From an uncultured virus (IMG/VR IMGVR_UViG_2609460245_000002) (Duplodnaviria; Heunggongvirae; Uroviricota; Caudoviricetes), in the IMG/VR virus record IMGVR_UViG_2609460245_000002, positions 1 to 64,000 of that record: a stretch of DNA of 64,000 bases. One strand, written 5' to 3'. A model generated the notes under the pieces. That model did no database searches. It saw nothing but the letters and a program-made list of their open reading frames with translations, and was not told the origin of the DNA. Positions 1 through 64,000 of this stretch are shown here, one piece after another. The position numbers and the translations under genes are program-made. Positions within the stretch are counted from its first letter, which is position 1; each line of letters starts with the position of its first letter.

Positions 1-47
1 CCCCACCCGACCCCCACCCCACCCTCGGCTAGAGTTACCGGCCTTTT

Positions 48-629
48 TTAGCTAGGAGGTGCCAAGTGATCTTCACCTGTCCGAGGTAGATAGCCTCTTA
101 GTTTCTCCTCTGTCCCGTAGCTAAGAAGAGTGCATCGATCCCCTGCCACCATATCTTTAACAGTTTTGGCCGACTCTTTTCGCTCCACGAAGCTTACAGC
201 CTCTTTGTAGAGAGAGGAACCTTCCGGCAGTAGAACGTGCTGAGAACCCATCCGAACCCACACACAAGGCTCTTGAATGACTCCCTTGACTACAGTGCAG
301 TTGAATAGCAGGGTAGAGATGTTCCCGGTCGGGACTTCCAGAACGAAACCTCGCGGGTCCGTTACACGGAAGTACTTGTTCTCGGTCACCCAGCGCTCCA
401 CGCTGTCGCCGATGAAGTGCCCCGTTACCGGGACATTATCTACGAAGCACGTCTCAGCGCTCTTTCCTGCCCAGCCCTCACCTGTCTGCTGCTTCTTCTT
501 GAAGCTAGAAGCCAAGCTTCCGTCCTTGTTGAAGTCTACTTGAGCCATGTACGCCAAGGGCGTTCCCTTGTAATCGCCCTTCCGTTGGCTTTTAGCCACC
601 CATAACTGTCTTGAGATATTGAATTTCAT
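48..629 (-). CDS. Hypothetical phage protein; C-terminus probably disrupted near the window edge
   Basis: 193-aa ORF with AAGGAGG RBS and an upstream sigma70-like promoter. Confidence 0.6.
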   Translation of the reverse strand: MKFNISRQLWVAKSQRKGDYKGTPLAYMAQVDFNKDGSLASSFKKKQQTGEGWAGKSAETCFVDNVPVTGHFIGDSVERWVTENKYFRVTDPRGFVLEVPTGNISTLLFNCTVVKGVIQEPCVWVRMGSQHVLLPEGSSLYKEAVSFVERKESAKTVKDMVAGDRCTLLSYGTEEKLRGYLPRTGEDHLAPPS

Positions 630-658
630 ATTTATTCCTCCTTGTGTTGGACGGGGTA

Positions 659-687
659 AGTCTACATGCTCTGGTACTCCAAGTCAA
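659..687 (-). promoter_or_regulatory. Sigma70-like promoter
   Basis: TTGACT-N17-TAGACT on the minus strand. Confidence 0.7.
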
Positions 688-702
688 CCCTGAATTGCAG
701 GC

Positions 703-730
703 AAAAAGAAGCCCGCCTTGTGGGCGGGCT
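703..730 (-). terminator. Rho-independent terminator
   Basis: AGCCCGCC-CACAA-GGCGGGCT followed by TCTTTTT. Confidence 0.8.
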
Positions 731-1060
731 GAAAGTGTGGCGTCCTTGCCACTAACCATGATTTGAATCTCTACCTACAACACTTAATTACAGAAGGTCG
801 TCTGGGTAGGCTTGGCCGGACTCTCGAATAGCCAAGTGGCGTTCTAGAAATTCGATATGAGCATCAAACCATGCACGGATGCGTTGATTTGGTGCAAAGC
901 GTCTAGCTTCTTTGAACTCTTCGAGTTCCTGCCGCAGACGACGTACCGAGTACTTGCGATACACGGCCTCTTTCCAGCGGCTAGTCATTGCTAGTTTCCT
1001 TATACTGAGTAGGGAATTTCCTACATCCCATTGTACCATTCGTCGGCTTATTAGTCAATC

Positions 1061-1291
1061 TCAAGCTAGGGGCCCGGGCCAAACCGAGTCGGGGTTTTTA
1101 ATCCACGCCTTAATATCGATCAGAGTTTTGAAGCCTTCGGATTTGATCCTGCCTTCGCATCCATAAGGGTAATAATACCACTTTTTACCCTCTTTACCGA
1201 GCCATCCTAACCTCTTTTTACCGAACCGGACGATCACTCGCCCGTCCGGAGTGACAGGGAGGAAGTTGACGCACTTGTTAGTCGCGGACAT
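1061..1291 (-). CDS. Hypothetical protein
   Basis: 76-aa ORF in a tightly packed run of genes. Confidence 0.55.
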   Translation of the reverse strand: MSATNKCVNFLPVTPDGRVIVRFGKKRLGWLGKEGKKWYYYPYGCEGRIKSEGFKTLIDIKAWIKNPDSVWPGPLA

Positions 1292-1292
1292 T

Positions 1293-1487
1293 TCACCACT
1301 CCATGCCGACAGTGACAGTCTTGGTTTTGTCGTACACGCTTCGAAGCGCCGCCTCCCAGCCTACCGCTGTCGGATACACAGCACACACTTCGTAAGCCTT
1401 GCCATCGGACCGCAGTCGAACGATATCCCCGGCCTTGGGTCGCTTGTCGAAAGATAGGGTCTCTACTTCTTTAGGCTGTGCTTTCAT
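1293..1487 (-). CDS. Hypothetical protein (small beta-rich)
   Basis: 64-aa ORF with GAGGA RBS. Confidence 0.55.
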   Translation of the reverse strand: MKAQPKEVETLSFDKRPKAGDIVRLRSDGKAYEVCAVYPTAVGWEAALRSVYDKTKTVTVGMEW

Positions 1488-1496
1488 GAGTCCTCC

Positions 1497-2000
1497 TCAC
1501 ATCTTGCTGAAGTTTTGCTTGTAGTCATTATACACGCTGTCGAACAAGCGGTCAATCGTTTCGATATGCACCTCTGACGGAGTACCTGCCGGCAGGAATT
1601 CACCTTTCGGAGGGATCAGGGAGGTAGCCTTCTGACCATTCTCTCCAGTATACGTCACTGCTGCGTTAACTGCAATCTTAATGTCACGTGCAGTAGCCTC
1701 GCCCGGGCGCATCACCTGCCGCACTTCATGTACTACCTTATCCTTGGTGGTGAATTCGCAAGCTGGCTTACGGTCTTCCACCTTGATGCACATGCTGTAC
1801 AGTAGCTTCTCGCTCTTCACGGAGCGACCGAGATTGATGGTGCCGTCATCGGTAGACACGATAATGTCTTTCTGTTCCATCTGAGATTGAACAATCTCTG
1901 CCCCACTGTGCAGAACTGTAACAAACATGCCTATAATACATACAAGCAGAAGGCAGGCTGCGGCAGACAAGCCAACGAGTTTTACAAAATCTTTTATCAT
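1497..2000 (-). CDS. Hypothetical membrane-anchored protein
   Basis: 167-aa ORF, N-terminal hydrophobic helix, GGAGG RBS. Confidence 0.65.
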   Translation of the reverse strand: MIKDFVKLVGLSAAACLLLVCIIGMFVTVLHSGAEIVQSQMEQKDIIVSTDDGTINLGRSVKSEKLLYSMCIKVEDRKPACEFTTKDKVVHEVRQVMRPGEATARDIKIAVNAAVTYTGENGQKATSLIPPKGEFLPAGTPSEVHIETIDRLFDSVYNDYKQNFSKM

Positions 2001-2019
2001 AACTTCCTCCTAGTTGACT

Positions 2020-2259
2020 TTAAAAGTCCAATGTGTTCATCACTGCTTCAGAAGCGTCTCGCAGATTAGCTCGGAGCTTGTCGCAGTCTTCGATACTCAC
2101 TTGCTCATTCATTTCAGCCATGGTAATCAGGCCGTGAATGTAGCCTGTCCGATTAGACAAGGCTCTGTCCCTGAAGCCCTTAGAATAGGCCATCACGTCC
2201 TCCTGCAAGCGATATATGCACCCCTCGACGTACTCAATAATTTTCTCTGTAGTGGCCAT
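2020..2259 (-). CDS. Hypothetical protein
   Basis: 79-aa ORF with AAGGAGG RBS behind a promoter. Confidence 0.6.
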   Translation of the reverse strand: MATTEKIIEYVEGCIYRLQEDVMAYSKGFRDRALSNRTGYIHGLITMAEMNEQVSIEDCDKLRANLRDASEAVMNTLDF

Positions 2260-2289
2260 TCTCGGCTCCTCCTTGTCTGTGATGGGCTT

Positions 2290-2318
2290 ATCTTACAAAG
2301 AATATTATTCTGTGTCAA
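2290..2318 (-). promoter_or_regulatory. Sigma70-like promoter
   Basis: TTGACA-N17-TAAGAT. Confidence 0.75.
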
Positions 2319-2490
2319 GCCTCTTACTGTCTGCGATATCCTGTAGAAGCTGCATCCTGACGAACGGTTTATCTTTCTCTGCCTTCTCGCAGTCTGAGCA
2401 GTAGATGGTGCAAACTCCGCGAACATACAGCTTGCCTCCGCAGTGATAGCACATGTTGATTCCCAGTGTATCCACAACATTAGGTCGCAT
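2305..2490 (-). CDS. Small zinc-ribbon protein
   Basis: CxxC...CxxC (CYHC, CSDC). Confidence 0.5.
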   Translation of the reverse strand: MRPNVVDTLGINMCYHCGGKLYVRGVCTIYCSDCEKAEKDKPFVRMQLLQDIADSKRLDTE

Positions 2491-2495
2491 AATCT

Positions 2496-2873
2496 TCAGT
2501 CCTCCTTACCGGGCGCGGCGGCGATTGCTGCGTTCAATGCGATGCCAGCTCGCAAGATTCCGCCCTTGCTCGTAGTGACAAGCACTGCCTTCAAGGCTTC
2601 GACCATTTCCAGCGTGGCGTCCTCGGGTACCAGCTTCCATCCCGCTGGCACGCTGTGCTGAGTTTTGGCTACAGGGAGTAGAAGGAATGCGTCGACTTCC
2701 TCAAGAAGCTCGATTTGACCGCTCACATTGAGAGGGTTATCGCAGTCGACGAAACCGCGCGACTCCCTGAGTAATCGCAGTGCCAGCCTCAGCTTCGCCT
2801 CTAGCTCCTCCACCTTCTTTACATTCAAGTCCCGGTCATACATCACTTGCATGTACTTGTCGAACATATCCAT
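2496..2873 (-). CDS. Hypothetical protein with a lambdoid accessory-type C-terminus
   Basis: VPAGWKLVP...EM...AAIAAAP motif. Confidence 0.55.
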   Translation of the reverse strand: MDMFDKYMQVMYDRDLNVKKVEELEAKLRLALRLLRESRGFVDCDNPLNVSGQIELLEEVDAFLLLPVAKTQHSVPAGWKLVPEDATLEMVEALKAVLVTTSKGGILRAGIALNAAIAAAPGKED

Positions 2874-2874
2874 A

Positions 2875-3150
2875 TCAAATCTCCTTGTCAGCTTGGTGCT
2901 GATACCTAACTTGGAAGTTCCAAGCGTCTTTTGAAAACTCGCGGGCTGGAAGCTCCTGTCGGCTCGCTAGAACAGCGGGCATATTAGGCGACTTACCTGC
3001 GTAGACGTAGTAAACGTTAACATCCCACTTTTCAGAACCATATCGCTCAGTTCCTTTAATTTCGACCACATGCCCTTCGCAGCTCTCCCACAGCTCTCCT
3101 TGATTGAAGGCAGGACCGTCCGGGCTGTGAAATTTCTGGGCCCCGTTCAT
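2875..3150 (-). CDS. Hypothetical protein
   Basis: 91-aa ORF overlapping its neighbour (ATGA). Confidence 0.55.
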   Translation of the reverse strand: MNGAQKFHSPDGPAFNQGELWESCEGHVVEIKGTERYGSEKWDVNVYYVYAGKSPNMPAVLASRQELPAREFSKDAWNFQVRYQHQADKEI

Positions 3151-3386
3151 TCCTCAGTTTCCTCTAGGATAGTATACCCCGGGTACAGGAACACTTCAGC
3201 GATAATCCCTTGACGCACACCGAGTTCCACGCCTGTAACATCATGGATGTGAATCTGACCATGCTTATCTCTCGTCCACTGAATCCCACGGAGGAGATTA
3301 TGAACGGCTAACTGACATAGGGTCAGAACATGCCGCTGTTCGTTGTCGAGAACGATATACCGGATTTTGTCAATAGTCTGTTCCAT
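3147..3386 (-). CDS. Hypothetical protein
   Basis: 79-aa ORF with GAGGA RBS. Confidence 0.55.
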   Translation of the reverse strand: MEQTIDKIRYIVLDNEQRHVLTLCQLAVHNLLRGIQWTRDKHGQIHIHDVTGVELGVRQGIIAEVFLYPGYTILEETEE

Positions 3387-3619
3387 TAAATCCTCCTCTT
3401 AGTAGTTAGGTACGAGCACCCTTTGCTGACCGGGGTGCACAGGTTTGTCTGGCTCGACGTCACTATACTCCCACACGCTAATTACTCGATTATCCTCCGT
3501 TACACAGGCAAATTCACAAAATCTAGTTCTTTGTAGACCGGCTGCTACATCCAGCGCGTAAGTTGCCGAGCCGTAAGGCTCACTAGTTTGCATCAGTCGC
3601 TTTTTAGAATATTTTCCCA

Positions 3620-3856
3620 TTAGATCACCTCGATTCCAGATTGTAGGAGCGCGTCTCTGGTGTCCTCTACGTTGTAGGCCCAATCCCCAGACCAGTAATC
3701 GCCAAAGTATTCAGGATTCGGCAACTCCACCTTCAGAGCCTCACGACTAGACCTCCAGATATACTCTGCCCAGCCTTTAGCACAAGATTTGCGAAGCTCT
3801 TCCTGCTCCTCTCGGGCCCACCATCGATTAAACTCTTCTCGTAGTTTGTTGTTCAT
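3620..3856 (-). CDS. Hypothetical protein, paralog of 59603-59827
   Basis: Starts MNNKLREEF; W..SR.AL.VELP...AL.Q.GIEV motif. Confidence 0.6.
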   Translation of the reverse strand: MNNKLREEFNRWWAREEQEELRKSCAKGWAEYIWRSSREALKVELPNPEYFGDYWSGDWAYNVEDTRDALLQSGIEVI

Positions 3857-4071
3857 CGCGTGAACTCCACTACCCACGTAGGCTCCGATCCTACAAAGGA
3901 TCGCCGGAGCGTAGCAGTCCATCCCTTATCTATAAGATAGCTTGCGCGAGAGCTTGCTGCACTCCAAGAGAAGTAGACCTCAGAAAACTTGTTCATTTCG
4001 ACCCTCCGTCTGTTTGATGGGCTCAGAATACACAAAAGGCCCGGAAGCTGTCAAGCCCCGGGCCAATGATT

Positions 4072-5817
4072 TTACATGCACATTTCACATTCTTCCGTTC
4101 TGGAAATATCCCCAGCACCTCGCATACTATAGATGTAGTATAGCGAGAGGATGTTCGGGTCTTCCATGGCCAGACGATGGATGTACGAGATGTAAGCCGG
4201 CGAGTCATTCGACGTGAAATAAAGGTTGATGCTTTGCCCTTGGTCGATGTACTTCTGCCGCTGGGAACACAGTCGTAGGTAGTCTTCCATTCTCACTTCG
4301 AAAGCAGTACGGAATACCGCCTTTTCGTGATCTGTCAGCCAGTCTACGTGCTGGACGCTCCCCTTGCGTTCGTTAATCTGCCTTGCACACTCTTCCCAAT
4401 CGAGGCCTCGCTCTTGAATAATCTCCAGCAACACCTTGTTGACACGGAAGAATTCACCTCCAGCGCTCTGCTTGGTGAAGCACATAGCAACGTCCAGTCC
4501 GATGCCCTCAGAAGCCCCAGCCATGAGTTCTGCCGTCGATTTAGTTGGCGGCATCATCGTCGTAGTGGCATTACGCTTCCCTAGTCCACGGCACCCCTCC
4601 GGCTCTCCTAGAACCGCAGCCAGCCAACTGTTACAAGCTTCCGCTTGTTCCTTCATCCCTTTGAAGATGGCGTTGTTCAGGAACATAGCGTCCATGCTGC
4701 CGACCGGGAATCGTTCACGCTGGAGCAGAGTATGGAATCCTAGAACCCCACTACCAAGTGCTCGGAAGTTTTTGGTGAACCGGTAAATCTTCTCCAGAGC
4801 CCGGCGATCCTGAATGCTAACTTCGTCCATGGTTGCGATGTACTCGCTGATGTTGCAATCCGACATAACCTGCCCGATAAACACAAGGTGTTTAGGCCAA
4901 GAACGGTAGAGTTCGAGGTTATAGTTCAGGATCACGCAACTGAACGTGTACTGGTCGTTAGCTGGAAGCACAGTCTCTTGGCAGAGATTAGATGCCTCTA
5001 CCTTCAAACCTGCTCGCTTGAACGGCTCTGCGAGGTGCCGGTTCATCTTGTCAATGAACGTGAAGTAACCCTTGCCTCTTGCCAGCTTAACGAACATCAT
5101 CCGCTTCCATCGTTTCAGCGTTTCAGGGTCTTTCTCGGCCATAGCCTTGCACCAGTTGTCGTCCAGCAACCATCCGACGTTGTTCGATTCTGTACGCTTG
5201 TACAGGTGGTCGATAACGTTCCAGAAGTCCCCATGGCGAGGGTTAATGCTGTAGGCACAGCTACCACGACGAGAACCCTGTGCGACCTCTTCCATAACGT
5301 TGATAACGTCACGAATGACAGGCATAACACCCTGCGACTCTCCACCACGAATGGCATCGCCTTCGGATGGCCAGTTGGTCAGGCTGAAGCTTGTTCCATG
5401 GCTGTGCTTCGTTAGCACGGCAATCTCTGTCATTACATTGTAACGGTCATAGAGGTTGTTGTCCATCAGTCCACCAGCACAAGATACCGTAGTGCCCTTC
5501 TTGCGGAGCCCGCCGTTCGACAGGAGCGGAGTGGATGGGCTGACAAATCCATCCCACATAACGTCGAAGAATACCTGTTCCCAGTCCTTGCCTCTAGTGT
5601 ACTCGTCGTTCTCCCACCATTCAGGATACACCATAGGGGCGTGCTGAGCCATTGCTCTTGCTACAGTCTCAAAACGAGAGCGAACAGACTCGCCCTCGTT
5701 CGAATATTTCTTCATGAACAACTGGTAGCCAGCCGTAGTGTACCACAGTGGAGTCTCACCTGCTGCTTGGCTGTTCTTCCTAGCTTCGGAATAGTTGAAT
5801 GTATCTCTCTTACTCAT
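4072..5817 (-). CDS. nrdA: Ribonucleotide reductase class I alpha subunit
   Basis: STPLLSN, SC, SNLCQE, PTKS, DQGQSINL and SLYY motifs; C-terminal CxxC. Confidence 0.93.
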   Translation of the reverse strand: MSKRDTFNYSEARKNSQAAGETPLWYTTAGYQLFMKKYSNEGESVRSRFETVARAMAQHAPMVYPEWWENDEYTRGKDWEQVFFDVMWDGFVSPSTPLLSNGGLRKKGTTVSCAGGLMDNNLYDRYNVMTEIAVLTKHSHGTSFSLTNWPSEGDAIRGGESQGVMPVIRDVINVMEEVAQGSRRGSCAYSINPRHGDFWNVIDHLYKRTESNNVGWLLDDNWCKAMAEKDPETLKRWKRMMFVKLARGKGYFTFIDKMNRHLAEPFKRAGLKVEASNLCQETVLPANDQYTFSCVILNYNLELYRSWPKHLVFIGQVMSDCNISEYIATMDEVSIQDRRALEKIYRFTKNFRALGSGVLGFHTLLQRERFPVGSMDAMFLNNAIFKGMKEQAEACNSWLAAVLGEPEGCRGLGKRNATTTMMPPTKSTAELMAGASEGIGLDVAMCFTKQSAGGEFFRVNKVLLEIIQERGLDWEECARQINERKGSVQHVDWLTDHEKAVFRTAFEVRMEDYLRLCSQRQKYIDQGQSINLYFTSNDSPAYISYIHRLAMEDPNILSLYYIYSMRGAGDISRTEECEMCM

Positions 5818-6856
5818 ATTTCAGCTCCTCTTCCCAAGCCTTTGCCAATTCCTCTTCATCCCACCCTAGTTCGTATTCCATGCCCATACCCGGAGTGAAG
5901 AAGTCGATCATCTTGTAGGCATAAGTGTTCATTTCGAACCAATCCTTGATCGGAGTGTCATCGTTTTCGAAGTGATCTTCTAGACCTAGACGACGGCACC
6001 ATACGTTCAAACGATACCGAACAAACGCTTTATAGTTTTCAGCCGACTCGCCGTTAAGTTCTCCGCCCGGGATCGCCATATCGACAATACGGCATTCATG
6101 AGCATATACATGGTCGATAGCTTGTCGAATCTTCTCGACACGCCGAGTATCTTCAGACAATGGTCGACCAATCTCTGCGTAGTATTGGTTGATGATCTCA
6201 GCCGAAACTACACCGTGCAAGTCTTCATCCACAGCACTCTGGTTAGCTCCGCGTGCGATGACAGGGATATCGTTATACCCGTTGCACTGGAAGCTCTTCA
6301 GGATAGCGAAAGAACTGAACAGAAGGGCAGTCTCTGTTAGGCTGAAGATAATTACCGAAAGAACATCGTCTTCATCGCCTAGAACAGACTCAAGCCAGTC
6401 CATCCGACCCATAAGCTCGGGGTCGTCCTTGTAAGCTACATAGTCCGCATCTGTATCCATCCCCAGCACTACGTTGATCTGGTTGTAGAATTCAGCGTGG
6501 ACTGCCAATTCCATCATGCACAGGATCGAAGCCGCTAGTTTAACCTCTGGGCGAGGGAACGTTCGGACTACTTTACCCATCCAAAACTCCTCACCTACGA
6601 TCAGTTCGTATTTGAGGAACAGTTGAAGGACAGTCTTTACAGCGTGAAGCTGATGAGGTTCCAACTTAAACTTCAGGTTCAACTTATCCAGCTCTACCTT
6701 CATTTCGCTAGAGAACCACAACTTCTCTTCTAGTTGCTGGTTTGCTAGTTCGACAATGACCGGATATTTCCGGGCATAGGACTCCGTTGGAGTCCTGATT
6801 TGTGTGATCTTATTGAAAATATCGGCCTCATCTACGAGAGCCTTTGTAACTTCCAT
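5810..6856 (-). CDS. nrdB: Ribonucleotide reductase class I beta subunit
   Basis: ExxH...Y (ELAVHAEFY), DEDLH and DFF motifs; start at MEVTKAL. Confidence 0.92.
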   Translation of the reverse strand: MEVTKALVDEADIFNKITQIRTPTESYARKYPVIVELANQQLEEKLWFSSEMKVELDKLNLKFKLEPHQLHAVKTVLQLFLKYELIVGEEFWMGKVVRTFPRPEVKLAASILCMMELAVHAEFYNQINVVLGMDTDADYVAYKDDPELMGRMDWLESVLGDEDDVLSVIIFSLTETALLFSSFAILKSFQCNGYNDIPVIARGANQSAVDEDLHGVVSAEIINQYYAEIGRPLSEDTRRVEKIRQAIDHVYAHECRIVDMAIPGGELNGESAENYKAFVRYRLNVWCRRLGLEDHFENDDTPIKDWFEMNTYAYKMIDFFTPGMGMEYELGWDEEELAKAWEEELKYE

Positions 6857-6872
6857 ATCTACTCCTACTGCA

Positions 6873-7217
6873 TTAATTGTGGAACGTTGCCTCTGTCGAT
6901 CCCTCTGGTCGCATCTTACGAAGAGTGAACCGCAGGTTACTATCATCACACGCTGCGATATGAGCTTCCAGAGAGGCGCAGCCGAGGCTCAACCATTCCT
7001 TGTCTGTCCGCTCAAAGCCAGAGAATCGTAGGCCCTCTACGACTCGGCCAATCAGGGTGCGATGTTGACAGAAAACCATTTCATACGAGTAGTTTTTAAC
7101 ATCCATGCCGTTAGTCCACAGATGCTCCCTAACCACCTTCTCATTATTACTCTGGAACGCCTCTTTGAAGCCATCGACCAGCATGAGGTCTTCCAGACTC
7201 AGGTTATATTCTGCCAT
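6873..7217 (-). CDS. Hypothetical protein
   Basis: ORF between thyX and nrdB, start MAEYNL after AAGGAG. Confidence 0.6.
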   Translation of the reverse strand: MAEYNLSLEDLMLVDGFKEAFQSNNEKVVREHLWTNGMDVKNYSYEMVFCQHRTLIGRVVEGLRFSGFERTDKEWLSLGCASLEAHIAACDDSNLRFTLRKMRPEGSTEATFHN

Positions 7218-7218
7218 T

Positions 7219-8181
7219 TTAAACTCCTTCCTCTTCTTGGCCGTAGTATTCATTACATACATGCCCTTTAATTAGTTGACGATGTTGGATGAAACCTTTG
7301 AAGTTACCAGACCAGAAATTACCCTCACGATCCGCATGAGTTACGCCATCCTCCCAATCCGGCTGTTGTTGACAATCCCCACACCAGAAGTGAGGCTCCA
7401 GCATCGGCGTTGCTTGGTGTTCGAACGGGCTAGCGTGAACGGGCTTAGTATCTACCAATCGGTTGTAGATTACAAGAGCTTTCTCCAGAGTCTCGTCGTT
7501 CTTCCTATAGCTAACCTGAGCGCAGCAGCTAGCAGACACCTTGATAGCATCCTCTACGCTGAGTTCTTGCCCGTTGCAATCTGCGTAACGCAGCTTACCA
7601 TCCCCTATGCGGAACCGAGTCACATAGGGAACATGCCACTCATCGTGTCGCAGCACCTCGGAATTAGACTCAAGAAGAGCCTCATACATCACCCCGGCCA
7701 AGGCTTTAATCTCCGGCTGAGCATCCTTGTGACGACGTAGGTAGAAAAAGTTATCCAGTTCCGTAGCGGTAACAACAGTCTTCATCATCTGGAACGGCTC
7801 AAGGAGACGGTTAACCACCTGCTTGTGGAGGCCCATTTTATGTAATGCCTTGGCGATCCTCGCCGCAGTCTTCGCAGCCTTCTTCCACAGATGTTGAGAG
7901 CTACGTTGTAGGCATTCGTTCAGTTCAAACTCTGCTTGCATTCCCGGCTGATTCATGCCCCAGTGAATAGGCATCGCAGGATTCTCTTCTACTTGCCGGA
8001 TCATATGAGCAACAGGAATAGCTCGACTACTTGCAGCGTTCCGACTGAACAGCCGGTGAGTCATTAGCTCACTATGAATGAATCGAGGATACTCCAGCTC
8101 GAATGTGGTGATTCTTCGGCAATTCGCCTCTCCTAGTCCGGTACGGAAGCTATCTTGAATCACTTTTGCAGAAATTTGCAT
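7219..8181 (-). CDS. thyX: Flavin-dependent thymidylate synthase
   Basis: ELMTHRLFSRNAASSR ThyX motif; AQPEI; HASPFEH. Confidence 0.92.
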   Translation of the reverse strand: MQISAKVIQDSFRTGLGEANCRRITTFELEYPRFIHSELMTHRLFSRNAASSRAIPVAHMIRQVEENPAMPIHWGMNQPGMQAEFELNECLQRSSQHLWKKAAKTAARIAKALHKMGLHKQVVNRLLEPFQMMKTVVTATELDNFFYLRRHKDAQPEIKALAGVMYEALLESNSEVLRHDEWHVPYVTRFRIGDGKLRYADCNGQELSVEDAIKVSASCCAQVSYRKNDETLEKALVIYNRLVDTKPVHASPFEHQATPMLEPHFWCGDCQQQPDWEDGVTHADREGNFWSGNFKGFIQHRQLIKGHVCNEYYGQEEEGV

Positions 8182-8211
8182 AAACTCTCCTTATTAAATC
8201 TTTGATACAAT

Positions 8212-8230
8212 AAAGGGAGCCGAAGCTCCC
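8212..8230 (-). terminator. UUCG-loop terminator
   Basis: GGGAGC-TTCG-GCTCCC-TTT. Confidence 0.7.
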
Positions 8231-8387
8231 TTGTCTTATTGAAGCATTGCGAAGGTGAGGCACCATACGACCTCGCTAGCGAGTACAGGATGCACCATCA
8301 TGAGCTTCTGTTTTACTTTCTGGATCATATCTACATACCTCCTTCGTTTCAACTTGGAGCCTATTATCGCAAGCCTCAGAGAGAATG

Positions 8388-9338
8388 TCAACCCCTTTCT
8401 CTGAGAATCTTATCGATCTCCAACTGAGCAAAGAAGATGACTTTCTCGTAGTCCCGGATAACATCGTTGCCGGCCTTGAGCTTGCCTAGGTTCTGAGCTG
8501 CCGCAGCACGCCACAACGCTTTGAACATGTTACCTTGACCGAATCGCATATCCAACGCCTCGATAATGTCATTACACTCTGCGAAGTACTCTCGATTAGC
8601 CTTCGTGGTTGGGTTGGTCACCTTGACAGTGTAATAACTGGAGGAGCCTCCGCTACCCACAGCTTCTGTGTGGTTGGCCATAGCTTCCAGTGTGGCGTAG
8701 TTATCTTCGCCTAGGTAGTCCTCTAGACCTACGAATATCAATCCCTGCTCTTCATTTTCTGCTACGCTCCGCATGGATTTTTTATACTGATCGTAGCTGC
8801 TCCCTTTCGACAAGTGCTCAACCGTCGTTTCCGCATCTTCGTGCTCTACCTCCGACTCCTCAGCTAGAGCCGAAAACTCTTCTTCATCAGCGGTGTAGGG
8901 CGACAAGATATCTTTAATAGACGCCTTCTCGAACAATGGAATACTTTTAGGTGTCGCTCCTGTCGAAAACAAACCATAAGCTCTCTCTAGGTTTGTCAGA
9001 GGCTGGGCTCGCTCCCAGTTAACAAAAGTAGCCGTGGGCGGCTCCTCGAACAAAACATCATACGCCTGTTGCATATCGGCCAGATTACTCGGATCATAAC
9101 CTTCCTTCTTCAGCAGGAAGAAGTCGGAAAACCGGCATACTTTGACAGAGCAGTCGTCGTCAGCGGTACTTACCATCCTTACAACCAGTTCACCTTCTTT
9201 GATATTACCCCGAGCTTCAGTAACAACTAGAACCGTTCCGTGAGGGATATCACAGGCATTCCAATGATCGATATTAGGGGAGCATTTCGCTCTCTTAACT
9301 AGCGAGATCGATTGTCCAACATGAACGTGCTCACTCAA
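8388..9338 (-). CDS. Protein with C-terminal DUF3310-like domain
   Basis: YY...ECNDII..L..FGQGNMFKALWR...D.EK..FF pattern. Confidence 0.55.
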   Translation of the reverse strand: MSEHVHVGQSISLVKRAKCSPNIDHWNACDIPHGTVLVVTEARGNIKEGELVVRMVSTADDDCSVKVCRFSDFFLLKKEGYDPSNLADMQQAYDVLFEEPPTATFVNWERAQPLTNLERAYGLFSTGATPKSIPLFEKASIKDILSPYTADEEEFSALAEESEVEHEDAETTVEHLSKGSSYDQYKKSMRSVAENEEQGLIFVGLEDYLGEDNYATLEAMANHTEAVGSGGSSSYYTVKVTNPTTKANREYFAECNDIIEALDMRFGQGNMFKALWRAAAAQNLGKLKAGNDVIRDYEKVIFFAQLEIDKILRERG

Positions 9339-9546
9339 AGTTCACCTCCATATCCTTAAGCTCTTGGAACCCTTCTAGGCTCTCGATTTTAGCACACATC
9401 ACCCGCATAGTGATGTAACCCTTCAACACTCCTTGCGGACCCTTGAATTGACTCTCTAGGAACGCCAGCAGGGCATCAAGCCCTGCCGAGTCAACCATGA
9501 GATCGTCTTCAGAGAGGGCAGCCTCGTCTTTTACAATCTCTTCCAC
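9331..9546 (-). CDS. Hypothetical protein
   Basis: 71-aa ORF, GTG start with GAGGAG RBS. Confidence 0.55.
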   Translation of the reverse strand: MEEIVKDEAALSEDDLMVDSAGLDALLAFLESQFKGPQGVLKGYITMRVMCAKIESLEGFQELKDMEVNFE

Positions 9547-9549
9547 TTG

Positions 9550-10113
9550 TTACTCCTCGTCGCTAATCGATTCACGAATGCAGTCCAGAATGAAGGACAG
9601 GTTCATGTGCAGGGTCATGAGATCGTCCTTAGTCTGAGGCATAGATGCAACCAGAATCATCAGTTTCAGGAAGTCAGGGCCACCCATCACCATAGGCAGG
9701 TCGCCCAAGCTGGTGCGGATGTGTCGTGCAAGCATGCCATAGTCCAGTTCACCGTCCTCGGTCACGATGGAATCTTCCAGAGACTTACGGTCGGTCAAGG
9801 CTTTCTCTACCAGAGCCCGCTGCTCCGGGTTCATACCTGCCATTGCTTCTTCCATTTGTTCCGGGGTGATGTTGAAATCAGTCATTTTTATATCTCCTTT
9901 TCGATTATTTAGATTTGCGGTCGATTTTGAAAATAGCGCCGCTGTTGCAGTGTACAGCACCGTCTCCGAAGAAGTCAACTCCGAAATACTTGACGCTTCG
10001 TTATTCTCGCATGTTGAAGTCACTTTCTCAATATCTTCGGCGGTAAAGCTCGCAGTGATACTAAACATAAAGAACAAGCCTGCAAGGGCCGCCCCAAGGA
10101 AAAACTCAGCCAT
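9550..10113 (-). CDS. Hypothetical protein(s); probably two genes joined by an indel
   Basis: Internal AAAGGAGA RBS before MTDFNIT at 9885. Confidence 0.5.
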   Translation of the reverse strand: MAEFFLGAALAGLFFMFSITASFTAEDIEKVTSTCENNEASSISELTSSETVLYTATAALFSKSTANLNNRKGDIKMTDFNITPEQMEEAMAGMNPEQRALVEKALTDRKSLEDSIVTEDGELDYGMLARHIRTSLGDLPMVMGGPDFLKLMILVASMPQTKDDLMTLHMNLSFILDCIRESISDEE

Positions 10114-10310
10114 ATGCCCTCCTATTACCTAATTAGCCGATAACTTTAACAGAGTCGAAGCCCAGCAGGCCTGCGTCCTCCAGTTCCTCAATAGTATCAT
10201 CAATCCCGCAGTCTGACAAGCTTTAACTACATCTTCTTCCATCTGGTAGTAGTCTCGCCACAGGCACTCATTGATACCGATATCCCATTCACACCAGAAC
10301 TTATAAACTG

Positions 10311-11090
10311 TCATTTGAAACCTCCTTTCTCCATCATGAAGTCCAGACTTACTGGCATAGGTAGACCAAAACCATCCTTCACTTCGTGAATCATCACGCA
10401 GCCACGGAAGTGATTGTTGCCTTGATAGCCTTTGTAAGCCTCGTCGTGAGGATAGCACGCTCCAGTCACAATGCCAAGCCTTTGTTTGCCATCAATTGTA
10501 GGATGGATCGCCCAGTCCAGAAGCTGACGGTGGCCCATGACAAACGAATGACCGGCAGCCTTGAGCATGTTGTTCGCTGTACCGCCTAGTGGCTTGCCAG
10601 TGAAGTGGTTTTGCAGGTAGTGGACGTAGTAGATGCCATCCACTTCGATAGGCTTGAGGAACGGGACAACCTCAAAACCGTAGTCCTGAATCCCAAGCTC
10701 CTCACTCCCCACGGTGCCATACAACTCAGGGTTATCGTTCGCTGCTCGATCAGCCCGCTCTTCGTGGTTGCCCAGTGTGAAAATCAACCGAGGTTGGTAC
10801 ACTTTCTTCCGATTAGCCCGTTGACGTTCCTGTAGCTCCCACAGAGGCTTGAACAGTCGGTCCAGACCCTCACGTCCGACTTGCACGTCTTCAGAGTACC
10901 TACGGCCCTCAGAGGAGCGTTTACCCTTATCGTAGGACGACAGGCTGGCTAGGTCAAAGTGATCTCCAATGTGGATCACAACATCCGGGCGTTTGGCTAC
11001 GATGTATTTACCGATAGCTTCCATGTAGTCCAGATTGATACCCGGCTTGCATTGTGTGTCAGAAATTACAAAGTGTTTCTTACTGCTCAT
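10311..11090 (-). CDS. Calcineurin-like metallophosphoesterase
   Basis: ISDTQ, HIGDHFD, LGNHE and GH motifs. Confidence 0.85.
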   Translation of the reverse strand: MSSKKHFVISDTQCKPGINLDYMEAIGKYIVAKRPDVVIHIGDHFDLASLSSYDKGKRSSEGRRYSEDVQVGREGLDRLFKPLWELQERQRANRKKVYQPRLIFTLGNHEERADRAANDNPELYGTVGSEELGIQDYGFEVVPFLKPIEVDGIYYVHYLQNHFTGKPLGGTANNMLKAAGHSFVMGHRQLLDWAIHPTIDGKQRLGIVTGACYPHDEAYKGYQGNNHFRGCVMIHEVKDGFGLPMPVSLDFMMEKGGFK

Positions 11091-11269
11091 TCTACCTCCT
11101 CCCATTCGCCTTCTCCCGGTTGATAATACAAAAATGCATCGATACGTTTGTACAAGTCCGTATCATATAGTCCGTTTTTCTGCATCATAACCAAGGCCTC
11201 GTCGAGCATAGAGACAGCTTCGATCAAGTCCCGAAGTTCTGCTATAGTTTTACTAATATCGCGCTGCAC
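11087..11269 (-). CDS. Small hypothetical protein
   Basis: GTG start after GAGGAGG; YDTDLY..IDAFLY.Q. Confidence 0.55.
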   Translation of the reverse strand: MQRDISKTIAELRDLIEAVSMLDEALVMMQKNGLYDTDLYKRIDAFLYYQPGEGEWEEVE

Positions 11270-11270
11270 C

Positions 11271-11432
11271 TTATTCCTCCTCGCACTCTTGACCGTAGAG
11301 GAATGCTGCAATGTCCTCGTATACATCTGTATCGTAGCAATGAACGTTGTCGAGTAGATTGTGAGCCCTCTCAAGGAGCTTTGTGGCTTCCTCTAGGTCT
11401 TGTTTGATGAAGTATGCTTTAGGGTCCATCAT
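11271..11432 (-). CDS. Small hypothetical protein missing from the ORF track
   Basis: Hand translation MMDPKAYF...YDTDVYEDIAAFLYGQECEEE. Confidence 0.55.
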   Translation of the reverse strand: MMDPKAYFIKQDLEEATKLLERAHNLLDNVHCYDTDVYEDIAAFLYGQECEEE

Positions 11433-11434
11433 GC

Positions 11435-11872
11435 TCATTTCGTCTCCTTCAGTAGTTTGATGATATCATCATATGTGGATGTTTTAATAGTTAGACGAAC
11501 GTATCCGTCTCCAACGGAGTCTGGCACTTCAAATCCGATAACGTCTTTCAGCAAGTCGAGTACCAATTGATTCTCATTCTTCAGAGATTCAGCTATATCG
11601 ATAATCTCGAAAGCAGATTGACTCTTGAAAGCTGCGGCCTCTCGGCTAGCCAAACGGTAGCACCCATTCTCCACTATCATAGGAATGTTCAAGTCGGACC
11701 ATCGCTCCATGTCCCTTTTAGCAGCCCATACGCCCAGTGTAGTTCCCTCATAGGCGTTTCTCCAAGCTAGAGCCGCAGCCCCTTTTGTTGCCCATTGCCG
11801 CTTCCCTTTAGGAGTAGTCCAAATCTCCTTAGTTTTCTTATGGCGGATAACATAAGTAGCAAGACTCGTCAT
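11435..11872 (-). CDS. Hypothetical protein
   Basis: ORF starting MTSLATY after GAGGAG. Confidence 0.6.
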   Translation of the reverse strand: MTSLATYVIRHKKTKEIWTTPKGKRQWATKGAAALAWRNAYEGTTLGVWAAKRDMERWSDLNIPMIVENGCYRLASREAAAFKSQSAFEIIDIAESLKNENQLVLDLLKDVIGFEVPDSVGDGYVRLTIKTSTYDDIIKLLKETK

Positions 11873-12095
11873 AGCTCCTCTCCTGTACGAAGACATTTAA
11901 CGGCTCCTTTAGCAGCGGAAATGAGTACCGAGTATCCCTCTTCCAACTGATCCTTTGCGGTATAGAAGAAGTCTATAACTCCGGCAATTAATGCCGCTAC
12001 AGCCGGGAGCCAGAAGAACACGGATATCCAAATCAGAACAATAGATGCTCGTACTCTGATCGGCAGCTTTCGCATGATTTTAATAAGCTTCTCTC

Positions 12096-12494
12096 TCACA
12101 TAGGCCTCCACAGTTTTGCAAATTTAAGAACATTCGGGGTTTCCTCCTTGCTAAGAGGAGGCACCACTAGACAAGAGCCCTCTCCGTTGCAGATGGTTCT
12201 CTCATACCCCTCATATACGAAAGGGATTTGCTTGATCTTATTGTACTCTTTGTCAGAAACTCGTACAACGATCTTACGGAAGCTCCACTGTTTCCACTCC
12301 ACCCACTTAATGGCGGTTTTTGCCGCTGCATGCATATACGGACGGGACGGAAGGTCCGTCGATGGAACGGCCCGGTCCTGTCCGAGGAGAACCATTGCCA
12401 TGTCTGCCCCTAGGATGCTATGTGCAACCAGAGTAGGCACCATGTATTCTGGTGCCTCGTCTCTTACTACAATGTAAACCCGATCCTCGTTCAT
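12096..12494 (-). CDS. Putative Pth2-family peptidyl-tRNA hydrolase
   Basis: YIVVR.E...LVAH...W...RKIVVRV...G...CLVVPP matches the PTH2 layout. Confidence 0.6.
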   Translation of the reverse strand: MNEDRVYIVVRDEAPEYMVPTLVAHSILGADMAMVLLGQDRAVPSTDLPSRPYMHAAAKTAIKWVEWKQWSFRKIVVRVSDKEYNKIKQIPFVYEGYERTICNGEGSCLVVPPLSKEETPNVLKFAKLWRPM

Positions 12495-13060
12495 CCACCC
12501 TCCTTCTTAGACCTAAGGTATCCAATGATCTGCTCTTTTCTAAGCTCTGCGTTGGATGCGGGTTTGATTCCCACTTCCTGCAAGAAGACCTTATCATATC
12601 CCTTTTGCTTCTGGATTGCAATAGCCTGCTTTACGATATCTGCTTCCTCTAGGGTCAGCCCATAACGCTCTGCATAGGTCTTGATCTCATGGCACGGTTT
12701 GCACAGTACAGCTAAGTCCTCCATTCTCACGAACACCACGCCCTCTACGAAGGTTTGGATGTCCTCCACACGTTTCAGTGAGAATTCTCCAGTCTTGTGG
12801 TCAATCTCGACGTCAGCTTGAGGGGTCTCCTTGCCACACTGCTCGCATACATAGCCCCATACAGTGGGATTGCGGAGCTTGCTCTTTTCATTGGTGTTGA
12901 CTATTTTGACCCTTCTAGACTTTGCGAACTCCAGTTTGACGGGGTTCTTGGACCAGAGATAGCGGCGAATGCCGCCTCTGACCCAACTCAAGAACGCCGC
13001 CTCAGTTTTCCAGATGCCCGGGAAGTCCTCCCAAGGACGCGCCTTACACTCATTCAACAC
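12491..13060 (-). CDS. HNH endonuclease
   Basis: CEQC...EIDH...L.VLCKPCH..KT. Confidence 0.8.
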   Translation of the reverse strand: MLNECKARPWEDFPGIWKTEAAFLSWVRGGIRRYLWSKNPVKLEFAKSRRVKIVNTNEKSKLRNPTVWGYVCEQCGKETPQADVEIDHKTGEFSLKRVEDIQTFVEGVVFVRMEDLAVLCKPCHEIKTYAERYGLTLEEADIVKQAIAIQKQKGYDKVFLQEVGIKPASNAELRKEQIIGYLRSKKEGG

Positions 13061-14103
13061 CTCCTAGCTCTACGCCCATTTTAGCCAGAACGGCTCTACA
13101 GTCAACTCTGTCTCCCGCCCAGCGTTGCATGTGGGCGCAGTCGCAGTACATTTGCATGATCTCTACGGCGTCTTTCGTGTGCTCGGTGCCATCCCAAGCT
13201 GTATAGGTGACAGGTTCAGGATACCAAGATTTGTAGGTGTCGTAGATGGCTTGCCAGCACTCTTTGTCAGACGCACAAGGGTTGATAATGTTGTAAGCAG
13301 CCACTTCTCCGAAGTCCTTTCCGATGCACAGGTCCGCTGGTCGGTAGCAGTCAACAGGGTCTCCGAATAGCAACTGGAAGTAGAAGAACTTACGTCCCTC
13401 GCCTCTCACCTTGCCCTTAGAGTCCCTATAGAGCGATCCTAGGCCCGAAATGAACTTGACCTGAACAGGCTCCCTCTCATAGTTGCAAAGCCATCCTAGA
13501 GTGCCGTCTGCGTCTTTATCGATGGTAGCTCCGATAACACGCTGCTTGGTTTCTCCCCGGGAATAACTCACTCCATTTTTGTACATCATTTCCGCCATGA
13601 GATCATCCGCTTCACCGGGGTGAATGATGGTGTCATAGGCTTCGATCATGTACTGCCGTAGCTGACCTAGCTGTAGAGGTTTGATTTGTCCAGTTCTCTT
13701 ACCTTTGTATCGACCACCGCGTGTGAATGTCTTCTTCCCTTTGGTCAACTCGTACTCTTGTGGCAGAGGGATAGAGTCCCTGAAGTTGTCGGGACCAGAT
13801 AGGAGAATCTTGAACTGCTTGCACCCGGCTTGTCGGCAAATTCGGTCGATCATGGTCTTAACAACAGAGATACCATAGGATACGTGCTTGGGGTCTTGAT
13901 GGTCTTCTATTTCGAAGTTGTCTTCGTTGAACCCTTCGCTGTCCTTGTTATTCTCTCGCCAAGTCGTCCGATTCTTCCAAGTCTCTTCTTCTCCGGTCAA
14001 TTTGTTTTTAATCGATGATTGAGCGAGTCTCGTTGACACTTGCACACTTAAAGGCGATCAGGTCGCCGTCAATGAGGACAATATCCTCTTCCTTTTCACT
14101 CAT
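13050..14103 (-). CDS. 5'-3' exonuclease (T7 gp6/FEN-like), frameshifted near 14020
   Basis: N-terminal LIDGDLIAF, then NFR, YKG.R, EADD, DKD and GD.VD motifs. Confidence 0.85.
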
Positions 14104-14117
14104 TTTTATCTCCAATG

Positions 14118-14139
14118 AAAAAGGGAGCCGAAGCTCCCC
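14118..14139 (-). terminator. UUCG-loop terminator
   Basis: GGGAGC-TTCG-GCTCCC-TTTTT. Confidence 0.75.
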
Positions 14140-14144
14140 TTGGG

Positions 14145-14366
14145 TTAGAACTGTACAACCTGAATGTCCCACTCTGTCTGTCGAGTGTCAGGGTTTACAT
14201 TGTTAGGAAGAGTAACATAAGCCGGCTCTCCTTTGAGGATACTCCCCGCAGCACTCTTCAAGTCTCTGAAAAGCTCTCGTTCCCAGACCTCCCCGCAGAA
14301 GGAGTTGTTTACTGTAGGGCCTTTTAGAATGTACGCAGGTACTCGAACAATAACTAGGGTGCTCAT
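14145..14366 (-). CDS. Hypothetical protein
   Basis: 73-aa ORF. Confidence 0.5.
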   Translation of the reverse strand: MSTLVIVRVPAYILKGPTVNNSFCGEVWERELFRDLKSAAGSILKGEPAYVTLPNNVNPDTRQTEWDIQVVQF

Positions 14367-14375
14367 AATCGGTTC

Positions 14376-14609
14376 TCACTTCTTTCGGAGGTTGTTTTTA
14401 AAACTGTACTTAACCTTACTGCGGCTCCCAATGGCATAAAGCACACCAGCTACCACGCCAAAACCTACAAGAACAACCAGCATGATTACGAAAGGAATCC
14501 AGATGGGCATGAGCGCCAGAGTCCAAGAGATAGCGAGTACGCCGGCAGACTTCAGTACGCACAGAATGATGGCAGCCAGAAGAAAAATAGGACCGAGATT
14601 GATTTGCAT
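14376..14609 (-). CDS. Small two-TM membrane protein
   Basis: LK..G....SW...L.PIWI motif, basic tail. Confidence 0.6.
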   Translation of the reverse strand: MQINLGPIFLLAAIILCVLKSAGVLAISWTLALMPIWIPFVIMLVVLVGFGVVAGVLYAIGSRSKVKYSFKNNLRKK

Positions 14610-14631
14610 GTGTTACCTCCTTTGAAATTTG

Positions 14632-14654
14632 AAAGGGAGGGGCCGAAGCCCCTC
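14632..14654 (-). terminator. UUCG-loop terminator
   Basis: GAGGGGC-TTCG-GCCCCTC. Confidence 0.7.
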
Positions 14655-14678
14655 TATTGCCTCTACTTCCGCGTAACC

Positions 14679-15683
14679 TTAGAACGGAATGTCGTCATCG
14701 ACGTTGGTCTGAACCGGCTCAACTTTAGGAGCAGCTTTAGTCTGCTCTTTAGCTTCAGCTTGTTCCTCGCTGTCACCGCTGGAGCGGTTACCGCCGCGTG
14801 CAGCTTCAACAGCTTCGATCATCGCCTTGATATCCGAACCTTCGTAGTTCTTGGCTCGCTTGATGGTGTTAATGACGTTGGCACGCAGTTGCTTAACTGC
14901 CTCTTCGTCGTTCTCACCATACAGGTTCACGCCGTAGATGTACTTCTCATCCAGTTCAGGAACCGGAACACCTTCAGGCACCATACCGACCAGACTGATA
15001 TCCTCGGTGAGGAATTTCATGTCGTTTTTGCCCGGCTTCATCCACACTCGAACTTGGAACTGAGCCACTTTACCCAGAAGCTCGCCTACGCGGTCCTTGG
15101 TGAAGAGTTCGTCTTCGTTGATGACGCCAGTAGCTACAGCCAGTTTGTGCAGCATGGAGTTCTTAGCGAACGCCCATTTGCCGTTCGGGTGCTTCACTTC
15201 CTTGATGGTGAACGGACGGCCAACAATCTTAGTCTTCTGACCCGGCAGAGTAAAGTCGCCGTTGTACAGGACACGAAGCGGAGACTTGTTGCTGTTACCG
15301 GTCAGGTACAGGCTCTTGTCTACCTCGATCTGAGGGAAGTCCACAGTGATCGCGATTTGTTGCATATCGCGCTGCGGCCAGCACTTCAGACGTACAGGCT
15401 TGCGAGTCTGCTTGTCCAGTCCATCCTTGAAGTAAGTGTTCGGATATTCCTTGATGATTTGGATTTCATCTTCGGCAGTGCCAGTGAACACAACCTCTGC
15501 ATCGTTCTGCTCTTGCTCGCCGAGGTCGATGATGCCGGAGATATAACCCGGGATCGAACGTGCTTTAGCGGCAGTGCCAGCAGCTTCCACGACGTGGTTG
15601 TTCAGAGCATCCCAATCGACTTCCTTGCGGATGCCGCCGTTGCCGGATTGAGTGTTGGTAGTTACGTTCAGTTTAAAAGCCAT
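14679..15683 (-). CDS. Putative single-stranded DNA-binding / replication protein
   Basis: Acidic C-terminal DDDIPF tail typical of SSBs; strongly biased codon usage. Confidence 0.65.
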   Translation of the reverse strand: MAFKLNVTTNTQSGNGGIRKEVDWDALNNHVVEAAGTAAKARSIPGYISGIIDLGEQEQNDAEVVFTGTAEDEIQIIKEYPNTYFKDGLDKQTRKPVRLKCWPQRDMQQIAITVDFPQIEVDKSLYLTGNSNKSPLRVLYNGDFTLPGQKTKIVGRPFTIKEVKHPNGKWAFAKNSMLHKLAVATGVINEDELFTKDRVGELLGKVAQFQVRVWMKPGKNDMKFLTEDISLVGMVPEGVPVPELDEKYIYGVNLYGENDEEAVKQLRANVINTIKRAKNYEGSDIKAMIEAVEAARGGNRSSGDSEEQAEAKEQTKAAPKVEPVQTNVDDDIPF

Positions 15684-15784
15684 TTTATTTCTCCTATTTA
15701 AGTACCCTAGACTGGGCGAGTGTGTCAGCCACTTGACCGACGATCATACCGGACATTCCCGGATTCTGCAAGAGGATTAGCGCA

Positions 15785-16495
15785 TTAGCGCACCTCCTCT
15801 CCTTTAATCAGTTTGACAATCGAGACGCCTTCCGCCTTGCCACCCCACCAACGCTTAGTGGACCGTGCCTCTTCGCGAGTAATGGTGAACTTAAGCGGGA
15901 ATCCGTCTACATCGAGAACAGCATAACCCATTACAGCGGGCTTTGCAACCTTTTCTTTCTTCTCTTCGTTGACCGGAGCTTCAATAGCCTCCTCTGCCTC
16001 TTCTTTGAACTCCTCAAGTACCAATTCAGGGTAGAGAGTCTGGAGCTTCGGATCGTCAGAAATATCACCGCCGATGTTAACTCGTCCTTTAAAGAGCATG
16101 CAGAATGGGCTCTCTCCTTCGAGCATGCTCTTTAGCCAGCACGGTTCGAAACCCTCGTACAAAGCTGGTTCCGAAGTAACCAAGTAGTGGGAGATCAAGT
16201 CCGGGCGCTCGGCAGCGCTCTTAACATAGTACTTCTTACCCGGGATCGCTACAATTTCGAAGCGGTCGTTGTCAGCGAGCATCGATTGGTAGTCTCCAAG
16301 TCCATCATTGACGTCTCGGTCAATGGACCAATGGAGGGAGCAGAACCGGATTTCCCCTTCCGGGAGACCGATATCGCGTCCATCTACTGCGACTGCGTAT
16401 GCGCCTACATATCGGGCTTCCTTTGGCCAGCCAACGGTGACGTCACATCCCACTTGAGTGAGTTTGACGATAGTCCCGGGAATAACACCAGACAT
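15785..16495 (-). CDS. Hypothetical protein
   Basis: 236-aa ORF with AAGGAGG RBS. Confidence 0.65.
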   Translation of the reverse strand: MSGVIPGTIVKLTQVGCDVTVGWPKEARYVGAYAVAVDGRDIGLPEGEIRFCSLHWSIDRDVNDGLGDYQSMLADNDRFEIVAIPGKKYYVKSAAERPDLISHYLVTSEPALYEGFEPCWLKSMLEGESPFCMLFKGRVNIGGDISDDPKLQTLYPELVLEEFKEEAEEAIEAPVNEEKKEKVAKPAVMGYAVLDVDGFPLKFTITREEARSTKRWWGGKAEGVSIVKLIKGEEVR

Positions 16496-16496
16496 A

Positions 16497-16664
16497 TTAT
16501 TTACCTCCTTTCTGTTTGTATTTGTTAGCCACGCTTTTATGGGCTAACGGTGTCTCCGATACCTCGAAGCCTTTAGAGGTATAGTACTCTCGGTTGGCCT
16601 TGTTGTCAACAGTGATTCCTACCATAGACGATTTGCCGTAGACGTAGAGTCGAGCCGTGTTCAT
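16497..16664 (-). CDS. Small basic protein missing from the ORF track
   Basis: 55-aa MNTARLYVYG...KQKGGK with AGGAGGT RBS. Confidence 0.55.
   Translation of the reverse strand: MNTARLYVYGKSSMVGITVDNKANREYYTSKGFEVSETPLAHKSVANKYKQKGGK
16581..16609 (-). promoter_or_regulatory. Sigma70-like promoter
   Basis: TTGACA-N17-TACTAT. Confidence 0.65.
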
Positions 16665-16692
16665 ACATACCTCCTATTCTGTGATTACCGTA

Positions 16693-17091
16693 TCACTCGC
16701 TGCTGCCTTCGACAGCTTTCAGAGTTTCTTTCTTAGCCCGCTTAACCAGAGCTTCGAGCAGTTCAGTAGATTCGCTGAGAACCTGCTGAGTAGCGTCCGC
16801 TTGATAGAGGCTCTGTGCAGCGTACCCGCCAACCATCCACCATGCCGTCTCAGACGAAGGGACCAGATGACCGATTACAATGATCGGTAGAAACAGCTTG
16901 AATGTCAAGGGTCGTAGGTGATTTTTGAGTGTAGCTTTAACTGCCTCATTTTCTCGGCCACCAATCGATGCCAAGTAAACAAACCCTCCTGCAACCCACG
17001 CGATGATAGTAACGATCAAGGTAAAACTCCCTGCCGAATACAGGGCTGGGAATACGGTCATAACGAGATAGATAACAAAAGCTAGAGTCAT
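16693..17091 (-). CDS. Membrane protein
   Basis: Three hydrophobic segments. Confidence 0.6.
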   Translation of the reverse strand: MTLAFVIYLVMTVFPALYSAGSFTLIVTIIAWVAGGFVYLASIGGRENEAVKATLKNHLRPLTFKLFLPIIVIGHLVPSSETAWWMVGGYAAQSLYQADATQQVLSESTELLEALVKRAKKETLKAVEGSSE

Positions 17092-17128
17092 TGAGTTTTT
17101 CTCCTCTGTATGTCATGAATATGTGGCC

Positions 17129-17157
17129 ATTGTATAGGAGGCGGAGGGGCCTGTCAA
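17129..17157 (-). promoter_or_regulatory. Sigma70-like promoter
   Basis: TTGACA-N17-TACAAT. Confidence 0.75.
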
Positions 17158-17182
17158 GCCCCTTTCTTCGCTTAGTGCCAGA

Positions 17183-19898
17183 TTAGTGGCAGTCCTTCCA
17201 AGAGCGACCAACGATGTAGCCGGCGGTCAGTTCAATGGGCACCAACGGAGTGGAGTAGAACTCCCCGGCAGCACCTACAGCCTTAGTGGCAAGTTCTCCA
17301 GCGCGGCAGTAGGCTACAAACACTCCACCTTCGCCTTTGCTGTAGTGTGCAATATCGCTCCACACCTTGCCCGTGGTAGCCAGTTGCTCATCCTTGTAAG
17401 CCTGAGCAAGAGCTTTCAACTCCTTCTCGGCTGCCTCTCGCTCCTTCTCCCCTTCCGGCTTACCGCCTACAAGAGACCAAGGGAACATCTTGAAGCTGAC
17501 CGACTTAGCTGTGACTTCCAACTGCGCTTCGTCGTGGTACGCGATCATTTGTTGGCAGAATTCCGGCTTGTTCTTCCAGTCTTCTTTGAAAAAGTCAACC
17601 TTCAGACCTTCTTTCTCCAGCAGTTGGTCATGAATCACCATAGCACGTTTAGCACAGATAACACCGCCACTCTGGAACAAGCTGTTCAGGATAGCGTGAG
17701 CCGAACGAGTAGGAACTCGGCGACCGTCCACTCCAACAATATACTTCTTACCGTTGGCTTCCCACTGCTTGGTTAGGTCATCCTTCAGTGCTTTCAATGG
17801 GAATGCTGCATCCCAGAACGCATCGAATACCAGTTGACCCGTTTGCAAATCGGCACCAATGGTTTTTGCCACTTTACCAGCTTGAGCACCGTACGTACAC
17901 CCGTATTTTACGTTTTTTCGCAGGAGACCGGTTAAATTGACGACCGATAATCTCGGAAATACGCTTAGCCATCATCGTGTGAACGTCGAATGGCTTCTCC
18001 ATCATGAGTGACTTACAGTATTCCTTTGTCGGATCGTACTGATCGCAGTAGGCCGACTCTTTACGTGCTTCCAAGGAGTCGAAGTCATACCCAATTTGGA
18101 AGTACCCGTCCTCTACACCGAATAGTTCTCGAAGCTCTGCACCATAGAGGGACGTGATTCGAGGGACGTTGGCCACCTTTCGGTGCTTCATCCGGCTAGT
18201 AGCAGCCCCGCAAGTGTCAGCAGGCGTGGGAATCCTGCCGTCCTGACGAATGCTTGCAAGGTAACCTTTTTCCGGCTCCTCTCCATCCTCCATTTCGTCC
18301 CAGTCCATGCCGCCACCGAGGATTGCGCTTCGCCGGTGCTTAAAGGTCAGGTACTCAATCACATCCTTCGCGAACGGAAACTGTTCTGCAATGCGTTCGA
18401 GGTCTGGACACATTTCTTTCTCTTGGCCCTTTGTGAAGCTAGGGTTAGTGAGAACCTTACAGCCCCCCTTGCTTGCACGATCAATCAACCTCTGACGTAC
18501 ATACGCGCGGGTGCTACGAGGGGTGATCTTCATGTAATCCCCGAACCCGTCCAGCCGCTCTTCCTTGTACGCTGTGCTATACGTTACATCCAGCCAGCGA
18601 TCGATCTTAGCAACGATGTTTTCCATCGGAAGCTTGATCTTCTTCTGATCCACAGTCAGATCAGTCTCTTTCCACTCTGATGGAATCCAACCAAACTCAC
18701 CCATAAGCCATTGCTTGATGTGAGTTGTGTCCCCGATCTTAGCAGGCATTTCCGTCTTCAGCGGTACGTCTGCCGGGAGAGGCAGCTTGTACTCCTTACC
18801 CTCAAAGATCATGGTTCTGTCGTCGCCCTCTTTCAATTGAGCGCCGATCTTTTCAATGAACTTCTGTAGGTAGGTGGTGATCTCCCCGTTCTTCTTGAAC
18901 TGCCGGACAGGCGGAGTGTAGTCTGCCATGAATTTCTTGGTCGCAGGGCGTGGAGGCAGCACAGGCTCTACCCGGGCCCGGCGTTCTTCCATCTTAGCAT
19001 CCAAGTCCTTAACAGCCTTTTCGCAGAGTTCCACGTTCAGTACGAAGCCACGGTGCTCCTGATAGGTGATGATCTCTGCAACCTTCTTCTCCAACTGAAT
19101 CGGCGACAACCAGTTCTTGATGTAGTTGTCCCGGTCGGACAGTTGGTAGTCTTCGTGATCCTGCAACCAGTGCCATACAGCGGTGTTCGCCTTTACGTCA
19201 TAGATACAGTAGTAAAGCATATCGGCTGCGAAGTCGAGGAATCGAACATCCGGTGCCAGATGCTTGCGGAAGTCGATCTTGGTGTCACCACCAGCGCGAC
19301 GAGACAGCTTATCCAGACTGTGGCCACCGAACAGGTCAGGGTTACAAGTCTTGGAGATAACGAGGGTATCGTCGAATACCACCTGCTTGCCCATCCAAGT
19401 ATCTGCCGACCAAGTAGTTAGACCACCATCCCTGTGCTCGACGCCGATAGTAAAGTCCATATCTTCCACAAGCTTCATCGACATAAGGTCGAAGTTAATC
19501 ATGTTGTGAGCCACTACGCGCTTGATCTTGCGCTTGAGCACATAGTTCTTGAACTCTTTCAGCGGCAGGTGAATATACTCTACCGGAGTGTAGTCCTTGA
19601 GAGTCACAACTTCTTCAGTGTGGAGCATGGAAGATGCTTTCGGCAGCTTCTCCGTGTACTCTCGACCGTCGAAGACGTAAGTCGGGCCGTCGTAGAACGC
19701 CAGAATGTTACCGCCGTGCTCTTCTACTACGACACAGTGATGACTGTAGCTTGGCTTGATCTTGTAGGGGCTGGCAGTGTAGTCGATGGACGTTTCATCC
19801 AGCAGACCCGTGGACTCGATATCCCAAGTCATGTTGGTGACATTGTTATTTCCCATCCATTCGAGGTATTGCTCGATTGTTTCAAATCGTTGTTGCAT
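17183..19898 (-). CDS. Family A DNA polymerase, split by an extra A in a homopolymer near 17915
   Basis: Exonuclease DIES, AHNMINFD and YCIYDV; motif A DFDSLEAR; motif B AKNVKYG restored by removing one A; motif C YHDE. Confidence 0.92.
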
Positions 19899-19927
19899 TT
19901 CCTTTCCTCCTGTAAACGACGAAAGGG

Positions 19928-19956
19928 ATGATACATAAGCATCACCCCTCTGTCAA
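19928..19956 (-). promoter_or_regulatory. Sigma70-like promoter of the polymerase gene
   Basis: TTGACA-N17-TATCAT. Confidence 0.75.
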
Positions 19957-19958
19957 CC

Positions 19959-21821
19959 TTAGTATTCCGTGTCTCGGCCTTCCTCTTCCTTCTGAGCCAT
20001 CCAAGCCTCATACTCACGGCGCTTGTCAGGGTATCGGTCCAGATAATCGTCCAAGTCCCAGATTGTATGGGTCTCGACGTCGTAGTACCAGTTGCCCATC
20101 ATGCCAGTGCGGCCAGTCCATCGGCACTTAGAGAGCTTCACGTTAATCAGGTTCTTTTCGAACTCGTTCTCCGCGTCCTTGTTCCGCCACATCAGAATGT
20201 TAGCTGCGCCAGATTTGAAGATGGACGAAGACCCTTGGAAATCTTCTTCGTACAGTTCCGCACCTGCCGAGTTAGCCTTCTGACCACCACCACTCTTACG
20301 AACGTGGTTGATGTTGATGAACGTCACACGGTGGCTCTTGGTCATACCCTTCTGCCAGCGCATGAACACCGATTGCTCTTCATTGCTCAAACCATCCAGA
20401 ATGTCCTGAAGCGGGTCGAGAATAATCACGCGGCACTCGAACTGAATAATCAGTTGCTCGATTTGAGCCTTGAGGGCTGCTAGGCTTCCGTCTCGGTCAT
20501 CGATCAGATAGAAGCGTGGGCTTCCGTCTTCCTTGTGCCACAAGTCGTACCGAGCGTCACGGTGCCGATCAAGGAACGCCACTTTCTCTTCAACGGTCTC
20601 GTACAAGTCTGCCTTCTCACCTACCTTACGGCTCAGCAGCTTGATTGCGTACTCCCCGCAGTCCGATTCCAGAGTCACAGTACCCGGCATATGAGGCGAG
20701 TTATAAATCCAAAACAGAGTGAACTCATCCACTACAGTAGATTTACCCATGCCCGATGCAGCGCCGATATTCACAATCCGGCCCAACGGGATGCCTCCTG
20801 CCATAGCCTTCTGGAGCTTCTTAGCGAACGGTGGCAGAGGAATCTTCTCAACCTGCACAGCTTCATACATTCGAGCGTCGAGTGCATCAGACCCTACAAT
20901 ACCGCTAGGGGTCCATGTACGGGCTCGATAGAATGCACTGACAAACTCCGATTGACGCCCAGCTTTCAAATACTCGTTAGGGTCTTTACGGTTCATTTCC
21001 ATCATGAACACCTTGCCCTTCGGAAGCTTATCGGCTGCCTTGTCTGCTGCCTCTCGTCCTGCGTCATCGCTGTCGAAACAGAGAATGATTTGCTCGAACC
21101 GGTCTAGCCACTCATACTGAGCCTGTAGCTGCTTCCATGCCCCACTCTCACCGATAGTAGGGCTGACCACTGGAGTCGGTTCATAATCACTCTTACCGCC
21201 TGCTCGCCGGTCATCATACTCCTTGAGCATCTGGAATGCTGATAGCTGGTCAACCTCACCGCCTACAATAAGCACCTTCTTGCTGTTGCTATTCTTGAAC
21301 CTGAACTGACCAAAAAGCTCGCAATCCTTCCCGGTCTCGCCGATAGGCTCTGAGAAGTTCTTCGGCATGATCCGCTGTTTGTAGCCAGTGAGTTCATAAT
21401 TAGTAGTAGTAGGATATAGCTGAGTTGCAATCTCGCCAGTCTCCGGGTCGAAACCATGTAGCACTCCGAAATACTGGCAAGTTTCCTTGGACAGGCCACG
21501 ATAACCACGCGGATCATACGAGCATTGCTCTTTAATTTGAGCATTGATCTCTGCGTTAAATTCAGTTCCCACGAAATTCCACTCCTCTTCGTCTTCTCCC
21601 CGGGCGTCTCTTTCCTGCTCTTCAGAGAGCAAGGTGTACCCACACGCCCAACAATAGGCACCTTTGTGTTCCCCGGTATTACGATCAGTACCATAGACCT
21701 TTAGGTTGTCTCCGCTGTTGTCAGCGCCTTTCTTCCGGCATTGGGGACAAGCGGTCTTGTGGTCAGAATACAGATCGATACCGTGCATAGCCGCAATTTG
21801 GGCCACGGTCATTTTGGACAT
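19959..21821 (-). CDS. DNA primase-helicase (T7 gp4-like)
   Basis: Zn ribbon CPQC/CWAC, Toprim GGEVD and FDSDDAG, Walker A AASGMGKS. Confidence 0.92.
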   Translation of the reverse strand: MSKMTVAQIAAMHGIDLYSDHKTACPQCRKKGADNSGDNLKVYGTDRNTGEHKGAYCWACGYTLLSEEQERDARGEDEEEWNFVGTEFNAEINAQIKEQCSYDPRGYRGLSKETCQYFGVLHGFDPETGEIATQLYPTTTNYELTGYKQRIMPKNFSEPIGETGKDCELFGQFRFKNSNSKKVLIVGGEVDQLSAFQMLKEYDDRRAGGKSDYEPTPVVSPTIGESGAWKQLQAQYEWLDRFEQIILCFDSDDAGREAADKAADKLPKGKVFMMEMNRKDPNEYLKAGRQSEFVSAFYRARTWTPSGIVGSDALDARMYEAVQVEKIPLPPFAKKLQKAMAGGIPLGRIVNIGAASGMGKSTVVDEFTLFWIYNSPHMPGTVTLESDCGEYAIKLLSRKVGEKADLYETVEEKVAFLDRHRDARYDLWHKEDGSPRFYLIDDRDGSLAALKAQIEQLIIQFECRVIILDPLQDILDGLSNEEQSVFMRWQKGMTKSHRVTFININHVRKSGGGQKANSAGAELYEEDFQGSSSIFKSGAANILMWRNKDAENEFEKNLINVKLSKCRWTGRTGMMGNWYYDVETHTIWDLDDYLDRYPDKRREYEAWMAQKEEEGRDTEY

Positions 21822-21849
21822 AAAACCTCCTTACTTCAGACAACCACGG

Positions 21850-21878
21850 AGTTTAGCATCACCTTGTGTTCGTGTCAA
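21850..21878 (-). promoter_or_regulatory. Sigma70-like promoter of the primase-helicase gene
   Basis: TTGACA-N17-TAAACT with extended -10 TG. Confidence 0.75.
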
Positions 21879-22056
21879 CCCCTCTCCGAGACGTATTGGT
21901 CCCGCATTGCACGGTCCATAGGAACAGCCACCTGATAGCCGGAGCCCAGAGTCGTGACTGTCCATTGATCTACAGCGTTCTCTGTCAACCACTCATTCAT
22001 TTCCGAGAACGTGTGGAAGTAGATGTATAGCAGATTGTGGTTTCTCAGTGTAGCCT

Positions 22057-22302
22057 TCATGGCGAGTCGCCTTCTCTCATATGATTGAATGGCGAGAAAT
22101 CCGCATAATCTTCGAACGGACCACTCCAGTAGGTGGCAAACTCGACCTCGGAGAGCCTTCCGTCGTTCTGGTAGTGACCGTTCTCATACCCTCCACACTG
22201 GTGACACATGCCTCCAGTGACTTGCTGCATCCATCCAAACCCAACGTCTACAAACTCAGCTTCGGTTTTCTCTCCACACCATCTGCACTCGGGTCCGTTC
22301 AT
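22057..22302 (-). CDS. Small zinc-ribbon protein
   Basis: CRWC...CHQC. Confidence 0.55.
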   Translation of the reverse strand: MNGPECRWCGEKTEAEFVDVGFGWMQQVTGGMCHQCGGYENGHYQNDGRLSEVEFATYWSGPFEDYADFSPFNHMREGDSP

Positions 22303-22734
22303 TATACCCTCCTACGCCTGCTTGGACAACTCAGAGCGCTCGAAGAACAGGTGAAGGTACTCGATAAGCTCTCCGCTTTCGTCTTCGTAGCTGCCCACAT
22401 CAATAACGCAACCCTCTTCGTCTACTGCGATGATAGTGGCAACACGACCCCGGAAGATGGTATCAGCGTCGTCATTGATCCTCACTTTATCACCCTTCTT
22501 CATTTAATCGCTCCTTCTGTTTATGCTTAGCTTCCGCCTGTATTTGGTTTTATCCCTCTCTACCGAGGGCCTGTTGACTGTGTTTAGAAACTTGAACACC
22601 GGGTTCTTCTTAGCCATAGAATACTCCTGATCCACATTTACTGCAACCCTTATACCAGATGCCAGTCTTATGACGGAGCATGACAGGCTCTCCAAGATGC
22701 AGACAACGGTAGCAGAGTCGTTTCATTTGTCCTC

Positions 22735-23156
22735 CTATAAACGTGTGAAGTCTTTCAGCGGGATATGGACCATAACTTCTTGGTCTTGCCAGTCTCCACG
22801 GTCAATCCTGCCACCCATGCTCATGTAGTTGACGCCATTGGCTGTCATTTTGACATATCCTGTATAGTCCGTCCACTTTACCACAAGGAATGCGGGAATG
22901 TCAAACACCCTTTGCATTTCGATCCCATGGAGCCACTTCATCTGGGACACAAAGAAGTCGGGATATTTCTGCATTTCATTATTCCGAGCCTTAAGCTCCA
23001 CAAAGCTAACAACCTTTCCATTCCGGCAGGCTGCCCAATCCATATAGTGGCTCTAGGTAGCTTATGAAGAGAACACTTCCACCGCCCTTCAAGCTCAGAA
23101 CGGACGGCCTCCTCGACCGCCCTATCTGATGCAGACTCGTAAGTCTGTCTAGCCAC
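22735..23156 (-). CDS. Putative PD-(D/E)xK nuclease, frameshifted near 23045
   Basis: Joined ORFs give E...D...VELK.R motif. Confidence 0.55.
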
Positions 23157-23459
23157 TCAAACCTCCTTGAAGAAGACGTACTCGAAGGAGTTGGTCATAA
23201 TCTGCAACTTGCCCTCCATGAGTTTGCCGTCCACGCCTTCGTCTTCATTTCCCCAGAATCGGAAACGGCAACGCTCGAAATCAAGCTCCAAGAAGCTAGG
23301 CTCAAGCTCTCGAATATCCGGGTCAAGAACATACTCAGGTTTGATATAAAATCCGAGACAAGCAGTGTCCAGCACATCCCAGCCGTTCCAGTGGGAAATG
23401 AAGTAGCTCTCTAGCCCACGTGCTTCAACTACAATCTCATCGCGCTTACTCTGACTCAT
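23157..23459 (-). CDS. Hypothetical protein
   Basis: 100-aa ORF with GGAGG RBS. Confidence 0.6.
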   Translation of the reverse strand: MSQSKRDEIVVEARGLESYFISHWNGWDVLDTACLGFYIKPEYVLDPDIRELEPSFLELDFERCRFRFWGNEDEGVDGKLMEGKLQIMTNSFEYVFFKEV

Positions 23460-23612
23460 GCTTACACACCTCCTTCAGTTTTAATAGAGAAAGAATCTAG
23501 GAAATCTTGGATATAGGGATCGAGTTCGCCAACTGCCTCAATAAGCCGCATGCACTGACGCTCATTATCTTCTTCTTCTAAGATTACGACGCTCATATAC
23601 TTACGCCACTGG

Positions 23613-24269
23613 TCATACAACTCCATTGTTCACCTCCAATTGAATCTTGGTCAAGTACATACCTTGCATTTCATCCAAGAAGTAAATGAGTTCTCCCTGT
23701 TCAACCACCGTCCTGATTAGCGCCCCTGCTACCTCATACTGTAGAATGAGGTGTACGTTACCTTTCCTATCGTAAATCTTCTCTACTACATGCACTACGA
23801 CAGGTGGAGTTTCGTCTTGCTTTACACTCATAGGCACGTCCACTTCTACGACTTGACCAGTCCGTAGCTGCTCGACAGACTCATTCAGTCGCTGAGCGTT
23901 AGCCGGAGAGTCCATAAGGTAGTCGTGGTCACAACCGAAGGCCTCGTCTAGGGTGCTTACGGGAGCTTTTGCTGCCTTGCATGCGATGTACAGGTCAGAC
24001 GAGTCGACAACTACTACAGCCCTGTGATCGGTGTAGGCGTCTAGACGTACTGCACAACATTCTTCTAGTTCAGTCATCACGACAGTACCTTTCAAGCCTC
24101 CTGCGAGGTCATCACAATGTACCCAGCTATCTTCTACGAATCCCGTAGCCAGCAGTTCATCCAAACGTCCATGCGCCTGCGCCCATCGCTTTGCACATCC
24201 AGTGTATGTATCGCAATAGGCCTTAAGGACCACCCGATCTCCCACTTCAACCTTCATAATCTCGCTCAT
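23613..24269 (-). CDS. Hypothetical protein
   Basis: 218-aa ORF; contains YLMDSPANAQRLNESVEQL segment. Confidence 0.6.
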   Translation of the reverse strand: MSEIMKVEVGDRVVLKAYCDTYTGCAKRWAQAHGRLDELLATGFVEDSWVHCDDLAGGLKGTVVMTELEECCAVRLDAYTDHRAVVVVDSSDLYIACKAAKAPVSTLDEAFGCDHDYLMDSPANAQRLNESVEQLRTGQVVEVDVPMSVKQDETPPVVVHVVEKIYDRKGNVHLILQYEVAGALIRTVVEQGELIYFLDEMQGMYLTKIQLEVNNGVV

Positions 24270-24655
24270 GCTTTACTCCCTCTGTTGATAGCTCGTTGCT
24301 TCTTTGCCTCCATGTAGGCATCGTATTGCTCCACTGTCCACGGAGGAAGGTCATTATCCACGCTGAACGGGTTGACGACAACCCATACAGAGACTTTTAT
24401 TCCAAGATTTTCCATGAATGGTCGCTTTGCCTTCTGTGCCGTGAAATAGATCGGGAACCCGTAGTCCCGTAGCCACTCTAACTCTCCGCTGTTGTCAGGG
24501 TGGCGTGCAGTGACTACGATCACATTGAAAGCGCCTCCAAAGCCCCTGAAGGTATCCATGACGATTCGGAAGGCAAGAGGGTAGAGACTGATCGTCTCGT
24601 CGTAGTCGAACGCAATTACGAAAGGTTCGCCCATGAATCCTGCTAACTGGTCCAT
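24266..24655 (-). CDS. HAD-superfamily phosphatase (PNKP 3'-phosphatase-like)
   Basis: IAFDYDETI motif I, VVTAR motif II, Lys motif III; start MDQLAG. Confidence 0.7.
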   Translation of the reverse strand: MDQLAGFMGEPFVIAFDYDETISLYPLAFRIVMDTFRGFGGAFNVIVVTARHPDNSGELEWLRDYGFPIYFTAQKAKRPFMENLGIKVSVWVVVNPFSVDNDLPPWTVEQYDAYMEAKKQRAINRGSKA

Positions 24656-24943
24656 ATTATTTACGCTCCTTTGTGATATACTCCGTGGTGGCCGGTGCCA
24701 CAGGAATGACAGGAGCCGCAACCCAAGCAGACACCTCTTCGTGACAGACAGGGCACTCTGCGAAATAATACCCATCTCCCCGGGGCGACAGAATGAGAAC
24801 GAAACATACTCAAGTTCCGATCTCTTAGCTCGGAGAATGCTTAGGCAATGGTGGCACTTAGCCGTAAACAAAGCCTCTTGAGGGAGTGTCCCTCTCGAAA
24901 TAATTTCCATAAATCCTCCTCTTTGTACTTCAGATGTTTGTGT

Positions 24944-25417
24944 TTAGACATACCAGTCCGGGGCCTTTCTCACAGGAGGTGAGATTGGATCAGGCTTCCT
25001 CTCGATTTTTTCAGGTGCCTCTCCGGGCCACACTTGCCAGCAGTGCCAGATGGTACGTCTCTTGTCATTAGTGTGATCGTACAACACTCCGTCGATGATT
25101 GCAATAGCGTGACCCTTTACCGCGATCCAGAACCGACCTTCAGGGTTTTCCTCAGCAAACTGCCTAAGAGTCTTATCCTTAGCATCCTCCCGGTAGAGCA
25201 TCCGGGTCTAGGGCACCAAGTGTCTGCGTAGCTGAAGCGCTTCTGAGTAGCCCCTTGCCGGTAACCGCGCTTGCACTTCACTTTCAGGTGCTGGTGTGCC
25301 TTTTCATAGGTGGTGTTCCATACGACTGCAAAGCTCACCACCATGCAGTCGTTGGTTTCGCCATACCTACGAGAAGCGTCGAAGAACCTAGGGTAAGGGT
25401 CTTTGAAGGTAGCTTTC
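24944..25417 (-). CDS. Hypothetical protein, frameshifted
   Basis: ETNDCMVVSFAV...GHAIAIIDGVLYD segments in two frames. Confidence 0.45.
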
Positions 25418-25430
25418 GACTCCTCCACGG

Positions 25431-25628
25431 TTACGCACCTACGGTTGGGAAGCAATCTGCAAGAGCTTCGACCTCAAGTTCCCGCGCATCGTCGTCGAAA
25501 TACCCGCAGTCAACGAGCGATGCGTCATACCAGTCCCAGTTGTCAACGCCACCAGCCTCCAGCGCTTGGAGCTTCATACGGTCGCGTAATAGGTCGATTA
25601 GGTCTTCTCGGTAAATAACATGTTTCAT
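25431..25628 (-). CDS. Hypothetical protein
   Basis: LQALEAGGVDNWDWY motif seen in small phage proteins. Confidence 0.6.
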   Translation of the reverse strand: MKHVIYREDLIDLLRDRMKLQALEAGGVDNWDWYDASLVDCGYFDDDARELEVEALADCFPTVGA

Positions 25629-25659
25629 TTATACACTCCTCTGTGATTGATTTGAGAAT

Positions 25660-25688
25660 ACTCTACACGGATTGCAGAGCTTTGTCAA
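25660..25688 (-). promoter_or_regulatory. Sigma70-like promoter
   Basis: TTGACA-N17-TAGAGT. Confidence 0.7.
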
Positions 25689-25696
25689 GCTCTTGT

Positions 25697-25977
25697 ATGC
25701 AGATAGATCGGTAGTGGAGGCAGACCTGTCCCTAGGCTTGCCATACGGATTTTCCGCCTGAGACATGCCTTTGGTCTACCTCTCGCTCTCATGCAGATAT
25801 ACATATATGCAGATGAGTCGGTGAGCGGGGAACATGGGTTCCTTATAGGCTCTGAGCTTTCCCCTTTCGGGTCGTCGCTGCCCTGTTCTCAGATTCGACT
25901 CAGGTTGCGCTTGCAGCTTTCCTCTTCATACGCTATACTGCTGGCCGGTGAGTGACGTGGACATTTCTCTCCAGCAG
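25697..25977 (-). ncRNA. Structured ncRNA candidate, copy 1
   Basis: Homologous to 57548-57826 with compensatory helices, GAAA tetraloop and its own promoter. Confidence 0.75.
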
Positions 25978-25984
25978 AGACCTC

Positions 25985-26046
25985 ACTCTATCACGGATTA
26001 TTTTCTTGTCAAGGCTATTGACACTGCGAAGATATCCGGGCAGAAT
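25985..26046. promoter_or_regulatory. Back-to-back divergent promoters
   Basis: Minus TTGACA-N16-TAGAGT (26012-25985); plus TTGACA-N17-CAGAAT (26018-26046). Confidence 0.7.
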
Positions 26047-26078
26047 ACAACAACTTTCAACACAACAGGAGGGTAGGT

Positions 26079-26312
26079 GTGAAGATCGATATTCGAGACG
26101 AGGCAAGGGAAGTCAGCGAGATTGTCTTCGGGGACAATGTAGCCTGTGCCTGCGGGCTTAAAAAGAGCGAATACAGTGACATACCTGTGTATATCACAGA
26201 CGGTCTACCGGGAGACAGTGGTAGTTGGATCGCGATCCGTGACCTTCTAGATGCTGAGAATCTGCTACTGGCCCTAGAGCGGGCTATTGATCTCGGCTGG
26301 TTTAACAAGTAA
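26079..26312 (+). CDS. Hypothetical protein
   Basis: 77-aa ORF, GTG start, AGGAGG RBS. Confidence 0.6.
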   Translation: MKIDIRDEAREVSEIVFGDNVACACGLKKSEYSDIPVYITDGLPGDSGSWIAIRDLLDAENLLLALERAIDLGWFNK

Positions 26313-26343
26313 TATACCAATTTTCAAACAAGGAGGATAATAT

Positions 26344-27480
26344 ATGAGTAATTCCCAAGACCGCGTACTAGCCCGAGTGGTGCGTATCGACGATGTGAAG
26401 ACCCATCCTAACGCTGACAGCCTCGATCTGGCGCTTGTTGGTGGTTGGCAGTGCGTAATCAAACGAGGGGAATATCAGGCTGGTGATCTGGCAATCTACA
26501 TTGAAGTGGATTCCATGGTGCCTGTAGATAACCCTATCTTTGAATTCCTGCGAGGCCGTAATATGGAAGAGCGGGATGGAAAAGAATATTCTCGAATCAA
26601 GACCATGAAGCTTCGCAAAGAGCTTAGCCAAGGATTGATCGTGCCTGTTCATGCAGCCGGTAGTCCAGAACCGAAAGTAGACGAAGACGTTACCGACCGG
26701 ATGGGCATCCTGAAGTATGTAAAGCCGTCCGAGCAGGCAGCTATCAATGGCGGCAACAAGGGCGACCGAACTGGCACTTCCAAGCTAGGGTTCCCCAACT
26801 TCATCCCGAAAACGGATCAGGCCCGCGTACAGAATATCAAAATGGCCTACGAGAATGCCTACACGAAAGGTGAGAAGTTCGAAGTGACCTTCAAACTGGA
26901 CGGATCGTCTCTCACCATCTGGCATAAAGACGGCGATACCGGTGTAGCCTCTCGTAACGTAGGTTTCCGTCTTGAGGACGAGAAGATCGGCTTCTTCACT
27001 GCGGTCAAGAACTTTTTCAAGGGTCACGGCTGGAAGCGTGTGATTAAGAAGGACTCCAATCACTTCACTGCTATGGCTGAAGAGCTTGATCTTGGTAAGC
27101 GTCTCCGGGAGTTTGGTCTGAATATCGCCCTTCAAGGTGAACTGGTTGCACCGAATATCCAAGGCAACTTCGAGGGAGTTGACAAACCGGAATACTTTGT
27201 GTACGATATCTACAACATTTCGGAGAGTCGTTATTATCTTCCAGAAGAGCGACTTGCAACTTTGAATACTCTAAATAGCAAGGGAGGAGTGAAAATTAAA
27301 CACGTCCCTGTCTACCTGTGGAATGTGGGAGTCCCTGCTGAAATGGAGTCTGTGATTAAAATGGCTAGCGGCGAGTCTGCGTTGAACGGTAAGTACCGGG
27401 AAGGCTTGGTTTTCAAAAGCATGAGCCGAGACTTCAGCTTCAAAGTAATTAGCAATGAGTATCTTCTGAAGGAGGAGTGA
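26344..27480 (+). CDS. RNA ligase (Rnl2/DRB0094-like) with N-terminal OB-like domain
   Basis: HPNADSL, KLDGSS, LQGELV, VYDIY, REGLVFK and FKVIS motifs. Confidence 0.88.
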   Translation: MSNSQDRVLARVVRIDDVKTHPNADSLDLALVGGWQCVIKRGEYQAGDLAIYIEVDSMVPVDNPIFEFLRGRNMEERDGKEYSRIKTMKLRKELSQGLIVPVHAAGSPEPKVDEDVTDRMGILKYVKPSEQAAINGGNKGDRTGTSKLGFPNFIPKTDQARVQNIKMAYENAYTKGEKFEVTFKLDGSSLTIWHKDGDTGVASRNVGFRLEDEKIGFFTAVKNFFKGHGWKRVIKKDSNHFTAMAEELDLGKRLREFGLNIALQGELVAPNIQGNFEGVDKPEYFVYDIYNISESRYYLPEERLATLNTLNSKGGVKIKHVPVYLWNVGVPAEMESVIKMASGESALNGKYREGLVFKSMSRDFSFKVISNEYLLKEE

Positions 27481-27482
27481 AT

Positions 27483-27641
27483 ATGGACTCTTGGGTCTGT
27501 GTAGACGGTGTTGAACGGGCAGGGTGTGAATGCTGTGGAAGCATTCTACCTGTCGAAGAAGTTATAAACGGTTACGGTATGCTGGTTTGTTGCGATTGTT
27601 ATTTTGAAATGCTCTGTGAGGAGGGTGAAGACTATGAGTAA
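27483..27641 (+). CDS. Small Cys-rich zinc-finger protein missing from the ORF track
   Basis: 52-aa MDSWVC...CECC...CCDC with AGGAGG RBS. Confidence 0.55.
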   Translation: MDSWVCVDGVERAGCECCGSILPVEEVINGYGMLVCCDCYFEMLCEEGEDYE

Positions 27642-28444
27642 AGTTAAAGATCATATTGAGGAAGCTCATCGACCAGCTAGCCGAGAGACCACCCACTTGG
27701 GTTCTTTTCGTCTTGGCCAATGGCGTTGGTGGAAAAAAAGTGCCGGCGTTTGTTGTAGCTATGGAGACTCAGGAACTGTCCGCTCAGGACAATCTGTCCC
27801 TCCTGTTATACTTTGGTGCCGGTCATGTAGGCTGGCGACCATGGGGAGAAGTGGGCAACACTTCCCTGCGAATCGATCCGAGTCTTATTGATAAGTGTGC
27901 TTGGGAAGGGGAGACTGAAGTTATTGATGCGATTGGTGGAGAGAAGGACTTCTTCTCATACATTGACGAACAAGAGCTTATCAAAAAGTGCTATGACGCT
28001 TGGATGGAGTGGCCTTTCCACACTGCAATTGTCGAACATCAAGAGCCAACGTTCGGTGAACTATTCGAACGAGAGTCCGTCTTCGAGTTTGTTAGCGGTT
28101 TTAACAAAATGATGACTGGTCTTGAGGTTGTTAACCGCAAGTGGAACACCGATCTGGTCACAGGCGAGCCGATTAAACGTGATGCTCTGCACATGCTGAT
28201 GCTCGTTACCACTGAAATCGCCGAAGCGGCTGAAGGCGTCCGTAAGGATTTGATGGACGATCACTTGCCAGAGCGGAAGATGGAAGAGGTGGAACTGGCC
28301 GACGCTATCATTCGTATCATGGACTATGCTAATGTTCGAGGTCTAGATGTTGCAGGTGCGATCATCGAGAAGATCGAGTACAATATGACCCGTGCGGACC
28401 ATAAGCGAGAGGCACGTCTTGCAGAAGGCGGAAAGAAGGTGTAA
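27634..28444 (+). CDS. MazG-like nucleotide pyrophosphohydrolase (C-terminal domain); frameshift near the 5' end
   Basis: EIAEAAE...EEVELADAIIRIMD...K..YN..R. Confidence 0.75.
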
Positions 28445-28446
28445 TA

Positions 28447-28766
28447 TGAGCTTGCAGTATGTAGTTAGAGGGGACCAGCATATTGACGAAGATGCTACAT
28501 ATCAGTTAAGCTATCCCGATCTTAAAGCTACGTATGAACGCCTATCGAAGCTGGATGATTCCAGCTTCAAGGCTTCCATGCCGGAGGTTCTACACTTCTG
28601 TTGCTTTGTGGCTTGGATAAAAGAAATTCCTAGTTCTTTGTTACTAGGAGACCGAGGATTGATACACTTAATCGCTCATCATATTCATGAAGGAGCAGAA
28701 GACGACGGGCCGCAGGCTTTCAAGTCTTTGAGGCATCAGTTCAATACACTAATGAGATTAGACTAA
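28447..28766 (+). CDS. Hypothetical protein
   Basis: ORF starting MSLQYV. Confidence 0.55.
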
Positions 28767-28777
28767 GGAGGTGTTAA

Positions 28778-29089
28778 ATGGAGCTAGAGGACGTTAAGAA
28801 AGGTCAGGTTGTTATGGTGAATTACCTGAACTTGGACACTCCAAGGCCTACATTCGAGAAACATAACGTCTTAGGTACTGGAGTTGTCGCAGGTATTGAC
28901 AAAGAAGCTAAGAATCTGAACATTAAAGTTCTGTTTGAAAACGGAGAACTGGACTGGGGAAACGCTATCGACGTGAGTCTCATTAATTCCGATCCAGAGG
29001 CTAATAAACTCCGTAAGAAGAAGGTAGCCAAGATCTTCTCGAAAATTGACGAACTGTTTGACGGAGTATGGAGAGTTACTAATCAATAA
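28778..29089 (+). CDS. Hypothetical protein
   Basis: 103-aa ORF with AAGGAGG RBS. Confidence 0.6.
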   Translation: MELEDVKKGQVVMVNYLNLDTPRPTFEKHNVLGTGVVAGIDKEAKNLNIKVLFENGELDWGNAIDVSLINSDPEANKLRKKKVAKIFSKIDELFDGVWRVTNQ

Positions 29090-29090
29090 C

Positions 29091-29125
29091 AAAGAGCCCC
29101 GGTAAGCTTTCGCTCCCGGGGCTTA
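29091..29125. terminator. Hairpin between convergent operons
   Basis: AGCCCCGG...CCGGGGCT. Confidence 0.6.
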
Positions 29126-29126
29126 A

Positions 29127-29441
29127 TTATTCTTGTTTTTCTTTTATTCTCCGCTCAAGTTCGCTAATCTTCCTTTTAAGCGAGTCGAGTTCTTCATATT
29201 GCAAACGGGATTGCCGATCCTGTGTGTACGAGGCCGAGTTTATCTGATCCTGTAGTCTGTTCAGTTTGAGTTCATACCGCCGCTCAGATTCGCTAATTCG
29301 AATCTCGTAGGTCTGGCGTACAGAGTCAAACCGAGCCTCGGGAGTCATCGCTGTGAAAGCCAGAATAGCCATACAGACAAGGAGGGAGATAAACAAAGCC
29401 CCGACTGCTGAAACTAGCGGCCAGTCTTGTTTCCTTGTCAT
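29127..29441 (-). CDS. Membrane-anchored coiled-coil protein
   Basis: N-terminal TM segment followed by heptad-rich region. Confidence 0.6.
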   Translation of the reverse strand: MTRKQDWPLVSAVGALFISLLVCMAILAFTAMTPEARFDSVRQTYEIRISESERRYELKLNRLQDQINSASYTQDRQSRLQYEELDSLKRKISELERRIKEKQE

Positions 29442-29476
29442 TATATTGTCTCCCAGTGTGGGTTAACGGGTTATAG

Positions 29477-29782
29477 TTATTGAGTTTCTGTATCCCGACC
29501 CTTGACGGCATTCATAATCAAAATCAAATACCGGTTGGTTTCTTGTTGTTCTCTTCTTACGTTACTAATTTCACTTTCAAGTCGGCTATTGAATCTCGAC
29601 TCTAGTGCGTTAAGTTTTGCCTCGGATACCATATCTCTTTGCATCGCAAAGATACGTTCTTCCTGCTTAGAAAGACTGGAACTTAGGAATCCAGACCAAG
29701 CCATTAGGATAGCAATTAGCAGAGAGATAACTCCCTGTGTAGCTACCTTGATTAGGCCTTCTTTGCCGTCTTTACTTTCCAT
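29477..29782 (-). CDS. Membrane-anchored coiled-coil protein
   Basis: N-terminal TM segment followed by heptad-rich region. Confidence 0.6.
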   Translation of the reverse strand: MESKDGKEGLIKVATQGVISLLIAILMAWSGFLSSSLSKQEERIFAMQRDMVSEAKLNALESRFNSRLESEISNVRREQQETNRYLILIMNAVKGRDTETQ

Positions 29783-30053
29783 ACAGAGCCCTCTGCTCTT
29801 CTGCCCATAGCTTTATCGTCTGTAGTTGACTATTGCACATGGCAGCACTGTTAGTATTTAGAATGTAAGCTCTAGCGAGCCCCTTGACTGTATCTTGCTC
29901 CACTCGGTATACCTTAACCTCCTCGGTCAGGCTTGCCGGGGGCACAATAAGGATCGTTTGGTACTGCGGAACAGAAGGCCCTGTCGAGCAAGCTTGTAAG
30001 AGCAGGGTCCAGACTATCCCCAGTAGAAGGCTCAGAGATCGTCTCTGTGGCAT
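29772..30053 (-). CDS. o-spanin (Rz1-like lipoprotein)
   Basis: Signal peptide with LQAC lipobox; overlaps the i-spanin gene. Confidence 0.75.
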   Translation of the reverse strand: MPQRRSLSLLLGIVWTLLLQACSTGPSVPQYQTILIVPPASLTEEVKVYRVEQDTVKGLARAYILNTNSAAMCNSQLQTIKLWAEEQRALYGK

Positions 30054-30357
30054 TTTCTTGGGTCTCCCTTGGGGTTGGGTTAGGTAGAGACTCAAGCTCG
30101 CACAGGTGACCTTGTAGAAGCTCCTGTCGGCTCTTCATTTGGACTATATGCGCCTCTAGTCTCCCAGTGGTGATCTCACACCCTGCTCGCTCTTTCTGGA
30201 ACTGCTCTTCCATCTGTCGAGACGCAGCTTGAAGAGATTGGATATCATTCTTCGCAACAGCTAAGTCGCCGTACAAAGAGAACGACAGATATCCAAACCC
30301 TGCTGCCATTGCGGCAGCTACTACGAGGGCGTAGTTTTTGAGTTTAGTTAGTATCAT
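29914..30357 (-). CDS. i-spanin (Rz-like)
   Basis: N-terminal TM plus coiled coil, after holin and endolysin. Confidence 0.75.
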   Translation of the reverse strand: MILTKLKNYALVVAAAMAAGFGYLSFSLYGDLAVAKNDIQSLQAASRQMEEQFQKERAGCEITTGRLEAHIVQMKSRQELLQGHLCELESLPNPTPRETQENATETISEPSTGDSLDPALTSLLDRAFCSAVPNDPYCAPGKPDRGG

Positions 30358-30583
30358 TTTCTATTGAGCCATCTTCTATGGTTTCCGAAATCGCTTCCTC
30401 CACTTTACCAGCAGTTACAAACACTGCCGAAATTCTCACACCAACAGCTACCAGTGTGGCTACTGCGGCGAACACGCCGGGAGGAAGGATAGGCTCCCAA
30501 AGATGAACCATGGCTTCCAGAGCCATAAAAGTTGCAGAGCCTACAGCAGCCCAGAACTTCCAGCTTTTGAATAGCTTCTTCAT
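30344..30583 (-). CDS. Holin
   Basis: 79 aa, two TM segments, adjacent to endolysin. Confidence 0.7.
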   Translation of the reverse strand: MKKLFKSWKFWAAVGSATFMALEAMVHLWEPILPPGVFAAVATLVAVGVRISAVFVTAGKVEEAISETIEDGSIENDTN

Positions 30584-30600
30584 TAGGAACCTTCCTAGAT

Positions 30601-31161
30601 TTACTTGAAGGATTGATAGGCTTCTGCTAGCTTAACATCGTAGTTGTTTTTCTTGTAATCCGGCCCGTTATACCTTCTTGCGAATTCTGCCCAGTCCTTA
30701 GACTTTAAAGCTTTGTGAATTGCCGGGTTGGTCTTGATGAAGCGCACAAAAGTGTTTAGTTGCGATCCCTCGCTAGCGTACTGGGCATTGACAAATGCCT
30801 GAACACTCGCATAACCTAGTGCCTCCCAATGGAATCCCATAATCTGGAATAGGCCCCAAGAGGCACTTTGAAGTGCGCAGTCTCTATCCATCTTGACTGC
30901 TTTATCTAGACGTTCGTGCTCCGCTTGTCCGCCGAGGTATCCTCCAGCTTTAGGGTTGCAAACGTCGTTTATTTCAGGGTCACGACCTAGCTTCCTTTTG
31001 AGAAGCTTGAACATCCAGTGCCTTTCGAATAGAATCTTAGGGACGCCAGAAAGTAGAAAGCCGCTCCCACGACTCTCTACTTTAGTGACGGCCTTTACAC
31101 TGGCAACATCGACTCCGAGATCATCGGCAGCCGATTGGAAGTCTTGCTCAGTTAGAGCCAT
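30601..31161 (-). CDS. Endolysin, N-acetylmuramidase (DUF3380-type)
   Basis: VES.G.GF, ILFERH, SWGLFQIMG, FARRYNG. Confidence 0.92.
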   Translation of the reverse strand: MALTEQDFQSAADDLGVDVASVKAVTKVESRGSGFLLSGVPKILFERHWMFKLLKRKLGRDPEINDVCNPKAGGYLGGQAEHERLDKAVKMDRDCALQSASWGLFQIMGFHWEALGYASVQAFVNAQYASEGSQLNTFVRFIKTNPAIHKALKSKDWAEFARRYNGPDYKKNNYDVKLAEAYQSFK

Positions 31162-31177
31162 TTTTGATACTCCTGAA

Positions 31178-32677
31178 TTACAGGGTGGAAGTGATAGCAA
31201 ACCAGTTGAACGGGTAAGACCAGTTGCCCCAGTTGCAGCTAACTCTAAACCCGGTGTTGCTCCACATATCCGTCATGAAAGCGCCCGGGCCGATGGAGTT
31301 GTTAAACGTCCCCATTACGGTCACTTGAACGTTCAAGATTCGTGCTGGAACAGGGAGTTGGATATTCGTCCTTGTGTCATCAGACAGACCGGGACCAGTT
31401 CCCCATTGTAGCAGAAGGCCGTTTGGTAGTCGAGCCCATCCTCTGGAAATATCCGACTGATTAGACTGGAAGTCCATAGCAGTTGTATTCGCAGGAAGAC
31501 CCCATACATCGAGCGTAGCCGCTCCCTTCAACCCTAGGTTGTTTCTAGCTGCTTGGACGTTCGTGAGGTCGGACAGGTTATCCCCAGACGACAGGAAGTC
31601 TCCTGTATTTCTAGTAGAAGCTGTGCCTAGCCCTAGGTTGGACCGAGCGGTAGCAGTGTTAGCCAATCCAGCAAGGTTGTCTGCCTTCATCATAACCGCC
31701 GCAGGGTCTGTTGTAGCCATCCCAGTGAGGCCTAGGTTGACTCTAGCTTGTGCCTTGTTAGGTACATCTGCTAGGTTCTGAGCGCTCCTCAAGAAATAGG
31801 TTTCCGGCTGGGTAGCACTACTTGTAATTCCAAGATTCGATCTTGCCAGCGCCTTGTTAGGCACATCTGCCAGATTGCTACCTGCCTTCAGGAATGTAGA
31901 AGAAGGCATAGTCGCTGTATCCGACAGTCCTAGATTAGCTCTTGCGGCAGTGACGTTAGACAGACCGGAAAGGTTGTCTTTCTTCTTCAGATACACCTGT
32001 GCGGCCTTGAGCGGACTCACAGCCTTGGTATCATTGGCTCCAGCTTCTGTCTCGATAGTCGTAGCAACTGCCATAACCCCGGCTACAGTCTCGGTCGCAG
32101 GAGGAACGAGAGTCGATAGCTGGCTCAGCGGGATCGCGTGAGTTGGCTGTGTTGCGGGAGCGACGCTGAAGACGTTAGACCCGTTGCCGTGCCGCATGGC
32201 ATAACGTGCATCGCCTTCGGCCTTACTATACACACTCAGGTTCTGTCTTGCAATAACTACGTTACCAATCCCAGAGAGGGTGTTGTAATTTGTCACGTGC
32301 CGATCAAGGTTAGCTTGAACCTTGGCCGCCTCCCCTGCATCCTCGAACGCCACCCGCCAGTATCCTGCTGTGATGTTGAGAGGGTCGGTTGGAATCTTGT
32401 CGGAATGGGTTCTAAGGCACTTATAAATGATCCCGTTAGCGCCTTGAGTGTAGCTCAGGTTACCCTGATACTCTGTGACGCTATCCCATTCGGGAATACC
32501 GTGCTGGTTAACGTGCGCGTTGAACAAGTCTTGCTTGTATTCAATGAAGTTGGCAGTTTGGTAGGGAGGTAGTTCTGTCACCCATCCAAGCCCAACTTTT
32601 ACAGCACCCGGGTCAACCTTCTGGCCGTTTTCAGACCAGATAGCGTTAATACCCGTAGGCTTCATAATGTTTGGCAT
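31178..32677 (-). CDS. Tail fibre protein with internal repeats
   Basis: Repeated NL.D..N...AR.NLGL; C-terminal GWARLPNGLLLQWG. Confidence 0.85.
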   Translation of the reverse strand: MPNIMKPTGINAIWSENGQKVDPGAVKVGLGWVTELPPYQTANFIEYKQDLFNAHVNQHGIPEWDSVTEYQGNLSYTQGANGIIYKCLRTHSDKIPTDPLNITAGYWRVAFEDAGEAAKVQANLDRHVTNYNTLSGIGNVVIARQNLSVYSKAEGDARYAMRHGNGSNVFSVAPATQPTHAIPLSQLSTLVPPATETVAGVMAVATTIETEAGANDTKAVSPLKAAQVYLKKKDNLSGLSNVTAARANLGLSDTATMPSSTFLKAGSNLADVPNKALARSNLGITSSATQPETYFLRSAQNLADVPNKAQARVNLGLTGMATTDPAAVMMKADNLAGLANTATARSNLGLGTASTRNTGDFLSSGDNLSDLTNVQAARNNLGLKGAATLDVWGLPANTTAMDFQSNQSDISRGWARLPNGLLLQWGTGPGLSDDTRTNIQLPVPARILNVQVTVMGTFNNSIGPGAFMTDMWSNTGFRVSCNWGNWSYPFNWFAITSTL

Positions 32678-32690
32678 ATATTACCTCGCC

Positions 32691-33068
32691 TTATTCTTTA
32701 GGAGCTTTAGGTTTGCTCTTTTCGGATGGGAAGTTCTTGTGCTCTGGCCATTTACGTAGTGCAGAACGATACTTACGCCAAGCCTTCTCTCTTACTTCGT
32801 CTTCATCGTCGATAGCAATCTCTACTTGACGATCTGCAAGAGTTAGTTCATTGTTTCTCCAAACCCTTGCTTCGAATTCCAAATCCCTGTCCGATACGTC
32901 TTCTGGCTCTGGAATTACGCCATCGTCGATAGCTTTAACAATAGAGTCGTAAACGACTTTCGCAGTGTCATCGTAGTCACACGCGAAGTATGGAATCCAT
33001 CCAAAATCAGGGTGATTCACTTCGCACTCGTAACCCATTTTATACTTTACAACATTTCTAAATTCCAC
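32691..33068 (-). CDS. Tail fibre assembly chaperone
   Basis: HP.FGWIP, R.WRN..L, W.KYR.ALR.WP...FP. Confidence 0.8.
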   Translation of the reverse strand: MEFRNVVKYKMGYECEVNHPDFGWIPYFACDYDDTAKVVYDSIVKAIDDGVIPEPEDVSDRDLEFEARVWRNNELTLADRQVEIAIDDEDEVREKAWRKYRSALRKWPEHKNFPSEKSKPKAPKE

Positions 33069-33081
33069 TATAATCTCCTCT

Positions 33082-33103
33082 AAAAAGAGGGCCGTAGCCC
33101 TCT
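33082..33103 (-). terminator. Terminator-like hairpin
   Basis: AGAGGGC-TACG-GCCCTCT-TTTT. Confidence 0.65.
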
Positions 33104-33104
33104 A

Positions 33105-35116
33105 TTAAGAAATGCGCTGCCAGAGAGTGATCTGGTTTCCGCGCGCAGCGAACGCGCCCATGCATCTGTAAGAGCCAGCGGGCCGGCTACCGGCTGTATA
33201 GCTGATCGTAGAGTGAGGTCTCAACTGGTTCCCGGCTCTAATTGTACCCGGGCCGCCAGAGCCTCCAGATTGATCTCCCGCCAGAATATACTGACCTACA
33301 GCGTCCCAAGCGGCTCCGGCTCTTGCGATATCGTTAGGAATTTCTCCCTTCTTGGCATATACCGAATCAACCCAGTTGGTCAGAGAACCATAGGCTCCGT
33401 AAGCGGCTCCTGTGATATTCCCTGCTGTATTGAGCGTAGCGCTCCCGGCGTTAACGTTGCCTGTCGCATTCACGTTTCCAGAGGCGTTTAGTGTGGTAGC
33501 ATTGACTCTTCCAGTAACAGTCATGTCCAGACCGGTAATCGACACTGCGGTGGAGCCACCAGCTACCCGGAAGTTCATCGAGTTGTTAGACTGGGCCCCC
33601 CAGATAAGACCGAGTTCTGTTCCGTTCGCTCTCTGGAACCCGATGTGGCGTTGCCAGTGCCCGATGCTCTACTGAAGATGTTAGAGCCGTACCCGACGAT
33701 AGTGCCATACGCATTAATCGCAATAGCGCTGAATCCTCCGTCTGCGTCTCTCTGAACAAGAGAGTTAGCCTGCGCCGTAGTTGTGGCTGGAATCTGAGCC
33801 GAGTTGGACAGACCAGTGATTCTAGCGGCAGGAACTGTACCATGAGTCATGTTACCATTAGCGTCGAATCGGAACAGCCATCCGTTAGTGCTACCGTTGA
33901 ATCCTCCGATAGCCGTAGGTTGTACGGTCAAGTAGGGGCCATTGTTCAAGGTGCTGGGGAAGACTTGAGTATCAGAGCTACCTTGAGTGAGTCTGTCGAG
34001 ACCCAGACGAGACCTAGCGTCTGTAAGAGTCGGGCCCAGAGAGAACTGGTTTCCTGTGTGAAGGATAACTTCGTTACCAATCTGGACAACTGGGTTTGTA
34101 GCGCTTCTGAACACGAATTGCAGAATGTTGTCATCTACTACAGCGAGGCTAATCCAGTCAGTGTCAGACTTATTCCTCAATGCTAGCTGAGTCGTCTTGT
34201 CTGCACTCGAAAGGTTTGCTCCGTTGATGTGGAGGCGTGCAACCGTTCCAGCATAACTTGTATCTAGGCCCGGAAGAACAATGTTCTGGCTTCCGTCGAA
34301 TGCTACACCGTTGATTGTAACTGGAGCCCTTAGCTTGTCAGCTGTGGTTGCGTTTCCAGACAGGGTGGCCGTAATCACACCAGCGTTGAAGTTACCAGCA
34401 GCGTCTCTATAGACCAGAGTGTGGGCTCTGTTAGCTGGATCGGCTGTGATGATAGCAGAGTTAGCTAGGCCTAGGAAACCTCTTGCGTTTTCAGCATTAG
34501 CCGCGTTGACAAGTCCTCTTCCGAACGCTGTGATGTTGAAGGTAGCCATGGAGGTATCCGTATTGAAGTACGGAACTGTGTTGGCAGCCCTAGTCACAGT
34601 GGACAGGTTAGACAGTACAACAGAACTTTCTTGAGCCGAAATATAGTTTCTGGCTGCTGCGGCGTTAGCTACATTCAACATTCCACGACCATAAGCCGTA
34701 GAGTCAAACACGCTAGCTCCTGTGGCACTAATGAAGAACGGGATTCCACCGTCTCTTGGTGTCAGGCTTCCAAGTGCAGAGCTAGATGTGGTAAAGTCTG
34801 CGAAAGCTCGGGCCCAGTTGGGGTTAGCGGTGGCCGGGTCGCTACCTGTATGGGTACGAACAGCCTTGTAAACAAATCCACCTCTAGTGCAGAACGATTT
34901 GTTAGCAATGTACTCTTGTGTACTAGTCCACTCTGGGATGCCCTTCTGTAGCAAATACGCTAGGTTAGTATCGTGAAGGTTCCACTTCCAGTTCCACCAT
35001 TGGCGAGGAACCGACTGAATACCCCATCCGCCTTGCTGCTGCGCAGGGGTCGGGGCTACCATATCCCCGCCTGTGGACCAAATATTTTCAATAGGTAGTT
35101 GACTGTAATCAGCCAT
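33105..35116 (-). CDS. Tail fibre protein, frameshifted near 33645
   Basis: N-terminal GIPEW...EY; GNATTADKL...INGVAFDGS; two ORFs join. Confidence 0.82.
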
Positions 35117-35126
35117 TTATAACTCC

Positions 35127-35900
35127 TTATGTCACTAGGTTGGTCAGAATTCCACCAACAGTGGGATCGTTTAGGTCTCCAACGCCTTGTCCTCCGGGGA
35201 AGCCTTCTGTAGCAAATACCCGGCCAGCTTGGAACTCAGTGTATGTGTAGTTAACCCCGATAGTCTTAGGAAGCAATGCACCTGCACCACCTAGGTCGAA
35301 TAGAAGACTACGCTCTACGTTCGTTAGAATCTTACCGATGCCGATACGGACAGCAGCGGGAGCGTACTCCTCTAGGAATACTTCAGGAACCCCGAATACA
35401 AATTTATAAGCTTCGATAACTTGCTCTGGGGTTGAGTTTGTTCTGTTCTTGATGATCTTTGCTTTCAGGATCATCCGATACTCTTCGTCGCTCGGCTCTC
35501 TGGCGTTACCAGTTGGAGCACCGACCGAGTACCATGGAGCACCGACCGAGTACCATGGAGCACCGACCGAGTACCATGGAGCACCGACCGTAGGGTCCGA
35601 CAGGCTTCCGAAAGAACCTGCACGCTCCGTTCCAGCGAATCCAAAATAGTTGAAAATATCTTGGTACACTAGACCGCGTGGTCGCCCTACAATGTCTCCG
35701 ATAATGTCCAGTTGCTTCCCGGTGGCTGTGTCCAGAGACCGGAGAGTCTGGAGGTCTTCCAGTGCATTCTGGATATCAAACTTACCAGACAATAGCACTT
35801 GCAGGAAGCGATCAAAGATCGGCTTCTCTTTAAACTGTTCAGTGACCCGTTCCCGGGCCACCTCCAGATAATCTTCTCTGTCAAATTGGTTGACAGCCAT
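35127..35900 (-). CDS. Baseplate wedge protein (DUF2612-like)
   Basis: LDTATGKQLDIIG.IVG..R; D..YR..LKAKI..N. Confidence 0.8.
   Translation of the reverse strand: MAVNQFDREDYLEVARERVTEQFKEKPIFDRFLQVLLSGKFDIQNALEDLQTLRSLDTATGKQLDIIGDIVGRPRGLVYQDIFNYFGFAGTERAGSFGSLSDPTVGAPWYSVGAPWYSVGAPWYSVGAPTGNAREPSDEEYRMILKAKIIKNRTNSTPEQVIEAYKFVFGVPEVFLEEYAPAAVRIGIGKILTNVERSLLFDLGGAGALLPKTIGVNYTYTEFQAGRVFATEGFPGGQGVGDLNDPTVGGILTNLVT
35514..35590. repeat. Perfect 21-bp tandem repeat, 3.7 copies, in frame
   Basis: TGGAGCACCGACCGAGTACCA x3 plus 14 nt; encodes (GAPWYSV)x3. Confidence 0.95.
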
Positions 35901-35918
35901 GGAATTCTCCTTCTATCA

Positions 35919-37381
35919 TTACACCGTAGTTACGGTGATATCTGCTGCGGCGAATGTAGCCACTTCTTTGAACCCGATTTCGATGTTCGCCATACCTTGA
36001 GTTTGTCCTTTCTTAGCAATCGTCAGGCTGTTCACTTGGAAGCCCGGGATTTCCATGATTGGGGCATAGAATCGAGAATAAATTACGTCGTCTCCGATCT
36101 TGTAATTCTCAGTTCCGTACGCTACAATCCTTGGCCGTAGGATATCTTCAATGTTCTCTGGCATCGATCCTGTGTTTGTTACACTGATCTTGATCTCGAT
36201 TGGAACCTCAACAGGGCGTTGGTAGTTGACTCTATGGGTATAGCCCAGACTGTCTACCACCTGAACCTCTGTATCTCCAACAGAGCCAATCCCGAATGGC
36301 TTGTTCAGCCAGATAGACTGTGCAACCTCTGTAGGAATACCACCAAGAACGATTGGAAGGAACGAGTGACCCGGGACTCCGTGAACGGGGTCTAGGTTGT
36401 CGGTATCGTTTTCGATAATCCTAACATCCTCGACTCCTTCTACGTTCATCAGACCGTCGATCAGGGACTCCAGAATGTTGGTGGCTTGTACGAATTTAGA
36501 GTTTCGAAATCTCTCGCGAAGCTCATCGTCGGTCTCACGCAGACGGCCAGTGATAGCTGGAACAGGTTGATAACGCTGTCCCATCCGGCAATAGGAATGG
36601 AGATCGTATCGATAGCTAGAGCTTGCTGAGGCACAGGGCCAATAACGTCGTCAACAGCGATACCAAGCTTTCTAACCTTCTGAATACTCAGGTTGGAGGC
36701 TTCTTCGAAAGTCTTGGTGTTGAATGGGTCAATAGGTACTATGAAAAGTATACCATTCTGTTCGTAGCTTGTCAAGGTATTTCCGTGATTTGTAGCTACG
36801 TCTGCGGCCAGTCCTGCTAGGATGGACTCGGATGTTACTGTACCAGTGGTAGGGCTTGTGTACTTGATAGACGTTGTGTTAATGTCATCAACGTACATCT
36901 TAAGCTCGTATGTCAGGTCGTTGCCTACTGTCTGAGGGAAGATTCCAACACCAGAGCAAGCTTTAGGAGTGAGGATCACGCCTTGTAGCAGGTGGAACAC
37001 TCGGCCTGTACTGCTGGAAATCATCTTAGCGGGAGGCGAGTTAATAACGGTGTCGATGTTGCCCTCTAGAACAACCTGAGCCCGGGTCGGACGGGCAGCA
37101 TGCCGGCTAATTGCCGAGAAGGACACTAGGTTGTCCAGAGCCACGCCAGTTGCGGCTGCCGGGTTGAAGGAGTTATACACCATCTGGATAACTTCCCAGA
37201 TAGCTTCGTCCGATGGAGCAACTACGCCGATCAGACGGCCTAGAGCAGAGTTACCAGACGTGTCAACTTCGTCTCCAGTTGAAACTAGGTCGGCGAAGAC
37301 CTGAGAGGCTACGTTTCTGTAGTCTGTCAGGATTTGGTCCAAGTCTTTAATCGTTAGACCTTCTGCTGTAATTCCAGCCAT
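35919..37381 (-). CDS. Baseplate J-like wedge protein, frameshifted near 36570
   Basis: ATGVALDNL and GR.RETDDELRER motifs. Confidence 0.82.
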
Positions 37382-37382
37382 A

Positions 37383-37754
37383 TTAAACTCCTATCATTCT
37401 GAAAGTGATGGGAAGGGATTCTGTATTGTCTGTGGTTCTGACTGTGAACTCCATGGAGTATTCACGTGTGTGAGGGTCGATCCCCGACTGCCAAGATGTA
37501 ATCTCAAGGACGCCGGGGTCTCTCATAATCTCAGATTGGAATATCGCGTCAACAGCGGGAAGGCTCCTAGACTTACCAAGAATCCTCTCGAAGTAGGGGA
37601 TGCCGATCCTATCATCCAAGAACCACTCACCTAGGAATGTGTACAGTTTGATCTTTAGTCGCTGAGCAACAATATCAACCATTCGTTGAGTGACTGGAGC
37701 TTCACCATTTATAAAAACCAAGTCATGTGTGTCGGGGTTGACAAACAAGTCCAT
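37383..37754 (-). CDS. Baseplate protein (gp25-like)
   Basis: L.TFLGEWFLD...GIPY. Confidence 0.75.
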   Translation of the reverse strand: MDLFVNPDTHDLVFINGEAPVTQRMVDIVAQRLKIKLYTFLGEWFLDDRIGIPYFERILGKSRSLPAVDAIFQSEIMRDPGVLEITSWQSGIDPHTREYSMEFTVRTTDNTESLPITFRMIGV

Positions 37755-37765
37755 ATGATCTCCTT

Positions 37766-38506
37766 TTAAGCTTGTGGGACAGCAGTAACACCACCGCCCG
37801 GCATAACACCACCGTGTTTGTGGGTATGGAATGGAATACCGTTGAATGTAGAAGTTCCACCAGTCTGCACGTAGTTACCTGTATGTGCAATGTTCCCGTT
37901 CCATGTTGTATGGGCTGCATCGACAGTGAGTGAAGCACACTTGACGTTGACATTTTGAGCATTAATGCTTATAGTCTTGCGGCTGTTGATTAGAATATCT
38001 CCATTGGCTTTGATCCTAACTTCCGCCTCTTGTCCCGTCATCAGGTTGTGGGCAATAGTAAGGTCTTTGGTATCATGTGGCCAACTATGTCTTGCAGGGT
38101 CGTTCATCGACCTAGGGAAGGTGAACAGCCCGGGAATGGCAATGGCATCCGCCATGTTGAACTTACGAAGATCGTTTGGAGTGTGAGGCTGTCCAGTGGC
38201 AGAGCCTTTAAACACGTCCATAGTTCTTTGAGAGAATACACACAACACCGTATCCCCGACATTCAATGGGAAGCTGATAAGGGTGTTAGCTGTTCCCGGC
38301 ATAATGACAGGGACAGATAGAATCTCTGGTTGCTCTTCTGATGTGCCGTCTTTGTACAGGTCATTGACCACTGGTCTAACATCGACAGAAAGGCGTCTAA
38401 AATCGTCCAGAACGCGCAATACCACACAAGGTATGGCAGTATACTGTTTCGAGCCTTCCGTGGACGAGTGCAGGTTCAGAAGCTCTTGTAGGCCTGTTCT
38501 CCTCAT
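37766..38506 (-). CDS. Baseplate spike protein
   Basis: OB-like N-terminus; C-terminal HKH iron motif (HTHKHGGV). Confidence 0.82.
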   Translation of the reverse strand: MRRTGLQELLNLHSSTEGSKQYTAIPCVVLRVLDDFRRLSVDVRPVVNDLYKDGTSEEQPEILSVPVIMPGTANTLISFPLNVGDTVLCVFSQRTMDVFKGSATGQPHTPNDLRKFNMADAIAIPGLFTFPRSMNDPARHSWPHDTKDLTIAHNLMTGQEAEVRIKANGDILINSRKTISINAQNVNVKCASLTVDAAHTTWNGNIAHTGNYVQTGGTSTFNGIPFHTHKHGGVMPGGGVTAVPQA

Positions 38507-39420
38507 TGGTCAATATCCTCTTGGTTAAGATCGGAACACCAACATTCAGTGTACCATTCGTTGTCTCTGTATCCGCCCGAGATTCGGACGTTGTTGATTC
38601 TGAAAGTTCCTGACAATCTATCCGACTCTACCCGGACAAGAACCCCGGGAGTTAGCTCAGGATTGAGAAGGCATTTGAATTGAACGCCTCTCCGTCTCCG
38701 CTTATCTTTCTTCTGTGCCGTTCCGCTGGCACTGGCGTAGAATGGGATATCGATCAGACCGGTCTCTCTGTTTACGAGAGGAGCCATTTGAACACTCTTC
38801 GTTGTTGGTCCGTTAACGTCTGTGACGTTTAGAACGTTTCCACTGATGTTCCATTCAATATTGTTGGCTTCACACACGCTGTTTAGAGCGTCTTTGGCCA
38901 GACCACGGAGTTGATAGCCGTACATGATCGGGTTATTGCAATTGAGGCCTGTATAAGCTCCTCTGTCCACTCCCGGCATTTGAAGACGAATCTCTTCGAT
39001 AACATCCTTTACAGTTTTGCCCGGAGATACTGTGCCCTTCAGCTTGGTCTCTGTTAGTGCTGTGTACCCTTCGCCTAGAATAAGCTGAGTGACGTAATCA
39101 TTGCCACTCTTTCTAGTCGAAGTTTCAACAACGTTGCCATCTAGCACAACAGAAGTTCCCATCTCCTTATAACCAACCTCTAGTCGGCACGTCAAATATT
39201 CAGTTTCAAGGATGTTCAGAGTGGCAATAGACAGATTGTATATCTCAACAGTCGCCGAGTTTCCGCTCTTCTTGTTATCTGAACTTTTAGAGATATCGAA
39301 CCGGAACTGAAGTCCCTCTCTGTTCAAACTTCCGTCAGGGTGGAGGTTTGTAATCTCTACACCTTGCCCGGATTCAGTGTTACCGAGCGTTAGTTTATAC
39401 ACTCTGTCATATTGTTTCAC
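38503..39420 (-). CDS. Baseplate hub protein
   Basis: Position; IYNL and TGLI..P...CLLNP motifs. Confidence 0.7.
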   Translation of the reverse strand: MKQYDRVYKLTLGNTESGQGVEITNLHPDGSLNREGLQFRFDISKSSDNKKSGNSATVEIYNLSIATLNILETEYLTCRLEVGYKEMGTSVVLDGNVVETSTRKSGNDYVTQLILGEGYTALTETKLKGTVSPGKTVKDVIEEIRLQMPGVDRGAYTGLNCNNPIMYGYQLRGLAKDALNSVCEANNIEWNISGNVLNVTDVNGPTTKSVQMAPLVNRETGLIDIPFYASASGTAQKKDKRRRRGVQFKCLLNPELTPGVLVRVESDRLSGTFRINNVRISGGYRDNEWYTECWCSDLNQEDIDQ

Positions 39421-39773
39421 TCTACGTCATCCTCCAAGTCAACGTTCACGTATAGCAGTTCGAAAAACTGTGGTACAATGTCACTCGCATCGTGCTTATA
39501 CTGCACCTGTTCTAGGTTGACAGGCATCAGCAGGAAGTAGCCATTGAAACCTATATGTTGCATGGCGTAATCTGCCATGATCGGGTACTGAGGAACAACC
39601 GCCAGTCCTGTCAGGATCGGAGTAAGCTCCTCGTCGAATATATCCATGTGCCACTGCCTAGAGCGGCTATTCCAGTAAAATTGAAGGACTCTTGAGATTC
39701 CCTCGATAGCTACTGCGTACCTGTACTTCCGATCTTGGTAAAGAGGAAGTGTGTCGATATAAGTCGTGCTCAT
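39417..39773 (-). CDS. Baseplate/virion protein
   Basis: WN.R...W.MDI.D motif and position. Confidence 0.65.
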   Translation of the reverse strand: MSTTYIDTLPLYQDRKYRYAVAIEGISRVLQFYWNSRSRQWHMDIFDEELTPILTGLAVVPQYPIMADYAMQHIGFNGYFLLMPVNLEQVQYKHDASDIVPQFFELLYVNVDLEDDVE

Positions 39774-39778
39774 TTAGT

Positions 39779-40540
39779 TTACCTCGCAACCTGAGTTCTA
39801 ATCTGAGCCTCTTTCATTTGACTACGCTTGAATGTAGGAGAGTCTTGGCTGGTAGCATTGCTAGCCCCGGTATCACCTTCTTTGGTGTCTCTCTTTTCTT
39901 TCTTAGCGGTCTTTCTACCCTTGTTAACCCTCACCTCGACATAACGAGTATCTGTGAATGTCACAGCCTCGATTGTCATACGAGGTTGAAGGCTGCTACC
40001 TGTCTCGGCGTTTTCAGTGAAAGACAAGTCGGTGAAGATGCATCTTTCGATTTGATCCCAGATGATACCGTCTCGGAAGTCCAGCAAACTGAAGACCTCA
40101 GCATTACGCTGCATGTCGATCAGTTGGCGCTCAATATCATAAGCGACTTTATCACCCTTTTGAGGGAGGACAGTTGCAGAAGGAATCTCAGGAGGAATAA
40201 ACTGAGTGATAACTTCTGGAAAGATTCTGCTAGGGTCTAGTCTAGAGGTTGAGATAACAGCCGGGATGGTTACCGGCTGCGTATTCACGAACTCTTTGTT
40301 GTTGATCTTGTATGTCTGGGCCTCGTTGTCGTTGATAACGGGCCTGTTCAAGTTGAAGTCTGCGTCTGATACGACGGCTGTAAGAGTGAAGACTGGGTTT
40401 TCTGTAGTAATGTGGTCTGTGATTTTTCCTCCCGTTTCGATTGGGTTGGAACTCACAGAGCCACGGTACTGTCTTCCGAACTCTGTAACAGCGTCGAACC
40501 AGATTAGGTCTCCGTTCTCTCTTTTGATAGCAATTGTCAT
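39779..40540 (-). CDS. Tail initiator / baseplate protein
   Basis: NPIETG..ITDH motif, directly after tape measure. Confidence 0.7.
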   Translation of the reverse strand: MTIAIKRENGDLIWFDAVTEFGRQYRGSVSSNPIETGGKITDHITTENPVFTLTAVVSDADFNLNRPVINDNEAQTYKINNKEFVNTQPVTIPAVISTSRLDPSRIFPEVITQFIPPEIPSATVLPQKGDKVAYDIERQLIDMQRNAEVFSLLDFRDGIIWDQIERCIFTDLSFTENAETGSSLQPRMTIEAVTFTDTRYVEVRVNKGRKTAKKEKRDTKEGDTGASNATSQDSPTFKRSQMKEAQIRTQVAR

Positions 40541-42901
40541 TGGGATTCCTTATAACTTGCCGAAGCTCTGGAGATTTCTTCCTCAAGAACGTTACTAACG
40601 ATCTCTCGTACTCGCTCTTGCGCTTCAGTTGTCATGACGTTACCCTGAGCATCGATACCAGAAACATTGAGGTTGAAACTAATGTCAATGGCACTCTTCT
40701 TGAGGGCACCCTCCATTTCGTTTCTAACTTGACCACGTTGCATCATATACCCAAACTGGTCTGGAGTCAAGGACTGGGTTGCACGGGTATGAGTCTCTGT
40801 CTGGATCGCGTCAATGTTCTGAGCTACTAGCCTGTCACCGATGAAGGTGGCCTTGTCTTTTGCATCTTCCGGATTGAACATAGCGTACATCGTGTCGATG
40901 TTCGACATTATAGTACTTCTGTCTCCTCCGGCTTCAGCAATCTTAGCGTCCCTGTACTTGCCGGCTATTGCGAATCTCTCTACAACACTGTTGAAGAACT
41001 CCATGATGGCAGCAAGTTCTCTCATCGTGCTGACCAGCATTTCATTGAACTCTAGACCTTTGAGCGCTTCAGCTAGCCCCGGGACAACAGAGAAGATACC
41101 GTCGAGATTGTTCTTCAGTTCACTGGATTCACTGGCTAGCTTTTCGAATGTCTCGGCAGCTTGTACGTTGTTGTTCAAGAAGTCCCCGAACACCGAATCA
41201 CCGCCTTCCAAGAAGACAATGAAGTCTTCCAGTGCCAACGCACCCCAGCTAATGGCAGAAACCAGTCGGCCCATAGGGGTTAGAAGTGCTAGAGTTTGAG
41301 CAGTCGTCAGCGTCAGTCCAGTTCCAGTCAAGTTGAACTGATTGGCAATTTTCTCCCATTGCGAACCTAGTTCCCCGCCAATTCCGACGAGAGCGTTGAC
41401 TGGACGCATAAGCGCTTCGAATCCACCACCTAGAGCGGTAACAAGTGGTAGGGCGTCTTGCATGCCTTGGGCAGCAATCTTGAAGAAGTCGCTCATTCCT
41501 CGGTCGAATCCTCCAGCCGCGAAGGCCTCGATAGTGCGGTTCCATCCGAACTGGAATCGGCCCTGCTGAGCGGCTGTACCTTGCATAGCCGCGTCCAGAG
41601 CGCCACCTTTACGAGCTTCTTCCGCTAGAGTTCTGGCGAATGGGATCAGAGCATCACTCTTAAGCTCCCCTTTCTCCATGGTTTTCATTAGCTCAGCGAT
41701 AGACATATCCTGAGACTTAGCCATCAGGCTACAGCCGCAGGGAATCGTTCGGCCAACTGACCTTTCAATTCTTCGGACATGATTTGTCCTTTACCCATCA
41801 TCTGTTCTACGGCACGGAAGGAGCCTTTCATGGCCTCGCCATCCAGACCCATCACTCGTCCATATTCAGCCATGGATTGGAAGATGCCATCAACCTGTGT
41901 TTGTCGAAGTTGGATGCTTGTCCGGCAGCCATCATCTTAACATAGGAGCTACCTATTGCTCTATCGTCAAGACCGAGACGCTGAGAGATATCGCGGAGGG
42001 TGGCTTGTAGCTCTTGACCACCCTGTACTCCACCACCGACAGCTTGCATGGCCAGACGTTGACCTTGCAGTTCTTGGTTAGCACGGTTAAGCTGCATAAT
42101 AGCGAACGCACCACCAAGGCCGGGAATAAACCCGCGTCCCCACCCGGCTAGCTCGCTACCAATCCCCATTCCCATACCTTGACGGATATGGCCGGCAGTA
42201 CCTCTCGATCCACCTGCACCACCTCCTCGGATGGAAGACTCTAGGTCAATGCGGATTCTCACTTCGCGTCTGATTTGCTCAAGAACATCTTGAATCTCTC
42301 TACGAAGATGGGCACGGTCTACAGACAGCCTAATTTGAGGCGTAGCGACAGCAAGACCGTTTAGCCTACCCTGCACATCCCTTAGTGTGTTTCGTGCATT
42401 CTGGAGCAATTTAGAGCGGCTAATGTCTGCATTCAGATGAATTTTAAAACGACTCTCTGTGCGCTTCTTCCATTCATACAGCGTACGGCTAGCCTGAGCC
42501 AAGCCCAGTTCAACCGGTAGATCGACCTTGGTCTGGCCGAGAGCCGTCTTTACGAAGTTTTTCTGATCTCGGATACCGCTAAGGTCTAGCCTAACAGACT
42601 TCAACCTGATCGGCGTTGCATTCAGTCTTTCTTGAAGCTTCTCAGAGATAAGACGAACAGCGGCAGCATCTACCGCGATGTTCTTCAAGACTACCCTTTG
42701 AGTGGCTGCCTTGGCAAGCTCCTCTCTCAGAGTTTTTGTATCTAGAGTTAGCTTAACTCCAAACCGCTTGTTCGTCAGCTTGGAGAATTCTCTTAGCCGG
42801 GCTTCGACCCCAGCGAGCTTCTTGTCAAAAGCAGTGAGAGGCCGGGAATCGACTGTAAATTTAAGTTCCCCAGTTAGCTGGGCAATCCTTTCTGTAATCA
42901 T
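40537..42901 (-). CDS. Tape measure protein, frameshifted between about 41730 and 41900
   Basis: Long Ala/Gly-rich helical ORFs; QMMGKGQIMSEELKGQL motif in the gap. Confidence 0.85.
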
Positions 42902-43200
42902 TTCTTATCAGCCTCTGCGTGTTCTTTTGCCACTTGAGTGATAGTATCGTGAACGTCTATAACCTCAAGGATGTTGTACAAATCTTCTGTAGTGAGGACT
43001 GTACTCAGTTCCCCATACGTCGTTAGCTTGAGAGGGTGAGTGATAGCCACATAAATCTCCCAATGCTGCGAGAACTTCTGGTGGGCCTCCCTAACCCTCC
43101 GATCACTCTGAACTCGATCAGTAGTGACTGAAGTCTCGGACTGCCCATCCCCGGTCTTTATACCGTCGGTGCCTCTGCGAAACCGATTAGAGAAAAAACC
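42898..43200 (-). CDS. Tail assembly chaperone -1 frameshift extension (gpGT-like)
   Basis: Open -1 frame from GGTTTTTTC to a TGA overlapping the TMP ATG; no ATG of its own. Confidence 0.7.
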   Translation of the reverse strand, partial: GFFSNRFRRGTDGIKTGDGQSETSVTTDRVQSDRRVREAHQKFSQHWEIYVAITHPLKLTTYGELSTVLTTEDLYNILEVIDVHDTITQVAKEHAEADKK

Positions 43201-43529
43201 GAGCCGAAGTTGAACTCGATCACGTCTTTTGTGAGTGCGTACAGCAGGTCATACTTGCCAGCGAATTCGGTGTCGAAATTGATTGCCATCGAACCTTTGA
43301 AAACTGTCAGCATCAGATTCTGGATCAAATTCTCAACAGGAACCTTGTCGATGTTATCGAACAGTTCTTTCATGGCTCCAGAGAAGTCGTGGTCAGCTTG
43401 ATACTTGGCAAGGGATGGACCCAGCAAGCTGGTTAGCTGCTTCAGTACGCTGATACCGCGAGTTGCTGGCAGAAGGTTGATAGTGTATTCTGTCCCATTG
43501 TGGATGACAGTACGTTGGTTTCCGAACAT
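43158..43529 (-). CDS. Tail assembly chaperone (gpG-like)
   Basis: 123 aa, upstream of TMP, slippery T6 near the end. Confidence 0.75.
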   Translation of the reverse strand: MFGNQRTVIHNGTEYTINLLPATRGISVLKQLTSLLGPSLAKYQADHDFSGAMKELFDNIDKVPVENLIQNLMLTVFKGSMAINFDTEFAGKYDLLYALTKDVIEFNFGSVFSLIGFAEAPTV

Positions 43530-43542
43530 AAATACTCCTTAT

Positions 43543-44022
43543 TTATCTGAGGTAGCTAAGAGCGCCTTGAACAGTTCCAAACACGTCGAAGCCGACTTGC
43601 TGGTTTCCGCCTACCGTGCCATCGGTCCAGTCCAGAACATCAATAGTCCAGACCCTGTTCTCGATTCCATCGGTGAATGTTATGCTAGGGTAGCCATTGA
43701 CATAAGCGTTGTCTGTGCTCATCATGGTGCTACCGTGGGTATCCTTGACAGACAAGGTGATTCGGGCGGATTGTGTTCTTCGGTCTTGCTCTACTAGCGA
43801 GAAGAATGCATCATTAGACACCGAAGTCTGAAGAACCTCGATTCTAATCTGCGCAGAAAGGTCTCTATTGAAGACCCGGGTGTGGTGCCCTCTGATTCCT
43901 CGAACCATTGTGTAGGGTCTCGAAAGCCAAGACATTTCGAAAGAAACTACACCAGTGAGAGCATACCCACAAAGGACAATTTTAACATCAGATGGGCTAT
44001 ATGTCAATACCGTGTTAGCCAT
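43543..44022 (-). CDS. Tail tube-like structural protein
   Basis: TYSP.DV and LQTS.SND paralog of the tube protein. Confidence 0.7.
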   Translation of the reverse strand: MANTVLTYSPSDVKIVLCGYALTGVVSFEMSWLSRPYTMVRGIRGHHTRVFNRDLSAQIRIEVLQTSVSNDAFFSLVEQDRRTQSARITLSVKDTHGSTMMSTDNAYVNGYPSITFTDGIENRVWTIDVLDWTDGTVGGNQQVGFDVFGTVQGALSYLR

Positions 44023-44521
44023 TAGAAGCCTCCGAATTGCGTAAGGCTGGCAGAAGAGAGCTTCCCAGCAGGATAGCTTGCTCGACCAAACTTTGATCGA
44101 CGTTTCCGCCAATGTTCATGGCGACCTCAGAGCACCCTAGAATCCAAGTGCGGGTCTCCAGTTGTCCAGAGAAAGATACCCTAGGTAGGTCTTCCACCCA
44201 TGCTGTCAGAGCTAGGAAGCTTGTAGAACCCTTCGTGTCCTTAATCATCAGTGGGAATTTTCCCATTCGGGTTGCAATGTCCACGTTGTAAAGCATCGAA
44301 AGGATATCATTGGTCGGCGAGGATTGCATGATTGTCAACTCTACTCGCCAGCCTTGGTCTTTGTTGTAGACCCTTGCGATTTCACCATCCATCGAACCGT
44401 GCTTGATGAAAGGCTTAATATCTTTTACAATTCTGATAAACTCTCCCTCTGCGTACCCTGTCACGGAATGGATACCAGCGAGAGTTACAACCACGTCACG
44501 CGGCGAGTAGGTGGTAATCAA
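44015..44521 (-). CDS. Tail tube-like structural protein
   Basis: TYSPRDV and QSSPTND paralog of the tube protein. Confidence 0.7.
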   Translation of the reverse strand: MITTYSPRDVVVTLAGIHSVTGYAEGEFIRIVKDIKPFIKHGSMDGEIARVYNKDQGWRVELTIMQSSPTNDILSMLYNVDIATRMGKFPLMIKDTKGSTSFLALTAWVEDLPRVSFSGQLETRTWILGCSEVAMNIGGNVDQSLVEQAILLGSSLLPALRNSEASNG

Positions 44522-44542
44522 TTTCTATCCTCCAGAAACAAC

Positions 44543-44571
44543 AAAGGGAGCCACCCGTTAAGGCAGCTCCC
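44543..44571 (-). terminator. Terminator after the tail tube gene
   Basis: GGGAGC...GCTCCC followed by TTTGTTGTTT. Confidence 0.6.
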
Positions 44572-44595
44572 CGTCGATGTGGCATAAGCGCTATA

Positions 44596-45120
44596 TTACA
44601 GCCAGCGCTGGTCTAGTGTGACACCTAGGTTACGAAGAGTATCCGCATCACCCGGGCTCAGCTTGGCGTTACCGCCGATTAGAGTTTGCAGGTTGTGTGC
44701 ATGAATAACCCAATCGCGTGTCTGCATGCTGTTCGAGAAGTTAGAACCCGGAACAACACCGACATAGGCGTCATCACTGAAGTAGTCGGAACGACCAGAG
44801 TTGTCTTTAACGTGGATTGTGAACAATCCCTCAGACGAACGACGGGCGTCGTCGTAGTTGTAAAGAGCAGTCAGGAAGTCGTTCGAAGGCGAAGTTTGTT
44901 GAAGGCTAACAGTGAGGGTAGCAGACTTAGAGGCGTTGTAGACGCGAGTCGATGTGTTGTCGGCTCCGGTATACATCACGTAAGTGTCAGCGTTTCTTTC
45001 AATGTTAACGATACTGTCTTCGCTGAATCCGCCGAGAACCATGCTCTCACCAGTTGCAGGGTGAGTGATAACAATGGTAACATCGGCTGGAGAGAATGTA
45101 GCTAGACGTTGAACAGCCAT
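44596..45120 (-). CDS. Major tail tube protein
   Basis: Follows the sheath; TFSPADV and QTSPSND. Confidence 0.8.
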   Translation of the reverse strand: MAVQRLATFSPADVTIVITHPATGESMVLGGFSEDSIVNIERNADTYVMYTGADNTSTRVYNASKSATLTVSLQQTSPSNDFLTALYNYDDARRSSEGLFTIHVKDNSGRSDYFSDDAYVGVVPGSNFSNSMQTRDWVIHAHNLQTLIGGNAKLSPGDADTLRNLGVTLDQRWL

Positions 45121-45150
45121 TTAGTAGTCTCCTTATGGGAAGGACCGTCC

Positions 45151-46437
45151 TTAGACGGTCACAGTTCCACGAATGTGTACGAAGTGAATGGCACCGGCCA
45201 GACGGGCTTCAAATTCAATGCCTTCAAAGATACGCTGTGCTCTCATGTTCGGAGACATGGATAGAACATCAGGTACGAAGACTTTAGGAGCCGGAGCTTC
45301 AGCCAGACCACCAACACGAATTCCTTCGTTAAGCTGGGCTCTGATTTCCGATTCCAGAATTGTTGCACCAACGGCGTCGTAAGGGATTTTCTTGGAGTTA
45401 GCCATACGGAACCACAGACGCTCGGTCATGCGGGCTTCCAGCCAGTCCACGAAAATCATTACGTCGATCCATTCACCACCGGCCATAGCGCCACCGAATG
45501 TACGGTTGACACCACCAACGCGCTCGAACGTGGTAACGTTCTTGTTCTTCAGGTTGGTAGACTCGGTTGGGGTTAGACGGTAAGCATCTACGGCAGCTAG
45601 AGCTTTATGGGTCCATGTGTTGCTACCCGGTTGCTCTTGCAGTTGGTATCCTACCCAAGCACACTCAGGGAATTGAGCGTCAGCGTTTGGATGGTACATC
45701 AGTGCCGTACGTTGGAACCCACCAGCGACTAGACGCGAAGCAATGTCGTTGTCTGCGGAAGTTTTGGTATTAGCCTGAGCAGTAGCCCCGACAAACACTT
45801 TCTTGGTCCCTTCGATATGAGTAGCTACTGCCATGATATCATCGTCAGCGTGGCTGTCAATGCTCAGTGCATACCATTCGTCGTTTTCTCCCTGAACAGC
45901 AGTGATAGTTGCCGGCCAGCCTTCAGTAGAAGGAGCAGCGGCCATTGTCAGGTTAGAAGAAACTTTCAGGCTCCAGTCTTCGTTCGAAGCGACAGTCAGA
46001 GTTCCGTCTTCGTTGTCAGTTACGGTAACGCCAACAACAGGGGTAACATCATATGCAGCTTTTAGGCCAGTTGCAATCAGGGTGGCAGTGTCGTCTTGCT
46101 GGCTAACATAGCTGACAGGTAGTCCGTTAACGGTAAGGACGTAGCTTTGTCCTTCCTGAACAACACTGACAGAGACGGTAGCAGAAGGAACTTGTCTGCG
46201 TCCGATAACTAGACTGCGAGGCTTGAGAGCTTGACCGAAGTAGCGAACAGCGGCAAGATATGTTGGATCGGATTCTCCGAAGTCTTCAGCGACACCTTTC
46301 AGGCTGTTGTAGACTCTGGCACGTTCCGAGAAGTTTGTGTGAGAAGCGATGAACAGAGGAACGTTGAAGTTTGTCTGTGCGACAGCAGCAGTCTCACGGC
46401 TGATCTGAATGTCAATTACATCAGTAAGAACAGTCAT
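45151..46437 (-). CDS. Tail sheath protein (DUF3383-like)
   Basis: GEWID....DWL, KIPY...G, LAGAIH. Confidence 0.88.
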   Translation of the reverse strand: MTVLTDVIDIQISRETAAVAQTNFNVPLFIASHTNFSERARVYNSLKGVAEDFGESDPTYLAAVRYFGQALKPRSLVIGRRQVPSATVSVSVVQEGQSYVLTVNGLPVSYVSQQDDTATLIATGLKAAYDVTPVVGVTVTDNEDGTLTVASNEDWSLKVSSNLTMAAAPSTEGWPATITAVQGENDEWYALSIDSHADDDIMAVATHIEGTKKVFVGATAQANTKTSADNDIASRLVAGGFQRTALMYHPNADAQFPECAWVGYQLQEQPGSNTWTHKALAAVDAYRLTPTESTNLKNKNVTTFERVGGVNRTFGGAMAGGEWIDVMIFVDWLEARMTERLWFRMANSKKIPYDAVGATILESEIRAQLNEGIRVGGLAEAPAPKVFVPDVLSMSPNMRAQRIFEGIEFEARLAGAIHFVHIRGTVTV

Positions 46438-46449
46438 TCCTGTCTCCTA

Positions 46450-47014
46450 TTAGTGTTCGAAGTTTATGTCGATGTGGGACTCAATAATGTGACCCGGGCG
46501 ACCAGCGTCGTAATAAAACGCCGTGAATATCAGCCCCAGCAGCAAACTCTTGAGTTGTGGTTTCTATCACAGAGAATCCAAATTCACATGTAACTTGATA
46601 GAACATGTACATATCTGTTTCTCTTAGCATAGGAACTCGTCTTGTGCTAGGGAGTTTGAAAAGGGATAGATTAAACTTTCTTTGGGCGGCGTGTCCTGCT
46701 GGAGTACGCATTGCCCGAGTAATCGCCATTGCCATGTCAGAGACACTTGCTGTCTCTCCATACTTGCCAATCAGTTCGAATACGACTTTGGCTGCGAAGT
46801 CCTGTTGAACTTGAATAGTTCCATGCGAAGGACTAATGGGATCGCTCATATTGGAGACATTTTCCCTTCCCAGTTCATCCAGCCTCTTAATGTCGATAGC
46901 CAGATAAGGGGTTTGCGGTTCCTGATTATTCGTGTAAGCTTGAATTACACGCCAGTCGGGGAACAACTCTTTGACCATAAGATAGAGGGAGTTTTCTAGC
47001 TCTGTGTGGATCAT
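46450..47014 (-). CDS. Tail terminator / completion protein, 3' frameshift
   Basis: Position before the sheath; EPQTPY. Confidence 0.65.
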
Positions 47015-47391
47015 GCTGTGCTATTCCTCTCTACTCTCATACAAATTGCTTTGTAATGGTTTAGGATTCCCATCGAATAGTTGATGACTTTCATAACTTC
47101 ATACAACTCCCCTTCCCACATGAATCTATCGGCACTCCACCCTCCCGGGCCTTCCTTTAACTGGCGAATCTCTTCGCCTCTGGAGTACACCTTGAAGCAA
47201 GCCTTGCTTCTGTCGGCCTCTGGAAGGATACGAGTGTCTGTCGATTTTTCGATAGGTTGAACGTTAGCTGTGATTGTTACTACTGTCTCAACTGGAGGGG
47301 TAGGTCTTCCAAAACCGTCGTCTCCGGGCTGCCCTCTTCTAATCAAATCTAGCTTGACAAAGTTGGTCATGGAGAAGGTAGGATAGAGCAT
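47011..47391 (-). CDS. Head closure protein
   Basis: ANVQP, ADRF.W.G..YEV, HYKA. Confidence 0.7.
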   Translation of the reverse strand: MLYPTFSMTNFVKLDLIRRGQPGDDGFGRPTPPVETVVTITANVQPIEKSTDTRILPEADRSKACFKVYSRGEEIRQLKEGPGGWSADRFMWEGELYEVMKVINYSMGILNHYKAICMRVERNSTA

Positions 47392-47861
47392 TATTGCCTC
47401 CGATGGATTTGGAACTTGACAGACTCAAGCATCTTTCCAGTATGGAATAGAGGATCGTTAAATCCTTTGTAAGCTGCCCATGCCGGACTGTTAGAGCCCG
47501 GATAGTCGTCAATGTTAACTTGCATCTGCTCTGCAACCATTTTACCCAATTTCTTCAGAAGAGTATTCGTCTGCCTTCCATCGCGTAGGACGTTCTCGAA
47601 CGTGGACTTCATTAGTCTTGCGTAGTGGAATTGAGATGTGAATTCTTCAAAGGTTGGAGCCATGAATGGCCGGGTTGGGTTGCGAGTAGTACCGAATTCG
47701 TTGTAAGCTGCAACTTGTGCAACTGGTAGGTTTCCATTTTCAGAACCATATCGGTCCTCGGGGAAGAAACCAACTTCTACCGTTGTTCCGTCTAGAGCCT
47801 CCACCCTCTTAATCAAGGATGTGAGGCGACGGCGATCTGTTTTAAAACTGAAGCTTGCCAA
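47391..47861 (-). CDS. Neck / tail completion protein
   Basis: VA.VAAYNEFGT...P.RPFM and PL..TG.M; probable TTG start. Confidence 0.7.
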   Translation of the reverse strand: MASFSFKTDRRRLTSLIKRVEALDGTTVEVGFFPEDRYGSENGNLPVAQVAAYNEFGTTRNPTRPFMAPTFEEFTSQFHYARLMKSTFENVLRDGRQTNTLLKKLGKMVAEQMQVNIDDYPGSNSPAWAAYKGFNDPLFHTGKMLESVKFQIHRRQ

Positions 47862-48318
47862 GATAATCACACCCCATGCTAAGGTCTTGAGGACCGGGGT
47901 TGCACTGGTTGTAAAGCTTCTCCCGTCTTGCAAAACCGATGTAGAATTCCCGTGTTACGTTGTCGGGGTCTAGGTCATTAGCCAGCATATCCGATTTGGA
48001 GATACCGCCAGCATATGGCACGGCCAAAGAAATTGCAATATTCGGGTCTTTGAGAATGAGCTGAAGAGCTTTCAAGTAGTTGTTGAAATACTCAGCACCA
48101 TATACTTCGATATCACCTGTGCGTTCTCTCATTCCCCTTGTCAGGCGGAAGAGCATCATACGCATAAGTTCAAGTGCGGCTCGTCTTTCGTTGCCTTCGT
48201 TCTTGTCCAACACCCATTGATAGGTTTCGTCGGAAAGCATCGGAGGCTCCCACACGTCCCCTACAATCTCTCGTAGACGGTCGATAGGGTTGTTTGCTGG
48301 ATCACCAGTGTAAGCCAT
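47842..48318 (-). CDS. Head-tail adaptor
   Basis: R...GD....LSDE motif directly after the capsid gene. Confidence 0.7.
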   Translation of the reverse strand: MAYTGDPANNPIDRLREIVGDVWEPPMLSDETYQWVLDKNEGNERRAALELMRMMLFRLTRGMRERTGDIEVYGAEYFNNYLKALQLILKDPNIAISLAVPYAGGISKSDMLANDLDPDNVTREFYIGFARREKLYNQCNPGPQDLSMGCDYLGKLQF

Positions 48319-48338
48319 TTTGGTACCCTCCTACGACG

Positions 48339-48360
48339 AAAGGGAGGCCGAAGCCTCCCT
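48339..48360 (-). terminator. UUCG-loop terminator after the capsid gene
   Basis: AGGGAGGC-TTCG-GCCTCCCT-TT. Confidence 0.75.
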
Positions 48361-48367
48361 GAAGTCT

Positions 48368-49402
48368 TTACGCATTCACAGTGCCGCGAACGATCATCTG
48401 TGGACGACGCAGAACGTGGATGAAGTTGGACTCGGTTTCGATCAGGATCGAACGACGGTCTTCAGCCATACGCTCGGTAGCGTACAGTTCTTTACCCAGA
48501 GTTCCTAGGTCATCGAAAGTGCTGCCCGGGCCGAAGTAACGAGCGAACAGGTCACCGCTGTCGGTTGGGATGAAGTAAGCATCGCCAGCCGGGATCAGAC
48601 GGTTGCCGTACGGGTCAACGCCACGGTATTCGATGAAGTGAATGTTTCCGAAGTAGAACTCACGGAAGCGAAGGTCCAGACCGCGAGCGGTTAGACGTTC
48701 ACGCCAGTATTGAGGACTAGCTTGGTAAGCTTTGTAGAACTCTTTGATGCTCGGATGGTTAATCAGGGCAGTGAAGAACTCAGGAGAGCACAGGGCAACG
48801 AAGTCACCACGGATCAGACCGTCTTGGCTGTTGTCTTGCATATGGACGAAGATTTCTTCGGTCTTGCCCATAACGTCAGCGGTAGGGTTGGTCAGGTCGA
48901 AGCCGACAACCTTACGAGTTTTACCCATCAGGTCGTACCAGTCGTACTCGATGGTTCCGGCTGGGGCGTAGCTCTTACCGGTTACGATAGCGCTAACGGA
49001 AGCAACTTCAGCGGTGTTAGCCCAGTTGCGACGGATGGTTTCCAGCTTACGAGCACGAACCTCGTTCAGAGTTTCTTCGCGGTCAGCACCGAAAGCGCGC
49101 TTGCCTTGAATGTCTTCTGGAGTGATGTAGTCGTCTTGGTTGAAGTGCGGAATCGCGAAGGCACGCAGTTGACGACGTTGGTCGCTAGCAACTTGGTGAC
49201 GAGTTCCACGGATGGCATCCTTAACCAGACCGTAGCGAGTTTCGATCTCTTCGAACTGGACAGTGTTCTGAGTCACACCTTCACTTGTGAAGACGCCCAT
49301 GTTCTCGACGAGGGTCCAAGTGTTCGGGATGATAAGCAGGTTTTCAGTCTGGTCGGCAATGTAGAACTGACCATCGTTTAGGTAGGAACGGGTGTTAGCC
49401 AT
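48368..49402 (-). CDS. Major capsid protein (lambda gpE-like)
   Basis: 344 aa; IPHF...D.I..EDIQG.RAFG; highly biased codons. Confidence 0.88.
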   Translation of the reverse strand: MANTRSYLNDGQFYIADQTENLLIIPNTWTLVENMGVFTSEGVTQNTVQFEEIETRYGLVKDAIRGTRHQVASDQRRQLRAFAIPHFNQDDYITPEDIQGKRAFGADREETLNEVRARKLETIRRNWANTAEVASVSAIVTGKSYAPAGTIEYDWYDLMGKTRKVVGFDLTNPTADVMGKTEEIFVHMQDNSQDGLIRGDFVALCSPEFFTALINHPSIKEFYKAYQASPQYWRERLTARGLDLRFREFYFGNIHFIEYRGVDPYGNRLIPAGDAYFIPTDSGDLFARYFGPGSTFDDLGTLGKELYATERMAEDRRSILIETESNFIHVLRRPQMIVRGTVNA

Positions 49403-49445
49403 TTTAAAGTTACTCCTAGTGTTTATTTACTGGAACGACCCTCGC

Positions 49446-49856
49446 TTACGCGAAGGTGACGTTCTCGAATGCGCCTTCGATCTGGTCAACGGCGAAGATG
49501 TTCTTGGCTTTGAAAGCTTCAAAGACGGTAGCTTTATCAGCGTCGTCAACGTCAGCACCGAAGATAACAGCCTTGGAGCCGATCTTGGCAAAACCGCGAG
49601 CAAGGACGACAGCGTGGCTCATCTGAGCGTTGGCATAGTCGTGCAGGTCGGTCATTAGGATGTAGGTAGCGTCGGCGATAGTAGCCTTAGTTACCAGCTT
49701 GCCAGTGCTGTCTAGGACAGAACCAGTTGTTTTAACATCAATGTCAGCGACAGGCAGAGTTTCGCGAGTGTAGAACAGGCCACGGTGGCCCATTTGTTCT
49801 TCTTTCAGCCAGTTGCTAAGACGCTGATGATCTTTTGCGATAATGTTTTGAGCCAT
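49446..49856 (-). CDS. Head decoration protein
   Basis: 136 aa directly before the capsid gene; VVLARG.A. Confidence 0.7.
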   Translation of the reverse strand: MAQNIIAKDHQRLSNWLKEEQMGHRGLFYTRETLPVADIDVKTTGSVLDSTGKLVTKATIADATYILMTDLHDYANAQMSHAVVLARGFAKIGSKAVIFGADVDDADKATVFEAFKAKNIFAVDQIEGAFENVTFA

Positions 49857-49883
49857 TTGGAATTCCTCTAGATTGGCTAGATA

Positions 49884-50801
49884 TTACTTGGAGCCGTGGC
49901 GAGCTTTCAGGATAGCGGCAACACCGGCGACAACAGAGTCGTCTTCTTCCCCAGCGCCCGATACACCTTTCTCGACAAGCATGTCATTTTGGTCAGCAGC
50001 AGCTTTAAGAATGCGGAGCGTTCCTACTGTTTGTGCAAAAGCTTGATCGTCCAGAACTTCCAGAGACTTGAAAGTATCTTCTACTTGGTCAGCCGGGAGG
50101 ACTTCAGCCAGTTGCTCTTTACGGGCTTTGGTGATAGCAGCGGTTTTCTCTGCCTCAGCAGCCTTGACAATTTCACGAAGAGCTGTAAGCTCTACATTAG
50201 CGGCGTCTAGTTGCTTCTGAACTTCTGCAACAGCAGCGACACCAGCAGCTTTTTCAACTGCAACAGCGTCAGCTAGAGCTTCTAGGTGGGCCGATTTCAG
50301 GATAGTTTCCATGTTGGTAATCTCCTTGGATGGATTTTCATTGGATTGCTCGGAGACTACCTCCAGAGCCTTTTCAAGCAGTTCCTGATCCTGTTTAAGG
50401 GAAAGGGTCTGCTCAGGGGTAAGCTCGGAGAGAGCTTGATTCAGGTCAGCCGATTTATAAACCGACTTAAGAATGGACATAGACTCGACCCGCTGGTCGA
50501 TCCAGTCTTTGTGATCTAGTTCTGGATACTCCGTTCTGCCATATCCCATGGCAACAGAGAGAACTTCGGCATCGTCATAATACATCCCGAAGAACTTACG
50601 AAGGAACTCAGGGAACTGCATTGTGACTGTAACTTCAGCAGCTTTATCGATAAGCTCTTCAGTTACGCCATTGGTAGCTTTTGTGATAAGAGTAGTGTGC
50701 CCGTTGGCTGCACCACCTTGAAGCTTACTGACCAGAGCGACGTGAGCACCTTCGTGTTCAAACTTGATATCGGTCAGTTTACGTTTTGCTTTTACGGTCA
50801 T
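49884..50801 (-). CDS. Capsid scaffold / maturation protein
   Basis: HVALV...AN N-terminus plus Ala/Glu coiled coil. Confidence 0.65.
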   Translation of the reverse strand: MTVKAKRKLTDIKFEHEGAHVALVSKLQGGAANGHTTLITKATNGVTEELIDKAAEVTVTMQFPEFLRKFFGMYYDDAEVLSVAMGYGRTEYPELDHKDWIDQRVESMSILKSVYKSADLNQALSELTPEQTLSLKQDQELLEKALEVVSEQSNENPSKEITNMETILKSAHLEALADAVAVEKAAGVAAVAEVQKQLDAANVELTALREIVKAAEAEKTAAITKARKEQLAEVLPADQVEDTFKSLEVLDDQAFAQTVGTLRILKAAADQNDMLVEKGVSGAGEEDDSVVAGVAAILKARHGSK

Positions 50802-51268
50802 TCGATATCCTCGACTGTAGCTCTGGCACCGATAGAGACGCCTGTGAATTCACCAGATTTAACGCCTTCCCATAGCGTATCAGCTACTTCAGAGCCTTCA
50901 GGGAAGTGCCACCACTGGAGCCATGTACCTTTCTTGATCTCTCTTCCGTCGTCAGTTGTGAATGCGGACGGAGCGATGAAGGACTGGACAATCTCAGCTT
51001 CCTGTGTTTCAATCTTGTGGAAGATGTTAGCTACGTTGCAATGAGTATTGAAGTTGATGCAAGCTTTCTCTACTTCCTCTTCGGAGTAGGTGTCTGCGTG
51101 TAGGTCAGTCGTGGAGTCGCCTTCTTGGGGCTCAAGAACGACAAACAAAGCCATCCTCTTTTCATTGTCTAGGGACTTTGTGACCTCTACAGCCGGGGCT
51201 TCTTCCGCTTTGGCGGGAGCCCCGAAAGCATTGCTGAGAGCTTCAATAACACTTTCAAGAGTCAGCAT
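50798..51268 (-). CDS. Putative prohead protease (XkdF-like)
   Basis: D.H.D, H, SFIAP, KGTW, W..VK.GE.TG.SIG. Confidence 0.7.
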   Translation of the reverse strand: MLTLESVIEALSNAFGAPAKAEEAPAVEVTKSLDNEKRMALFVVLEPQEGDSTTDLHADTYSEEEVEKACINFNTHCNVANIFHKIETQEAEIVQSFIAPSAFTTDDGREIKKGTWLQWWHFPEGSEVADTLWEGVKSGEFTGVSIGARATVEDIE

Positions 51269-51277
51269 TCTGTCTCC

Positions 51278-52717
51278 TTATGCGTTATTTGCAGCGGCGT
51301 TGTCTCTGCCGGCTGCGGATGTTGATGCACCATTACCTACTCCAGCTTTACCTGCCTGAGACTGACCACCCATGATATTATCCACATCAACAGGCTCGTC
51401 GTCTGGTCGAGGCTTAATCTTGAGAGCTTTGCGAATCTTGTTGTAAACCTCACGGTCACGTTCAAGACCACCGACAGAACCGATTCTCTGAATCCCTTTC
51501 GAGAACTCTTCGAGGTCGATCTCATCTAGCTCACCATATTGCAGCTTCGGCAAGTCTGGACTATAATCACCATTCAGTGCGAACAGCGTAGGAATGAGTT
51601 TGTTATCTAGTACGTCTTTGATTTCGCGGAGCCGCGATTCAATCGCCATTGCCATGATGTTGGTCTTGGCACCAGCCAGAGAGTAAGAACCAACTTGGTC
51701 TTGACCCATCTTCAGCATATCGGCAAACAAGGCTTGCAGAATTTTGTTGTCCCAGCGACGAATGATGGCATCTGTATCATACATCTTACTGCCCTGCGAA
51801 GAGGTCAGTTCGAATTTGAACAGAGGTTGTCGGCTTTCTGGGTCAAACGCTTGAGGAAGGATAAGTCCAGATTGTTCATTCATTTGAATGTTACGAATTA
51901 CTCGCTTGTAGTATTCGTAGACTGCACTCTCAGCTTCTGTAGCATCTTCGGACATATATCGAGGAGGCAGATAGAGCGTAGGCATACCGTTCATATCGCG
52001 TGTTACGCCAACGGACTCTTGCTCTTCAATCTCTACTCGATATCTCCAAGCGTTATAGCACGCACGGAGAGGGCTGTTACCTTCAGGACTGTCACGTTTA
52101 GCATCGACCCGGAAAAGAAGCATCTTCTTAGCTGGAATCTCTACAGTTCCGTCCTTATTACCTAGGTTGACGTAACGGTCGCCATTGACAACATTGGCAA
52201 GACTTTGCTCACACCCTAGGAAGTTTCTACCGTCTTCAGAGTACAACCATTTGGTGATAGTAGACTGAGAGCGGATTGGCAACTTTTTAATACCGAATTT
52301 GTTGTCATTGTACTTCGATACAGGGTATCCTTCACGTCGCTTAAACACCATTTCATGTACGGAGAATCCGTAGGTGTAGAAGCTAGTGACCTCTTTGATG
52401 AAGGAGTACCAACTGTGTTCCATGTCATGCATGCACTCTTTCAGGAATTTACCACGGGCCTTCATAGCCTCGTCGGGGTCAACTCCTAGATCAACTTCCC
52501 AGTCAACCCTACTCATCATCATTTCGAAGAGATCGAGTGCTGATTTGATGGTAGGGTCTTCCGCCATCATTTGGAATGTTCTGCATGCCCTAGGGAACCG
52601 AAGTTCTGGTCGGCGTTCTTCCAGAATAGTACCATTGACTTGTTTAAGGCCTGTACTACCAATCTCGCCTAGGCGAAGTCGCGGGATACCCGGTGCTGTT
52701 TTTTCAGTCTCGGCCAT
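51278..52717 (-). CDS. Portal protein
   Basis: 479 aa after the terminase; YGFSV.E, PEG.S.LR, GSYSL. Confidence 0.85.
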   Translation of the reverse strand: MAETEKTAPGIPRLRLGEIGSTGLKQVNGTILEERRPELRFPRACRTFQMMAEDPTIKSALDLFEMMMSRVDWEVDLGVDPDEAMKARGKFLKECMHDMEHSWYSFIKEVTSFYTYGFSVHEMVFKRREGYPVSKYNDNKFGIKKLPIRSQSTITKWLYSEDGRNFLGCEQSLANVVNGDRYVNLGNKDGTVEIPAKKMLLFRVDAKRDSPEGNSPLRACYNAWRYRVEIEEQESVGVTRDMNGMPTLYLPPRYMSEDATEAESAVYEYYKRVIRNIQMNEQSGLILPQAFDPESRQPLFKFELTSSQGSKMYDTDAIIRRWDNKILQALFADMLKMGQDQVGSYSLAGAKTNIMAMAIESRLREIKDVLDNKLIPTLFALNGDYSPDLPKLQYGELDEIDLEEFSKGIQRIGSVGGLERDREVYNKIRKALKIKPRPDDEPVDVDNIMGGQSQAGKAGVGNGASTSAAGRDNAAANNA

Positions 52718-52729
52718 CGCCGCCTCCTA

Positions 52730-54249
52730 TTAATTTAGTTTGAATTTGTTGGATTGAGTCATATCAGGCGGTAGGAAATCAGGGATAATCAAGCTGCCAA
52801 GAGATAGAGCATTAAATGCATCTGATGTAGCGTCAACTTGGTCATCTTTGATAGCCTTGCTTCCGTCGAATCGCTCAAGTTCATCGAAGTAATCTTCGTT
52901 CCAATCTCCCGCAACGACTTGCACTGATTTAGTTTCAGCTACGGATACGAACGGGGCGAATCGAGTAACTTTCGATTTGTTAGTTGTCTTCGGTCTGGCG
53001 TGGAATCCATGATCCGCTAGGTCTCTAATTAGCTGGGCAGCATAAGCTTTACCAGCAGCACCCGGGTCACATGGGATTTGAATTTCAACGTCTTGACCGT
53101 CTTGCTTGGCTGTTTCTAGAATGAGGTCGAAAACACCTCCGAACAACCTACGCTCTCTGACAACATCCTCGACAGTGAACAAGCCTTCTTTTGTACGGCT
53201 CATCAGCACGCCGGCTGTCCAGTCGGGGTTTCTGTTGGTTTCGGATTCGATGCTACCGCTGATGTCCCATGCACGTACCCTTTTAAGCACCCGTAGAGGC
53301 GGATGGGGAACGATTTGACACCAATCCCTTGTGAAGTATCCAGCTCCCTCTTCTCTAGCGTGCCAGCTACCGTCTAGGAGCTTTTCACGTTCTACCCTAG
53401 GAAGGGCTTCAAGGTTAGCTACATACTCAGGGTCGTTGAGCATCAAGATTGGGTTATCGAAACAGTTAGCCGCGATGAATTTGAAGCTGATAGGCTTCAC
53501 CTGATCTTCATCGTCAGGCGCTAGACTGGGATTACCATGAAGGGCAATGCACTCTTCCTTGGTGTCTCCCCAGAACATCTTACCGCCTTTGCGTACAAAC
53601 CAGCGAGTTACGCCGGAGCGCTCAGGGATCGGGATTCCTGTGTCAGGGTCTAGCCACCATTCAATCCATTTACGAAGGAACGAATTATAATCAGGGTTAC
53701 ATGTAATCTTCATGTGCGGAACAACCGAGCATTTCGGGTTACGCATACGAGAGATAAGGTATGTCACCATGCCTTCTGTGAACTGCTGACCTTCGTCGAC
53801 TAGGAACTTACTAACCTCCCAACCTTGGAAGGAGTCTTTGTCAGATTCTTGTTCGAAGTGTCGAAGGAAAATAACTGCACCAGAAGAGAACACAAACTTG
53901 CCGTCTTTGTCTTTCCACTTGACTTTAGGGTCAACGAGCTTGAATAGGTCTGTTGCTTTTTCAAGCAGACCGCCCGGGCCTTTAATCTGAGGAGTAGTAC
54001 GACGAGTCATTACACCTCGGAAGTTAGGATCATGGATATATTTCATGAAGTCCATTACACCGAGATAAGACTTACCAGCACCAGCAGCACCACCGAATAC
54101 AGTGATCTTTGCATCGCTGTCTGTGAATTCTTTCTGTTTGAAAGATTTTGGACCAATAACATGAGGCTGAGATCGAAATTCTCTCTGGCCTCTTTAAGCG
54201 CTAGCGCGATTGGTCCGAGTTTTTTATCAGGAACCTGCGTGTTTTCCAT
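52730..54249 (-). CDS. terL: Terminase large subunit, 5' frameshift
   Basis: Walker A GGAAGAGKS upstream of the ORF, LVDE Walker B, TCNP, RAWD, DDQVDA. Confidence 0.92.
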
Positions 54250-54308
54250 GCTACAACCTTATAGAGTGTGAACCCTATCGGGAGCTTGCGGGTTCTTTGA
54301 TAGTGAAT

Positions 54309-54383
54309 TGGTGCCCCATTCCTGACTTGAACAGAATTCGCCGGGTTACAAAGCCGGTGCATCACCATAAATGCTTAAAGGGC
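54309..54383 (-). tRNA. tRNA-Thr(TGT)
   Basis: Cloverleaf with encoded CCA. Confidence 0.8.
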
Positions 54384-54393
54384 AGGGAATAGA

Positions 54394-54446
54394 GCCTGTG
54401 AGACGGGAAAGGAGGAGGAAACCGTTCAGCACAGGCGAGGAGGAAA
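54394..54446 (-). ncRNA. Hairpin with anti-SD loop
   Basis: GCCUGUG/CACAGGC stem; UUUCCUCCUC present twice. Confidence 0.45.
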
Positions 54447-54449
54447 GAG

Positions 54450-54567
54450 TGTCATGTTGTGGAATCGAACCACCTATCGCTCTGCTGCGAGAGCCCGCTA
54501 TTCTCGCTTTACTGGCTTACGATCCAGAGAGCCTAAAAGCGTCAACGCGATATACCATTGCACGACA
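54450..54567 (-). ncRNA. tRNA-like RNA with expanded anticodon domain
   Basis: Acceptor UGUCGUG/CAUGACA; T arm GUGG-UUCGAUU-CCAC. Confidence 0.55.
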
Positions 54568-54568
54568 T

Positions 54569-54644
54569 TGGTTGGAGGCGGGGACTCGAACCCCAACAAT
54601 CGGGTCACAACCGAAAGGCAGCATCCGGGCTACACAATCTCCAC
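54569..54644 (-). pseudogene. Degenerate tRNA-His(GTG)
   Basis: T arm, GTG loop and CCA present; D arm and acceptor stem imperfect. Confidence 0.5.
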
Positions 54645-54704
54645 ACGAATAATGCCAAGCCGGCTGAAAGCACATACGGAGGAATGTTCCGGCTTGGACT
54701 TGAT

Positions 54705-54780
54705 TGGAGCAGTTACCGGGGATCGAACCCGGAACACCAGATTGAAAGTCTGGCGATTTAACCATTTAATCTATAACTGC
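54705..54780 (-). tRNA. tRNA-Glu(TTC)
   Basis: Cloverleaf, CCA. Confidence 0.9.
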
Positions 54781-54786
54781 TTTATT

Positions 54787-54863
54787 TGGTGGGACCGGGG
54801 CGAATCGAACGCCCGACCTGTGGGATTTCAATCCACCGCTCTAACCTTCTGAGCTACAGTCCC
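54787..54863 (-). tRNA. tRNA-Phe(GAA)
   Basis: Cloverleaf, CCA. Confidence 0.9.
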
Positions 54864-54869
54864 TTTGTT

Positions 54870-54945
54870 TGGAGCGGATAGACGGACTCGAACCGACGAC
54901 GAACTGCTTGGAAGGCAGACGCTCTACCAACTGAGCTATACCCGC
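54870..54945 (-). tRNA. tRNA-Gly(TCC)
   Basis: Cloverleaf, CCA. Confidence 0.9.
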
Positions 54946-54951
54946 TTTAAT

Positions 54952-55029
54952 TGGTCACCCCGGAAGGATTTGAACCTTCGACCTTCTGATTCCAAATCAG
55001 ACACTCTAACCAGACTGAGCTACGAGGAG
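54952..55029 (-). tRNA. tRNA-Pro(TGG)
   Basis: Cloverleaf, CCA. Confidence 0.88.
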
Positions 55030-55092
55030 ATGAATAAGGCCCGTAACGGGCGTTCGACTCTGCTTCTAAAGCGAAGAGTCTCTTTTGGAAAT

Positions 55093-55168
55093 TGGCTGGG
55101 ACGGCAGGGCTCGAACCTGCGACCTGAGAGTTAACAGCTCCCTGCTCTACCAACTGAGCTACATCCCA
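55093..55168 (-). tRNA. tRNA-Asn(GTT)
   Basis: Cloverleaf, CCA. Confidence 0.9.
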
Positions 55169-55178
55169 ATATAAACCT

Positions 55179-55254
55179 TGGAGCCGCGTATCGGATTTGA
55201 ACCGATATGAGACGGATTTGCAATCCGCCGCCTAAACCTCTCGGCCAACGCGGG
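55179..55254 (-). tRNA. tRNA-Cys(GCA)
   Basis: Cloverleaf, U73, CCA. Confidence 0.88.
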
Positions 55255-55259
55255 CTAAA

Positions 55260-55485
55260 TTCATGAGGTTGTTAACCCGGGCCTCCGGGAGATACTGGAT
55301 CACCTCCTATGGCTTACAGCATCTAATTCAAATCTAGGAGCTATAACGGGCCCGAGCCGGACGATTTATACTGGCTGCCAGTAGCTTATCACAGCTACTC
55401 AATTACCCGTGCCAGCTTAGGCGCTTCCCCTTACCGAGATAGGTAGCGACACTGAACCCACCACTTAGGGTTCCTCGGAGTGCAA
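55260..55485 (-). ncRNA. Multi-helix ncRNA candidate in the tRNA cluster
   Basis: At least six helices; AGGAGGUGAUCCAG segment. Confidence 0.55.
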
Positions 55486-55487
55486 TT

Positions 55488-55568
55488 TGGAAGCGAGAGG
55501 TGGAATCGAACCACTTGTATTCGGTTATGAGCCGAGTGACAGCGCCAGCCAGTCTTAACGCTCTCGCT
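55488..55568 (-). tRNA. tRNA-Met(CAT), atypical D arm
   Basis: Acceptor, anticodon and T arms, CCA. Confidence 0.7.
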
Positions 55569-55571
55569 ATT

Positions 55572-55658
55572 TGGTGGTCGAAGGAAGGAATTGAACCTCT
55601 AGCCTATGGCGTCCGGGTTACAGCCGGATGATAGTAGCCATCTATCTCTACAACGACC
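55572..55658 (-). tRNA. tRNA-Tyr(GTA), atypical
   Basis: TCCGG-CTGTAAC-CCGGA, variable arm, CCA. Confidence 0.7.
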
Positions 55659-55662
55659 TTGT

Positions 55663-55741
55663 TGGCGACCCATGTCGGATTCGAACCGACGACCTTGCCC
55701 TAGACAGGGGCTTGCTCTAGTCCAGACTGAGCTAATGGGCC
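55663..55741 (-). tRNA. tRNA-Asp(GTC)
   Basis: Cloverleaf, G73, CCA. Confidence 0.88.
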
Positions 55742-55750
55742 TATAAATTC

Positions 55751-55826
55751 TGGTAGCCAGAGAAGGACTTGAACCTTCAACCATCCGATTATCGGTCGGG
55801 TGCTCTACCAATTGAGCTATCCGGCT
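55751..55826 (-). tRNA. tRNA-Ile(GAT)
   Basis: Cloverleaf, CCA. Confidence 0.9.
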
Positions 55827-55851
55827 ATATTGTTTGTTACTCTATGTACCT

Positions 55852-55879
55852 ATATTATCATGAATTTCTTGTTTGTCAA
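55852..55879 (-). promoter_or_regulatory. Promoter within the tRNA cluster
   Basis: TTGACA-N16-TAATAT with TGn. Confidence 0.65.
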
Positions 55880-55950
55880 CCCCCCCTTCATGATAACTTT
55901 TATAGCGCCGGGGAGGTCTGAAAGCAGCGCTACCTTCGTCAGTCCCCTAG

Positions 55951-56029
55951 CTCTCTCACTATTTGGCCGCCATAGACCGGCCTTAAGTGACCGGGTAGGG
56001 ACTCGAACCCTAACCAAATAGCAAAAGAG
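55951..56029 (-). ncRNA. Circularly permuted tRNA-like RNA (YrlA-like topology)
   Basis: 16-bp closing helix, T arm, loop-closed acceptor-like stem, GG D-like loop. Confidence 0.6.
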
Positions 56030-56039
56030 ATTCTTAATT

Positions 56040-56124
56040 TGGTGGCCCCGGAGGGACTTGAACCCTCAATCCTCTCGGCGTCAGTTTCTAAGACTGATGT
56101 GTATACCAATTCCACCACAGGGCC
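56040..56124 (-). tRNA. tRNA-Leu(TAG)
   Basis: Cloverleaf with variable arm, CCA. Confidence 0.9.
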
Positions 56125-56130
56125 TTAATT

Positions 56131-56220
56131 TGGCAGCGAGTAAAGGAGTCGAACCCTCACCGCTCATCGCAGTGGCCTAGTTTTCTAGACTAGTTCCCGA
56201 CCTACTCAGGGCTACTCGCT
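56131..56220 (-). tRNA. tRNA-Ser(AGA)
   Basis: CTAGT-CTAGAAA-ACTAG, long variable arm, G73, CCA. Confidence 0.75.
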
Positions 56221-56245
56221 AAGTATTTCTTGATCTGATAAGTGT

Positions 56246-56274
56246 ATTAAAACATGAAAAATTCAGTTTGTCAA
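56246..56274 (-). promoter_or_regulatory. Promoter within the tRNA cluster
   Basis: TTGACA-N17-TTTAAT with TGn. Confidence 0.6.
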
Positions 56275-56294
56275 CACTTAAAATCACTTATTTT

Positions 56295-56382
56295 TGGCAG
56301 TGAGCAGTGGTCTCGATCCACATCCGCGCTAGCAGACGTACTCCTTAGCAGGGAGCCTCAGAACCTATCTGATTTACTCACT
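56295..56382 (-). tRNA. tRNA-Ser(GCT), atypical T loop
   Basis: CTCC-CTGCTAA-GGAG, variable arm, T loop ATCGAGA, CCA. Confidence 0.7.
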
Positions 56383-56387
56383 AAAAT

Positions 56388-56464
56388 TGGTTGAACGGGT
56401 GAGACTCGAACTCACTATAAGTCTGGTTAAAAGCCAGATGCTGATCCACTTTAGCTTCCGTCCA
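56388..56464 (-). tRNA. tRNA-Lys(TTT)
   Basis: Cloverleaf, CCA. Confidence 0.85.
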
Positions 56465-56471
56465 TCTAATT

Positions 56472-56546
56472 TGGCGCTCATACTAGGATTCGAACCTAGA
56501 CCTTACGGCTTAGAAGACCGTTGTGCATCCGTTACACTATACGAGC
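56472..56546 (-). tRNA. tRNA-Arg(TCT)
   Basis: Cloverleaf, CCA. Confidence 0.88.
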
Positions 56547-56556
56547 AATTGGCGTC

Positions 56557-56585
56557 ACTATACAGGAGACCTTCTCTCCTGTCAA
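56557..56585 (-). promoter_or_regulatory. Promoter with palindromic spacer
   Basis: TTGACA-N17-TATAGT; ACAGGAGA-N5-TCTCCTGT. Confidence 0.65.
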
Positions 56586-56593
56586 CACTAATT

Positions 56594-56670
56594 TGGCGGG
56601 CCGACTCCGATTCGAACAGAGAATACGAGGATTTGGAATCCAGTAGGTTGCCAATTACGCTCACCGACCC
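56594..56670 (-). tRNA. tRNA-Trp(CCA)
   Basis: Cloverleaf with imperfect anticodon stem, CCA. Confidence 0.75.
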
Positions 56671-56751
56671 TTAATTCTGGAGGACACTTATTACTCGCTG
56701 TCCTCTGAGCGAGACACATTCCTTGTCGGGTGAATGTTCTTTTACTACATT

Positions 56752-56825
56752 TGGCAGCCGCTGATGGGATCGAACCATCATCTCCAGATTCAAAGTCTGG
56801 CGTCCTACCATTGAACGAAGCGGCA
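56752..56825 (-). tRNA. tRNA-Gln(TTG)
   Basis: Cloverleaf, CCA. Confidence 0.88.
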
Positions 56826-56830
56826 ATTAA

Positions 56831-57155
56831 TCAAAACGCGAGAACTACTCCGGGAGTCTTGTCCTCTTCAGTGTTCTCATTATCTCCTGATTCTGTTCCT
56901 TTTGCAAGCTCTTTTTTGAGTGCAATGTCAGCTTTGTAGTAAGCGACGAACATATCAGAAAGCTCTTTTCTTGAGCTTGATTCTCATTTGTAGAGAAACC
57001 TCAGGATTGTCAGATTGCTCTTGTAGGAACCTAATGTTCTCTGCAAAGCTCTTCTTTAGAAGTCTGAGTCCTGCTTTTAGGTCTGTTTGAATGATACCCC
57101 GGGCTTCTAGCTCGGCATTCGTAGGGCGACCGCCCTTGTTTCTTTCTTGAGTCAT
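56831..57155 (-). CDS. Probable terminase small subunit, frameshifted near 56965
   Basis: KGGRPT N-terminus; second frame continues to an acidic tail; first gene of the late strand. Confidence 0.5.
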
Positions 57156-57194
57156 ATTAAATCCTCTGAAGCTTTGTAAGCCCCATATACTCCG

Positions 57195-57222
57195 ATTATA
57201 GCACGAAATCTCCTGTTGTCAA
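57195..57222 (-). promoter_or_regulatory. Promoter of the late/tRNA operon
   Basis: TTGACA-N16-TATAAT with TGn. Confidence 0.75.
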
Positions 57223-57297
57223 GCCCTTAAAGAATTATTCGCACCGTAATCTATTATTTATATGTATTGTCAGAGTACGCGCACTCTATATACAATG

Positions 57298-57486
57298 TCA
57301 GTCCCCGGTCGGCAGAGGAGCGGTAACCCCTTCGCTTGGATACCAACCACCAAAATACTCATGATCCAGTGTAGGATTGAGAGCAAACCTACGGCAAGAG
57401 GAGCAGAGATCGTCCTCCTTACCAGTATGTTTATTGATGACTGGAGTCTCAAACGAGAGTTCGCTATCACAGCACTTACATCTCAT
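57298..57486 (-). CDS. Small zinc-finger protein
   Basis: MRCKCCD...DLCSSC. Confidence 0.55.
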   Translation of the reverse strand: MRCKCCDSELSFETPVINKHTGKEDDLCSSCRRFALNPTLDHEYFGGWYPSEGVTAPLPTGD

Positions 57487-57547
57487 AGAAATTCCTTATG
57501 GGTTGATTGATGGGTTATCTGTGGTATGTGTATCAGGAGAACACCCC

Positions 57548-57826
57548 ATGCAGATAGATTCGGCTAGGGAAGGATAGAGTCGTCCCAAGGCTCGCCATAC
57601 AGAATTTAATCTGCCTAAGACGTGCCTTGGCTCTATCCAATTCCTCTTACTCATGCAGATGAGTTCGGTGAGGGGCAGCATGTAGGCTGCATCGGATTGC
57701 TGTCATTCCGCTTTCGCGTCGTCTCCACCCTTTAACAGCATTCGAGTTCAGGTTGCCCTTGTGGATTCCTCTTCATAGGCGCTAGGCGTGGGCCGGTGAG
57801 TGCTTTCAGACATATCTCTCCCACGC
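57548..57826 (-). ncRNA. Structured ncRNA candidate, copy 2
   Basis: Homologous to 25697-25977 with covarying helices. Confidence 0.75.
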
Positions 57827-57835
57827 TGAATATTG

Positions 57836-57913
57836 ATAATACCACAGATTTCCTCTATGTCAAGCCTTTACCAGAACAAAATGGGTTGACATTCCTGAGA
57901 AACGTGGTATTAT
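57836..57913. promoter_or_regulatory. Divergent promoter pair
   Basis: Minus TTGACA-N16-TATTAT (57863-57836); plus TTGACA-N16-TATTAT (57886-57913). Confidence 0.7.
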
Positions 57914-57947
57914 TGTAAAACACTAACCCGCAAGGAGTAAAAAGAAT

Positions 57948-58414
57948 ATGCAAGTTATCAATATCGTAGAATACAACCCTATCGTCTGGCTTCGCTCGAT
58001 TCACGCCCACATGAAGGAAGGTTTCCGTGTCGTTCGGTCGATTGAAGGCTATCCTGTGTACGGTACCCTCTGTCAAGTGCAGATGTTCCGGCAGGAAGGC
58101 GTCAGCCTGAGATTGAAAAAGAGCTTGACGGCAATGAGGTCATTGTGCAAGAATGGGACGTTTTCAGCCTTCTGATGGGCATGCAAAATGCTTTCGATCA
58201 AGGTTTCCGCATTGATCTCGAAGACCCTCATTTCGCCAATATGAATTTCGCTCTCAAGTCTGTCAAGATGGTCCGAGAAGGCGCAGAGAAGCAGACTGAG
58301 GAAAAGTCTACAGAAGTAGCTAAGGAAGCTCCTGTAGAGGAAGTCCAAGAGACTGAATCGGAAGATAAACCAAAAACCCGCCGTCGTCGTACTACAAAGG
58401 AGAAAAGTGAATGA
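57948..58414 (+). CDS. Hypothetical protein, frameshifted near 58110
   Basis: Two ORFs with similar GFR motifs join across an A run. Confidence 0.55.
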
Positions 58415-58767
58415 AGTTTAACAAAGCACAACGTGAGTTTTTCAAAGACTACGCAATCCAGACTGTGAAGTCTACCCTGATGCAGGTTGCAGCCCAGAAC
58501 GGCCTAGAGATCAATCAGGAAGCTCTGGATCGCGCTATGGAAGTCGTAAACCTCGAACCTCTAGCGGAAGCAGCCGGGACTGCGTTCTTGGAACGAGTAG
58601 ACTTTAAAACCCTCGTCAAGGTTGACAAGTTTGTACGCACTGAAGAATTCCTGAGTGTAGCTCAGGCTGGTGCAGAAGTTGGTGAAGCTGTCAGCGGAGA
58701 GCTGAGCACAATCCTCCTTCCATTCTTTGCAATGCTGGGCTCTGGCCAGAAAGAAAGAGAGGAGTGA
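58411..58767 (+). CDS. Hypothetical protein
   Basis: 118-aa ORF. Confidence 0.65.
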   Translation: MKFNKAQREFFKDYAIQTVKSTLMQVAAQNGLEINQEALDRAMEVVNLEPLAEAAGTAFLERVDFKTLVKVDKFVRTEEFLSVAQAGAEVGEAVSGELSTILLPFFAMLGSGQKEREE

Positions 58768-58812
58768 TTCAGTAATAAGGGCTTTCGGGCCCATTTTTGT
58801 AAAGGAGGTATT

Positions 58813-59361
58813 ATGCCTGTTTCATGTACACAAAGTGTTAGCAATCGTTACTCCATCCTTCTGCCATACGTAATCAAGAGCCTCGAAGAACTCACAGAGG
58901 AGCTTTGGACCCTTGAAAATGCAGGTCAGAATGATGAAGTGTACATCACCATTAACGGATGCGGTGGACAGGTAGAGACCGCCAACGCTATAATCCGAGC
59001 GATCAAGGAGTGTCAAGCTCCAGTGCATGCCCGTCTCGAAGGTGAGTGTGCGTCTGCCATGACTGCCATCGCGCTAGCCTGCGACTCCGTTGAGATCAAC
59101 CAGTTCACATATTTCATGATCCACGCGCCTTCTTTTGGCGTTATATCTGCTGATTTCAGGAATAGCCTGAGGAATGCAGCGTTTAGCTCAGCGTGGTGCG
59201 ATAAATGGGTAGATCACGTCTACAGTGACTTCTTGACTGAGAAGGAGCTAGAGCGTGTAAAGGCAGGGGAAGAGCTTTACATCGGTGGCGAAGAGCTAGA
59301 AGACAAGCTCAGCGATTTCTTTGAAAAGAAACGCCTTGCAATGGAAGAAATTTCAGAGTAG
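58813..59361 (+). CDS. ClpP-like peptidase
   Basis: ING.GG.V, G.CASA, FMIH motifs. Confidence 0.8.
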   Translation: MPVSCTQSVSNRYSILLPYVIKSLEELTEELWTLENAGQNDEVYITINGCGGQVETANAIIRAIKECQAPVHARLEGECASAMTAIALACDSVEINQFTYFMIHAPSFGVISADFRNSLRNAAFSSAWCDKWVDHVYSDFLTEKELERVKAGEELYIGGEELEDKLSDFFEKKRLAMEEISE

Positions 59362-59420
59362 TATCATCAGGCCGGGACAGTAGTCGCCGGCCATTTTTCG
59401 GCCAAAGGAGGATATACAAG

Positions 59421-59606
59421 ATGTTAGAACTAATGCAGGAACTGAAGGGTCAGGCTATTGACAACAGTAAAGAAGGCGTGTACCTTCAGAAGATCAGAAA
59501 GGAGTGGAAATATGTTGAGGATTACATCCATGCTCTGGAGGAACTGGCGCTGTCGGTTATGCCTTCCGAGCTGCTAAAAGAGATTCAGGAGGATTGCGGA
59601 GTATGA
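59421..59606 (+). CDS. Hypothetical protein
   Basis: 61-aa ORF with AAGGAGG RBS. Confidence 0.55.
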   Translation: MLELMQELKGQAIDNSKEGVYLQKIRKEWKYVEDYIHALEELALSVMPSELLKEIQEDCGV

Positions 59607-59827
59607 GAGACGAGTTTGAAGCGTGGTGGAGGTCCGCCGAAGTTCTTAAATCAAAGCGCGCAGTCGCATTTGACGCTTGGCAAGCTAGCCGCGCGGCTCT
59701 GATGGTGGAGTTGCCTGCAAAGCGCTCATACAGCATGTACGTAACCAAGCATGAATGTCACGCGTTCAACGACGCCATAGAGAAGGCAAAAGAAGCCCTC
59801 CAGCAAGCCGGAATCGAGGTGAAGTGA
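59603..59827 (+). CDS. Hypothetical protein, paralog of 3620-3856
   Basis: RDEFEAWW...WQASRAAL.VELP...AGIEVK. Confidence 0.6.
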   Translation: MRDEFEAWWRSAEVLKSKRAVAFDAWQASRAALMVELPAKRSYSMYVTKHECHAFNDAIEKAKEALQQAGIEVK

Positions 59828-60013
59828 ATGGCGACGCGAACAGTTCACTACGACGAGTGGGACGGCGGCACAGAAGCGGACAGTGAAGAACCATATGACG
59901 TCTTCTGTGGCACCGATGGCGACTTCGAGGAGAAGAACTTCTCCCGCTACCGCAATCATATCACCTGCAAACGATGCCTTAAGTTGCTGGACAAGAAGAA
60001 GGAGGCTGCCTAA
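59828..60013 (+). CDS. Small Cys/His protein
   Basis: H...C...CKRC. Confidence 0.55.
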   Translation: MATRTVHYDEWDGGTEADSEEPYDVFCGTDGDFEEKNFSRYRNHITCKRCLKLLDKKKEAA

Positions 60014-60047
60014 TGGACACCAACAAGCTGAAGGAGGATTACTAGGT

Positions 60048-60326
60048 ATGAATAGTGTATGGGTGATATTTGGACAACTCTGGGACGACTACAGTGGAGA
60101 GTTCGATCTCCACATGCTTGGGGTACTGGGCAATACCAAAGCGGAGACTATCCGCAGGGTTGTATCGTCCTACCCGGGACTACCAGAGCCAGACGAGGAG
60201 CTTCTTGATTGCATCGTAGCAGGCCTGATTGTAAATGCAGAGTGTGAAGTAGACATTCCGTGCGGGAAGACAGGAAAAGACGAGTGGGTTATGTATTCTA
60301 TCCGTAAGAAGGAGGTGTATCAATGA
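60048..60326 (+). CDS. Hypothetical protein
   Basis: Start MNSVWV after AAGGAGG. Confidence 0.55.
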   Translation: MNSVWVIFGQLWDDYSGEFDLHMLGVLGNTKAETIRRVVSSYPGLPEPDEELLDCIVAGLIVNAECEVDIPCGKTGKDEWVMYSIRKKEVYQ

Positions 60327-60601
60327 GCAACCTAGTATGGGAGCTTGTATGGGAAGAAGAGTACGAGCCTGACCATAGAATGGGGCTATGGGTTGAGAAC
60401 CCGCCAAGTGTAGATCAGTTAGCTGAAGTACTCCTAGGGGCTTGCTGGAGACTGACAGATGATAAGGTGGAAGAGGCTGCTAACAGCCTACTGAAGTGCG
60501 GTGGTTACAAAGTGTCTCAATACCACGCTCTGAGTCTCGATAGCTTCTTTGCAGATACTGGACTAGGAAAGGAGGTAGAAATTGACCTCGAAGAACTCTG
60601 A
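60323..60601 (+). CDS. Hypothetical protein
   Basis: 92-aa ORF. Confidence 0.55.
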   Translation: MSNLVWELVWEEEYEPDHRMGLWVENPPSVDQLAEVLLGACWRLTDDKVEEAANSLLKCGGYKVSQYHALSLDSFFADTGLGKEVEIDLEEL

Positions 60602-60959
60602 TCTTTCAACTCAGATGATTGATAAAATCATTGCAAAAGAGTCGGTAGTAGGGCAGTATACAGTGGCTAAGCAGAAGGTGACCGTGATCGACTATGAAGA
60701 GTTTTCACGTCTGGACTTCCAGCCTCCGGCCACTTGGTTCATCAAGGATGCATCTGGCTACTACATCTTTGTCCACACGTCTCAGCGAGCTAAGGCTCAA
60801 GCGTGGATAGATGAAGAGTATGGCAAAGGGCGTTACACCGTCAATGCCAGCCGAGTGCAGAAGAAACACAACACGGGCGAGGGTAGCAAGCCAGCTTACG
60901 GTGTGGCCACCGTCGCGGGCAGAAGCGATAGGAGGGAATATGAAAGTAGTAAAACGTAA
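60582..60959 (+). CDS. Hypothetical protein
   Basis: 125-aa ORF. Confidence 0.55.
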   Translation: MTSKNSDLSTQMIDKIIAKESVVGQYTVAKQKVTVIDYEEFSRLDFQPPATWFIKDASGYYIFVHTSQRAKAQAWIDEEYGKGRYTVNASRVQKKHNTGEGSKPAYGVATVAGRSDRREYESSKT

Positions 60960-61209
60960 CGGTCACAAGTTGGAGTTGGAGAGCGACGAGATCAATATGC
61001 TGGTAGGACTTCTTGGTCACCTCTCGGCTTCGGCTGCGACCACGGACTTGGGTTGGTTTATGGAAGACCTCTACCAAGAGCTTGAGGTTAAAAGTGATCC
61101 GGAGGCGGTGAATAAATACGAGCAGGAGTTTCGGGCAAAGGCCTACGGCAGTGATGATCCCTCGGACTTCGTTATTTTAATCAAGGGTGCAGATGGAGAG
61201 TACAAATGA
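60940..61209 (+). CDS. Hypothetical protein
   Basis: Start MKVVKR after AGGAGG. Confidence 0.55.
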   Translation: MKVVKRNGHKLELESDEINMLVGLLGHLSASAATTDLGWFMEDLYQELEVKSDPEAVNKYEQEFRAKAYGSDDPSDFVILIKGADGEYK

Positions 61210-61418
61210 AGGACGTAGCAGGAAGGGATATCGAGATCGGCGACGCAGTAGCATTCTGCCTAGGCGGAACTGGAATGGTTATGCTGGTAGGCGAGGTGGT
61301 TGCAATCAATCCTAAGACTGTCAGTGTTAAAGCTGAAGCGTGGGACAAGTGGAGCGGAAAGCCATCAGTGCAAGTGTTCCTTCGCCGGGGCGATGCCGTT
61401 TGTAAAGTAGAAAACTAA
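61206..61418 (+). CDS. Small SH3-like hypothetical protein
   Basis: D..GR.I..GD.V motif. Confidence 0.55.
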   Translation: MKDVAGRDIEIGDAVAFCLGGTGMVMLVGEVVAINPKTVSVKAEAWDKWSGKPSVQVFLRRGDAVCKVEN

Positions 61419-61427
61419 GGAGGAGAT

Positions 61428-61664
61428 ATGACTGAACCGACTGAACCCACTGTAATGCGCATCGACGATGTGATCGAGGCTCTACAGACTCTTCGCACTG
61501 TGTATGGCAACTTGAAGGTAGCGGAGATTGAACACGGAGACCCGACTTGGAGCTATTACCCGCCTAGCGTTGTCTATTTGACAGACACTGACGAGTACTA
61601 CATGGAATTCGCGTGCCCTGAAGAGGGGTACTACGAGGAGATCGCGGTTCTAATTGGAGGTTAG
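61428..61664 (+). CDS. Hypothetical protein
   Basis: 78-aa ORF with AGGAG RBS. Confidence 0.55.
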   Translation: MTEPTEPTVMRIDDVIEALQTLRTVYGNLKVAEIEHGDPTWSYYPPSVVYLTDTDEYYMEFACPEEGYYEEIAVLIGG

Positions 61665-61666
61665 TC

Positions 61667-62083
61667 GTGAAGGTCAAGCACATTAAAGCTTACATGGAGG
61701 CCGCTGAGGCCTTCGCTAAGTGCAGCGACTCTACTCGTTCCAAGGTTGGTGCAGTTCTAGTAAAACGTAACCGTATCATCAGTTGCGGGTATAATGCCCT
61801 TCCAGAGCACCTAAACGGGCCGCTGGAGGACGAAACGGGAGTAACCAAGGCAGAGGTGAGGCATGCCGAAGAAAACGCACTGAGGGCCCTTATACGCAGC
61901 CCTGAGAGCGCCCAAGGGGCTACCCTGTTCGTCACTCACTCTTGCTGTAAAAATTGTGCTATCTCGGTGGTTGAAGCTGGGATCAAAGTAGTGTACTATA
62001 AGCACGAATATCGGCTCGACGAAGGTCTTAGGCACCTACGGGAGAATGATGTTCTTGTCATCAAATACGAGGAGGATCAATGA
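61667..62083 (+). CDS. dCMP deaminase
   Basis: KVGAV, GYN, HAEENA, CxxC. Confidence 0.88.
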   Translation: MKVKHIKAYMEAAEAFAKCSDSTRSKVGAVLVKRNRIISCGYNALPEHLNGPLEDETGVTKAEVRHAEENALRALIRSPESAQGATLFVTHSCCKNCAISVVEAGIKVVYYKHEYRLDEGLRHLRENDVLVIKYEEDQ

Positions 62084-63288
62084 GTTATTTTCAACGGCTG
62101 TATGGACTCGACAAGAAAGGCGGGTTCAAGGAGTGAACTGTAGAGGTGATCGGAGAGGAAGACGGTAGCTTCAATATTGTCGTGAAATACGGCAAAGAAC
62201 ATGGAGCCATGACCTCTCAGGTTACCAACATCCGAGTTGGTAAGCAGAAACGCTCTGTAGAGGAGCAGGCCGTGTCTGAGGCTCAGTCCAAGGTGAGCAA
62301 GCAGTTGGACAAGGGTTATCGTGCAACCAAGGAAGAACTCAACGATCTCCCTGTTATGGCTATGCTCGCAAAACCGCTTGATCCCGCTAAATACAAAGAG
62401 GGGTATGGCTCTCCTAAACTAGACGGCCTGCGTTGCATGGCTAAGAAAGCCAATGGAGTAGTTACGCTAGCGTCTCGCATGGGTAAACCTTACAATGTAC
62501 CGCACATCATCAAAGAACTCGAAGAGATCATGCAAGAGGGTGATGTGTGGGACGGCGAACTGTACGTCCACGGTGAGGTGCTGGAGGATATCAACTCGGC
62601 GGTCAAGCGAGAGGATGCCTACGATAAGTGGATGAAGGCTGAGAAGGCTCTTGACGCCTACGCTCTAGAGAACGGAGAGGAGGAGTATGATCGTCTCCTG
62701 AATGAAGTGGACAGCACGTCCTTTATTTACGGTCTTCGTAAGCGGATGGAATTTCACGTATTCGATATCGTGAAAGAAGGCTTGACATTCAAGGAGCGTC
62801 TGGTAGACTTCCAGTTCAAGGCTGCGACTGTTGCCGGGATCGGTAAAATTCGCTTCGTCGAGTACGTATTCTGCTCTACTTTCGAAGACCTCAAACGCCT
62901 TCACGACGTGTATCGTCAGAACGGCTATGAGGGCATCATGTGGCGTAGCCCGGAAGGGCTGTACGAGTCTGGTAAGCGTTCCAGTGGACTCCAGAAATAC
63001 AAAGAGTTCTTCGATATGGAAATGCAGATCGTGAACTACGTGGTGGACAAGAATGGAAACGCTGTTCTGGTGGTGTTCGACCCTGTGCCTCAAGAGATGC
63101 TTGAGGTGACGTATGGTGACTTTGAAGCCCGTAAGGACCAGATCACTAATTTTGAGAACTATCGGGGTAAGTGGTTGACTGTGCAAATTCAAAGTCGTTT
63201 CAAAAAGACCTTGCGTGCTCAGTTCCCAACTGGTAAACTAATTCGCGCTGGCCGGGTAATCGGCGGTGTATTTGTCCCTGAAGAATAA
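62080..63288 (+). CDS. ATP-dependent DNA ligase; in-frame TGA at codon 19
   Basis: KLDGLR, DGELY, FHVFD, EGIM and KYK motifs. Confidence 0.9.
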
Positions 63289-63300
63289 GGAGGATATAAA

Positions 63301-63765
63301 ATGTTCAACGCTAAGTCTGTCAATGTGACCACTGCAATCGACTCTGCCAAGGAGTTCCAGCTCTTGGATACTTCTACTATCCAGATTCGAAGTGTCATCC
63401 AGTTCATGGACGCCCTTACTTATAAATTTAACTACACGACTGGGTGTTTTGAAACCGAAACCCGAGGAGCGAAGCACATCAGCAAATTGAGTTTCAACAC
63501 TGCTGTGCGTCTGCACAACCTGTACCTTGTACCTATCTCGACGATGACCCAGCATGGCTTCTGGGCCCCAGCCGGGTGTGGGTATCGAAGTGCAGGGTTC
63601 ATCGATCTGGTTGTAAGTCCGGAGCTTATGGCAAAGGCGCAGGCCTGTAAGATCGTGAAAAATGCCAAAATCCAGAAGGATCGTAAAGGCAACATTCACA
63701 TTCAGTCCATGATGGTTGAGTTCCCCAACGCGGATTACGCACGCCGTTACAACTTGGGCTTATAA
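63301..63765 (+). CDS. Hypothetical protein
   Basis: 154-aa ORF with AAGGAGG RBS. Confidence 0.6.
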   Translation: MFNAKSVNVTTAIDSAKEFQLLDTSTIQIRSVIQFMDALTYKFNYTTGCFETETRGAKHISKLSFNTAVRLHNLYLVPISTMTQHGFWAPAGCGYRSAGFIDLVVSPELMAKAQACKIVKNAKIQKDRKGNIHIQSMMVEFPNADYARRYNLGL

Positions 63766-63781
63766 TAACCAAGTGATATAA

Positions 63782-63807
63782 AGCCCGCCCACAAGGCGGG
63801 CTTCTTT
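63782..63807 (+). terminator. Rho-independent terminator
   Basis: AGCCCGCC-CACAA-GGCGGGCT-TCTTT. Confidence 0.8.
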
Positions 63808-63822
63808 GTCTAAGGAGGTGTT

Positions 63823-64000
63823 ATGGAAACCTTAGAAGCTCTCGTTTTGTCGATCCTTCTAGCTTTTATTGGGATGTTCCTAGATATGGAATACTCTCGT
63901 CTCAAATACGGCACAGAACCTGTAGTAGAGTTCCAAGCCAGTCCCGGTCAAATCATAGAAAGCAAGCGCACCTTGTGTGAGTACAGAAAGCCTTGCAGGT
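63823..64000 (+). CDS. Membrane-anchored hypothetical protein, truncated by the window end
   Basis: AAGGAGG RBS, hydrophobic N-terminus. Confidence 0.5.
   Translation, partial: METLEALVLSILLAFIGMFLDMEYSRLKYGTEPVVEFQASPGQIIESKRTLCEYRKPCR

Follow-up and report, generated by a model that had tools for sequence, protein, structure and literature searches.

Pakpunavirus-like phages carry a real and widespread family of structured RNAs that appears in no catalogue. We found it twice in a window of 64,000 nucleotides, which is part of a virus record of 91,751 bp. An earlier note on this DNA had described two collinear, homologous intergenic stretches as paralogs of a phage-encoded, non-coding RNA. 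Both stretches are present on the minus strand, copy A at 25692..25980 (289 nt; covariance-model match of 231.8 bits, E = 6.6e-65) and copy B at 57543..57829 (287 nt; 222.5 bits, E = 2.8e-62). They align collinearly with a mean column identity of 76%, and each contains all seven motifs that had been listed as conserved between them. The phage origin holds as well: in a BLAST comparison, copy A and its flanks are 100% identical, in reverse orientation, to Pseudomonas phage PaP1 (HQ832595.1, Pakpunavirus), and the window is PaP1. The covariance model detects no third copy, either in the window or in the whole 91,751-bp genome.

Both copies lie between divergent genes. Copy A, the RNA-ligase-side paralog, is located in PaP1 between the leftward RNA ligase gene gp079, whose product contains PHA02142 OB and RNA_ligase domains, and the rightward gene gp080. 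Copy B, the tRNA-side paralog, is located between the leftward gp043 and the rightward gp044/gp045, downstream of which lie 12 annotated tRNA genes and then the large terminase. The first gene past copy A, gp080, matches the T7 gp5.9 RecBCD-inhibitor family (PF25708, E = 2.7e-12), and RecBCD inhibition of the T7 gp5.9 type is a typical immediate-early function. The first proteins encoded downstream of each copy, gp080 and gp044, share no homology.

Read in the RNA sense, the molecule consists of a 5' domain, formed by the terminal helix P1, an H-type pseudoknot, and three further helices, and a 3' domain, formed by a rod-like hairpin of ~70–100 nt held between two direct repeats, R1 and R2. 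Inside P1 lie two nearly invariant strands, (G)AGAGAUAUGUC and CACUCACCGG, along with a small hairpin, variable and frequently GAAA-capped. Between the strands of P2 are the invariant AUGAAGAGGAA, which provides the pseudoknot loop, and the 5' half of P3. The 3' half of P3 is found inside P4, which also encloses the motif GACGAC and the hairpin P5. Past P4, the order is P6, the R1 hairpin, the rod (P7, P7a, and P7c), and the terminal R2. The rod exposes a GGGAC bulge and an internal loop in which (N)AGG lies over UAU, beside an invariant G-U pair. The UAUGG strand of this internal loop presumably resembles the 11-nt tetraloop receptor.

In copy A (minus strand), the first module spans 25938..25977, with P1 formed by 25971–25977 and 25938–25944 around AGAGAAAUGUC, CACUCACCGG, and the small variable hairpin. 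The adjoining pseudoknot region (25877..25933) covers P2 (25930–25933 with 25907–25910), the invariant AUGAAGAGGAA loop (25919–25929), and P3 (25913–25917 with 25877–25881), whose second strand is in the loop of P4. P4 (25888–25892 with 25852–25856), the GAAA-capped hairpin P5 (25862–25871), and hairpin P6 (25829–25842) occupy 25829..25892. R1 (25786..25823) is a hairpin in which the core AUCUGCAU occurs twice owing to an AU-rich insertion; this insertion varies in length and carries the extra copy of the core. The rod extends over 25717..25784, with the conserved strands UCAGGC and GUAUGGC and the GGGAC bulge, and is followed by R2 (25696..25714), a mostly unpaired 3' copy of the R1 core.

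Copy B (minus strand) has the same organization. Its 5' domain (57699..57826) comprises P1 (57820–57826 with 57786–57792), P2 (57777–57780 with 57755–57758, the 5' strand being assigned by hand), the pseudoknot P3 (57761–57765 with 57724–57728), P4 (57735–57739 with 57699–57703), and P5 (57709–57718). R1 (57649..57670) forms the hairpin ACUCA-UCUGCA-UGAGU, the rod helices P7, P7a, and P7c span 57572..57638, and R2 (57544..57565) contains the core AUCUGCAU. A further pairing, between a CUGAG segment after P2 and the CUCA of R1/R2, was rejected, as inspection by eye revealed it to be uncompensated in the CUGA and CCCA variants.

Single-sequence folding energies of the two copies are unremarkable (z = –1.41 and –2.02 for the minus strand, +0.43 and –1.20 for the plus strand), so the case for the fold rests on comparison between sequences. 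We tested nine helices, comprising 58 pairs, on a MAFFT alignment, which is fitted to no structure, and on a model-based alignment, which leans towards nested helices. In the MAFFT alignment, 92.9% of cells are paired and 45 of 58 pairs have compensatory changes; the model-based alignment gives 94.9% of 2533 cells and 47 of 58 pairs. When the partners were slid by 1–3 columns as a control, only 34–45% of cells paired, and none of 500 shuffles reached the observed values of five covariation measures. RNAalifold, applied to the MAFFT alignment, returned seven of the nine helices (P1, P4, P5, P6, P7, P7a, and P7c), in a consensus of 42 pairs, 31 of them with compensatory change; the whole P4/P5/P6 region is thereby recovered. 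The pseudoknot P3 (5 bp), which is absent from the search model, is paired in 100% of cells, with compensatory change at five of five pairs, and P1 is likewise paired in 100% of cells, with compensatory change at seven of seven. The proportion of paired cells is 84.4% for P2, 94.4% for P4, 99.4% for P5, and 100% for P6, and in the rod it is 95.7% for P7, 87.2% for P7a, and 100% for P7c. At the level of sequence comparison, this confirms a family of structured RNAs under selection for their fold, as the earlier note had proposed.

The identity of the folded strand follows from the wobble pairs. Among the 2533 cells, 224 are G-U or U-G and only 12 are A-C or C-A; therefore, the folded strand is the minus strand of the window, and the helices are those of an RNA and not of DNA. 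The same asymmetry rules out a plus-strand RNA or a DNA cruciform and agrees with the minus-strand RNA originally suggested. Of five stems put forward from the two copies alone, four (P1, P4, P6, and P7) stand on the wide alignment. The fifth, TGTC/GACA in one copy and CGTC/GACG in the other, does not: it is paired in 77.3% of cells, a value reached by 448 of 500 shuffles, and in 33 of 44 sequences its fourth pair does not form. The TGTC/CGTC letters of its 5' strand pair instead with GGCA/GGCG in the nested helix P7a, where the four pairs are 100% paired and 31 sequences have changed on both sides at the variable pair. A GAAA-capped minus-strand hairpin had also been pointed out, and it corresponds to P5. 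The pseudoknot P3, the co-varying direct repeats, and the conserved synteny are new to the present analysis. A protein-coding origin of the element was rejected, as changes in the helices are compensatory rather than synonymous; the short CDSs annotated over the element in some records differ from record to record.

We compared the element with Rfam 15 (4227 models), which includes riboswitches, T-box, RNase P, 6S, and tmRNA as well as group I/II introns, self-cleaving ribozymes, GOLLD, ROOL, and HEARO. At the gathering threshold, the whole window yielded 13 tRNA matches only. A permissive scan of copy A gave three chance-level matches (E = 0.13–9.1), far below threshold, and a scan of four further members, PAK_P4 copy B included, gave tRNAs and two chance matches (E ~0.8–0.9). 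The earlier note had not recognised the RNA as a known riboswitch or ribozyme, and no Rfam 15 family matched it.

The family extends well beyond PaP1. In BLAST searches of 50,697 phage records, copy A was found in 156, all from Pseudomonas phages, and copy B in 178, from 177 Pseudomonas phages and one Pectobacterium phage, with identity dropping to ~70% in Otagovirus, Flaumdravirus, and unclassified relatives. A motif pattern matched 21 stretches in IMG/VR, 29 in metagenomes, and three in a genome collection, all three of which failed the covariance model. This model (296 positions, 53 pairs) was built on alignment A2, which holds 41 distinct full-length versions. Searching related phage genomes in this way had been suggested at the outset, and across 70 sources the model matched 58 places, equivalent to 46 distinct sequences; 13 of the 70 sources were rejected, namely 12 chance pattern matches and the sRNA1 locus of PAK_P3. 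A looser pattern in IMG/VR hit at least 116 stretches, and the 80 loci tested from these contributed one new divergent member, L160 (149.8 bits), one marginal match (E = 0.079), and 78 loci without a model match, attributable to chance. Family members from phage records and metagenomes measure 259–312 nt.

The RNA is maintained in two copies in five of the eight genomes searched by the model (PaP1, PAK_P4, KIL1, UAVern, and XD2). SYP and a divergent contig have a single copy, and the model finds no match in the whole record of PAK_P3 (Nankokuvirus), sRNA1 locus included. In KIL1 (Flaumdravirus), one copy is back-to-back with a small gene and an RNA ligase gene, and the other is back-to-back with genes for a gp043-like protein, PhoH, and a protease, ahead of a tRNA cluster. 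The synteny of both copies is therefore common to PaP1 and KIL1, and an RNA ligase operon is back-to-back with one paralog in PaP1, PAK_P4, EM, and KIL1. The copies mark two divergent early-promoter hubs, one on the side of the RNA ligase operon and the other on the side of the tRNA cluster. A maximum-likelihood tree of 44 versions resolves two paralog groups, I and II, with one copy in each group in five of six two-copy genomes or contigs (KIL1, UAVern, XD2, and two metagenomic contigs). This places the duplication before the split of these genera (Pakpunavirus and Flaumdravirus) and bears out the idea of two maintained paralogs. PaP1 is the exception, with both copies in group II and copy B on a long branch; judging by this tree, the tRNA-side copy of PaP1 may be the product of replacement or conversion.

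The two direct repeats, R1 ahead of the rod (after P6) and R2 past it, are identical to each other over a run of at least 7 nt in 42 of 43 distinct full-length RNAs. The longest shared run averages 10.0 nt, compared with 5.4 nt when R1 of one RNA is set against R2 of another whose core differs, and reaches 11 nt in the divergent member L160. The shared strings take 28 forms, which represent roughly 20 different core sequences, among them AUCUGCAU, AGCGUCAU, AGUGUCAU, AUCUACGAG, AUCGGCAGAAUG, GUCCAGCGAGAUG, and AUUUUGGAUAG. Between close relatives, single changes occur in both repeats, and three RNAs have a one-base mismatch between their own R1 and R2. The two repeats differ in structure: a hairpin of –3 kcal/mol or stronger forms at R1 in 39 of 43 RNAs (mean –6.5, against –3.7 for shuffles), and at R2 in only 18 of 43 (mean –1.8). 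Both PaP1 paralogs share the same core, and the two paralogs have different cores in all five two-copy genomes or contigs outside Pakpunavirus. The R1–R2 distance is 93–116 nt, divisible by three in only 25 of 43 RNAs, which speaks against a coding region or repeated peptide across the repeats. A CRISPR mini-array or repeat mimic was also dismissed: mini-arrays and RNA anti-CRISPRs have direct repeats of ~28–37 nt and unrelated spacers of ~32 nt, whereas here the shared core is 7–13 nt and the interval is a conserved, co-varying hairpin of 93–116 nt. A third occurrence of ATCTGCAT in the window, at 63022–63029, lies within ordinary coding sequence and is a chance match.

We searched for a complement of the R core at several scales. 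Inside the RNA, none occurs at consistent positions of the alignment. Within 1.5 kb on either side, there are scattered complementary runs of 8–11 bp (G-U included) at inconsistent places, and nine of the 43 RNAs have no run of at least 8 bp in this range. Genome-wide searches in XD2 (13-nt core) and KIL1 (11-nt core) returned only matches with 1–2 mismatches, same sense and on the other DNA strand, compared with zero such matches in XD2 and three in KIL1 for a reversed-pattern control. Against the 13 phage tRNAs, the best run of the R core is 7 bp, and shuffled units typically reach 8–9.

A sigma70-type promoter precedes each copy on the minus strand, as the earlier note had it. The promoter of copy A (25985..26012; TTGACA-16-TAGAGT) and that of copy B (57836..57863; TTGACA-16-TATTAT) are both TG-extended, and each is back-to-back with a plus-strand promoter of the divergent operon. 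In copy A, the –10 box ends 7 nt before P1. Across the family, a TTGACN-N15–18-TANNNT promoter is found at most 60 nt upstream in 44 of 46 distinct versions, 35 of those with TG, and in 43 of the 44 promoter-bearing versions the –10 box ends 6–9 nt before the first base of P1. The RNA would therefore begin essentially with P1. By promoter spacing, the predicted 5' end thus coincides, to within a few bases, with the transcription start of a strong promoter of the host (sigma70) type.

The downstream sequence is less uniform. Neither PaP1 copy is directly followed by a terminator-like site, so transcripts should run on into the operon, and terminator-like sites farther downstream are at shuffle level (4 observed vs 3.3 in shuffles, and 5 vs 4.8). 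Past copy A, ahead of gp080, there is a second sigma70-type promoter on the minus strand (25660..25688; TTGACA-17-TAGAGT); several group II members likewise have a promoter of this kind on their 3' side, and several further promoters lie in the tRNA region past copy B. An untranslated tract rich in C/A and poor in G (~10% G) comes after group I RNAs, and with this make-up it would lend itself to the loading of Rho; after group II RNAs comes a promoter or the gene. From R2 to the first start codon there are ~55–75 nt, a stretch whose sequence is not the same in the two paralog groups.

In the main-text sections consulted, the published literature on PaP1, PAK_P3, and PAK_P4 does not describe this RNA. 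In the same sections, Lu 2013 reports no long repeats in PaP1 (PMC3652863), Henry 2015 describes only 41-nt promoter repeats (PMC4309531), Zhao 2017 did not probe intergenic regions (PMC5377924), and Blasdel 2017 (PMC5563952) does not describe the RNA. The available sections of two studies of PAK_P3 describe 5' UTR-derived ncRNA candidates, together with ncRNA1 and ncRNA2, which are late, 3' UTR-derived, and without a start site of their own (Putzeys 2024, PMC10914365; Chevallereau 2016, PMC4933390). As far as those sections go, they are comparable as non-coding RNAs of a related P. aeruginosa myovirus, some 5' UTR-derived and some near tRNA genes; however, they are not homologous to the family described here, as the model finds no match in the PAK_P3 record. 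The RNA-seq-informed reference record of PAK_P4 annotates promoters beside copy B and no RNA at either copy. The region is present in RNA-library contigs from four libraries of one study, which carry no strand, ends, or level. Contig depth, a poor measure, is not higher over copy B than over its neighbours; one contig has its end at 57546, a distance of two bases from where the R2 core stops, which is a weak hint; and no joint across R1 and R2 of copy B is seen in these contigs, which drop rare forms.

The earlier note had named a protein sponge, an anti-defence RNA, and a structural or packaging RNA as possible roles, all of which remain candidates. As to function, our leading proposal, held tentatively, is that the RNA works in cis as a folded 5' module of the first early transcripts. 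The RNA would fold on leaving the polymerase and would act on the transcribing complex or on the transcript itself. Such a leader could protect transcription from Rho or from terminators, much as the HK022 put RNA does, and could cap the 5' end of the transcript against decay, with the phage-specific R1/R2 sequence serving as a specificity or switching element. The co-varying fold on the minus strand, the placement of P1 6–9 nt past the –10 box, and the lack of a terminator-like site after either PaP1 copy are consistent with a leader, as are the immediate-early type of the gp5.9-like RecBCD inhibitor encoded first past copy A and the C/A-rich, G-poor tract after group I members. The maintenance of two copies in five genomes, the synteny between PaP1 and KIL1, and the two paralog groups point the same way.

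The layout, with one element after each of two early promoters, is that of putL/putR and nutL/nutR. HK022 likewise has two put copies per genome, each just past one of two early host-type promoters, and the folded RNA is the first part of the early transcript. The put RNA is ~70 nt long, has two stem-loops, and acts in cis on RNA polymerase, suppressing downstream terminators. The PaP1 family differs from it in having ~290 nt, nine helices, a pseudoknot, and flanking repeats, with no sequence likeness and no excess of terminators downstream of the PaP1 copies, and its action in cis is a proposal only. The lambda nutL and nutR sites also come as two copies after early promoters and combine a conserved part with a hairpin whose loop differs between related phages, as R1 does here. 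They are short, consist of boxA and a phage-specific boxB hairpin, and need the N protein; in the PaP1 family, by contrast, the variable sequence occurs twice per RNA, and its second copy is mostly unpaired. By eye, no convincing match to the boxA consensus is seen in the RNA.

Several observations weigh against a cis-acting leader. The second sigma70 promoter directly past copy A and several relatives means that the downstream genes do not depend on RNA-bearing transcripts. The sequence after R2 differs between paralog groups, which leaves no conserved expression platform, and with downstream terminator-like sites at shuffle level, there is nothing obvious that needs antitermination. Its length (~290 nt), its pseudoknot, and its numerous invariant unpaired bases make the RNA far larger and more ornate than put; the identity of R1 and R2 has no natural role in a leader; and the PAK_P4 record annotates no RNA at either site.

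The main rival, ranked second and ahead of the sensing, processed or catalytic, and DNA-level readings, is a stand-alone RNA acting in trans as a decoy, sponge, or scaffold made first after infection, which we consider only slightly less likely than the leader. It would be its own transcription unit or be released from the 5' end of the early transcript, its globular 5' domain would bind a host or phage factor, and R1 and R2 would be twin copies of one address for a partner that differs between phages. The second promoter past copy A and several relatives gives the element the look of a separate unit, and conservation stops right past R2, where the one RNA-library contig ending at 57546 is a weak hint only. 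Many invariant unpaired bases and the pseudoknot also suit this reading, and the sharing of at least 7 identical bases by R1 and R2 in 42 of 43 RNAs across ~20 cores points to one reader for both sites. On the other hand, no terminator or conserved 3' hairpin marks an end; no complementary target was found in the element, in flanks of up to 1.5 kb, in XD2 and KIL1 beyond the control, or in the 13 tRNAs; contig depth over copy B, although a poor measure, is not above that of neighbours; and the PAK_P4 record has no RNA annotation there. GOLLD and ROOL, which are ornate phage-associated RNAs of ~580–800 nt found near tRNA genes, resemble the family in being phage-borne and highly structured, with one copy adjoining a tRNA cluster here. 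Both are in Rfam, whereas the PaP1 family is ~290 nt, promoter-proximal, present as two paralogs per genome, and without an Rfam match.

A sensing leader, in which the conserved 5' domain binds a small molecule or a host factor, appears improbable. As a riboswitch or factor-sensing RNA, it would set the output of two early operons through Rho or RNA decay, and not through a classical terminator. A riboswitch with a classical expression platform was rejected, given that no terminator-like site follows either copy and the sequence past R2 differs between groups. The 5'-terminal position of the RNA in two operons, the near-invariant internal-loop strands and pseudoknot, as in ligand pockets, and the C/A-rich, G-poor tract past group I members fit a sensor. 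Yet no conserved terminator is present, nor any pairing that would mask a ribosome site, with the start codon ~55–75 nt past R2; transcripts from the second promoter past copy A would escape control; no Rfam riboswitch matches; and the neighbouring genes suggest no ligand.

Equally improbable, in our estimate, is a programmable RNA, in which identical, freely evolving addresses (the R1 hairpin and the single-stranded 3' R2) flank a conserved rod. Such an RNA would recognise a phage-specific nucleic-acid target twice, or would copy and re-join itself where its sequences match, through template jumping, excision, or circularisation involving the RNA ligase encoded next to it.

We regard a catalytic or processed RNA as quite unlikely. 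The molecule would be cut at the same position in R1 and R2, by its own 5' domain or by a host or phage nuclease, releasing the rod, and the neighbouring RNA ligase might join the ends, giving a small circular RNA or a spliced leader. Two equivalent cut sites would indeed look like identical sequences on either side of a structured segment, the fold is ornate and has a pseudoknot, and the RNA ligase operon is beside one paralog in PaP1, PAK_P4, EM, and KIL1. Nevertheless, just one of the paralogs has the ligase beside it, no Rfam family of self-cleaving ribozymes, introns, or RNase P matches, no guide complementary to R is present inside the RNA, and no R1–R2 joint appears in the library contigs of copy B, a weak argument given that such contigs drop rare forms. 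Least probable is a DNA-level element at an origin or control region, with R1 and R2 as direct-repeat sites (iterons or operators) for a phage DNA-binding protein and the RNA fold secondary: the repeats are iteron-like in being ~12–17 bp, identical within a locus, and different between phages, they sit in a divergent-promoter hub, and local duplication has added core copies in copy A, but the helices are those of RNA on one strand (224 G-U against 12 A-C cells), there are only two repeats, 93–116 bp apart, and the different paralog cores in five of five non-Pakpunavirus cases would require two binding specificities per phage.

Among therapeutic phages against Pseudomonas aeruginosa, the Pakpunaviruses PaP1, PAK_P1, PAK_P4, and JG004 rank with the most widely used, and the first thing transcribed from two of their strongest early promoters is a previously undescribed RNA. 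It is conserved to an extent typical of ribozymes, riboswitches, and ribonucleoprotein cores, and the invariant unpaired strands, the pseudoknot, and two paralogs older than the genus split make a specific task in host take-over very likely. It is evolutionarily unusual for repeats to match within each RNA and yet vary from phage to phage, and this pattern is directly open to experiment. If, as in the cis-acting leader that we favour, the target of the RNA is RNA polymerase or Rho, antitermination RNAs would gain a novel class of much larger size; a trans-acting mode would make the RNA a novel counter-measure or take-over factor of phages. The programmable reading, if true, would mean that phages deploy, in the first minute of infection, a novel class of RNA machine tied to their tRNA and RNA-repair genes.

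The rod, the 3′ hairpin of the RNA, spans 25717–25784 in copy A and 57572–57638 in copy B (both minus strand) and carries an apical internal loop in which a UAUGG strand faces (N)AGG, adjoined by an invariant G-U pair. We take this loop to resemble the 11-nt GAAA tetraloop receptor and, because GAAA is often present on the small hairpin within P1, the terminal helix of the 5′ domain, a long-range tertiary contact between the two elements is possible. In copy A, the region of R1, the hairpin-forming member of the direct repeats flanking the rod, contains an AU-rich, partly palindromic insertion (25786–25823, minus strand) bearing an additional repeat core. The insertion differs in length between Pakpunavirus genomes and is missing from MAG1, phiMK, and EM; this region looks prone to slippage.

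The first gene downstream of copy A, gp080 (25431–25628, minus strand; 65 aa), is annotated in PaP1 only as hypothetical and matches the T7 gp5.9 RecBCD-inhibitor family (PF25708, E = 2.7e-12) as well as phrog_6234. Two genes, gp081 (phrog_3754; 24944–25455, minus strand) and gp043 (phrog_5019; 57948–58414, plus strand), are each a single ORF in the PaP1 record and two overlapping ORFs in the window. For each gene, one of these ORFs matches the N-terminal half of the profile and the other its C-terminal half, a split suggestive of frameshifts in this version of the genome or of errors in its sequencing.

Several near-consensus sigma70 promoters lie within the tRNA region (55852–57222, minus strand), including a perfect 12/12 match at 57222–57195. 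Judged from these sites, the tRNA cluster is predicted to be fed by many promoters, not just the one before copy B. Rfam also identifies a low-scoring 13th tRNA (54312–54383, minus strand; 36.1 bits), versus only 12 annotated in the PaP1 record.

Despite a similar gene order ahead of the tRNAs in Nankokuvirus PAK_P3 (positions 84500–87500), the covariance model detected no copy of the RNA in this phage, whose annotated sRNA1 and sRNA2 are unrelated to the family. In Otagovirus loci (L003, local positions 990–1010; L004, L005, L011, L019, and others), a strong AAGGAG ribosome site lies ~60 nt 3′ of the RNA and is followed by a two-codon mini-ORF, AUG AAA/GAA UAA; the real gene lies beyond it, behind another ribosome site. 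This mini-ORF may be a start-stop regulatory device.

Follow-up and report, generated by a model that had tools for sequence, protein, structure and literature searches.

The spacer between the tRNA-Met and tRNA-Cys genes of a Pseudomonas phage tRNA array harbors a conserved non-coding RNA element, here called module B, whose SD-like core is a perfect complement of 14 nt of the 16S rRNA 3' tail and is followed by no start codon at normal spacing. From the comparison of its sequence across phage lineages we read module B as a non-initiating module that, at the 3' ends of RNAs or at processing junctions, would base-pair with the 3' tail of 16S rRNA, a tentative reading to which we give a probability of roughly 0.4. 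By analogy with known systems the element is classed as a putative non-initiating SD-like ribosome-binding element. Parts of the locus are on record already: the other half of the spacer, module A, is annotated in a relative, and a homologue of module B is listed as a candidate RNA. The complementarity to 16S rRNA, the conservation across lineages, the family of motifs with a GGGU hairpin and the likeness to the bacterial sRNA CC2171 have no description in the main texts searched or in Rfam 15. Within those main texts (bioRxiv supplements and subscription journals lay outside the scope) we found neither a phage RNA that pairs with the anti-SD nor a description of the motif.

Throughout the text, the window is the whole stretch of DNA that was analysed, 64,000 nt that correspond to positions 1 to 64,000 of IMG/VR record IMGVR_UViG_2609460245_000002, and coordinates are counted from its first letter. 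The features discussed below are collected in Table 1.

Table 1. Positions of the RNA modules, their predicted helices and the neighboring genes in the window.
Feature	Position	Strand	Basis
Sigma-70-like promoter, TTGACA-16-TAATAT with TG, upstream of tRNA-Ile	55852..55879	-	consensus scan
tRNA-Met (CAU), upstream neighbor of the spacer	55488..55562	-	ARAGORN
Module A: 5' hairpin GAACCC/GGGUUC (55454-55473) and rod-like domain closed by AGGGG/CUCCU (55336-55431)	55336..55487	-	consensus fold, PAK_P4 annotation
Module B: leader, SD-like 14-mer, anti-SD-like arm, GC hairpin, A-rich linker, CCUC tail	55263..55328	-	alignments
SD-like 14-mer AGGAGGUGAUCCAG, perfect complement of 14 nt of the 16S rRNA 3' tail	55295..55308	-	sequence
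Predicted hairpin 1: GGAGGUG / loop AUCCAG / UAUCUCC, SD paired to the cis anti-SD-like arm, -6.6 kcal/mol	55288..55307	-	pair count, 8 sequences
Predicted GC hairpin S1: CCCGG / AGGC / CCGGG, two C in common with the 3' arm of hairpin 1	55276..55289	-	consensus fold
Candidate helix S2: GAGG (55282-55285) with CCUC (55265-55268), across GGGUUAACAA	55265..55285	-	comparative
tRNA-Cys (GCA), downstream neighbor, 9-10 nt past the module B tail	55179..55254	-	ARAGORN and Rfam

Genome setting and the two modules of the spacer

The 401 bases around the feature are 99.5% identical to Pseudomonas phage PaP1 and match 159 Pseudomonas phage records; by sequence, the source phage is of the PaP1/PAK_P1 type (Pakpunavirus), with a record of 91,751 bp. 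ARAGORN places 15 minus-strand tRNA genes between 54309 and 56825, 13 of which are supported by Rfam, and at the gathering threshold Rfam returned nothing but tRNAs over the whole window. The 14-mer is carried by the transcribed strand of this array. The precursor that contains the spacer likely starts at the promoter upstream of tRNA-Ile, which matches in place the "putative promoter_13" of the PAK_P4 annotation. About 540 nt separate the 14-mer from the closest promoter-like site, and the 5' end of its RNA could come from processing of tRNA-Met. Three runs recorded as RNA cover the region as Logan contigs, with depths of 325 to about 6,600 (X4) that are contig means and hence uninformative on ends, levels or transcription. 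A search for related loci by way of the terminase returned six loci.

The initial annotation had described the spacer as a single multi-helix RNA of about 225 nt. Judged from its relatives, the spacer is instead composed of two modules, because K5-type phages are without the module A half: K5, K8 and PJNP029 retain nothing of the spacer but its final 65-75 nt or so, such that module B follows tRNA-Met directly. A third group of relatives carries a 46-nt hairpin inserted between the two modules. The fold of the 233-nt spacer is also no better than that of shuffled sequences (z = -0.89; 39 of 200 shuffles fold equally well), and with module B standing alone in the K5-type phages the single-RNA description does not hold.

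Module A is the homologue of PAK_P4sRNA1 (GenBank KC862300, ncRNA 91948-92050), which was annotated from RNA-seq, occupies the same slot between tRNA-Met and tRNA-Cys and is equivalent to about 55345-55447 of the window. Its read counts per library range from 5,774 to 507,619, as against 2,007-17,527 for tRNA06 and 113-4,130 for tRNA07 (Blasdel et al., 2017, supplement, PMC5563952). The PAK_P4 annotation covers module A only and ends 37 nt before the 14-mer, so that PAK_P4sRNA1, unlike module B, does not contain it. Six helices had been proposed for the spacer. Three of them (GAACCC/GGGUUC, AGUAGCU/AGCUACU and CCCGG/CCGGG) recur in the consensus fold of 10 Pakpunavirus spacers, and the other three (CGCU/AGCG, ACGGG/CCCGU and CUCCUA/UAGGAG) are absent from it. 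The last of these had been thought to mask part of the SD-like segment. In relatives, the helix AGGGG/CUCCU that closes module A carries two substitutions that keep its own pairing and would disrupt CUCCUA/UAGGAG; CUCCU thus varies in ways that preserve its pairing with the AGGGG of module A, the half that is missing in K5-type phages, and masking of the SD by this helix is not conserved.

Several known kinds of element were considered for the spacer and rejected. A tRNA with an intron, a tmRNA, a group I intron, a captured rRNA fragment and a DNA-level pac site or promoter are unsupported by Rfam, by the strand or by the list of PAK_P3 transcription start sites (TSS), and an HDV-like or theta ribozyme and a preQ1-I riboswitch are likewise unsupported on a comparison by eye with their consensus features.

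The 14-mer: complementarity, conservation and coding potential

At 55295-55308 the plus strand reads CTGGATCACCTCCT and the minus strand AGGAGGTGATCCAG. That the minus strand contains a 14-nt perfect complement of the 16S 3' end, as initially proposed, is confirmed by reading the sequence and by comparison with SSU rRNA 3' ends. The exact 14-mer occurs once in the window and once in the 91,751-bp genome, and 15 sites in the window match it with up to three mismatches (6.6 expected). Elsewhere in the window complementarity to the 16S tail extends to 11 nt at most, and in true ribosome-binding sites (RBSs) to at most 10 nt. The length of the complement differs among lineages, from 14 nt in Pakpunavirus to 15 nt in Nankokuvirus and 17 nt in the Kassivere group and phage XD2, which complement the whole terminal UAAGGAGGUGAUCCAGC. 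The 17-mer of these relatives, TAAGGAGGTGATCCAGC, is the exact complement of the last 17 SSU rRNA positions in all four loci tested, and, of 151 genomes from one gammaproteobacterial order (that holding a Halioglobus MAG), 71 carry it in 1-8 copies, an rRNA-like number; the reversed control never occurs. Papers on P. aeruginosa make use of the universal reverse primer AAGGAGGTGATCCAGCC.

The duplex of the window element with the last 17 nt of 16S rRNA is predicted at -29.5 kcal/mol, within a range of -28.6 to -33.9 kcal/mol across the lineages, and the three RBS-like sites with the longest complements evaluated in the window are predicted at -15.9 to -18.4 kcal/mol with the 16S tail. It counts against the pairing that 3-4 of the 14-17 complementary bases would have the base of helix 45 as their partner instead of the free 16S tail. 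The phage's own genes carry strong SDs, such that a general sponge for ribosomes would harm the phage too.

Conservation of the 14-mer in relatives had been named beforehand as the point on which the initial proposal would fall if it failed. The 14-mer is conserved, or nearly so, in five lineages of Pseudomonas phages (Pakpunavirus, Nankokuvirus, the Kassivere group, XD2 and Y1-MI) while its flanks have diverged: a 20-nt core is identical at 17-20 of its 20 positions and the flanking spacer at only 20-60%. Eleven nucleotides, AGGAGGUGAUC, are invariant in 8/8 Pseudomonas-phage sequences and in 14/14 sequences of a wider alignment. Nankokuvirus (PAK_P3, KPP10 and others) matches the window over 45 nt at 87% identity (blastn, E = 1e-5, at least 60 records), a stretch that takes in the whole 14-mer, the anti-SD-like arm and the GC hairpin, with the rest of the spacer unalignable. 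The exact 14-mer is also found in P. putida phages of the Kassivere group (five identical records) and in XD2, and P. fluorescens phage Y1-MI has the one-base variant AGGAGGUGAUCUAG, a C-to-U change that turns one pair with 16S rRNA into G-U. In the Kassivere group, XD2 and Y1-MI the element again lies between tRNA-Met and another tRNA. The genomes of phiPsa267 and PPSC2 (both Otagovirus) and of KIL3 (Flaumdravirus) contain no copy of the motif at up to two mismatches. This pattern of conservation is as would be expected for an RNA with an invariant partner in trans, for which the 16S 3' tail is the obvious candidate.

An invariant GGA-containing block in a Pseudomonas phage also brings to mind the protein RsmA/CsrA, which binds GGA in hairpin loops. 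RsmY and RsmZ act as RsmA sponges in Pseudomonas, the host here, and the minimum-energy fold of module B places AUAGGA in a 6-nt loop closed by GCC/GGU, which would make the segment UGAUCCAG a sponge of the same sort. We regard this as very improbable: there is a single good GGA site, the conserved block reaches 8 nt past any RsmA motif, Nankokuvirus and the Kassivere/XD2/Y1-MI group are without the GCC/GGU stem, and the motif also occurs in contigs of probably diverse hosts.

The core of module B is, on the pattern of its sequence, non-coding. The earlier claim that no start codon follows at normal spacing and that no ORF lies here has stood up: there is no ORF of at least 30 aa within 55260-55485, and none of the 8/8 sequences has AUG, GUG or UUG 4-13 nt after GGAGG. 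The sole candidate is a GUG inside the SD itself, at an SD-GUG spacing of 0 nt. A tiny gene starting at this GUG within AGGAGGUG (MIQYL...) is nonetheless what some records imply by annotating a "hypothetical protein" at the site, and in one phage contig (L338) the GUG shares its frame with an endolysin-like ORF, to which PHROG 38078 aligns from residue 26. In two other contigs (L339 and L351), however, a stop comes after the module, and the endolysin begins from a start of its own at +130. The ORFs from the GUG span 23, 14, 14 and 15 codons among the lineages, in differing frames, and in Y1-MI a UAG stands at codon 3. In the GUG frame the third codon positions are fixed and the first two positions of the fourth codon vary, which is the opposite of a coding pattern. 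A tiny gene is therefore scarcely credible, as is a chance match, which conservation excludes.

Predicted structure and the wider motif family

Hairpin 1, in which the SD would pair with a local anti-SD-like arm, is compatible with nearly all of the variation observed: GGAGGUG pairs with YAUCUCC in 55 of 56 cells over eight sequences from six sources, as against 45-73% when the partner is slid. Its 5' arm is constant; changes in the 3' arm are confined to three positions and preserve pairing, apart from one U-U in Y1-MI. The invariance of the SD arm means that no compensatory double change is possible in hairpin 1, and a fixed SD arm facing a variable 3' arm implies that the SD arm is held by something other than the hairpin. 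Two of the seven base pairs are G-U, which suggests from sequence that the tRNA-sense strand is the favored one. Since the YAUCUCC arm could mask the SD locally, the proposal of the initial annotation that this is a switchable or ribosome-binding element fits the sequence. In the window the GC hairpin S1 is predicted at -8.9 kcal/mol and hairpin 1 at -6.6, and the minimum-energy fold holds an alternative helix, AGAUGCUG/CAGUAUCU; because S1 and this helix are more stable than hairpin 1, the SD-masked state may be rare.

The same arm can be read the other way around, with (A)UCUCCC as an anti-SD mimic that blocks the SDs of target mRNAs in the manner of CcsR or "cuckoo" sRNAs and with the SD as a mere cis lid. 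The arm does have an invariant UCUC followed by C or U in 8/8 sequences, and the motif is found at RNA 3' ends, the source of 3'UTR-derived sRNAs. Nothing would keep a lid from covarying, yet it is the SD arm that is invariant and the C/U arm that varies; moreover, the complement of 16S rRNA far exceeds what is needed to mask a seed of 6-7 nt and extends in different directions by lineage. We consider an anti-SD mimic unlikely for this reason, and pairing of the SD arm with 16S rRNA remains the preferred reading.

Downstream of hairpin 1, S1 is common to Pakpunavirus and Nankokuvirus and has a loop of 4-6 nt among relatives. At the positions of S2, PAK_P3 has CGGG/CCCG around an A-rich linker; the first strand of S2 (GAGG in the window, CGGG in PAK_P3) is assigned to the loop of S1. 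Together, S1 and S2 could form a candidate pseudoknot, which is sterically doubtful because it would require linkers of 0-1 nt in several members. S1 (CCC/GGG) never varies. In the Kassivere/XD2/Y1-MI group the prediction is a different 5-bp stem with a conserved 17-nt loop and two compensatory pairs, paired in 20 of 20 cells, a score that 34 of 500 shuffles reach.

A scan of IMG/VR with the exact 14-mer proved too unspecific, most matches being unrelated (a coding GGDPAS family, ordinary RBSs and SD-plus-promoter repeats), and longer patterns were used instead. The pattern AGGAGGTGATCYAGNNTCTC returned 52 loci, among them known Pseudomonas phages and clearly coding stretches. In many unrelated phage contigs a shared 22-mer, AGGAGGUGAUCCAGUAUCUCCC, is followed by a hairpin with GGGU in its loop, and in 14 such elements the arms of the S2 hairpin take 10 different, mutually complementary forms around the invariant GGGU. 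The arms were compared in an explicit table, a MAFFT alignment of the 14 members having left the variable arms out of register. Against shuffled controls the individual sequences give p values of 0.01-0.25 and a combined p of 3e-5, figures to be read with the right border having been picked post hoc and with some contigs possibly related. The anti-SD-like arm ends in CCC, and the GGG of the loop is its complement.

In these contigs the motif lies on the strand of the flanking late genes, right where an upstream ORF, holin-like or otherwise, has its stop codon, and ahead of the endolysin, the terminase large subunit or the scaffold and major head genes. Rfam 15 has no family for it; run on 11 other family members, Rfam gave CC2171 below threshold, weak anti-hemB and htlv_FSE matches, and GP20-b beside one element. 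On sequence grounds the motif is a widespread structured RNA that marks junctions between phage late genes.

In PAK_P3 the homologue of module B is transcribed and its 3' end mapped. The ONT-cappable-seq supplement lists a sigma-70 promoter P073 with a TSS at 85931, a 3' end T040 at 86017 that has no predicted terminator type and at which four transcription units end, and a "5'UTR-derived" ncRNA candidate of 80 nt (85937-86017) with an empty validation column and no stated function (Putzeys et al., 2024, Microlife, PMC10914365). This candidate corresponds to module B; it shares the strand of the tRNAs, which follow shortly downstream, and T040 falls 1-2 nt past the proposed S2 strand CCCG. Whereas the window element sits in the middle of the tRNA array, the PAK_P3 element lies 40 nt behind its own sigma-70 promoter. 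Neither section 20 nor the supplement rows of that article mention complementarity to 16S rRNA or discuss the 80-nt candidate (PMC10914365). Two other PAK_P3 sRNAs have been described at different locations (Chevallereau et al., 2016, PMC4933390).

The location of the element raises a further possibility, namely that it serves the tRNA precursor and late transcripts purely as a structural signal (3' end, terminator or processing), its SD likeness being an RBS relic or a double use. The PAK_P3 RNA 3' ends just past the element would agree with this, as would the hairpin followed by a U-tract in five unrelated contigs (L316, L105, L108, L295 and L311), and in three examples an extended SD has an ATG right behind CCAG and is a true RBS. 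A hairpin signal, however, needs no invariant single-stranded sequence of 11-17 nt, and a start codon has been kept neither in the five Pseudomonas-phage lineages nor in the 10 other element types tabulated. The window element itself has no terminator-like site within 55255-55487, its hairpin being followed by UUAACAACC with no U-tract, and T040 of PAK_P3 likewise lacks a predicted intrinsic terminator. A purely structural signal accordingly receives low odds from us, about those of the anti-SD mimic. For the preferred reading, a module that pairs with the 16S tail, the same positions (after an upstream gene, at PAK_P3 3' ends or before terminators, and ahead of late genes or tRNAs) argue for an end-defining module over a free sponge.

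Proposed mechanism and comparison with known RNAs

Drawing these observations together, we propose a model in which the spacer would give rise to two RNAs, both cut out of the tRNA precursor. Module A would be the counterpart of the abundant PAK_P4 sRNA1, and module B would represent an uncatalogued phage RNA motif defined by an invariant extended SD, predicted to pair with 14-17 nt of the 16S tail, and by the lack of a start codon. The cis arm YAUCUCC[C] may imitate the anti-SD and mask the SD, and the covarying hairpin that displays GGGU in its loop would close the RNA 3' end. A 30S subunit would then dock on the SD without initiating, as at STAB-SD, and push off the weak cis arm (-6.6 kcal/mol), whose freed CCC could pair with the GGG of the downstream hairpin. 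The outcome would be a compact, ribosome-occupied RNA end between the upstream transcript and the next late RNA (here tRNA-Cys onward), and the likely effect that RNA ends are protected or defined and that 30S subunits are captured near late transcripts. A wider generalization would be that many phages as well as Alphaproteobacteria (through CC2171) make RNAs that clamp the last 14-17 nt of 16S rRNA without starting translation and park or sequester 30S subunits at the ends of late transcripts, with release from the tRNA precursor in Pseudomonas phages; we hold it to be rather less likely than the reading of module B itself.

If the pairing is real, the element would represent a phage strategy that acts on ribosomes via RNA rather than protein, and thereby a new viral handling of the host translation machinery and a function for the stable RNAs of phage tRNA clusters. 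It would also provide a link to an orphan bacterial sRNA family, CC2171, and give tool builders a compact 30S-binding handle of natural origin. Should the pairing turn out not to be real, there is still a widespread structured RNA, outside Rfam, that marks late-gene junctions in phages.

One known RNA that resembles the element in sequence is CC2171. A scan of bacterial genomes with the pattern used for IMG/VR gave at least 120 stretches, of which about 105 among those listed are one alphaproteobacterial element, the CC2171 sRNA (Rfam RF01867, 81-97 bits). CC2171 starts with the 20-mer AGGAGGUGAUCCAGUGUCUC, which differs from the window at one of 20 positions; its 5' motif GAAAGGAGGUGAUCCAGUGUCUC is present in the window, with 19 of the 20 positions of AGGAGGUGAUCCAGURUCUC shared. 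The window element is nevertheless rejected as a member of the family: in an Rfam search of the array and the spacer at E <= 10, in which CC2171 was the sole match, it reaches a sub-threshold 10.7-15.4 bits against a gathering score of 75, and the rest of the 159-nt model is unmatched. The two also differ in setting, since CC2171 stands alone as a gene, with a promoter and a terminator to itself, and the window element lies inside a tRNA array. In Methylorubrum, CC2171 is seen by Northern blot and is non-coding (bioRxiv 10.1101/2022.01.24.477521).

The nearest precedent for the proposed mechanism is STAB-SD of cry3A from Bacillus thuringiensis, an SD-like sequence that, as summarized in a later review, binds the 30S subunit without initiation and blocks nuclease (Agaisse and Lereclus, 1996; reviewed in PMC4113751). 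Like STAB-SD, module B is SD-like and complements the 16S 3' end, and it would direct no initiation and belong to an untranslated RNA, the binding of 30S being in this case a prediction from the analogy. STAB-SD, in that same account, is short, lies at the 5' end, acts against RNase J1 and belongs to a Gram-positive host (PMC4113751). The present element differs from it in having a complement of 14-17 nt, a cis mask and a 3' hairpin, and it probably lies at 3' ends or junctions, with the PAK_P3 homologue also within 40 nt of its TSS. To our knowledge, the host of this phage has no RNase J.

A third comparison, by description, is with bands C and D of T4, which are stable small RNAs made with phage tRNAs, as those of this spacer would be. 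We know of no 16S complementarity reported for RNAs of the band C/D type. The PAK_P3 sRNA study names them as the sole precedents from a virulent phage (Chevallereau et al., 2016, PMC4933390). Stable RNAs of phage tRNA clusters have been known since T4 bands C and D, and in module B one of them would now have a candidate partner, the 3' tail of 16S rRNA.

Boundary between the two modules

The separability of modules A and B is underlined by a 46-nt hairpin-forming insertion (ACUUCUG...CAGAAGU) that is placed exactly between them in one Pakpunavirus subgroup.

Coordinates of features in the window and in compared loci (L001, PAK_P3; L002, ph0034-type Pakpunavirus; L316, IMG/VR virus contig; L178, bacterial genome contig)
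Feature	Position	Strand	Detail
46-nt insertion between modules A and B	L002:1650-1700		ph0034, C11, Henu5, PaYy-2, phiMK
tRNA-Met/tRNA-Asp gap, 100 nt	window 55563-55662	(-)	phage ph0034 has an 87-nt tRNA-Tyr annotation here
Sub-threshold tRNA-like match, long array spacer	window 56136-56219	(-)	tRNA-Sec model, 28.6 bits
Sub-threshold tRNA-like match, long array spacer	window 56597-56670	(-)	tRNA model, 28.0 bits
tRNA-Asn (GTT) site in PAK_P3	L001:1283-1359		about 86082-86158 of PAK_P3 record; no tRNA annotated there
PAK_P3 sRNA2 (published)	L001:1521-1650		
GP20-b RNA motif (RF03003)	L316:406-476		49.6 bits
CC2171 example locus	L178:268-431		match to AGGAGGTGATCYAGNNTCTC

tRNA-like sites in the window and in PAK_P3

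Neither ARAGORN nor Rfam calls a tRNA in the tRNA-Met/tRNA-Asp gap of the window, which is probably an odd long-arm tRNA. Two further tRNA-like matches score just under the gathering score of 29, and relatives carry an annotated tRNA-Ser at the position of the tRNA-Sec model match.

The equivalent of the PAK_P3 tRNA-Asn (GTT) site is annotated as such in KPP10 and PS24 and is called by ARAGORN in IMG/VR copies, and the 68 nt upstream of it look like a decayed tRNA-Cys. PAK_P3 sRNA2 looks, on inspection by eye, like a tRNA-like molecule of ~120 nt, with an acceptor-like stem (GCUGUGU/ACACAGC), a T-arm (GGUUCGAUUCC) and an encoded CCA-like end, which would account for the 11-nt ‘T-loop’ match described by Chevallereau et al. 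(2016; PMC4933390).

The SD-like sequence in other contigs and in CC2171

In L316 the SD-hairpin element is preceded by a 7-codon ORF (MKLLNST), whose UAG stop overlaps AGGAGG, and is followed directly by GP20-b and then by the scaffold and major head genes. The 14-mer followed immediately by a promoter-like TTGACT-N17-TATAAAT recurs in several related IMG/VR contigs (L021, L022, L029, L035, L053, L057).

Among bacteria, the alphaproteobacterial sRNA CC2171 (RF01867) makes up ~105 of the 120 matches listed for AGGAGGTGATCYAGNNTCTC in a scan of genome contigs (L153-L272). Its invariant 5’ end is complementary to 15-17 nt of the 16S tail, and ~35-45 nt 3’ of this lies a 16S-tail mimic, ACCUGGAUC..CCUC[CU], that could pair back onto the 5’ end. 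About 25 nt 5’ of CC2171 stands a CCTATAT/CCCATAT box, which may be a heat-shock-type -10 element.
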